Source of the DNA: Nemertoderma westbladi
Lineage: Eukaryota > Animalia > Xenacoelomorpha
Length of the DNA stretch: 45,230 nucleotides
Direction: 5' to 3'
Assembly (NCBI GenBank): GCA_032718475.1
Contig: JAUCBJ010000289.1
Coordinates: 1-45,230 of the forward strand
In this document: positions 1 to 45,230 of the stretch, piece by piece
How positions within the stretch are numbered: the stretch's first letter is position 1
Layout of the letters: every line of letters starts with the position of its first letter
Made by a program: the position numbers and the translations under genes
The notes under the pieces: generated by a model
What the model saw: the letters and a program-made list of their open reading frames with translations, nothing else
What the model was told of the DNA's origin: nothing
Database searches by the model: none

Positions 1-191
1 AGTGAATAAGCATGGTGGACAGCCCATGACTTTCTTGAGACGCATCTTAAAGGACACTGGCCTTAAAGATGCGGATGATCTAGCAAATGTCATGGGTGAT
101 AGGGAGTTGTGGCGGTGCAATTTTGTTGACAAGCCGGCACAGCATTCTTAAAAATGCAGCTGCAATGCAGCATGCCGATCCTAGTAGTAGT
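1..191 (+). mobile_element. RTE-clade LINE, 3' end (cut by window edge) with (TAG)n tail
   Basis: Near-identical to 15376-15568, which encodes an RTE-type RT C-terminus; ends in CTAGTAGTAGT. Confidence 0.85.
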
Positions 192-889
192 CTTCTTATA
201 AAATTTCGTCATGGGAATACGAGTTACCTAACTTATTGTCCCTAGCTGTGTCAAGTTATTCTACCAAACACTGTGGCAACAAAGTTAAGAAAACATGTAA
301 TGATCTTATGTCTCACAAAGAGGAGTTTTTATCTATTTATTGTATTGATATTTTAAATAAATATAACTTAAACACTTTTGCACGACTATCAGTACTAAAA
401 GAAATGTTAATGTAAATTTTAATTTATAATGCCAATTTTGAATGGATATTATTATAGCACCGGGGCCATCCCGGATTTTAATATATATATATACCCTTAT
501 TACTAAAATAATAATTATATTTGTGCAAGTTCAATGTGATGTAATTGGAAATTCTTTATGATAATTATAGGTACGGGCCTATCCCGTGATTGATTGATTG
601 ATTTAAATAGTAATTTTAATTTTAATAGCTTCCCTAGCGGTTGGTGGCGGAATTAAAGATTTCACTAAAACTGATACTAGTCCCTCAAAATTGGTCCAAA
701 TTTCTTGAAACCAACTTTTTTGGACTCCGCGTCATCGATTCTACAAAAGTTATCTTTTATAATTTTTAATTAGCCAAATTTATTTTAAATAATTAACATA
801 TTATAGTGTATTTAGCACAAAAGGGCAATAAACATAATCAGTATTTTAACAATAAGCGACACAGGGATAGGCAGAAGTGATATAAGACA

Positions 890-1290
890 ATAAATAATAA
901 TAATAATAATAATAATAATAGAATTTACAAGAGCTGTGTGCACTTGATGGGTGTGAACCCATAAACAAAATACGTAGTCCTACAATAGAGTTTGTTAGCA
1001 GAGTTTAGTGGTAGAAACGTTGGAGATCGGGCTTTACAGGAAGGCATTTGGAGCAAGAGCAGGCGAGTATCCAGGTGCAGGGTGAGTGTTCGTTGTATTT
1101 GGTCGTGAAAAAGTTCCAGAATAGTAGCGACATTCGTTGTTTGATTCCGACAGGGTTGAAAAACTTTATTGTTGCAGGCAGGTGGTTGGCTAGTCGTTGC
1201 GAGCGGTACCAGAAATTATGGGTCGATGAAGTAAAGTGTATATTTACTTAGACAAGATTGTATCGACGAATAATCCTCTGCAACTCGCGC
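890..1290 (-). mobile_element. Degenerate CR1-like LINE 3' fragment with (TTA)n tail
   Basis: Minus strand reads ...LANHLP...FWNFFTTKYNEHSPCTWILACSCSKC, resembling the Cys-rich ORF2 C-terminus of invertebrate CR1-group LINEs; adjacent to an (AAT)n run at about 890-919. Confidence 0.45.
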
Positions 1291-1654
1291 ACCAAACTCG
1301 TAGAGTTTAACGTCTCACAAAATTAAAAGTAGCTCCGCCTTGATCAAGAACTAGGGCTGTGGTGGGACTGGAAGTCCGCACCAACCTCGAGGCCAACTCC
1401 GCCTTGCCATTTTGTCCAGGAGCCTCTGTTACAGTGGGATGCTCGGAGAATAGCTTGTTGGACCAGGTGGTGGACCCACCCCACAACATCACGAAAGGGG
1501 ACTGCCAGGAACAATGTACATTTTAATTAATTAATTAAATTAATGAATTATCATATTTTTAATTGAAATTGGCTATTTACACAAAATAGTAATATTTATC
1601 AAAATTCCACAAGATAACTTTTAAAGGAGCCATTGAATGAACCAAAAACGAATA

Positions 1655-1870
1655 AAATTGGTTGTAAAATGACGGAGGAGTAGTAATTTGAAAATTAAAA
1701 TGTCATTATGAGAATATGCCCTTCAAAGATTAAACTTTCCCACCAGAAGAATTGGCTGTCGTGTTCTGGTTGGTTAATTATTTCCGGCACAAAGGATACA
1801 CTGCACACCAACGAGCTAACAGTTTGATTTAGGGTGTTTACGGGGTCGCTGATTTCATATCCGATGATCA
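1655..1870 (+). repeat. Dispersed repeat (probable DNA-transposon remnant), copy 1
   Basis: Aligns by eye with 25560-25770; shared blocks include cggaggagtagt, tctggttggttaattattt and gtcgctgatttcat. Confidence 0.65.
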
Positions 1871-1959
1871 CTGAACAATTTGGGGCCGTCAGCATCACCC
1901 TGCTGCACACCTTCGTCTGAGAGGGGGACCTCGCCCGACCTGCCATTAATGAGTAAGCT

Positions 1960-2760
1960 TGACTCCCAGTATGGCGCCAATGTGTAATTATATATGACCA
2001 CTTTTGGTATTTTTGGGTGACAGAGTCTAGCATTGTGTCGTAGCTTTGTGGGGGAATCCAGGTGTCGTCCTCACCGATATCCAGTTTATATTGGTCCGGT
2101 ACTTTAGGTATGTAGCCCAGGACTGGGAAGTTCAATATGGGATGAATTCCCCCCAAACTCTTGGAAAATGTGAAGAGGTTAGATCCGAAAAAATGGAACG
2201 CATACACATGGGAACCTTACCAGCAATGACAATGTCAACAAACCAGCAAAGACTTGCCACAAGGGTGTCACTGCATCACCATTCATTGGGCTAATGAGGT
2301 CCTTAAAAATCTGTGGCTGGATACCATCAGGGCCTTCCACACTCCCACAAGGGAAGGAGCGGAAGAAGTCCCGTACAACTGCAGGGGTATAAGGGTAGGC
2401 TGTGTTCGGGATGGGAGGGAGTGGCTTGCGCCTGTCCACAGGTCTGCTTGGGTGCTTGAGGTGGAGTGAGGGCAGAGTCTCCTTTGTGTTGGGAGCAAGA
2501 CTGTCCTTAGAAGAGGCAATTCGGATTGCTCCCTTAATATCCCCAGCCTCGATTTTCTCTGCCACAGAAACTGCAAGATGTGGTAAGTCATCCTCCGACA
2601 GTTTGGTAACTTGGGACATGGGGCATGCTTGGGTCATGGAGGTGTCCTGGGGAAAGTTGCGGAAGGCTTGTATCCTCTGATTGACTTCAGAGGCAAAGGA
2701 TCGTTGGAGACGCTTTCCTCCTCTTCGTGGGACTGGGATGCATTTATGGCTCACTTGTAG
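1960..2760 (-). mobile_element. Decayed, internally deleted CRE-type retrotransposon fragment
   Basis: Translations HLAVSVAEKIEAGDIKGAIRIASSKDSLAPNT, GPDGIQPQIFKDLISP and FFGSNLFTFSKSLGGIHPI match the 16414-20178 protein; the frame is broken by frameshifts. Confidence 0.85.
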
Positions 2761-2948
2761 AAGTTAGTTACTTAGTTAGTTAGTTCGTAAGTTAGGTTGT
2801 ACAGTAGTGAAACAGTAATAAAAAATTGGTTTTTTGTGTAAATGTATAGAACATTATATAATGCATGCAAAAACTGTGTTAGGCTTACTGCTATTCGATC
2901 ATTAGTGTAGTTATATTATGGTAGCGGATTAAATCCGCTGCACCACCC

Positions 2949-3504
2949 TGTGAGAAAATGGGGAATCGTGATTTACGAATTAAGATTAAGTATGCACTAT
3001 TATCCAACATAATATTGCATACCAAAAGGGAACAGGCAATATAGTGCCAGTTGGAGAAAGATAGCAACATATCTCAGGGGGAAGCCAGCATAGGGCCAGG
3101 GGAGATAGGGAGTGGCCAGAGGGTAAACCAGCCAATAATGGTGGGGCGGCACACCATAAATTAGCGTGCATCTATTGGTAGGTCGAGTAGTTAGAGATGT
3201 AACCTCCTAAGTAATAAGCATATAACTGTTACTCGATGTTAATTATATTCAGTTGGCTATTAGTGACTGTAGAAGTCAAATGGTTTAAACCATCGTTACT
3301 GCCATACAGTGCTATACTGATTGTGCTGTATTATACCGGTACTTATATATCAGACATCATTAATAACAACAAAACAAACTCGATCTTTGTTATACCAGCC
3401 TACAGCCTTTCAGTCTCTTAAATTACTGCGCAGACACGGCGACGCGTATTAGAACACAACACAAACACCGGTCGGGATCCTCAGCCAACTCGAATCCCGT
3501 CACA
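2949..3504 (+). mobile_element. LTR-like sequence related to the 9985/14028 LTR family
   Basis: TGTGAG...ATCCCGTCACA, 556 bp. Shares the 3' motifs ACACGGCG..ACGCGT and CGGGATCC...ATCCCGTCACA. No TSD, so the 5' boundary is uncertain. Confidence 0.55.
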
Positions 3505-5299
3505 GTATAAATCTGACTTTAAACTGAAGTTTAAACCTACGTCAATAGTTATTACTGTGACGCACACGGGACGCCAACATGAGTAAAGGACGTTTCTTTC
3601 TAAACTTTTGCCGGACTACATACGTAGGCCTACCAAGTTTCATTTAATTTCAACAAGGAATGACCAAGTTATTTGCAATCAAAAATTTACGATGACGACG
3701 ACAGAAAACGACAACGACAACGACGATGACAGACAGCTCGTTAATGGCACCCATATGCTAACCCATACCCGCACCCATACCCATATGTGTGGTACTTTAT
3801 GTTTAGTCACATAGTCGCTTTTTTAATGATATCACTTATGTGCCTTGCATTGATATAAATTTGTTGACCTTTGTATCAAACAGTTTATTCTGATATTTAC
3901 ACAAACGAATGAGTAATAGGAAGTATAATTGATTAATAATTTCTAGCTATAGTTAGATATTATAAAATCTTAATTACTAATTCATTTTATTAAAAGACAG
4001 ATAGACAGAAACGCATTACCCCCAACTGATCATATGATCAGAAAGTTTGTATAATTCATAAAATTATTACTCCACTCAGAAAATAAATTTCTATTACTAT
4101 AATAACTATTTCTGTAACATAAATTATTATATAATGTTATAATGATTTAACCGTAGCATAGAATGGGATAATAACTATATTTATTACCCTATTATTGAGT
4201 TATTTTGATAATGGGGAATAGTCCCATTATCCCTATATACCCTTGGGCAGGAACAGCTTCGGGCTTCTCCCTCGGTTGTTTCCTGCCCGTGCCCACGGGT
4301 TAAATAACCGGGAAAATATCTCAATAATAGGGTATAAGTGTGTTATTCCATGACACTATATTCTGGGACATACATGGTGTATACTGTATATTCTTATCAC
4401 TATTTTTTTCCTATACTGTATTGATACTATTTAATTCAAAGAATATGACTTATGGTATGGTATACATTATTTCAGTAATCTTGTTTTATGTCTATTATTT
4501 CAGTAATTTTTGTAACAGTAACTTTTAATTTTCATTAATTTTCAGTAACTTTAATATGTGGCCTTTCTTCAATAGAGAAATAAATTTATTAATAATTATG
4601 TATTTATATACTGTAGTAAGTAACAGCGTAAATTTTATAGCAGTTTCTTAGATTTATTTCCCAGCTGCAGATAAGGGGACTTTCAACGGAATAAAGAGCG
4701 GGTGTAACAAGGGCGCATTTTTGCTTGCATCCTTTACCCTATTAAACCAGGGAGGGGGGGGGGGGGGGTGTTTTTTTTGTTATAATTCTGAAACAAACGC
4801 AGTTGGGAAGTTGGGCTTTTCCTAAAAATCTATTATCTTCCTAGTAGTGAAAACCGTTTTCAAAAATATTGATAAATAAATATTGTATTTTTGAACAAAC
4901 TAACTAAACAAATAGACCTATTTGTTTTACTAATAATTGATCTACGATTTTTTTATGAATAAACGTGGGTCTTAAATATTAGAAACAGGTTTGTCAATAA
5001 TATAGGTTTAAAATATGTATATTTATTTATAAAATATGTATAATGTATATGACATATACATATTCAGTTTGTCTAAAAATTTGCAGATGAAAAAGGAAAA
5101 ATTGAATTGTAAAAATAAATTAGATAATAGATATAATGTAACAGATGGAAGATGATGAGACATAGTCAGTCATTATGGGCAAACCCCAATAAATACAATA
5201 AATACATTCAATATATTAAATAAATACATTGTCAAAATACATTACTGATTGTTTATACATACAATCGCCTGTATAATGATCACCTGAATAACGAATTCC

Positions 5300-6832
5300 A
5301 TGGCAACTTCGAACTCCTACAACATTACAAGAGAGGGGAAAAAATTATGTCTAATTGTCAATATAGCAGAATATGATGGATGGAATATGGGAATAAAAAT
5401 ACCTGGAAGAGTGGAAGGGTCATCACATGATGTAAGATATATAAAGGAGGTATTCGGAGTAAAGTTGGGATGTCAGATAGAGGAATTACATGATGATGAA
5501 GGTAAAATAAAAAATAACATAACAGATACAGAGTTGGTAAAATATTTAGAAGATTTTCGTAGTCAACCAGAACTAAAAGATATTGAATGTCTCTTTGTGT
5601 TCCTGATGAGTCATGGAGTTGAGGGCAAGATTGTTTGTTCTAATGGCGAACTGGTTGCTATAAGAGATATTGTGGAACTATTCTCAACAGAATGTTTGGC
5701 ACTAAGTGGTTTGGTACCAAAGCCTCGGATATTCTTTGTAGAAGCCTGCCAGTCCAACCCTTATCCTTATCCGGATTTCGATTTAAATTTTACTGATCGT
5801 AAATTTGAAAATATGGCTGTAGCAATTGGTTGCAGCCCAGGAGAGGAGCTACCAAATTATCCTGACCAAGGAACAACTTTTATACATCTTGTTTGTCAAG
5901 TAATTGAAAATATACTACATAAAAACACAGCGGGGGATGATGTTAAAGTGGATTTATTACCAATCTTGAGGAATTTCAATATAGTACACCGTGGTACTAC
6001 TAATAAAGAATATTCAATTATATCGCGACCACATATATTTGACAACTTATCACAATCAGTGCATCTTTTAGATTTTGTTCCACAAATACCAACTGTTATT
6101 CTTCAACGGTGTGGAGTTCCAAAAGTTCCAAAATTCCATATTTCCCGTCCAAAATTGATAGAAAATATTAGAAATTATTTGATGCAGCTGAGAGATAAGC
6201 CTTCAGGATGGGTTGTGATTTCCGGTATGGCTGCCATCGGTAAAACAACGCTGGTTCTCGATGGTGTAAATCATGAGCATATTACAAAGACATTTCCAGG
6301 AGGCATATTTTGGCAGCATATTGGACCACTGGGAATTGGACCTGTTGGTGAAAATGTTATCATTCAGAAAATGAAAGAAATTTGTTTAATGTTAGATTAT
6401 GAGTCTTCTCAGTTAATCAGCCAGTTATTCAGTATTAAGAGCTGCACCATTGCTTTGAATAAAATTATTCATAAGAAACAGCTAGACAATAAGATATGTT
6501 TGTTAATTTTGGATGATGTATGGGAAGCATATGCAGTTCAGGCTTTCGATATAAATTGCTCCATTATTGTTACAACGCGAGACGGTACGTGTGTGTCTAG
6601 TGATTATGCAAATAGATTTACTGTTTGCGTTACAGATGGGTTAAATAACTTGCAATGCGAGGAATTAATAAAAATGTGGCTCGGGAAAGAACAAGTGCTA
6701 TCTGAAGATGTAAAAAAAGTAATAGCCAAATGCTATGGTTCACCATTAGCAATTAATTTAGTTGGAGCAGTAAAGAAGAGTAACCCAAGACTTACTTGGG
6801 AATATGTTGACGAATGTCTTCCTAAAGTGTAG
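5300..6832 (+). CDS. Caspase (peptidase C14A) domain plus NB-ARC ATPase domain
   Basis: Caspase motifs: RVEGSSHD, CLFVFLMSHG (catalytic His), KPRIFFVEACQ (catalytic Cys), p10-like GTTFIHLVC. NB-ARC motifs: Walker A GMAAIGKTT, Walker B LLILDDVW, sensor IIVTTRD, GSPLAI. An upstream in-frame TGA at 5285 leaves no prodomain in this exon. Confidence 0.9.
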   Translation: MATSNSYNITREGKKLCLIVNIAEYDGWNMGIKIPGRVEGSSHDVRYIKEVFGVKLGCQIEELHDDEGKIKNNITDTELVKYLEDFRSQPELKDIECLFVFLMSHGVEGKIVCSNGELVAIRDIVELFSTECLALSGLVPKPRIFFVEACQSNPYPYPDFDLNFTDRKFENMAVAIGCSPGEELPNYPDQGTTFIHLVCQVIENILHKNTAGDDVKVDLLPILRNFNIVHRGTTNKEYSIISRPHIFDNLSQSVHLLDFVPQIPTVILQRCGVPKVPKFHISRPKLIENIRNYLMQLRDKPSGWVVISGMAAIGKTTLVLDGVNHEHITKTFPGGIFWQHIGPLGIGPVGENVIIQKMKEICLMLDYESSQLISQLFSIKSCTIALNKIIHKKQLDNKICLLILDDVWEAYAVQAFDINCSIIVTTRDGTCVSSDYANRFTVCVTDGLNNLQCEELIKMWLGKEQVLSEDVKKVIAKCYGSPLAINLVGAVKKSNPRLTWEYVDECLPKV

Positions 6833-7497
6833 AATTTTAGAGTTAGAGTTAGTGTAGAATATCTAACTTCCAATCTGAAAACGTTATATTTATCATTGGC
6901 TGTGTTTGGTCAAGTTAGTTGTCACGAATTCCCTTCTAATATAGTTGGTTTTTTATGGGGTTTAAAAATTGGTGATACACTCCTAACATTGAATCGCCTT
7001 GTAAATAAATAAATCCCTTGTTTCGTACAATTCCGACTCTATGATGTGGTCTTTACACCCGCTGCTGATAAAATTTATTGATGAAGAAATTGATGAAGAA
7101 ATTGTTGATATTCACCATCAATTAGTTAGCAAATGTATCGAACATAAATCGAAGGAAGAAGCGCAGGATCTTAACAAGTCATATATGTTCCAGTACCTTG
7201 ACAAGCACATGGCAAAGGCGAAACTCTGGTTAAAAAGACATCAATTATTAACTGACATTCTATGGATTAAATCGAAAATTGAGTTCAGTGGGCCTGGGAA
7301 TCTACTAGCTGATTACGAGTTGAATGATCACAATCACACTGATGAACAAATAACGGACATGATGAGTTATCAGAGTGTTTTAAAACTGTACTGCTCTGAT
7401 CTTACAGGCTCACATGCTTGCGACATAGTTCAAGTTGGATTGATGAGTCCAAAAAATTCAAGTTTATACAAAAAGTCCCTGGAATATGCAATTAAAG
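6833..7497 (+). pseudogene. Apaf-1-like winged-helix and helical domain 2, after the stop and across the frameshift
   Basis: Same frame after the TAG: SVEYLTSNLKTLYLSLAVF...VGFLWG...LNRLVNK. Removing one AAAT gives VNKSLVSYNSDSMMWSLHPLL (compare Apaf-1 VNKSLL...LHDL), then LLTDILWIKSKIEFSGPGNLLADY (compare Apaf-1 LDWIKAKTELVGPAHLIHEF). Confidence 0.85.
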
Positions 7498-9098
7498 GTA
7501 TGTTATTTTTTTAAAAGGTTATTATTAATTTATATTGCATTATTTGGAAATGCAACAAACACACCTTATATAATTGCTTTATTTTAATATATCTAAAAAT
7601 GTGACTATTAAATAATTTGACCTTTAGAACTATTAGGCTATAACTATAGGGCTATTTCAATTGTCTCATTGTTGTTAGAGGTTTTTGAATTGATTATAAA
7701 GGTGGATGACCTACAATTTGTATTATGTGGCTTCAGTTTTAATGTCGAATATCGGCGGTAGTGACTTTGCAACAAAAAGTTCTGAGTGAATTCATGTCAA
7801 GGCGGGTTTACACATGGCAACTTTTTGAGCAACTAGCAACCCTTTTTTCGGAGCAACTTAATTTGTTCGCTGTTTACACTTGGAAACTTTACCAGCAACT
7901 TTACCAGCAACTTGGCAGGCAACTTTTTAAGCAACTTGGTTAGTTTGATGTAAAATATAGGTATCTTTATATACTGGGCTATTATTATATTATTGCACTG
8001 CCTCCCAATATTTGTGTTACATTTCGAATTCCCACTGTCCCACTGTGCAAATACTCTACAATTTACCTTCAAATGTCTAAAAGAAAAGCAACTGCCATTA
8101 TTAGATGTTCCCCAATTAAGTTGGATGTTTCAAGTGTGTAGTTTGTCTATAGGTTGTATATTTAATTGTTTTTATAGTGGTGCCGCATGTTTCTGGTAGT
8201 GACTGAAGGTAATTGCTCTAATTAATTTATTAAATTTTAAATTAAATTTAAATTAATTTAAATTATCTTAATTTTAATCGGGTTAATGTTAACATGTTTA
8301 GCAGTTCCCCAGATCACTATTCCGTACGTAATATCAGGGACAGGATACGATACGAAAACGGATTTTCGTATTTCGTATCGCAGTATTTTCTTCGTATCGA
8401 ATTTCGTATCGTATCATAAAAATTGACTTCGTATCGTATAATACGAATAAATATTTTCTCGTATTTCGTATCGTATTTTCGTATTTTAATATTTCGTAAA
8501 TATTAATGTTTTTAACAGTCAAATCAAAGATCACACCACTTATTTCTTTAAATTTTTTTCTCAAAATTGGTGTATTAATTAGATTTCAGCTTACAGTTTT
8601 GCTCTGCCAATAAAATGTGTAAGACAGTTGGATCGTTCACATTGTAATTAACTGCAGAATAATTATAAAAAGAGCACTATAATATAATATAATTACTGTC
8701 TAAATAAACTTTTATTATTTTTCATAGTATTATTTTGACTTAGAAATTTAAGTTTTGAATTTTTTTCCATATTGGTACATCAAATTCAAAATTATTCCTC
8801 AACTATAATATTAGGCCGTGTTGCATAATGTCCTTATGGATATTGAAGCCAGTAGACACACTATTGGAAATAAAGAAATAGACAACTCCAATCATACCTT
8901 ATACAACCTTGGAGGTATTTCATTAGTCTCCTATAGCTTGACACTTGAACGGAACCGCCTCCACTTTGCAGGACTTTGCCTTCACAGCGAGGACCAGCCA
9001 GTGCATAATCTTGTACTTTGGCAGCCTCATGGAGTGAATAAGCATGGTGGACAGCCCATGACTTTATTGAGACGCATCTTAAAGGACAGTGGCCTTAA

Positions 9099-9956
9099 CC
9101 CTATTCCACCTGGGCTCTTTTGTCCGAGATTCCACCTGGGGTTGGGCATAATATGCCCAACAGTTTATTATACACTAAAAAGTAATGATAATTTTATCAA
9201 AATTTTTAAGTTATTATTTTTAATTTAAAAGTTTATAGAAAAATATATAATGCATCTGTTCTGAGTTTTATATATTCATAATTTAAAATAATATATCCAT
9301 ATAAATTAATTATCATGAAGATAACCCATTATAGTAAAAAGATGAGATAATACTATACATACACCTCCCAAAACCACTGTCTGCCTAACTCTGCCAGACA
9401 TCCCAGGTGAAAATTTTCCTTGCAGGGGTGCTGTTATTGAATAGATTTATTCACCTCTGTTTATGTCTGCTGTATTACATTAGGAATATACTGGGTTCAA
9501 TGGTGGTTGTTGGTTTATCCTAGTAGACTTATTGCTTGCTTATCTGTTAGTTTAGTATTTTGTTATTAAAAAATAATGTGATTGATGTGTACTAATCCAA
9601 GCAGTAGACAATCTTGTGTTTGAATTTAACTTTACAACCCAGCCAAGTGAATGTCCGGGACCGTAATTGGTTGTATTCTAGCTTGTTGACCAGGGGAACT
9701 ATCCAACCAGGGATTATCTTTTCTACCAGTTAGGCTAATAAAGATATTATAATAAAAAAATGTGACTATGATATGAAAAACACACCATAGCACAAAAAGT
9801 ATAAATTATGAAAAAAATATTTTGTTACCATCAGAAAGCCAATTAAATTCTAGGAAAAGTCAATGAATTTCATAATAATACATAAAAATCATCATCATGA
9901 ATTTCTGAAAATAAAAAGTGTTGGGCAGATTCTGCCCAACCCCAGGTAGAATAGGG
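9099..9956. mobile_element. Non-autonomous piggyBac-type DNA transposon
   Basis: TTAA duplicated at 9095-9098 and 9957-9960; TIRs CCCTATTCCACCTGGG / CCCAGGTAGAATAGGG; no transposase ORF. Confidence 0.85.
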
Positions 9957-9984
9957 TTAAAGATGCGGATGATCTAGCAAATGT

Positions 9985-12900
9985 TGTTAGCTTATTCAAT
10001 CCCGCCAACACCCCATAAAGTTATTAGCCGATAAGCAATATTGGGAGCCACGAGATTGGGCAATTGACCAACTCGTGCCATCCCAATAAGAATGGGAAGG
10101 AGGCACACAATAGAGGGTCAGGGGCCAAACCCCTAACCCAAGGAGAACAGGTGGAGTGAACGGGAATACTCCACGGGGCGCCAACAAGGGTATTAACCAA
10201 TCAGAGGGGGGAATGGCATCGATTGAGTAGCACTAAGGCCACCGTGCAATATAACCAATAACCTATTAATCAGTGATTCAGTTATCTCAGTGCAGCAGTG
10301 CTAGCGTAGGGTACAGCCAATTAGTTTAGTTAGGGGATCACGGGACTTTAGTTACCGTATCCCGCCTACCGTATAATTCACAATATATCTATATCCTATA
10401 ACCTATTATTATACACCGAACTTCAGAACTCAGTTATCTTTATTTCACTCTTATACACGGCGGGGACGCGTGGACTAAATACCACATCGGATAAATCGGG
10501 ATCCCTCCTGGATCCCGTCACAGTAACTAAACCGAGCTGCCGCCCTAGTTAAACTCTAAGAACTGCAACCTAGCTAGCCGAATCATCAGCCACAAACGAG
10601 ATGAGTGAATCGGGCGAGACACCGACGCGGACCCCGGACGAAGACCTAACGATCCGCGAGGCTGCGACCAAACGATACAGGCCCACGACGCCGGAGCCAT
10701 CGATAACGGGCGAACCGGAAGCACAGGACGAGGAGGGCCTGGAACCCGAAGTCGAGCCAAGAGAGAGAGAGAGCGAGACGGAGGGAGAGGGAGATGAGTC
10801 GACACGGGACGGAGAACGGCGCGCCGATGTCGCCGGCCAGCTACCGGCCGAGGGCGACGAGCGGCCCACCGAAACGGCGACGGTGGGGCCGACGGTGCGA
10901 CGTCGGACACGAAGAGACGGAGGAGAGATCGGTACCGATGTCGCCGGCCAGCTACAGGCCGAGGGCGACGGACGGCCCACCGGAACGGCGACGGTGGAGC
11001 CGCCGGTACGACGTCGAACCCGGAGGGACGGAGGAGAGGTCGGCGACGAGGACGTCGGGGTTTCTGAGCGACTTCGACGGGCCTACAACGCGACCCGGAA
11101 GCTGATAAACGACGCCAAGAAGGAAGGGGCGAAGGTAGACGAGGTGAGACTGAGAAAGCGACTAGGTGAGTCGGATAGACACTTAAATTACCTAATACGT
11201 TTTGGGCAGAGAGAACTGGCCGGGGAGAGAGCAGAAAGGATAGCCGGCGAACTGTTTGAACTATGGGAGTGTGGGAGTATGGAACCTAGTGTAGCGCCAG
11301 TGTACATAGGGCCATACTTGGTCGATGCCCGGGGAGTAAAACCAGTGGGTTGGAGGGGACTCGAAGGGGGCGAATCCGAGGTTAACCCCGAGGATTCGGC
11401 CTCTTCGGTCGGAGAAAGCTCCGGGAGGCCGGGGAAAGTTAGTAGGTCGGGAAAGCGGGGGAAGTCCGTCGTAACCGATAAGTCTGTTACATCCTCCGCG
11501 AAAGAAAGAGTGGTGAGAGAGATAGGTGCCGCATACCGCCTCGACGTGGCAGAGCAAGGTCAGAAGGAAATGGAGGAACGGCTAGAGGAGGGGAGAGCGC
11601 GGTTAGCGAGGGAAGCGGCATTGATTAAAGAGAACGGTGAGAGGGTCGAAAGGGCTTTGAGGAGCCTTAGGGAGAGTGACGAAATAGAGGAAAAGGAGTG
11701 TAGAGAGCGTGAGGCTAGGGAGGAAAGGGAACGCAGAGAGCGTGAGGCAAGGGAGGACGAGGAACGCAAGGAACGTGAGGCGAGAAGGGAAAAGGAACGC
11801 AAGGAATATGAGGCAAGAAAGGAAAAGGAACGCAAAGAACGTGAGGCGAGACGAAGGGAGAACGCTAGGAGTGTAGTAGAGTCGGCCAGACGGGACAGCC
11901 AGGAGAGTGAGGAGAGAGGGGCAAAGGCTGAGCGAGAGTTACGGGAATTAGAGAAACGCCAAGGTGTATCGGCAAAAAATAAGATTAGACGGGCGCACGA
12001 GCTGGAATTGGTCCGAGTGTTGCCGTCTGAAAGCGGGGCCGGCTCGAGTATTTTTGAGGAGCCAGGGGCCGTAGATACATTTATTAATACCCCACTGACA
12101 GGGACCGCACGACAGACTCAAGACTGGTGCGACAGTACGAGCGGGGGGGGTAATAATAATAATAATGGTACAGTAGACATTGTTGATATTAATAGTACCG
12201 TATGGGATAACACTAATCAAACCTTTGTTGCAGGAAATACTTTGCCTAGTGGTAGTAATTTAAATTTAAATCAGAACAATCCCAATACTAATGTAGAAAA
12301 TAATTCTAATGTTGATGTAGTTACGCAAAATAATTCAAATAATCAAAATAATAATCCGAATTCGGACCTACAAAATAACTTAAATAACGCAATTACACAG
12401 AATAATTCGAATAATTTAAATAATGATTTTAGCCCGAATTTACAAAATAATTCAGTTAACGTGGTCGCGCAGAGTAATGCAAATGGTTTTGTTTCAAGCG
12501 AGCAAATTAATTCCGTTTCTAATATGGGTGCTATTAATGTAAACACGTCGGGCCTACGTAACCAGGGAGCAGAGGGCCTGGTAGGCCACGTAGTTAGTAG
12601 ACAGGGAGCAGAGGGCCTGGTAGGCCACGTAGTTAGTAGACAGGGAGCTGAGGGCCTGGTAGGCCACGTAGTTGGTAGGCAGGGAGTAGAGGGCCTGGAA
12701 GGCCACGCAATAGCAGAGGGAGAGGCGGGGGTGAACAGACCCGACTGTGGTAGGGTCGATGTGTCGACTAGAGAGGTATATAATAGCGGGGAGAGAGGTA
12801 GCGAAGTTAGATGTAGCGAGTGGGGGGGGGGGGGGCTACGAGCACCCCACAACAGAGAGTTAGCGGCGAGAGGGGGGGGGGGGGGCAGAGAGTGTCCCAC

Positions 12901-14561
12901 AGCCGTCAGCGGACAATGCGAGGGCCGAACAAGGTAAACCGCAACAACCGGTGACGGAAAGTAATAGGGGGATTGCGAGTATCCCCAGCGACGTGCGATC
13001 GAGCAGAGAAAGACAGGTTGACGTCGTGGGAGGGCAGACGGAGCGTCGAGCCCGATCAGAGGAGGAAAGAAGAACAGTGGGGTTTAACCGGGAGGTCGAC
13101 GAGAGATTTCGTGAGCGGGAATATTCCACTGATAGGAGAAGAGAGGAAGATAGTAGTAGAAGTATCGCCGCAAACGATAGAAGAGCGAGGACGGACAGCG
13201 AGCCGTCGGTAGTCGAGATGAGAACGGAGAGTCAGTGGGGTCGGACTCCGGGAGATTGCCGTCACCCCGGAGGGATGCGATCCGGTGAGACGCATTACAC
13301 GCCGAGAGAGGGGTACGCGATGTACCGGTACGAAGATGAAAACAGTGGAGAGGGGGGTCGAAGAGAAACTTTCCGACGGAATATACCTACCGATCGAGAA
13401 TACGGTAGCCGCGGGGAGGATTATTCGAGAAGAATAAACTTCGATCCCGAGCAACACATGCAGACTGTAGGGCATACTGTAGGTCTTACTGCACATACCG
13501 TAGGCCATACTGAGAGAGGCAATGTAGGCGATAGGATAGCGCGGACAACGGGATTAAACCCGGAAGTCGCGGAATACATACCGGCGGGTAGGCCAGAAGC
13601 TGATAGGCCTATACCGGTACCAGCACAGCAGTATGACTACAGCATGCAGGGACATAACATATACCCAGGGGAGGGGGGAATTATTGCGGATAGGTGCATG
13701 GGCCCCAACGTATTAACATCAACCCCAGTACCAGACATACCGGTGGGGGGGGGGACAGGGTGACATTCCCCCATCACAATATCAACAATATACCCCGATG
13801 GTAGCAAGAACAACGAGACCCTTGGACGAAAACAGATCGTGTGACACAGATATATGGAGGGGGCCGCTACCCCCAATGACATACCCATAGGGGGCGGCCT
13901 GGAAAGCCGACCCCGAGAGAAAAGAATTCCACCCCACACCCGATACTAGATCGGGATCCAGCGGGATTGTAACGCACTTTTATTGGTTGATGCTATCTTC
14001 TTACCGGGAAGATAGCATGGGGGGGAGTGTTAGCTTATTCAATCCCGCCAACACCCCATAAAGTTATTAGCCGATAAGCAATATTGGGAGCCACGAGATT
14101 GGGCAATTAACCAACTCGTGCCATCCCAATAAGAATGGGAAGGAGGCACACAATAGAGGGTCAGGGGCCAAACCCCTAACCCAAGGAGAACAGGTGGAGT
14201 GAACGGGAATACTCCACGGGGCGCCAACAAGGGTACCAATCAGAGGGGGGAATGGCATCGATTGAGTAGCAGTAAGGCCACCGTGCAATATAACCAATAA
14301 CCTATTAATCAGTGATTCAGTTATCTCAGTGCAGCAGTGCTAGCGTAGGGTACAGCCAATTAGTTTAGTTAGGGGATCACGGGACTTTAGTTACCGTATC
14401 CCGCCTACCGTATAATTCACAATATATCTATATCCTATAACCTATTATTATACACCGAACTTCAGAACTCAGTTATCTTTATTTCACTCTTATACACGGC
14501 GGGGACGCGTGGACTAAATACCACATCGGATAAATCGGGATCCCTCCTGGATCCCGTCACA
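9985..14561 (+). mobile_element. Non-autonomous LTR retrotransposon, BEL/Pao-like, pol-less
   Basis: LTRs 9985-10522 and 14028-14561 (TGT...ACA; two substitutions and one 4-bp indel seen). 5-bp TSD AATGT at 9980-9984 and 14562-14566. Polypurine tract 14019-14027. No RT or integrase motifs. Confidence 0.9.
10601..13763 (+). CDS. Low-complexity gag-like ORF of the LTR element, probably one frame broken at a G homopolymer
   Basis: ORFs 10601-12937 and 12951-13763; the second frame stays open back to the G-run at about 12872-12885. It has a PEDSASSV motif followed by an E/R coiled coil as in BEL/Pao gag N-termini, an Asn-rich tract, and 39-bp repeats (RQGAEGLVGHVVS). Confidence 0.6.
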
Positions 14562-14994
14562 AATGTCATGGGTGATAGGGAGTTGTGGCGGTGCAATTTT
14601 GTCGACAAGCCGACACAGCATTCTTAATATATATGTAATATATATAATGCAGCTGCAATGCAACGAAAGTAGTAGTAGTATGTATTAAGATCCTACTGAT
14701 ATAGATACATAGATATATGTACAAACAAACAGATCCGAATATGTATTACATACAGTATAGTAGATATCACATAAGAATAGGAGTAGGAGAATATGTACTG
14801 TAGTGGTATGGGGAGTCCAGAGTCCAGTTGTCCCTACACCTACAGTAACTGTTAGTTGTAACTTGATGAACCATTGCAGGAGGTAAATATTTGCTTGTTG
14901 CCATGGTTAAAGTGCGGCTATCAATCAATTTCAATGTATCCGCTTCTAGAAAAGAAGAGGGGGCCATTCACAATATATTTATAATGTTTCATAA

Positions 14995-15568
14995 CCTTCG
15001 AATACGTAAGGGAAAGGCATGGGCAGCCTTGAATAGGCTTTCCAGGATTTGGAATTCACCGAGAATTAATCGGAAACTTAAGGTCCGATTATTTAGAGCA
15101 GCAGTAGTTCCAGTACTCCTCTATGGGAGTCCATGCTGGGCTCTAACTGCTGAGGACACCAAATCTCTGGATGGCACATTCACAAGAATGCTACGCCGGG
15201 TTCATTGTGTCAAGTACAATGCACACATCTCCAACCAGACACTATATAACATTGGAGGCGTCTCATTGGTTCCCCCAAGCTTTACACTAGAACAAAATCG
15301 CATCCGCTTTGCAGGACATTGCTTTTGCCGTGAGGACCAGCCAGTGCATAATCTTGTACTTTGGCAGCCTCATGGAGTGAATAAGCATGGTGGACAGCCC
15401 ATTACTTTCTTGAGACGCATCTTAAAGGACACTGGCCTTGAAGATGCGGATGATCTAGCAAATGTCATGGGTGATAGGGAGTTGTGGCGGCGCAATTTTG
15501 TCGACAAGCCGGCACAACATTCTTAAAAATGCAGCTGCAATGCAGCATGCCGATCCTAGTAGTAGTAG
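14995..15568 (+). mobile_element. 5'-truncated RTE-clade LINE
   Basis: RIRKGKAWAALNRLSRIW...VVPVLLYGSPCWAL...RIRFAGHC...MGDRELWR, the typical RTE ORF C-terminus; (TAG)n tail. Confidence 0.9.
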
Positions 15569-15941
15569 ATCATAATCTTGGTGGATGGGGAACACAATTA
15601 GGTAATTGTTTAAAAAAATACTTATATTTTCCGTAAAACGACGTTTGAAGATGTATTCCGAGCAGTTGTAATGGTTGCCGGATTTTGAAAAAAATCACTA
15701 AAACGATATAAAAAAGCATATAGTAATTTAACATAAAATATGCGCACATTTGTCTTAATTAAATTAACAAATAATTTACTTGTAATGTTGGTCAAGTAAA
15801 TGCCTTAGATGGATATTGGAAGCACACATTTAAGTAGATGAAATTGCACAATTTCCTTAAAGGGAATAAACATTTTTATAATTCCGTTAAAGAATTATGT
15901 ATAGAGAATGAAATATACTAATAACATATTTTATATTTCAG

Positions 15942-16224
15942 AACGGAGACTTTACTTTGACCTCTGCAAGATTAATAACAAATACTTTCAGTTCCGCGCT
16001 AGTCTCGATACAGAACCGGTTATAATTGCTGCGAGTACATCGAATACTCTTCATATATTGGATATTGAAGGGAATATAAAATATGAAAGATTAAAAGAAG
16101 AAGCGAGTATAACATCCTTGACGAAATTAATAGACCAACCTGTTTTTGCTTATGGGTGTGTAAATGGTGTTATTCGCGTTTATAATAATGGCAAACATAC
16201 TAAATTACCATCAACGTCTAATTC
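15942..16224 (+). CDS. WD40-like exon 2 of the caspase/Apaf-1-like locus
   Basis: Phase-compatible acceptor; IIAASTSNTLHILDI and SITSLTKLIDQPVFAYGCVNGVIRVYN resemble beta-propeller blades; an in-frame TAA follows at 16226. Confidence 0.7.
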
Positions 16225-16250
16225 GTAATCCAATCAACATCTGTAATAGT

Positions 16251-16340
16251 CTGCTAGCTCCGGCCCCGGCTCCGGCACTTTTAGGTTGCTCCGGTCCGGT
16301 ACCCGGCTCCGGCAAAAAAAATTGCTCCGGTCGAACCCTA
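16251..16340 (-). mobile_element. One end of a possible hAT-like MITE
   Basis: Cluster of CCGG motifs ending in GGTCGAACCCTA (reverse complement TAGGGTTCGACC); no partner end found. Confidence 0.35.
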
Positions 16341-16413
16341 CTATATACCTGTATACTGATATACCTACAGACCTATATCAACAACCTCTGCCCGTGAGAG
16401 GGCAGAGGGCGCG

Positions 16414-19400
16414 ATGGCCGGCAGCCTGGACGCCTCCGCGATGAACCGGAGCATTGTTGGGCACTCCTCCTGCCCACAGTGCCGCCGGGAAATCGCGGTA
16501 AACTCCGACGGGCGACTCCGTGTCCACGGACCGCTCGCCAGTAGGTGTCCAGGCTCGCGTACCCCCACCGGAACTGTACTCCCTTCATCCCTCCGTCCTC
16601 CTCCTCCTACATCTACACCTCCACCCACTACTTCCACCCCTATTCCTCTACCACCGTGCCCCCCGACTTTCGACTGGGCCACCCTTGGGGAGTGGGATAT
16701 CTTGGCGCGGCTGCGGAACTGCAAACAACGGCAGCTGCGCCACGTCCCCAGGGCCGCGCGTTCCAACTTTGCAGACCTCCTCGCTGACATCCTCGGGGAG
16801 GTAGCCACGCGGCCCAACGAGCCCCAGGGGTGGCTTAAACTACTGACCGTCAGCCACCACTGCCTCGCTACGCCCAAACGCGGGGGTCGGCGCCACACTC
16901 GGTCACTCGCTGCCACAATCAACGCGCGAGTGGCCGCCTTCCGTGCCGACCCCTTCGCGGACTCTAACTCCCCCGCCCCCCCAACTGCCACGAAGAAGCG
17001 TGGTGGTGCAGAGCGACTCGCGACGGCCGTAGCCGAAAAGATCGAGGACTCTGACGTGAAGGGCGCCATCCGGTTGGCATCCTCAGCAGACTCACTTGCG
17101 CCCAACACGCCGGAGACACTGGAGGCGTTGCGGAAGAAACACCCCGCACGGCCCGACAACCGCCGTCCAAACCCACCTCCAGTGGACCTCAACACTACGG
17201 CCTCGCCTTGTTCCTCTACTATCGCCCGCAGACTTATCCTGTCGTTCCCGAGCGGCAGTGCCGGAGGACCAGATGGGTTGCGGCCCCAAATACTCAAAGA
17301 CCTGATCTCCCCCACCAACGGAGAGGCCGCGGCCCGTCTTCTACAACGACTCGCGGGATTCCTAAACACCACCACCTCCGGAGAAGTTCCCCTCGCCATC
17401 CGCCCCACCTTCTACGGCGCGAATCTCTTCGCGTTCACGAAGACGGAGGGTGGGGTGCGCCCGATCGCCGTTGGAAACACTCTGCGGCGACTGGTGGGGA
17501 AATACTCTGGCTTCCTAGCCCAGGGACCCCGTACCTCCTCCTATGGCACTGTCCAGCTCGGGATCGGCACCAAACTCGGCGCTGAAGCGGCGGCCCACGC
17601 AGCGAGGGCACTCTCCTCCTCCCCGAACCCACCCGGTAGTGTGTTGCTGAAGATCGACTTCAGCAACGCATTTAACTCCATCCGGCGGGATTCCATGCTC
17701 GAAACTGTGTACCAGTGTTACCCCAGCGTGTACAACTCCACGCTGGCGGCGTACGGAGCGCCTAGCTTCCTCCTCCATGGGGAGGATACACTCCTCTCTG
17801 AGGAAGGAGTTCAGCAAGGCGATGCGGACGGACCCCGGCTTTTCGGCGACACGGTGAACCCATTCATCCAATCGCTGCAGTCGAGGTTTAACATCTGGTA
17901 CCTAGACGACGGGAATCTCGCTGACCACTACCGGGTGGTGTTAGACGACCTCCGATCCGTCATCCTCGAGGGAGGTCGTTGCGGACTCCGGATCAACCCC
18001 TCCAAGTCGGAACTCTTCTTCCTTGGGGAGGAATCTCCGGAGTCCCGTCTATCCATCCAACGCAGGTTCGACGAGGTCTGCGAGGGGATTCAGGTGCGCC
18101 CACTAGAAGACCTGAAGATCCTGGGCGCACCCATAGGAGACAATGCCATCGTCTCCTGTCTCGACAACAAACTCGCGGACCTCCGGACTCTCGTCTCCCG
18201 ACTCCCTCTTCTCGACTCCCATCACGCCTTCTTCCTCCTGCGGTGCTCCTTCACCATTCCGCGACTGACGTACTTCCTCCGAACGGCTCCGTGTTTCGAC
18301 TTCCCGGGGCTGCTGGAGGAGTACGATTCCATCCAGCGGAGCACCCTGCAGGAGATATCCAACGTCCACCTGGACGACTCCGCGTGGGCACAATCCTGTT
18401 TGCCTGCGCGTTGCGGGGGTCTAGGACTGACCTCAGCTGTGCAGCTCGCACCTTCCGCCTTTCTGGCTTCCGCGGCTGCCTGCTCTGGACTCTCCTACTC
18501 CCTCTTTGAGTCTCCGGTGGACACCCCCTCCCCATCCCACAACCGTGCCCTCGCTGCGTGGTCAACGACTCTCGATCCTGTCGTGACCCCCGTTCCCCCG
18601 CCTCTAGCGCCACCATCCTTTACACCACCGCCACCACACGCAACGCCACCGCCACCATCCGCGACACCACCGCCTCCACCACCCACGACGCCACAACCCA
18701 CGACGCCACCGCCACCAGCCCTGACACCACCGCCTCCACCCACGACGACGCCACCACCCACTACGCCACCGCTACCACCCGCGACATCACCGCCACAACC
18801 CACTACGCCACCGCCACCGCCACCACACGCGACGCCACCGCCACCATCCGCGACACCACCCACGACGCCACAACCCACGACGCCACCGCCACCAGCCCTG
18901 ACACCACCGCCTCCACCCACGACGACGCCACCACCCACTACGCCACCGCTACCACCCGCGACATCACCGCCACAACCCACTACGCCACCGCCACCGCCAC
19001 CACACGCGACGCCACCGCCACCATCCGCGACACCACCCACGACGCCACAACCCACGACGCCACCGCCACCAGCCCTGACACCACCGCCTCGACCCACGAC
19101 GACGCCACCACCCACTACGCCACCGCTACCACCCGCGACATCACCGCCTCCACCCACGACGCCACAACCCACGACGCCACCGCCACCAGCCCTGACACCA
19201 CCGCCTCCACCCACGACGACGCCACCACCCACTACGCCACCGCTACCACCCGCGACATCACCGCCACCACCCACTACGCCACCGCTACCACCCACGACAC
19301 CACCGCCACTGTCCGCAACACCAACCACCCCCGCTGCTTTTCCGTCCGCGGCCACCAAGCAGTGGGCCTACCTGGCCCCTGTCCACGAGGCCAGGCTATC

Positions 19401-20175
19401 AGCCCTGCGGGAGTCCCTCCCACCATCCGGGGTGGCGAGGTTGAACTCCCTGGACCACCCCGCCGCAGGCTGCTGGCTTGACGCCATCCCCGTCAGCTCT
19501 CTGGGACTGAAGCTGACGGACTCGCAGTTCCGGATCTCGGTCGGCACTCGCCTTGGGAGCAGGCTAACCGAGCCCCACAGCTGTGCCCGGTGTGGCAAGG
19601 ATGTTCTGTCGGATGGCCTTCATGGGCTATCCTGCTCTAGGAGCCTCGGCAGACTTCCGCGCCACTCAATGGTTAACGACATTGTTCGCCGGGCGCTCAT
19701 CAGCTGTGGCGTCCCCGCTACGCTCGAGCCTCTAGGCTTGTGTAGAGGGGATGGGAAGCGAGTAGATGGCGTCACCCTGGTCCCGTGGAGCCGCGGACGG
19801 TTCCTCACGTGGGACGCGACGGTGGCGGACCCTCTGGCACCCAGCCACCTCGCCCAGACTCTATCCGCGGGAGGCCGTACTGCGGAGGAAGCGGAATCTC
19901 TAAAGATCCGCAAATATCAGGAACTCATGGACCGGGGCTACCTCTTCCACCCGGTGGCCTACGAGACATTGGGCCGCCCCGGCCCTGAAACATCCGAGTT
20001 CCTGAAGGAGATCGGGGCCAGACTCCACTCTGTCACCCAGGAGCCCCGATCTCACCGTTTCCTCCTGCAGAGGCTGGCAATCGCCATCCTAGTTGGCAAT
20101 GCGGCCTCCATCATAGGGACTGTGGACCCCTCACTCAACAATAACGAGGGACTCTACGAGATGGTCCACGGTCCC

Positions 20176-20178
<3 letters not shown>
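16414..20178 (+). CDS. Zn finger - reverse transcriptase - Pro/Thr repeat - Zn knuckle - restriction-like endonuclease (1254 aa)
   Basis: N-terminal CPQC..H..C; RT motifs GGVRPIAVG, KIDFSNAFN, GVQQGD, WYLDD; CARC..H..C; RHSMVND; RVDG...WDATV; KIRKY. Confidence 0.92.
18620..19325 (+). repeat. In-frame C/A-rich tandem repeat (177-bp / 59-aa unit) encoding a Pro/Thr tract
   Basis: CCATCCGCGACACCACCCACG recurs at 18844 and 19021; about 4 imperfect units. Confidence 0.9.
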
Positions 20179-20210
<32 letters not shown>

Positions 20211-20256
20211 ATACTCATTGTGCTTTTTGTACTTAGTAGTGCTTTTTGTACTTTAG

Positions 20257-21211
20257 TTATTTAATAATTTACTATAAACTATATTCGAATATAATACATG
20301 ATTTCACGTCTAATGACCGAGTAGGATTATTGGCATTTGTTACGCCATCAAACTATTTGGTTTCTTCTTATTGTGACTCTGAAAAAATCTGCGTGTGGAG
20401 TTATAACGAATCTGAGGAATTACTTGACTGGGATGGAAACTGGTTATCATTGAATAGTCCAACACTAATCCTTCACAGTTACTGGTGGTGGTTAGGAAAA
20501 AAAGAAAGACCTAAATTACTCCATAAAATTAACCCAAACCCAGGAATAAATATTAAGTATTTTGTTGCATTATGTGATAACAGGATAGCAACACTTCATA
20601 TGGATGGCAAGTTAGTCATCACGAATATATTATCAGGGAATGTTTTAATTGTTGATCAAATATTTCCTAATAATTATTGGTTGAAAGTTTTGCCTGATTT
20701 AAGTAATATCATAGTATTTAATTTTCCTGAAGAAAATACCCCTTTGATAAATTGGAATATTGAAGTAACTGATAGTGGTAGTGCATCTGTTGAACAGTGT
20801 ATTTCCAATATATCTGTATTCGGATTTTCAACCAACAGTTTATATATAGCTATAGGTTCTGATTCAGTTGTTTTTATTTACACCCAGGCTAAGGATAACT
20901 ATAATATTGATGTTGATAATTTAGACATTGGACCATTATTCGGTATTCATGGATGCAAATATAGAAGAACAGCTAAGATAATCGCATCAGAGCGAGTCTT
21001 ACAAATCGAGTTTATAAACAAGGATTGCAATTCGATTATTATTAGAGGACATTCGCACATTGCCATATATTTAATTAGAGGTTTATTGTTGCAAAGAATT
21101 CCTATAAGATACAGTCACTTCATTGATGATATCAGCTGTTCGTTAAGCTCATTGAAGTTTGTAGTTTTGGATGATGAAGATAATATATGTATATTTAAAC
21201 CTTTAATTTAA
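20257..21211 (+). CDS. C-terminal WD40-like segment of the caspase/Apaf-1-like locus
   Basis: Open frame of more than 300 codons with propeller-like blades (YLVSSYCDSEKICVWS, IATLHMDGKLVITNI, FSTNSLYIAIGSDSVVFIY). The end KFVVLDDEDNICIFK resembles the Apaf-1 terminus. The 5' boundary is uncertain. Confidence 0.7.
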
Positions 21212-21544
21212 AATATCATTGCTATATATTTATTTAGTTAATGATAACAACTATTGCTTTTGCTTTTGCTTACTTCAAGTTAATTGTTACGATATCATCT
21301 GATATGTTATGTGAATTGAAATGTTATCAAATGTTAGATTACCATTTTGAAATCTATTGGAAAATTTAGATATTTAATTAAAATAAAGTGTGTCTGTTGT
21401 AAATATATTTTTTACGCATGACATTTCATATCATTCGTCATATTTATTATCCTTTACCGGTTTTATTGATGATTCAAACAGCTGATTAAATTAATCACCC
21501 CCAAAAAAACAGTATCAATGCCCCACCCCACATGTTGCCTTCAA

Positions 21545-21803
21545 TCATCTTCACAGATATTCCTCCAAAAGGTTTCCATTCAATATCTATTCACAAACAT
21601 TCCTCCAACAGGTTATCATTCAATCTTCTTCACAAACATTCTTCCAAAAGGTTGTCATTCAATATTCTTCACAAACATCCCTCCAACAGGTTGTCATTCA
21701 ATATTCTTCACAAACATTCTTCCAAAAGGTTGTCATTCAATATTCTTCACAAACATTCCTCCAACAGGTTGCCATTCAATATTCTTCACAAACATTCCTC
21801 CAA
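21545..21803. repeat. 39-bp minisatellite, about 6 copies
   Basis: Unit CATTCAATATTCTTCACAAACATTCCTCCAACAGGTTGT. Confidence 0.9.
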
Positions 21804-24800
21804 TCTCAATGACATAATGTACCAGATGATTGTAATAGAACTGATTGCAATGACGATACAGAAGAACATTGTAACAGCTTTATCGAGGATAACAGAAACA
21901 AACCTCCATTGGTCACTGTTTTCACAGGATGTTTTGTCTTCATTCATTCGTTTGTGCATACCTGAAAATATGCAAGAAAATATACACATTGTATAAACTA
22001 TACATATTTACATGTATACAATATATACACATATTTAAATATTTACGTATATAAATATTTACATTTGTTCATATCAATATATTCACTCATTTATTCTTGC
22101 CGCCAATGACACACAGTAACCAATAAACACCACATACAAGTATCAAAGGAACTCCGCCTCACATTGACTCCATTACTGGTAACCACTGATGGGGTGTGGG
22201 AGTCTGGGGTTGAACTCTTCCTGCGACCCTTATTCGGACAGTTAACCAGCTGAGATGGGTGATGTGAGAAGTAAGAAGGACAGGTAATCAGGTAGATTTA
22301 GAGCATGGTTCCTTATCTGAGGTGCGGGATGACGGGTCTTTGTTTTAGGTTAGGGTCAGTTAGTTTTCAGTCACTAGAACTGTAAGATGGGATGGGGCGT
22401 GAATGTTGAGTCAGAGGTTGGGCTGGGTAATTATAATGTTGCCTGAGATAGGCCAATAGGGCGGGATGGGTGGAACAATGGCTTTCGTAGTTTTTGTATA
22501 TTTTTTACTATTAAGTCCAACTGTGCGAACACCAGCTTAAAGTTGGACCCTAGTAGATTAAGTGATGGATGTTAGTCCCCCCACACGGTGTGACTTCTGT
22601 AACTCGATTCTGAAACTTGTTGTTGGACCACCTCTAACACAGAAACTTGTTGCTGGTTGCACTCCTCACACACAAAAACAAGTTGCGCAACAAATTTATG
22701 TGTGTGCCCACACACACATCCAGCAACAAGTTTCAGAAAAAAAGTTTCAGAAACATGTTGATCTTTGACAAGGTTGATCGATATTTTTGAGTTTTATATT
22801 TTGAAGCTGAGTAATTGTTATTGATGTTAATATACGTAATTGTTTCTTAAATTTCTTAATTAATTCTTAAACAACCGTCCATTAGATGTGACCCCCTGCC
22901 CCAACTTACCAAGTACCCAGTACCCAACCTCACAAATATATACTGCTATATATATAATATATACCTCAAAAATAATTACTCAGTATGCAACATTGAGTGA
23001 GCATACTTAGCTTTATTGCAATTTACTTTAAAATGTTGGTTTAGCTACTCACTAGATACCAAATGAAACATGAGCATCTCAAAGTCATTAAGGTCTTCAT
23101 CATCAACATCCATGGCTGAAAATGACGTCTCTGATTCAGACCTCCCTATGGACTCGTTGTCCATTCTGTCCAACCACCCACCTGGACTGTAGATACCGAA
23201 AAATGGACCGATTTTTACCAGAGTGAGTTCCCTCAACCAGAAAGGGGGCGGGCTGTCTACAAGATGGTTGTGATGATAGATATGGATGATAAAGACGAAG
23301 TAGATGACTGTGAGTACAATGATGGTCAGCTGGACGACATAGCAGTAGCCGAGTATTGGGTAGTTGGCACTGGACTGTGGCATCAGTTTGCTAACTTCTG
23401 TCATTGAGTACTGCTGGGCGAAGTAGATGTTGGACGCCAGTCCCATCCTTTCTCCGGATGCTGTTGGGAGGAAGAAACATGCCATGTTTAATATGTTCAT
23501 TAGTATTGCTGGAACTAAAGTATCAATTGTGTTATTATGGCTGTTGTGCACATCTTTTTTACGGATTTCTCTAGGATATTTTGGCTACGGTTCCGTATTT
23601 CACTTCATTTTGTTTTACAAAGAGTCTTATTATAAATAGCATATGCGTGTATTTCTGTGGTATTAATTACTGGTGCTAGCTAGTATTTTATTACATAATA
23701 TAATGTAATATTTTCAGATAGCTAAAGTGTTTTTTAGGGTAGCTAGTAAAAAATAAAAAGCTGGTACATGCTGACTAAATTAGATGGCTGGTAGCTAGCC
23801 TTTGGAAATTCAGATAATTTTTACTGTTTACTTCTAGAAAACTCAAAATTGTTGTACATTTTTTCCGTTGCAACACTTAAAAACACTAGCTACCTGAAAA
23901 TATAACACTTTATTTAATAAAACACTCGGTAGTCCTTAATTATTGCACAAAAACAAAGTCATAACACTTTTTATCAATAATGTAAATGTATTATTTGCTA
24001 TTTTTTTTATTATTTTCTGGATTAGTTTGCAGAATATATTTATGACGGTTCTCATTATGAAAATAGATATTCGTGTTTTGAATTTAAGTGAAAATTTCAA
24101 AATGAAACAAATTCGGATTCAAGTTGAAATCGAGCTGATCTTGTATTATATTGTTATAATATAGGCCTACACACACTTATGCAAATTTTAGTAAACATGG
24201 TGCTGAAATCTTAAAGAATGAAGAATTGAACTCTGAAAAATTTTATAAAATTTCATTAATAAAAAATAAAATAAATCACTAAAAATCCAGTACTGAAAAT
24301 GTACACAAAAGCCATTCTAATCACACAAAGGTACTTAAGAGGTTGAATATGTAAGCTTGAGGTTGGCGACAAACAATTATTGTCAAAACCGATTCTTGGA
24401 ACGTCCGACTTCCAATACCTGTTCTTTTAATCTCGTGAGTCATATGGGCGGTGTTTACTCTCCACTGCTCATTAGCAAGATACAATTCGGTCTGAGGAGA
24501 ATCTTCCATTACAAACAACTCTATATCTTCTTCAGAATCCGAAGCCACTCGAATCTTCAGATAAAGATGATGTCCATCGAATGGAAAAGCTCTTCCATTC
24601 AGATCCGCACTGATGACATAAACCCCAACTCTATTCCATCTGACAACTCCATTATAAGTCACTCTCATATCTATAGTGGCCTCATCTTCTATCAACACTA
24701 GATTTTCTATTATTAGAGGAGGTTTCCAAATGTCATCACCATCGTCATAAATTTCGTCAATAAGAGATGGCTTTAATTCCCACATGCGGAAAGAGTCCAA

Positions 24801-25052
24801 CCATTCGGCTGTTATCTCTAGTCGTATGGTCCATGTCTGGGTGTTTAGGTTAACATCAACCACCTTTAGAATGGCGATTTTCAGACCAACTCGTATCTTT
24901 TTGGTATGATCTTCTCGCGGAACTATACCATAGCAGTGGTCGACATCAAGTTTATCTATAAGATCACTGGGGGTCTTTACAGAGACCCTCGCTGACGCAT
25001 TGTCTATCAGTTGGCATATTATTATTATAATTGTAAGAAACAAATGTTTCAT
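21786..25052 (-). CDS. Pentameric ligand-gated ion channel subunit, nAChR/5-HT3-like, Cys-less (about 451 aa, 3 exons)
   Basis: Exons 25052-24335, 23514-23053 and 21961-21786; both introns are phase 1 GT-AG. Signal peptide, WLD..W, IWKP, FPFD, M1 YIFNLLIPAIL, M2 SGERMGL, M3 YPILGYCY, M4 QWRFVSVILDK. Confidence 0.9.
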
Positions 25053-25559
25053 TATTATTAGTTCGTATAATCAAATAAATCTTACAGATAGTAAACACTG
25101 AACACTGAATACTGAACACATTTTTAAATATGTCTAAAATTTCTACTGGAATTAAAATATTTTGATTTTATATACAGTATGGGCTGTTCAAATATGGCTA
25201 AACATTTGTTTTTTCAAAAAATTTTCAAATTTCAGTCGCCCTCTACCGACCATTGCATGATGCAAGATTTGCGGTTAAAATGCTACTAGTCATTCAATCT
25301 GAGGTGAATTTGGCTGAAACAAATTTGTTTCGAATCACGGAGGAGAGCTCCACAAAAGTTATCGGTTAACATTATTTTGCAGTTTAGCGTTTTTATGAAA
25401 ATTAATTAATATTTATTAATATTTGGCTAAATTTTAACAAATTTTTGGCTTTAATCGGATTATCTGAATATTGGCGGTAAGAACAGAAATATAAAAATTT
25501 AAACCGAAAACTTTTAAAGAACTGCCGAAACCATTTCGAATGAGTCATAAATAAAGAAA

Positions 25560-25770
25560 ATTGGTTAAAAAATGGCGGAGGAGTAGTCAATGAAAAATGA
25601 AAAATTTCATTACAAGATAATTTTGTCGTTAAATTTTAAACCCTCCAGCCAGAACTGGCTGTCTGTGGTCTGGTTGGTTAATTATTTCTGGCATGATCGA
25701 AGCATATCACCGAGCTAAAACTTTCATAATGGGGGTTTTCGGTGTCGCTGATTTCATTTCCGATGTCAGT
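25560..25770 (+). repeat. Dispersed repeat, copy 2
   Basis: Similar to 1655-1870. Confidence 0.65.
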
Positions 25771-26214
25771 TTTAAGTTTTGGTTGAATCTAGTCTGTCTG
25801 TCTGTCCGTTGTCTGTCTGTCTTACAATTTGACTGACAGACCATCATACTGAAAAACAGCTATAACTCGAGCACTAAAAGAGGTTTCGCTAAGCGGTTTT
25901 CAGATTTGAAATCCTCATTTAATTCTGCTACAGATTAAATAAAAAACAGGCATTAGAAATGGGGACCAGGGGGGGGGGGGGGGATACTCCAGCCTTAAGA
26001 TAGAAAAACCTACTTTATTAATTTCTTCTTGCATTTTCAATATATCTATATAACTATAATCTACCTCCGGCATTGAAGCTGCACAATGAGATTCTATGCT
26101 GGTTTAACAAAAATATTTTGCCACCACCATTCAATCCACAATTGGTAAGCCCAATGCAGCGTGAATTAAGAAAGCTATTGTGCTTATGGATTATCATCAA
26201 AATTGCACCGCCAC

Positions 26215-26385
26215 AACTCCCTATCCACCATGGCTTTCGCGAGATTATCCGCATCTTAAAGTGTCTTCACGAGGCGTCTGAAGAAAGTCAAGGGCTGTCC
26301 AGAGTGTCCACCATGCTTGTTTTGTCCACGAGGCTGCTAAAGTACAAGATTGCACACTGGCTAGTCCTCACGACGAAAACAATTG
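26215..26385 (-). mobile_element. Old RTE fragment
   Basis: Reverse complement resembles 15320-15480 (gaggactagccagtgtgcaatcttgtactttagcagcctcgtgga...aagcatggtggac). Confidence 0.7.
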
Positions 26386-26907
26386 CATTGTACTTGACAC
26401 AGAAAGTTTTCACAAAACTCTCAATATAAAGCTGATTATGTTACAGATGATTTCATTATATCATTGACAAAGCTGTTCTAGCTTGATAACAATATAGGCG
26501 AGTCAATCTAGCCGAAAAAGGGGGTCAACCCATGACAAATTCGCAATTCATCCAAACCAATTTATTTTTATTCTACATTACCTTGTTAATACCCCCAAAA
26601 AAGTCTATAGAAATATATTATGCGGATCACCTCCAATTTCCTGTTTCTTTCCTTAGCAACATTGATTTTACATAGCAACAAGGGGTCTATTGGTGGGATT
26701 TTCTCCAAATTTGGTACAGACAAACTTTACTCTAATGACTATCGATTGACATAAGTATACACTTCTATATAATTACCAATTTAGTTTCCAGAGCAACGGA
26801 AATTTGTCTAATAATTTATCCATTTTTAATACCAATTTTGCTGGTACAATATAGGGACCTTATTTACACAATTTCTCTACTAAACGGGTGGATGTAACCT
26901 CGCCCAT

Positions 26908-29031
26908 TATGGCGTCTCTTTAGGGTCAATATTCAGTGTTTTAATATTTTTTATTCAGTATAAATTTACATTCAGTAATAATTAATATCTTTCAGTGTTC
27001 TACAATATCGTTCAGTAATACTGAATTATCTTTCAGTATTTACTGAATTATCTTTCAGTACTTACTGAATTATCTTTCAGTATTTACTGAATTATCTTTC
27101 AGTATTTGCCATAGCACATCAGTATAAAATCACTCATTATTATAAATTCCTTGAATTCAATAGGCCAATACAAAAAGGCGCATTCTAGAATAATGTATGT
27201 AGAGGGAATTTCAAGTTATTTGTTAGGTTGCGAGAATATTGTACCGGTACTAGTAGACATACAGTATGGCAGATCCTGCGGGGTTATTACTTCACGAAAT
27301 TGAACAAGCAATACTGACTGGCATATTCTAGAATATATAATGTTAATTTACGAAAACTGTCGACGGTCGACGGCACTTATTAAGACAGTTTTCTGTTCAG
27401 GCTTGGCATTTGGAACAATATAATATTATAATCATATACTGTAACTTAGTAACTTAGTCGTATATTAGTGTCGTATAGTAGTAACTTAGTCGTTTATATA
27501 TATATATTTTTTTTATATAAGTTTAAATTAAGTAAAGAAAGTTAGGGAATAGACTGTAGGGTGTGAGATCAAGTTGTTTTAGTATAATAATATTTTAAGA
27601 TTTCAAAAAGTGACAACTTATATGATCAATCACTAAAATAATAAAATAATTAAGTAAATACTGAAAGATAATTCAGTAAATACTGAAAGATAATTCAGTA
27701 AATACTGAAAGATAATTCAGTAAATACTGAAAGATAATCACTGAAAGATAAATACGTTACTGAAAGATAATTAAGTATTACTGAAAGATAATCACTGAAA
27801 GATAAATACGTTACTGAAAGATAATTAAGTATTACTGAAAGATAATCACTGAAAGATAAATACGTTACTGAAAGATAATTAAGTATTACTGAAAGATAAT
27901 CCAGTAAATACTGAAAGATAATTCAGTAAATACTGAAAGATAATCACTGAAAGATAAATACGTTACTGAAAGATAATTAAGTATTACTGAAAGATAATCA
28001 CTGAAAGATAAATACGTTACTGAAAGATAATTAAGTATTACTGAAAGATAATCACTGAAAGATAAATACGTTACTGAAAGATAATTAAGTATTACTGAAA
28101 GATAATCCAGTAAATACTGAAAGGTAATTCAGTAAATACTGAAAGATAATCACTGAAAGATAAATACGTTACTGAAAGATAATTAAGTATTACTGAAAGA
28201 TAATCACTGAAAGATAAATACGTTACTGAAAGATAATTAAGTATTACTGAAAGATAATCCAGTAAATACTGAAAGATAATTCAGTAAATACTGAAAGATA
28301 ATCACTGAAAGATAAATACGTTACTGAAAGATAATTAAGTATTACTGAAAGATAATCACTGAAAGATAAATACGTTACTGAAAGATAATTAAGTATTACT
28401 CAAAGATAATCACTGAAAGATAAATACGTTACTGAAAGATAATTAAGTATTACTGAAAGATAATCCAGTAAATACTGAAAGATAATTCAGTAAATACTGA
28501 AAGATAATTCAGTAAATACTGAAAGATAATTCAGTAAATACTGAAAGATAATTCAGTAAATACTGAAAGATAATTCAGTAAATACTGAAAGATAATCACT
28601 GAAAGATAAATACGTTACTGAAAGATAATTAAGTATTACTGAAAGATAATCCAGTAAATACTGAAAGATAATTCAGTAAATACTGAAAGATAATTCAGTA
28701 AATACTGAAAGATAATCCAGTAAATACTGAAAGATAATTCAGTAAGTACTGAAAGATAATTCAGTAAATACTAAAAGATAATTCAGTAAATACTGAAAGA
28801 TAATTCAGTAAATACTGAAAGATAATTCAGTAAATACTGAAAGATAATTCAGTAAATACTGAAAGATAATTCAGTAAATAGTGAAAGATAATTCAGTATT
28901 ACTGAACGATAATTTATTAATTACTAAAAGATATTGTAGAACACTGAAAGATATTAATTATTACTGAATGTAAATTTATACTGAATAAAAAATATTAAAA
29001 CACTGAATATTGACCCTAAAGAGACGCCATA
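26908..29031. mobile_element. Non-autonomous foldback-like DNA transposon, IS3EU-like termini
   Basis: TIRs of more than 100 bp starting TATGGCGTCTCTTTAGGGTCAATATTCAGTG; 6-bp TSD GCCCAT at 26902-26907 and 29032-29037; no ORF. Confidence 0.8.
27655..28910. repeat. Subterminal satellite array (CTGAAAGATAA core; 22-bp unit and 54-bp higher-order unit)
   Basis: CTGAAAGATAATTCAGTAAATA monomers interspersed with 14+19+21-bp trimers; about 4 inverted units at 27020-27105. Confidence 0.9.
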
Positions 29032-29894
29032 GCCCATCGGATTTATCGACCTCAATAACCCTTATCCCCAAAAAATGTATTCGTTATAATATGATAAACT
29101 ATGTGGTTTTCAAACCAAAACAAATAAATAAATTACACCTAAAATCAATAGAGCAATCACAATTTAATTATGTGAAAAATCTTCACTAACATTAATGGAA
29201 ATTATAAAATTTCCTTGCAGTGGAATTGTATAATTTTTTTTACAACAGTTTCCTTAATATAACGTGAAGTTTTTGATATATTTAAAAATTTGATGTGACT
29301 TCTAGTTTCCGAGATATAGCAATTAATGTGTAACACGCCAGTGTAAATGTTACTAATTTCCCATTTAATCACTGCTTATTGTGAAATTCAATATATTATT
29401 CTGGAACATCACCAATTTGCTACTTACTTTTCCCTAATGTTCCTTTTGTTTGGCTTCTGTTATGCAAATTTACGCAGAATTTCCACGAATAAACATATGA
29501 TCCGCAAAATAAAATTTTATAGACTTTTTTTGGTCATTTATAAGGTAATATAGAATCCAAAATGTGTGGTTAGGATTGATTGATTGACTCGACTAATAAA
29601 TTATTTAATTGATTATTTAAATAAACAATATTTATATTGTTCTAGAACGAATATATATTTTATTATATGTTTTAATAACTTTTTACTGTAACAGTAGTAT
29701 ATATTGGAATAGTGCAGAAACCCACGGTCTTTTCCCTTTGTTAAACATCGTCTTTAATTAATTGCAGTATAGCTAGTTATTTAAAGTAAAGTAAAACAAT
29801 CACTAAATTTGAAAAACTAATCAGGGAACAGAATGTTCATAAACTAGCCATTATATGATAGTAAAAATAAATACTAGAATAACAAAATGTATAT

Positions 29895-30010
29895 TAGGCC
29901 TACTAGTACTGTAGTACTATAGTAGGCCTACTAGTACTGTAGTACTATAGTAGGCCTACTGTAGTACTATAGTAGGCCTACTGTAGTACTATAGTAGGCC
30001 TACTGTAGTA
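29895..30010. repeat. Short tandem repeat of palindromic units
   Basis: TAGGCCTACT(AGTACT)GTAGTACTATAG, 4-5 copies. Confidence 0.85.
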
Positions 30011-30886
30011 TAAAAAAATAAGAAGGAATCCGTTCATTCTCTGACGTTATTGCACAAGTTATTCTTCAACATTATAGTGATATATAGCGGTATATGCAGT
30101 AGTATATAACTACTGCTTTTTAGAGTATGTTTATGTATGATTAGCTACTCAACAGTTCTATTATAGGTATTGCATTGTTGCCTGGCTACTTATAAGATAA
30201 ACACAATGTTCCAGAATATGATATTATTTATTAAATATAATAAAATAGCCTCGCGCAATTGCAAAACCATGTAAACTATTTCCCAACCAAATTCAATTAA
30301 TTATTGTTTTTTACAAGGCCGGCTTTCCATAAGTACCAACAAAATCTCAATATAGTTGAAGAATAACTGCAGTGGAACGGGTGCGTGCAAGGGGCGTGGG
30401 TATATGAAACTCTGAGAATTGTAAAAAATCTGATGTGAGTTGTACACAGGTCTGAAAAAAGAGACTATATCCCAGGACATTGTGCATTCGAATGACGACA
30501 TTTAGAAAGAAGCGGTGGCATGGCAGATAGATGTATGCAGAAATAATGTCGCACTGTGATATAAAGTTGGAAAATATGTCGCCTTGAGCGATCTGGTAAA
30601 TCGAAATTAATTCTAAATAATTCATATATATAGAATAGTAGATTATTCGATTTTATTAAGTTAGACTTAAAGGTAACATTTATTAAACCCATAAATAAAT
30701 ACGATACTTTTTATTGTTGATTGCTTAACCTTCTCGCAGTGTAAACGTGGCAACTGTTTTACAGAAACTTCGTGTTTACACGGTGCAATAACTTGAGCGG
30801 CAACCCAACGTATTCACTAAGTAGCTGAGAAAGTTACTCAAAAAGTTACCACATGTGTAACACTTCCTTATTAAGGCATCTATCTA

Positions 30887-31794
30887 AACCATGTCCCAGA
30901 ATATTATAGTGTCGTAATTCAGTGACACGCCCCCCCCCCCCCCCCCCCTTAATTTTTCTACAAATCGTAATGAGATTGCATGAAATTTGAAACAGAGATA
31001 GTTTCACCTCCCGACCACTGACTGGGTGAGCCAGAATTCTTATTTTTGCTTTCAATCTTTAGCTACAAGCATTTAAAAAAAGTGTCTCCAGCGATATTAC
31101 ACCAGTTACAACGCAGTTATTCTTCTACGTTATAGCTGTTTGTTGGTACCGACGGAAAGCTGGCCCTGCAAGGATTCCTAATATGTAACACGATTTTAAT
31201 TTCGTTGAAAAATAGCTGAGATATGAGCGTTCAAATGTTGCATGGTTTTGCAACGACGCGGGGCTATTTTATTCTATTAATAAATAAACCATATTCTGGA
31301 ACATTTTTAAATGTATGAATAGCTACGTAATAGTATGATTAAAGATGTAATGCATTGTTGCCTAGCTACGTATTTGGATAAACAAAATATTCAAGATTAT
31401 GATGCATTTATTAAATAGAATAAAATGGCCTCGCGCAGGTGCATAACCATGCAATATTTGAACGCCATATCTCAGCTATTTTTCAACGAAATTCAAATTG
31501 TGTTACATATTTGGAATCCTTGCATGACCAGCTTTCCATTGGTACCAACAAATAGCTATAAGGTAGAAGAACAAATGCGGTGTAACTGGTGTAATATCGC
31601 TGGAGACACTTTTTTTAAATGCTTGTAGCTAAAGAATGAAAGCAAAAATAAAAATTCTGGCTCACCCAGTCAGTGGTCGGGAGGTGAAACTATCTCTGTT
31701 TCAAATTTCATGCAATCTCATTACGATTTGTAGAAAAATTAGGGGGGGGGGGGGGGTGTCACTGAATTACGACACTATATTCTGGGACATGGTG
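30887..31794. mobile_element. Palindromic Tc1/mariner-type MITE
   Basis: Arms of about 400 bp in inverted orientation, starting (C/A)ACCATGTCCCAGAATAT and flanked by TA; related remnants at about 4350-4381 and 30170-30275. Confidence 0.8.
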
Positions 31795-32694
31795 TAGTGG
31801 AGTGAAAAACAACAAAATGGGAGACAGGAGGGGGGGGGGGGGGGGGGGGGGAACTGGATGCAAAACCTGCCTTGGCGAATTAATATCCCGCCTCAATGTT
31901 AAATTATCAATTTAGGGAAAGGAGCAGGTTACAGTGGCACGTTATTAGAACACAATAGAACAGGTTACAGTTTTATTTTTGAGAGTAGTCAGCTGTTATT
32001 TGCGTCAAATTTCCCCTTGAAAGGGATGAATTTGTATTGCGTCCAGTTCCCCCCCCCCCCCCTTATCTGCAAAATGGAGACGAATTTAATAATATGTGTT
32101 GTTGCCTCTGTAGTGAGGACAACCACAGAGCAGCACGGGCTCCAGTGCTGTACGGAATAGTACATTAACTTGGAACTAACTAATTCATAGACAGCTGTTT
32201 GATAGCAGACCATGCTCCCATTAAAAACAATGTAATACTATAATACTATAGGCAAACAGCCAACACACGCACTGAACATGCATACTAACCGCACACTGTG
32301 TAACGCTGCAACTCATATCATAACTCAATCTACTGAACGATTTCTAGTAAATGTGATTAATTTTTATTACTGCATTCAATCAGCGATAAAGAGAAAATAG
32401 GTAGAAATAATTTACAGGTCGGTATGAGATTAATACAGCGTCGTTTACATTGCTGTTCCCAATCAGTTCTATTGCAGTTTCTATGTATAAAACTGAAGTT
32501 AGTATCACCATCTGTGGCATAGTTCCTCGCAATAAATACGTATTCGTAGCTTGAAGCGAATTTAGTCTCATGTTATTTATCTACACATTTTTATAAATTG
32601 GGTATTTATAAATTGGCAACGTACTTAAGGGTAAATTAAGTTAGAGGAACCAGTACATCTATGGAAACCCAAAGGCTGATCGACTTGTACTATA

Positions 32695-32870
32695 CAGTGC
32701 AGTGCCGGCAGAGCCAGCAAAATAGCGCCCCCAGGTGTTATGGTTAGCTTCACACAGTGCCGGTGGTCGGGTCCCAGCAACATAGGGCCCCCAGATGTTA
32801 TGGTTGATTAGACATACACAGTGCCGGCGGTCCCAGCAACATAGCGCCCCATAGATGATGGTTAGCCATA
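32695..32870. repeat. About 60-bp imperfect tandem repeat, 3 copies
   Basis: CAGTGCCGG...CCAGCAAcATAGcGCCCC...ATGGTT recurs three times. Confidence 0.75.
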
Positions 32871-33802
32871 CACTTCCCAGGGTTCATCCCTATTTTTAAA
32901 TCCGGTGTCCAAGAAGTTGGCATTTGAAGAAAGTCATTGGCTGTCCACCGGGCCTATTCTCACCAGGAGGTTGCCACAGCGCAAGGTTGTGTGCAATGTC
33001 ATCCTGTAGGCGAAAACTTCACCTCTGCAAGGTGATGCTGGGTATTGGATATGTGATGTTGTGATTGTAGTATAACACCTCAATGCTTATGTGTGCACCA
33101 TAGGTAATGTTGTTCACCCTGCGTAGCATCCTAATATGTAACATGAGAAACCTGATCCATTCCGTATTCAGTTGAACACAACTTTCGGTAAAATAAACTT
33201 ATTATTCGAGGTTTGGATAAATAGAACAGTTTCTATAATCAGTGTATAATAAATAACAAATACGTCGAAAATAGAGTTTTCCAATAATGTCTTCTTCCCA
33301 TATAAATTAGACACTTTCAACTCTATGGCTCGAAAGTACTTGGTCTTCAGGTGCCTGTGTAGAGATCTGATTTCCAGATGGTATCCATTTTCGATTGCCC
33401 ATGACCGCCCATGCATTTGCTATCCAACCCCTAAGTCTGCTGCTCTCTATATCCATGACTAAAGGTTGTAGAAGTCGTCAACTTTCCATAGATGTTATTA
33501 TCAATTGTGATTATACAAAAGTGTATCACCTAGCGTATTAGAATGAAGGGCAATGTCATCCGCAAAGTCGGTCGGTGTCTGTCACTGTGTGAACAGGATA
33601 ATGCTCCTTCTACGTTCTTGAGTTAGAGCAAAGTCAAGCTCTATTTTTCGAGGTGGTTGTTATTATGCTTTTATTATAGGAAGGGATCTAGGGGTCTTTA
33701 CCTCGTCACACACCTCGCCAACACATTGTTACTATCAATAATCGAAAAATCAGAGGCTAATAAAATGGCAACTTGCTTTGAAATTATTACTCCATATCTC
33801 AA

Positions 33803-33865
33803 GAACATGTGGCCTAGTGGTTGTAGTCTCGGCTTCCACGTCGAGGTCCCAGGTTAGAATCCGAC
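33803..33865 (+). mobile_element. tRNA-derived SINE-like head (Pol III A and B boxes)
   Basis: A box TGGCCTAGTGG at 33810-33820; B box-like GGTTAGAATCC at 33852-33862; tRNA-like spacing. Confidence 0.6.
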
Positions 33866-33908
33866 ACCACGCTGATGAGACCCAGTAAGGTCGAAATGCG
33901 TACGTGGT
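33866..33908 (+). ncRNA. Minimal type I hammerhead ribozyme
   Basis: ACCACG-CTGATGA-GACC(CAGTAA)GGTC-GAAA-TGCG-TA-CGTGGT: 6-bp stem I, 4-bp stem II, intact core, vestigial stem III. Confidence 0.8.
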
Positions 33909-34098
33909 TTTGGAGAGATTTGAGATATTAATTTCAAGAAAAATTACGCTATTCTTAAATTTGTACACTACCCGGTAAAAAAGTACGCATGTGATGGGAT
34001 TAGTCCTACAATTGCGCCAATAAAAGATAAGTTATTTACGGTAAAATAAACTTATCATTCGAGGTAAAGACCCCTAGATCCCTTCCTATAATAAATGC

Positions 34099-36078
34099 AT
34101 TATGTCAACTTGGGTTATATTATGTCAACTTTGGTTACATTATGTCAACTTTGGTTACATTATGTCAACTTGGGTTACATTATGTAAAGTTGGGTTACAT
34201 TATGTCCACTTGGGTTACATTATGTCAACTAAGGTTACATTATGTCAACTTGGGTTACATTGTCAACTTGGGTGTGACGGGATCGATGGATCCCGATTTA
34301 TCCAGTTGGGTTTATATACGCGTCCCCGCCGTGTGAGTGAAAAGGGTTGTTATAAGTCCTTCCGATATTGTTGATACAGTAATGCGGTTGATAGTATAAT
34401 ATATATATACAGAGATAGCATCATATAGTAAGATAATTGTGTAAGTATACTGATGACGGCGGCGACGGTTACAAAGTGTTACCGTTGTGCCCTAGCTGAC
34501 CGAACGACTGAGTAAACTGACTGAATGAGCAACACCGACCGGTAATATACTACTCTAGGTTTGGCCGTGTTACTCAGCTGATGCCTGCCCCCCATTGGCT
34601 AATAGCTCACTTCTCACCCTCTCATCTCCCTGGGAGTGTTTCCCCTTGCTGCTGTCACTCTCTCCCTCCCGGAGGTGTAACCTCTGACCCCCTTTGTGTG
34701 TGCTTCCCTTTGGGGTTTGTTGCCCCGCTTATTGGAGTGATACAAGGTTGATGGGTAATCAACCTTGTAGTTCCAATATTGCTTAACGCCAACTTTATGG
34801 GGTTAGTGAGGCGGAATTGAATACGCTCACATTGGGTTACATTATGTCAACTTGGGTTACATTATGTAAAGTTGGGTTACATTATGTCAACTTGTGTTAC
34901 ATTATGTCAACTTGGGTTACATTATGTAAAGTTGGGTTACATTATGTCAACTTTGGTTACATTATGTCAACTTGGGTTACATTATGTCAACTTTGGTTAC
35001 ATTATGTCAACTTTGGTTACATTATGTCAACTTGGGTTACATTATGTAAAGTTGGGTTACATTATGTCAACTTGTGTTACATTATGTCAACTTTGGTTAC
35101 ATTATGTCAACTTGGGTTACATTATGTAAAGTTGGGATACATTATGTCAACTTTGGTTACATTATGTCAACTTTGGTTACATTATGTCAACTTTGGTTAC
35201 ATTATGTCAACTTGGGTTACATTATGTAAAGTTGGGTTACATTATGTCAACTTTGTTTACATTATGTCCACTTGGGTTACATTATGTAAAGTTGGGTTAC
35301 ATTATGTCAACTTGTGTTACATTATGTCAACTTGGGTTACATTATGTAAAGTTGGGTTACATTATGTCAACTTTGGTTACATTATGTCAACTTGGGTTAC
35401 ATTATGTAAAGTTGGGTTACATTATGTCAACTTTGGTTACATTATGTCAACTTGGGTTACATTATGTCAACTTGGGTTACATTATGTAAAGTTGGGTTAC
35501 ATTATGTCAACTTTGGTTACATTATGTCAACTTTGGTTACATTATGTCAACTTGGGTTACATTATGTAAAGTTGGGTTACATTATGTCAACTTTGTTTAC
35601 ATTATGTCCACTTGGGTTACATTATGTAAAGTTGGGTTACATTATGTCAACTTGTGTTACATTATGTCAACTTGGGTTACATTATGTAAAGTTGGGTTAC
35701 ATTATGTCAACTTTGGTTACATTATGTCAACTTGGGTTACATTATGTAAAGTTGGGTTACATTATGTCAACTTTGGTTACATTATGTCAACTTGGGTTAC
35801 ATTATGTCAACTTGGGTTACATTATGTAAAGTTGGGTTACATTATGTCAACTTTGGTTACATTATGTCAACTTGGGTTACATTATGTAAAGTTGGGTTAC
35901 ATTATGTCAACTTTGTTTACATTATGTCCACTTGGGTTACATTATGTAAACTTGGGTTACATTATGTCAACTTGTGCTACATTATGTCAACTTGGTTTAC
36001 ATTATGTAAACTTGGGTTACAATAATTCAATTTGTGTTACATTATATCAACTTGGGTTACATTATGTCAACCTGGGTT
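34099..36078. repeat. 20-bp satellite (ATTATGTCAACTTGGGTTAC), about 70 copies, interrupted by a solo LTR
   Basis: Exact 20-bp periodicity, with variants such as ATTATGTAAAGTTGGGTTAC. Confidence 0.95.
34273..34831 (-). mobile_element. Solo LTR, related subfamily of the 9985 element
   Basis: TG...CA, 559 bp; 5-bp TSD TTGGG at 34268-34272 and 34832-34836. The reverse complement starts TGTGAGCGTATTCAATTCCGCC and ends GGATAAATCGGGATCC...GATCCCGTCACA, like the intact LTRs. Confidence 0.9.
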
Positions 36079-36202
36079 GTTAAATAGTTTGCAGAACTGT
36101 ATCCACATCAATTTTAATATAGTTATTTAATATAGAATTTTAAATTTGATTATAAATCCAATATATTTTCCTCAAAGACAATTTCCTGCTAAGAATTTAA
36201 TT

Positions 36203-36400
36203 TTAATTAATTTATAAGTAAGTAAATACTTGTACAGCTACAGTACCTTAAATTAATATATAAGTAAGTAAACACTTGTACGGCTACAGTACCTTTAATT
36301 AATTTATAAGTAAGTAAATACTTGTACGGCTACAGTACCTTTAATTAATTTATAAGTAAGTAAATACTTGTACGGCTACAGTACCTTTAATTAATTTATA
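36203..36400. repeat. 46-bp tandem repeat, 4 copies
   Basis: TATAAGTAAGTAAATACTTGTACGGCTACAGTACCTTTAATTAATT at 36213, 36259, 36305 and 36351. Confidence 0.9.
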
Positions 36401-36649
36401 TTAATTTACCTGCACGATTATGGGAAGACACTGGTTCGATCCCTATCTGTGGCTACTATAATTTTGCGCTGTTTATCGAAGTCCTGTTTAGATGATTACT
36501 TCATAAAAAATTCAATTTCTAAATAATATAATTTAAACTAATGATATTTCCTAAAGAGGCCTAAGAAATAATTGAAGCTAAAAGGAAATGTTGGCATTAT
36601 TATGGTATATGTTATTTAAAAATTAATTATAATTTATTTATTATAGGAG

Positions 36650-38588
36650 ATGGCAGCGGCCCAAATATTACTAATTGGTGTATTTATCGCAAACCTTGGG
36701 CTTCTATCTGCTAGTTACATACCCCAGGGTTGAGTGAAAATTAATTTTTCTCTCGAAATTGGTGTTTTATCCTAAATTAAATTAATTTAAAATGAACATT
36801 AACAAATTAATTACCAAGTATTATTAACAAAATTATTGTGAAGATTAACAAGTAGGTACCAAATACTCGATTGGTGAAAAGATTCAAATTATTTTTGTTC
36901 ACAATATATTCACTCCTTTTGGAGTTACAGAACTGGGATAATCTTTAAGGCTCGTTTGTCCAAGGAATGCCTCCCACTCAGTTTCCTAAGTTAATTTTGT
37001 TCATATTTATCGACCAGTAAGTTTAGGATAAAAGCCAGGGTTGGTCTAGGCCGCAGCATTTAAAGCAATGTGCCCAAACAGTGCTGCATCATCTAGGGAT
37101 CGAACCAGGGATTCCTAATTTGAAACCCATGAATGTCAACACTAGACCAAGCTGCTGCTTTGGCGTTATTGTGGTATGAATTAGGCCAATATAACCCATA
37201 GTCATAACCCAAATGATTAAAAGGAAAAATTTTAGTCCAAAATGGCAAATTTTGAAAACATCAATTAAAAAGAAGAAATTTCACTCAACCCGAATCCTAT
37301 AGAATGTGATTATCCAAACCATAACCCTAGACAATGCTTTATTAATCGGTATAAACGGAAAGAGGATGATGTAAGTAAATGATAAGGTGTTTCCTTGATA
37401 AAGTCATAATTAATTCGCGATTAATCAAAGTGCTATGTCAGCTAGTCAGTCGGGCACTGACACTGGTACACAATAATGAAACCAGAATAAGCGTTTTTAT
37501 CAAAGACAAAGCAGAATTCTTATAATTAACAGTAAATAAACGACTTTCCACTATATACAGTAAACTATATAATTAATTGAATTAAATAAAGTTATTGTAT
37601 TTCTTTTCCCTTAGAATTGGACGAGTTACAGCGCCTTTTGTAAGGAAAAAGCGAAAAAACAGGTAATTTGTTTTTTATAATATAAAAGTAACTGAAACTG
37701 AAGATTCTATAGGTACGATTTACAATAAACAACATTCACACATCTCCATAACTAACTTAGTGAATATCTTATATTAATTAGTAATTGTAATCAACTGAAT
37801 CAATTATTATTATGGACAAAACCAAATAATTATCAAGCGAGATTGATCAATATCACTTTAGTTAATTTGTTACTTAATAATTGTTACGTTTAGTAACGCA
37901 AGATTTTATTATAATGCAGGAGTACAATGATTGCACAAATATTGATGATAGCAAAATCATCACAAATATAGAGTGGATCAACAAAGATTTAAAAAGGTGC
38001 GACACACTGACAGAAGGAGGACCATGGCTGTTGATCCAACGGAGAGTGAATGAAGTAACGGATTTCTATAAGAATTGGGATGAATATTCAAAAGGTTTCG
38101 GTGATGTGAAAACCAACTTCTGGCTCGGGTTGGAATCTATTCACAAAGTATCTAAAAATGACGTGAAGTTGAGGTTCGATTTATGGTTTGTAGATGGCGA
38201 TTATAAATATGCGGAATATGAATCATTTCGAATCGATTCCAAAGATCAAAATTATAGTATTCATTTATCTAACTACAGCGGGAATGCGACAGATGCAATG
38301 CTTATAGGCTGTAATCCTTCTACGAGAAAACACATGCATCTGTGTCAAAACGGACAGCCTTTCTCTACCAAAGACAAGGACAATGATAAATGTGTGGTGC
38401 AATGCAAAGGGAAATATGAAGGTAGCTGTGCTAAACGTCATCAAGGGGCCTGGTGGTACCTTCGTTGTAGTGTGGCCAACCTCAACGGGGTATATGGACC
38501 GGATTTAACATGGGGGGCAAAAGACGTGTTAGGTGTGCCGCATAATATGGTAGCAATAAAGAAAATGGAGATCAAAGTTAAGATCTAG
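36650..38588 (+). CDS. Secreted fibrinogen-related domain protein (FReD/FREP; about 287 aa, 4 exons)
   Basis: Exons 36650-36728 (signal peptide MAAAQILLIGVFIANLGLLSA), 37303-37370, 37615-37662 and 37920-38588 are phase-consistent. Motifs GGPWLLIQRR, FYKNWDEYSKGFG, FWLGLE, NGQPFSTKDKDND, GAWWY..C..ANLNG. The last exon is firm; the upstream exons are inferred. Confidence 0.85.
36880..37160 (-). mobile_element. tRNA-derived SINE in FReD intron 1
   Basis: Minus strand shows an A box-like TGGTCTAGTG, a B box GGTTCGATCCC, then a core-like CCAACCCTGGCTTTTATCCT...GGTCGATAAAT. Confidence 0.55.
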
Positions 38589-38759
38589 AGAATAGAGAAA
38601 CTAAAACTTTCTTTTATGGTGAAGTCGGAGATATGTTGGTGTAGGGCATACATGTAATACATTGATAAAACATTATAATATAGATACACAATTAATCGTT
38701 ATAGTTAAGAATAGGGTTAAGAATATGAAATGAAGAATATCATAGATTCGATAAAGACA

Positions 38760-39095
38760 ACAAAGTAATTGCCCTATATAAAGCTGACGACCCCTCTGAC
38801 CCCTCTAACTATAGACCGAAAGCTCTGCTTCCTATTTTAGGCAACATATATTAACAAATAATCAACTCGCAACTACAGCTATTCTGTTCAAATATAACAT
38901 CCTTACCAATTCCCAATACGGAATTCGCCCAAAAACAACTACCTCCCATGCTATCCTGTCTATTACTGAAACAATCCACCCCATCCTAGATAACAAACAA
39001 GCACTCTGCTTGTGTCATCTATATAGTCCTTAAATAGGCCTTTGACACCATTGACCACAAAATTATGTTGAATAAATTTGAACACTATGGTGTTA
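38760..39095 (+). mobile_element. Degenerate CR1/L2-group RT fragment
   Basis: KVIALYK..DPSNYRP..LLPILG, SQYGIRPK.TTSHAI, AFDTIDHKIMLNKFEHYGV, with stops and frameshifts. Confidence 0.8.
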
Positions 39096-39799
39096 GTACG
39101 GCAGATTAATGTAAAATCATTCAAATTGTGATACAAGCATCACATTTGGTACGAACGTTCCTTTGGGGTCACTTTGCAAGAAAAAAGTGATTGACACTTG
39201 GAGTTCAAACATGGCGGCCACAAGTACACTTTTCCGTTAACTTTGTGGAGGATTTCAGAAAATGATTTACATTTGTGCACTACATTTGGAAAAATATATG
39301 TTGAATATATAATCTTCATATAATTTGTATGTTTCCATGGCAACCGATAAAAATTTAAATTTGTATTTTTCTATGGCAACCGACAAAATTTAAATTTAAC
39401 ATTTTTAAGTCATCTGGACATGATAAATTAGTTTGCTTTTGTGCGTTCTTGTTTATAATTACAGTTCCAATCCAGGTGGGTGTTGTGTTTTCAATCAATT
39501 AAAATTAATCAATTAAAGTTAATCCGCTGTAGGCTGTTATCTGGCTATGACTGTATCTGGATCTGCAAGTCTTGGTACCGGTACCAGTACTGGTGCCGGG
39601 TTTGCAGGTTTGATAGGCCTACAGGTGGTCTAGGACTAAGTACTGGTTATAGATATGCAATACATACAGTATGTTATGTGATGATTCCGAGGTTCCCTCT
39701 CTGGTAATAATTATCAACTCCTATCTGTGGTTTTTGCTTCAAGGAATGTCGATTAGTACATGGGAAGCAACGTATCGTGCTTGTCTTTCGAGGTTTATG

Positions 39800-40670
39800 C
39801 CAGAGGAGATATACCAAGTGAAAACTGAACTTTTTGAGAAATGTAAAGGTGATATTATAAGACGGAAGGATACCGGCAACGTAATATAAGACAACGTAGT
39901 CGCGCACAATATAAATATGCTGTGAGACGGTTGAAAAAATCGAGCGACGATATTCGTAGGATTATTTTATTAAATGCAGCCTCGGCGCGTGAATGTAAAC
40001 TCTTCGATGAGAGACGTAAATTAAGGGGAAATAGTAAAGTACATAGCGATAACATAGGCGGTGAAACTACCCAGAAAAAAATGCTGATAGGTTTTGTGAT
40101 ATACCTGTATATAAATTATTATATAACCAGGACTACAACACTGATGTCTCATCTTTACATTATAAGTTAAATGAGCGTATAAAATTAATAGATCCAGTAA
40201 CTAATAATATAATAATTACCCCAGAGTGTGTGTATGAACCTCTACTTCACTTAAAGATTAATGAATCTGATGTTTTATATAGTTTTGATTCCGGTGCAAA
40301 TTAACGGCGGGACTGTTTTTGAATCTTATTTAGCTACTTTATTTAATACATTTTTAACACATGGTGTCATATCGAGATGCTTATTGACTATCGCATTTGT
40401 ATCGATTGTTAATAATAAATTAGGTGACATCTCGTCGGTAGAGAATTATCGTGCTATTCGATCGCGTCTCTTATTTTAAAGGTATTCGAATGGGTTTTAT
40501 TGTTATCTAAAGTAAATAATATTGATCTCGACCAATTACAATTTGGGTTTCAAAGTGGATCTAGCACAGTAATGTACACATGGACTGCCACTGAATTAAT
40601 CAATTATTATGATAGACAGAGTACTCCAGTGTTTTGATGTCTTTTGGATTTCACCAAGGCATTCGACTGG
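39800..40670 (+). mobile_element. Degenerate L2/CR1-group LINE ORF2 fragment
   Basis: RAQYKYAVRRLKK, YLATLFNTFLTHG, NKLGDISSVENYRAI, LQFGFQSGSST, CLLDFTKAFD across broken frames. Confidence 0.75.
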
Positions 40671-41005
40671 ATAGTTCTGTACTCGAATCTGGACCAAACT
40701 GAACCGAACTGGATCGAAAGATTGGCGAACTGGACCGCCAAATGAAAGATAATCTAAAAACAACCATCCATGCATACAGGTAAAATTAATATTGAATTTC
40801 ATTTAGTCTTTTCATACATTATAAATATAGTTGCTTATAAGATGTCGCTAAATTAAGATTATTTACTTCACATAAAACACTGCTGTACTGCTTTTACCAG
40901 TAGGCCTACCGGTAGAAGGTATCTGGGTTTATAGATTGCAGTATTTTGCGTACCCGTAGTTGTGTTCAATGCAGAAATGAAAGCAGTAATGTTTGATTAT
41001 ATTTT

Positions 41006-41380
41006 CTACACTGGGAACACGGGGTCAGTCGGATCGTAATGCGGGCCGCTGCCGAGTTTCTTATCAGGGTCTTGATATTGGAACTGGCTAACCACATTAC
41101 TCATATCCTCCAATTTTTCCTTTAAATGTGAAAGTACTGTATCTAATTCAGTACGATACTTCTCAGATTCTTGGAAAGCTTCTAACCTGTGCAGATCATC
41201 TATAATCGAAACATACATATTATGTATTTTTTCCATTAATTCGATTGCTATTCTGTGTCGTTCTAATATAGTTTTAGGTGAAACGGATACCTCAGATAGC
41301 AATTTGTTAAACATATTGTAATTTCGGGTAAAATGCGCTTTATGGCCAGCTATAGTCGACCTTAAATGCGGCGCCATCAG
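41006..41380 (-). pseudogene. Helical ORF resembling a retrotransposon gag N-terminus
   Basis: MAPHLRSTIAGHKAHFTR followed by amphipathic helices, reminiscent of BEL/Pao gag starts; no other domains seen. Confidence 0.35.
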
Positions 41381-42204
41381 GCCACATTGGTTCTCCGGTG
41401 GGCCCATGTACCCTAGTAGCCGTACGTGGCCTAACAATCGTACTATCGGGTGTTAGACCTACACTGGTACATCTGTTATACCGGTAAGTCAAAATCCCCA
41501 AGAATAGCGACGCCATCGCTCTCTGCATCAGGGTCACGAAAATCTGCCATAAATATTTTCGGTGGTCAAAGCACGCCTACTTGTATCTGCCTATTGTAAT
41601 GCAGTATAGCCCTGTCAGCCTGATTACCAGATTACCGTAGGATTAATTAATAAAGACTAACAAATAGACTGAGGGACTACTTCAGCGAGTTCGCCAACTC
41701 CGCTCCGTACTCCTCCCTGAATTTACCCCAGTCCATTGGCTTGTGGCATACGACCCCCATTAGCTGGCCCATCGCCACCACTCCACAATGGCCCGTGTTC
41801 TCTACTAGTCCCAACCCGGCTGGCCCTGTCATAGCCATGTAGACTGCTTGCATGTCCAGGAGGTTGGGGGTCTCCGGACTGATGATCCTCTCCGCATCAT
41901 CGCGGATCGCTGATCCCACCTTTATCGTCGACTTCTCCCTTACTACGTTCTGCACTGCCCTTGGCAACCGGTTCAACTTCAGCCCGCTCTTCTTCCCATA
42001 CATTCTCAGATCGAACAGGAATATGTCCCCATTTGGCGAAGCCAAATGCAGAAGTATGGTTCCCCTGCAAACATTTTACGTTAATTACGCTAATCTAACG
42101 TTAGACTTTAGTCTGTTTTAGGTTGGAAAAATAAAGTTATAAAAATAACTTGGAACAAACGTTTTCTAACTTCTTATAATCGTTTAAAAACTACATGTCA
42201 AAAA

Positions 42205-42672
42205 TCAACTAAACGACGTTGAATTTTAACATCAATTTTTAACGTTATTTTGAAACGTCTGACATTGGTTAAATTTAATCATGTACAAAAGTGACTAAAC
42301 CCAAACGTTAAACTGACGTTGAATTTTAACATCAATTTTTAACGTTATTTTGAAACGTCTGACATTGGTTAAATTAAATATGTACAAAAGTGACTAAACC
42401 CAAACGTTCAACTGACGTTGAATTTTAACATCAATTTTTAACGTTATTTTGAAACGTCTGACATTGGTTAAATTTAATTATGTACAAAAGTGACTAAACC
42501 CAAACGTTAAACAGGCGTTTAATTTTAACATCAATTTTTAACGTTATTTTGAAACGTCTGACATTGGTTAAATTTAATTATGTACAAAAGTGACTAAACC
42601 CAAACGTTACACAGACGTTGAATTTTAACATCAATTTTTAACGTTATTTTGAAACGTTTGACATTGGTTAAA
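42205..42672. repeat. About 100-bp subterminal tandem repeat, about 4.6 copies
   Basis: GACGTTGAATTTTAACATC (or a near variant) at 42215, 42315, 42414, 42514 and 42614. Confidence 0.9.
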
Positions 42673-42799
42673 TAGAATCATTCTTGTATTAGAAAATTGT
42701 AATGTAATTTAGTCACGTTAATATTTATTGCACCAGGTCCCCCGGAATATAGTGTCAGTGAATTCAGTATCATGCAACTATCACTCAAGTTGTACCTTG

Positions 42800-43700
42800 T
42801 GGTCTTACTTTTGTACCTGGGGGGGGGGGGGGGGGGGGGGGGTGGTATTACTTTTTTTTACCTGGGAGGGGGGTCTTACTTTTGTACTAGGGGGTCTCAC
42901 TTTTGTTCCAGGGGAGTCTTATTTTTGTACCAGAGGGGTCTTACTTTTGTACTTGGGGGTCTTACTTTTGTTCCAGGGGAGTCTTACCTTTGTACCAGGG
43001 GGGTCTTACTTTTGTACTTGGGGGGGGGGGGGGGGGGGGGGTGGGGGGTCTTACTTTAGTACCTGGAGGGGTCATACTTTTTTTGTACCAGGGGGGTCTT
43101 ACTTTTGTACCTGGAGGGGTCTTACGTTTCTACCAGGGGGACTTACTTTTGTACCTGGGGGTCTTACACTACTTTTGTACCTGGGTTGTCTTACTTTTGT
43201 ACCTGAGGGGGGCAGGTCTTAATTTTTTTACCTGGGGTCTTACTTTTGTACCAGGGGAGTCTTACTTTTGTACCAGGGGGTCTTACTTTTGTACTTGGGG
43301 GGGGGGGGGGGGCTTACTTTTGTACCTGGAGGGGGTCATACTTTTGTACTGTACCAGGGGGGGTCTTACTTTTGTACCTGGAGGGGTCCTACATTTTTAC
43401 CTGGGAGGTCTTACTTTTGTACCTGGGTGTGTCTTACGTTTGTACCTGGGGGTCTTACGTTTGTACCTGTGGTGGGTCTTACGTTTGTACCTGGGGGTCT
43501 TACGTTTGTACCAGGGGGTCTTACTTTTGTACCTTGGGAGGGGGGGTCTTACGTTTGTACCTGGGGGTCTTACTTTTGTACCTGTGGTGGGTCTTACGTT
43601 TGTACCTGGGGGCCTTACGTTTATATCAGGGGGTCTTACTTTTGTACCAGGGGGATTTACTTTTGTACCAGGGCGGGGTAGGGGGGGTCTTACTTTTGTA
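42800..43700. repeat. G-rich minisatellite (GGGGGTCTTACTTTTGTACC(T/A), about 21-24 bp)
   Basis: Dozens of imperfect units with variable G-runs. Confidence 0.9.
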
Positions 43701-45230
43701 GTGTCTTTGGTCTTAATGTGTTGGGTCTTAGGTGTTTATTTTGTACTCCCATAATATAACTACTGTAACTGCAATACTAATTAGTTTACATGTTCTTCAA
43801 TATATTATTGTGATGTGCAATATTATTGAATTTATAACGATGCAATATTGAATATTTCTTTCAATTTTGGTATTATTTTTTATACTTTAGTTTTGTTATC
43901 GTTTTGTTTTTTCTCATATTTTTTGTTTATTGAAGTTGATTTAGTCAATATATAGTACAGTACGTTATGCGATTTATATTACCGATATACCGTACATTTA
44001 GCTTTGAATTATTTTTTATTCCGGGCAAAATTTGTTAAATAAGTCAATCAACAATCTTGTTTACCATGTTGACAAATTGAGTGGAGTATGCGTCATTAAT
44101 ATATTTTAAGTACACATGTTTATCTATCTTAGGTTAGAGTGCCTTGCAATATAAAAACGGCACTACGTTTATTCAGTGTGAGTGGCTAAATAAAATAAAC
44201 ACCGTTCGTTACCATCTTTAAATGATTGGTGAGGTTTGATATTCAGTGTAGTTAATACAAACAATAAATTGGTTTCATTCTACCCCCAGCGTCTGCAAAA
44301 AACGCAAGTCTAACGTTAAATGACGTCAGACTCTAAATAGTTATTAATTTCCTATAATTTAATTTTAAATTATAAATTAAATTGTTTGATAACTAATAAA
44401 TTTAAATAATTTAATCAAATGATTTATCTAACGTGGAGGCCAAATAGGTATGTGATAGTATTTTATATGAATCTAAACAAATTTCTTAGCAATTGATCAA
44501 AGTCTTCATAATTCTTCTCAGAAATAATCCGCTATTTATTTTCCCTAAAATGCATTGAAGGTTCCACTCCTAAGTTATAGTAGGTGTAGGTGCGTAGGCA
44601 TAGGCGTAGGCTGTGTAGGTTAGGGTTAGCCCCCCACTCCCTTGTGTGTGCAGGCAGGTCCACCAACTAACTGCCGCTGTGGTCCATGAAGTAAATCTCA
44701 AACTTGATCTTTTTTTTATGCTTTTGAATCAAAAATAACGTATTAGTGACGTATTTTTTTAACGTATTATTGACGTATTTTTTTAACGTATTTTTAACGT
44801 AGTAACCCCGGCCAATAATACGTTAATTTAACGTAATGGTACGTTCATAAATAACGTTCATAATATACGGCTGTTAACGTTATTTTCAGACATGAGTTAA
44901 TTAGTATGATTTGAGTAAAATTTAAGTATATTTTTAACGTAGTAACCCCGGCCAATAATACGTTAATTTAACGTAAGGGCACGTTAAAAAATAACGTTGG
45001 AATGGTAGAATATTAACGTAAATTAACGTTAAATTAACGTCAAAATGTTTGCAGGGTCTGGCCGACCCCGTCGATCCTCTCCTCGAACCCTCCTCGTCTT
45101 CCACGGTCCCTTCGTCGTCTAGGACCATGTATCCTCCCCTGCTGACGGACTCTACGAATCTCTTCCAATCCTTTCTCGGTGGTTCCCTCGTATACTTCAG
45201 TATCCCGAACTTCGCCTCGTCTCCCTTCAC

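What the first reader, a model, noticed from the sequence alone, without database searches (positions are those of the whole stretch)
5300..21211. Caspase fused directly to an Apaf-1-like NB-ARC/WD40 sensor: a candidate one-component apoptosome
Seen: one uninterrupted 510-codon frame carries a complete caspase p20/p10 domain (His in SHG, Cys in EACQ) followed by an NB-ARC domain. Apaf-1-like WHD, HD2 and WD40 segments follow downstream. Known: Apaf-1/CED-4/Dark use an N-terminal CARD to recruit a separate initiator caspase, whereas effector-STAND-sensor fusions with caspase-like proteases are typical of bacteria. The domain here has animal C14A motifs (RxxGSxxD, KPRIFFxxAC). Inference: ligand-triggered oligomerisation could activate the protease without an adaptor, giving a self-contained cell-death or immune switch. 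The intronless caspase-NB-ARC junction makes a gene-model artefact unlikely.
Basis: partly seen in the sequence, partly recalled or inferred. Interest (0 to 1): 0.92.

Follow-up and report, generated by a model that had tools for sequence, protein, structure and literature searches.

The report
Caspase fused to Apaf-1 death switch
An unidentified animal has a gene in which a caspase protease is joined in one reading frame to an Apaf-1-type cell-death switch; this copy is broken in three places, but other samples appear to carry unbroken versions, which would likely act as a sensor that switches on its own protease without a separate adaptor.

Summary
The fusion is real. One 510-codon frame (5300-6829) holds an animal-type caspase (Pfam E 4e-20, His105/Cys150 intact) followed by an Apaf-1 NB-ARC (E 1e-32 to human Apaf-1). 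Apaf-1 winged-helix and HD2 segments and a likely single beta-propeller follow. No CARD was found. Contigs of two studies bridge the junction (one may be the window's source), so misassembly is unlikely.

The window's allele is dead: a stop at 6830, a 4-nt frameshift near 7010 and a 4.1-kb retroelement in the propeller exon. Length arithmetic on another sample's contig restores the frame at the first two lesions, two contigs stop exactly at the insertion's edge, and diverged paralogues keep the caspase-NB-ARC link. So intact copies probably exist, though I did not see their letters.

Likely mechanism: ligand-triggered oligomerisation dimerises the built-in caspase. Two of three aspartate-pocket residues appear changed, so it probably does not cut like a normal caspase.

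Ten literature searches found no animal caspase-NB-ARC fusion; fungi and bacteria have analogues. The scan had not noted it on other DNA. Expression, activity and taxon range are untested; the sensitive homologue search never ran.

The parts
5300..6073 (+). Caspase (C14A-like) domain, aa 1-258, with only about 7 residues before it and no prodomain
   Evidence: Pfam Peptidase_C14 aa 14-207, E 3.8e-20; best PDB hits ancestral caspase-3/6/7 (E 3e-11), caspase-2 and caspase-8; aa 208-257 assigned by eye
5612..5614 (+). Catalytic His105 (SHG)
   Evidence: aligned to the caspase SHG; position
5741..5749 (+). Glu148-Ala-Cys150: catalytic Cys; Glu stands where caspases have the S1 Gln
   Evidence: alignments; role of the Gln from PMC4357240 section 5
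5855..5857 (+). Asn186, likely at the place of the second S1 arginine (caspase-7 Arg233, caspase-1 Arg341)
   Evidence: counted by eye between P-G 180-181 and G-x-x-F 191-194 against a recalled caspase motif; no printed alignment covers it
6089..6829 (+). Apaf-1-type NB-ARC and HD1: Walker A aa 309-316, Walker B aa 401-408, TTR sensor, GxP; about 6 residues link it to the last caspase strand
   Evidence: 115-122 bits to four fish Apaf-1 against 27-50 bits to eight bacterial NB-ARC
6827..6848 (+). Lesion A: 22 nt holding the TAG (6830-6832) and a 9-nt copy of 6852-6860; looks like a deletion with templated fill
   Evidence: tblastn shows a 15-residue gap against Apaf-1 here; X2 record 9 has 58 letters where the window has 22
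6833..7009 (+). Winged-helix segment, same frame as the NB-ARC, read beyond the stop
   Evidence: continuous tblastn alignment to Apaf-1 up to 7009
7006..7013 (+). Lesion B: 4-nt duplication that shifts the frame
   Evidence: X2 record 9 is 4 letters shorter than the window over 6849-7834
7014..7497 (+). End of the winged helix (LHP in place of Apaf-1's LHD) and HD2/APAF1_C
   Evidence: Pfam APAF1_C E 1.1e-19; Apaf-1 1z6t E 2.6e-11
7498..15941 (+). Intron, GT..AG, phase 1, 8.4 kb, filled with mobile elements
   Evidence: spliced tail is stop-free for 553 codons; element content
15942..16222 (+). Exon 2, 5' part: end of HD2 linker and first blades of the likely propeller
   Evidence: five beta-propeller Pfam families, all below their cut-offs
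16223..20314 (+). Lesion C: 4,092-nt non-LTR retroelement (RT ORF 16360-20178) with a 9-nt target duplication at 16214-16222 and 20306-20314
   Evidence: RVT_1 E 3.4e-9; duplication and in-frame rejoin; X1 record 7 and X4 record 31 begin exactly at 20306 and carry 241 and 47 further letters
20315..21211 (+). Exon 2, 3' part: rest of the likely beta-propeller and the stop
   Evidence: Atlas 0.94 to WD40 clusters, recognition 1909, below 2300; Pfam only E 0.08; no PDB hit

Best explanation
This is a broken allele of what is likely a small, lineage-specific animal gene family in which a caspase domain stands in place of the CARD of an Apaf-1 paralogue, and intact copies would likely work as one-piece sensor-proteases. 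Shown: the in-frame caspase + NB-ARC + winged helix + HD2 order, the intact catalytic dyad and nucleotide motifs, and the three lesions. Inferred from Apaf-1 and initiator caspases: a ligand bound by the propeller would release autoinhibition, nucleotide exchange would build a ring, and the ring would bring the attached caspase domains together so that they dimerise and become active without CARD-CARD recruitment. Because two of the three aspartate-pocket residues appear changed, the target is probably one dedicated substrate cut at a non-Asp or relaxed site (an immune or death effector) rather than the usual executioner cascade. Paralogues plus a null allele fit birth-and-death evolution of an immune-receptor family.
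For: Domains and motifs. No prodomain: in-frame stop at 5285-5287, no YAG acceptor between 5170 and 5360, no CARD/DED/death hit in 23 of the upstream + strand frames scanned, no hit of a CARD-containing Apaf-1 profile upstream. Junction bridged by contigs of 3 of 4 runs, 2 of 3 studies (X1 record 2, X2 record 9, X3 record 16). X2 record 9 differs from the window by -3, +36 and -4 nt, which restores the frame at lesions A and B and refills 12 of the 15 residues missing against Apaf-1. Net indels of the three independent coding pieces are all multiples of three (-9, -3, -12). Paralogues: X4 record 25 has 66 other letters in 415; contigs in X1 and X2 join 5767 to 6116 across a diverged middle; summed depth at 5711 is 1,459 in X2 against 74 for record 9 (depth is not a copy number). 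Caspases and MALT1 are activated by dimerisation along beta-6, MALT1 with a domain directly behind it (PMC4357240). Forced dimerisation activates caspase domains (cited in PMC2575513).
Against: The only copy whose letters I could read is dead, with three lesions. The restored frame rests on lengths only: the 58 letters and the run-on letters were not displayed and may hold stops. X1 matches the window with 0 differences over two long pieces (records 7, 8) and may be its source. Glu for Gln is aligned, Asn for Arg is by eye, and the first Arg (R37) sits one residue further from its Gly than in the aligned caspase; mouse caspase-12 is predicted non-functional from a milder change at that Arg (PMC11121540). 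The linker is only about 6 residues, which may hinder an antiparallel dimer on a ring. The propeller assignment is weak. No homologue with this architecture came from another species in three word-seeded protein searches or among Atlas clusters; these miss distant or rare relatives.
Confidence: 0.5

Rival explanations
1. Intact copies are functional but the caspase domain is a poor or dead enzyme. It would serve as a docking module, like cFLIP-L, heterodimerising with an ordinary caspase on the ring to activate, retune or block it.
For: Two of three S1 residues appear changed (one by eye), the residue after Cys-x is Ser not Gly, and the C-terminal third of the domain matches no solved caspase by itself. 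cFLIP-L is a precedent for a pseudocaspase partner (PMC11121540 passages).
Against: His105 and Cys150 are both kept, whereas cFLIP-L has lost catalytic residues. Clan CD enzymes change P1 specificity readily through surface loops.
Confidence: 0.2
2. The fusion is a chance chimera of a caspase copy and an Apaf-1 copy that was duplicated several times in a repeat-rich genome and is decaying; no copy has a selected function.
For: Three lesions in one allele; a locus crowded with mobile elements; few introns; no relative found in other species. PMC10959488 section 6 proposes relaxed constraint on CARD-less Apaf-1-like genes.
Against: Both domains are far from any known parent (33% to fish Apaf-1) yet keep every catalytic and nucleotide motif; a paralogue 16% diverged keeps an in-frame net indel and paralogues keep the junction; another haplotype appears frame-intact; the spliced tail is stop-free for 553 codons.
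Confidence: 0.2
3. The fusion is an assembly artefact, contamination, or a bacterial or fungal caspase-like STAND gene taken up sideways.
For: The nearest Atlas clusters are bacterial CHAT- or caspase-STAND proteins (0.81-0.88, leads only). The split between bacteria and window + Apaf-1 in the NB-ARC tree has 75/98 support, not starred, and the window is a long branch.
Against: Contigs of two studies bridge the junction. The gene has a GT-AG intron and sits among animal genes. NB-ARC scores 115-122 bits to Apaf-1 against at most 50 to bacteria. The caspase half hits metazoan caspases and none of 16 plasmid matches covers it. No relative in prokaryote, viral or metagenome contigs by pattern search. 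GC3 is alike in both halves (0.25, 0.29).
Confidence: 0.04

Closest known systems
Apaf-1 / Dark / CED-4 apoptosome scaffolds (CARD-NB-ARC-WD40)
   Same: NB-ARC, HD1, winged helix and HD2 are homologous and in the same order, best matching vertebrate Apaf-1; Walker A, Walker B, TTR and GxP kept.
   Different: No CARD; a catalytic caspase domain takes its place. About one propeller (392 aa) instead of two, with no sequence match to Apaf-1's. LHP for LHD in the winged helix.
CARD-less 'Apaf-1-like' paralogues of amphioxus, sea urchin and Nematostella (PMC2246300, PMC10959488, PMC11747288)
   Same: Lineage-specific paralogues in which the N-terminal module of Apaf-1 has been swapped.
   Different: The swaps named in the passages read are CARD pairs, death, DED and TIR domains; none named is a caspase. 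The domain cartoons in the figures could not be seen.
Amphioxus TNFR-caspase and LRR-caspase 'shortcut' proteins (PMC2575513)
   Same: An animal sensor fused directly to a true caspase, proposed to bypass adaptors; TNFR-caspase was confirmed by cDNA.
   Different: They have no STAND switch and keep the QACxG motif; here the caspase is N-terminal to an NB-ARC and reads EACQS.
Fungal protease-NLRs (CHAT or S8 - NOD - WD40/TPR/ANK) and bacterial CHAT/caspase-STAND proteins (PMC12881547; Atlas clusters)
   Same: Same logic: effector protease, nucleotide switch and repeat sensor in one chain; fungal ones are linked to gasdermin control.
   Different: Their proteases are CHAT, S8 or bacterial C14 types. 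Both halves here are closest to animal proteins, which points to an independent fusion. No gasdermin was seen in the window ORFs scanned.
Initiator caspases (caspase-2, -8, -9) and the paracaspase MALT1 (PMC4357240)
   Same: His-Cys dyad and, likely, activation by induced dimerisation.
   Different: No CARD or DED prodomain; S1 pocket appears altered; covalently tied to its platform.

Membership tests
Apaf-1 (canonical) | N-terminal CARD | tested here: not met
   Caspase starts about 7 residues after the ATG; no CARD hit upstream or within
Apaf-1 (canonical) | NB-ARC with HD1, winged helix and HD2 (APAF1_C) | tested here: met
Apaf-1 (canonical) | Two C-terminal WD40 propellers that clamp cytochrome c | tested here: not met
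   Only 392 aa follow HD2 and they do not match the Apaf-1 propellers; a propeller fold is only weakly indicated
Apaf-1-like (CARD-less paralogue, as used in PMC10959488) | Apaf-1-type NB-ARC with an unconventional domain in place of the CARD | tested here: met
Apaf-1-like (CARD-less paralogue, as used in PMC10959488) | NB-ARC groups with metazoan Apaf-1 in a tree | tested here: inconclusive
   Scores favour Apaf-1 strongly; tree split 75/98, long branch, only 4 fish and 8 bacterial rows, no invertebrate rows
Caspase, family C14A | Caspase domain with His-Cys dyad; best relatives metazoan caspases | tested here: met
Caspase, family C14A | Arg-Gln-Arg S1 pocket giving aspartate specificity | tested here: inconclusive
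   Gln is replaced by Glu148 (aligned); first Arg probably R37 with shifted spacing; second Arg appears to be Asn186 (by eye only); residues defined
Caspase, family C14A | Six-stranded fold and antiparallel beta-6 dimer | tested here: inconclusive
   Single-sequence models had pLDDT 36 and 45; fold searches were uninformative
Caspase, family C14A | Proteolytic activity | not testable with these tools
   needs bench assay
Fungal/bacterial CHAT-STAND protease-NLRs | CHAT-type protease domain | tested here: not met
   Pfam gives Peptidase_C14 above cut-off and lists no CHAT at E up to 10; PDB hits are metazoan caspases
Fungal/bacterial CHAT-STAND protease-NLRs | Protease - NOD - repeat order in one chain | tested here: met
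   gene model, (repeat region weakly assigned)
Functional gene | Unbroken frame in this allele | tested here: not met
   stop, frameshift and insertion
Functional gene | Unbroken frame in some allele or paralogue | tested here: inconclusive
   lengths and break points of X1, X2 and X4 contigs favour it; letters not seen

The most novel reading that the evidence does not exclude
An animal lineage has independently built a one-chain apoptosome/inflammasome: an expanded family of caspase-Apaf-1-propeller receptors whose ring activates its own caspase, with a rebuilt pocket that cuts a non-aspartate site, converging on the protease-NLRs of fungi and bacteria from purely animal parts.
Probability: 0.35. 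Interest if true: 0.9.

Novelty: new variant of a known kind. Interest (0 to 1): 0.68.

Why it matters
In every studied animal apoptosome the scaffold and the caspase are separate proteins joined by CARDs. A natural covalent fusion would show that animals too can use the effector-switch-sensor design known from fungi and bacteria. It would offer a direct test of whether ring-induced proximity alone, with no CARD disc, activates a caspase, a long-argued point for caspase-9 (my own knowledge of the field). A true caspase with a changed S1 pocket would also bear on how aspartate specificity is gained and lost. If all copies prove dead, it is a curiosity of domain shuffling.

Tried and rejected
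No whole genome is held for this window, so paralogues could not be read directly. The sensitive HMMER search of protein representatives never ran (queue full on all ten tries); this is the main gap in the claim of rarity. Word-seeded protein searches: near length, 0 hits among 7,448 candidates; longer, 6 hits among 7,995, four fish Apaf-1 and two unnamed or bacterial-type NB-ARC proteins, all on the NB-ARC half only; caspase half against longer proteins, 0 of 477. Exact look-up: 0 of 8 window proteins in the collection, so the organism stayed unidentified. Pattern searches of metagenome, viral and prokaryote contigs: 0 of 131, 13 and 75 candidate stretches confirmed. Phage records: no match. 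No RNA holder was listed among 6 runs, which says nothing about expression. X4 shows little or no cover over much of the inserted element (table 2); lack of cover is not evidence. The 9-nt target duplication alone is not significant (289 of 2000 shuffles share a 9-mer); it counts only with the in-frame rejoin and the contig break points. Both structure predictions were single-sequence and poor, and the fold searches on them meaningless. No printed alignment over the second S1 arginine could be obtained. A first splice test had an off-by-one error (53 stops) and was corrected. No complex prediction was run, since no alignment of relatives was available. Rfam: 0 matches. Rejected: an upstream CARD exon; the retroelement lying in a second intron (the target duplication rejoins the frame without splicing); a bacterial origin.
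Full report
Setting. The window is AT-rich, repeat-rich animal DNA: it holds a Cys-loop receptor gene, a fibrinogen-domain gene and several retroelements. No whole genome is held and none of 8 window proteins is in the protein collection, so the animal is unidentified.

The observation. The frame 5288-6832 is open with ATG at 5300 and 510 codons; 0 of 2000 shuffles were stop-free. Pfam finds Peptidase_C14 at aa 14-207 (E 3.8e-20) and NB-ARC at aa 285-503 (E 1.3e-21). The caspase half hits metazoan caspases in the PDB, best the ancestral caspase-3/6/7 (E 3e-11), with His105 and Cys150 aligned to the catalytic dyad. Residues 264-503 match human Apaf-1 at E 1e-32. The NB-ARC scores 115-122 bits to four fish Apaf-1 and 27-50 bits to eight bacterial-type NB-ARC proteins; a tree of these 13 rows separates bacteria from window + Apaf-1 with 75/98 support only. 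About six residues link the last caspase strand (assigned by eye) to the first Apaf-1-aligned residue. There is no room for a CARD: an in-frame stop lies at 5285-5287, no YAG acceptor lies between 5170 and 5360, 23 upstream + strand frames gave no death-fold hit (one search listed 57 frames on both strands), and a CARD-containing Apaf-1 profile hit nothing upstream.

The gene model. After the NB-ARC come the winged helix (6833-7009) and HD2 (APAF1_C, E 1.1e-19). A phase-1 GT..AG intron runs 7498-15941. Exon 2 is split by an insertion; spliced and with the insertion removed, the tail is stop-free for 553 codons and the model is 1,124 aa with X at two breaks. The region after HD2 is 392 aa. It does not match the Apaf-1 propellers better than shuffles and has no PDB hit, but weak Pfam hits are all beta-propellers and Atlas features score 0.94 to WD40 clusters, below the recognition threshold. 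I read it as one divergent propeller.

This allele is dead. Lesion A: 22 nt at 6827-6848 hold a TAG and a 9-nt copy of nearby sequence, at a place where 15 residues are missing against Apaf-1. Lesion B: a 4-nt duplication at 7006-7013 shifts the frame. Lesion C: a 4,092-nt non-LTR retroelement with an open 1,272-codon RT frame sits in exon 2, flanked by a 9-nt duplication. The duplication alone is not significant (289 of 2000 shuffles).

Other samples. Four DNA runs of the same species label, from three samples and three studies, were laid on 4000-23999; all are contigs. The caspase-NB-ARC junction is bridged in 3 of 4 runs, 2 of 3 studies (X1 record 2, X2 record 9, X3 record 16); X4 record 25 stops aligning at 6095. 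X1 matches the window with no difference over records 7 and 8 and may be its source. X2 record 9 runs from 5933 to 7834 and differs in length by -3 nt, then 58 letters where the window has 22 (+36), then -4 nt: exactly what removes lesions A and B. X1 record 7 and X4 record 31, the two listed records that reach the site from the 3' side, both begin at 20306, the first base of the right-hand duplication, and carry 241 and 47 further letters, as an empty site predicts. The letters themselves were not displayed, so intact frames are inferred, not read. Paralogues are indicated by X4 record 25 (66 other letters in 415, net -12 nt), by contigs in X1 and X2 that join 5767 to 6116 across a diverged middle, and by summed depth far above that of record 9 (1,459 against 74 in X2; depth is no copy number). 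The net indels of three independent coding pieces (-9, -3, -12) are all in frame, a modest sign of coding constraint.

The active site. PMC4357240 (section 5 part 1 and passages read) names Arg87, Gln184 and Arg233 of caspase-7 as the aspartate pocket. Here the Gln is Glu148 (aligned), the first Arg is probably R37 with spacing shifted by one, and the second Arg appears to be Asn186, which I placed by eye against a recalled motif because no printed alignment covers it. Aspartate specificity is therefore doubtful. The dyad is intact, and clan CD enzymes vary P1 through surface loops (PMC11121540 passages); the same paper treats a milder change at that Arg in mouse caspase-12 as predicting loss of function, which counts against activity.

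Mechanism. Most likely (0.5): intact copies are sensor-proteases. Ligand binding at the propeller would release the switch, the NB-ARC ring would form as in Apaf-1, and the tethered caspases would dimerise along beta-6 and cut a dedicated substrate. Dimerisation as the activating step, and MALT1 dimerising with a domain directly behind the protease, are from PMC4357240; ring formation is carried over from Apaf-1 and untested; my models were too poor to test the geometry. Rivals: a docking pseudo-protease that partners an ordinary caspase (0.2); a decaying chimera with no selected function (0.2); artefact or transfer (0.04).

Comparison with what is known. Passages of PMC2246300 (supplements searched) list CARD pairs, death, DED and TIR domains as N-terminal swaps of invertebrate Apaf-1 paralogues. 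PMC10959488 (section 6 read whole, passages and supplement searched) defines CARD-less 'Apaf-1-like' genes with unusual domains and names no caspase fusion in the text. PMC11747288 (passages) describes a double-CARD lancelet paralogue. PMC2575513 (passages) reports TNFR-caspase, LRR-caspase and TIR-NB-ARC-WD40 in amphioxus, but not caspase-NB-ARC. PMC12881547 (passages) describes fungal NLRs with CHAT or S8 proteases that control gasdermins. Passages of PMC11463336, PMC13760059 and PMC13303787 had nothing on such a fusion. Ten full-text searches returned no paper describing an animal caspase-NB-ARC protein; the phrase search gave 0. Limits: subscription papers are mostly absent, one review could not be fetched, figures with domain cartoons were not visible, and PMC2246300 says it left out 'spurious' extra domains. 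Atlas neighbours were bacterial CHAT/caspase-STAND clusters, all under 0.9. Three word-seeded protein searches found no protein with both halves, but they miss distant relatives, and the sensitive search did not run. Earlier findings of this scan held no look-alike DNA and two microbial CHAT-STAND analogues.

Verdict. A real and apparently undescribed animal domain fusion, seen here as a null allele of what is probably a living paralogue family. It is not a canonical Apaf-1 (no CARD, one propeller) and not a CHAT-NLR; it files as an Apaf-1-like paralogue with a caspase effector, and likely works like the microbial protease-NLRs. New variant of a known kind; interest 0.68.

Noticed in passing
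window 9985-14561: LTR element in the intron: two LTRs 98.9% alike (9985-10522, 14028-14561), a 5-nt target duplication, two long + strand frames (10574-12937, 12864-13763) with no Pfam hit and no RT found. Looks young and non-autonomous, very abundant in the runs laid, and is nested in a fragment of a LINE-like repeat.
   Followed up: partly
window 16360-20178: The inserted non-LTR element has one open 1,272-codon frame with RVT_1, an internal Pro/Thr-rich tandem array (18608-19323) and, by eye, a C-terminal restriction-like endonuclease region; near-identical contigs in X1 and X3 suggest recent activity.
   Followed up: partly
window 2179-2763 (-): Decayed piece of a relative of the same non-LTR element, by eye from the translations.
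   Followed up: no
window 23045-25070 (-): Cys-loop ligand-gated channel gene in two large exons: Neur_chan_LBD E 2.9e-21 and Neur_chan_memb E 4.4e-11. The whole ligand-binding domain in one exon suggests an intron-poor genome.
   Followed up: partly
window 37881-38588 (+): Single-exon fibrinogen C-terminal domain gene (E 1.6e-45), a family often tied to invertebrate immunity (own knowledge).
   Followed up: no
window 41677-42075 (-): 131-aa frame that by eye resembles part of a 3'-5' exonuclease domain; no Pfam hit at E 0.1.
   Followed up: no
window 7050-7061 region (LHP motif in frame 7005-7514): The winged-helix motif reads LHP where Apaf-1 has LHD. In plant NLRs a change of this Asp gives autoactivity (recalled); its state in the paralogues is unknown.
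   Followed up: no
window 27646-28953, 34832-36078, 42210-43673: Long satellite arrays with units of 22, 20, 100 and about 21 nt.
   Followed up: no
L001 1854-5618: On an Acaryochloris plasmid a CHAT gene and an NB-ARC gene are adjacent, while the related plasmids L002 and L006 carry one longer NB-ARC gene at the same place; possibly a split of a CHAT-NB-ARC fusion.
   Followed up: no
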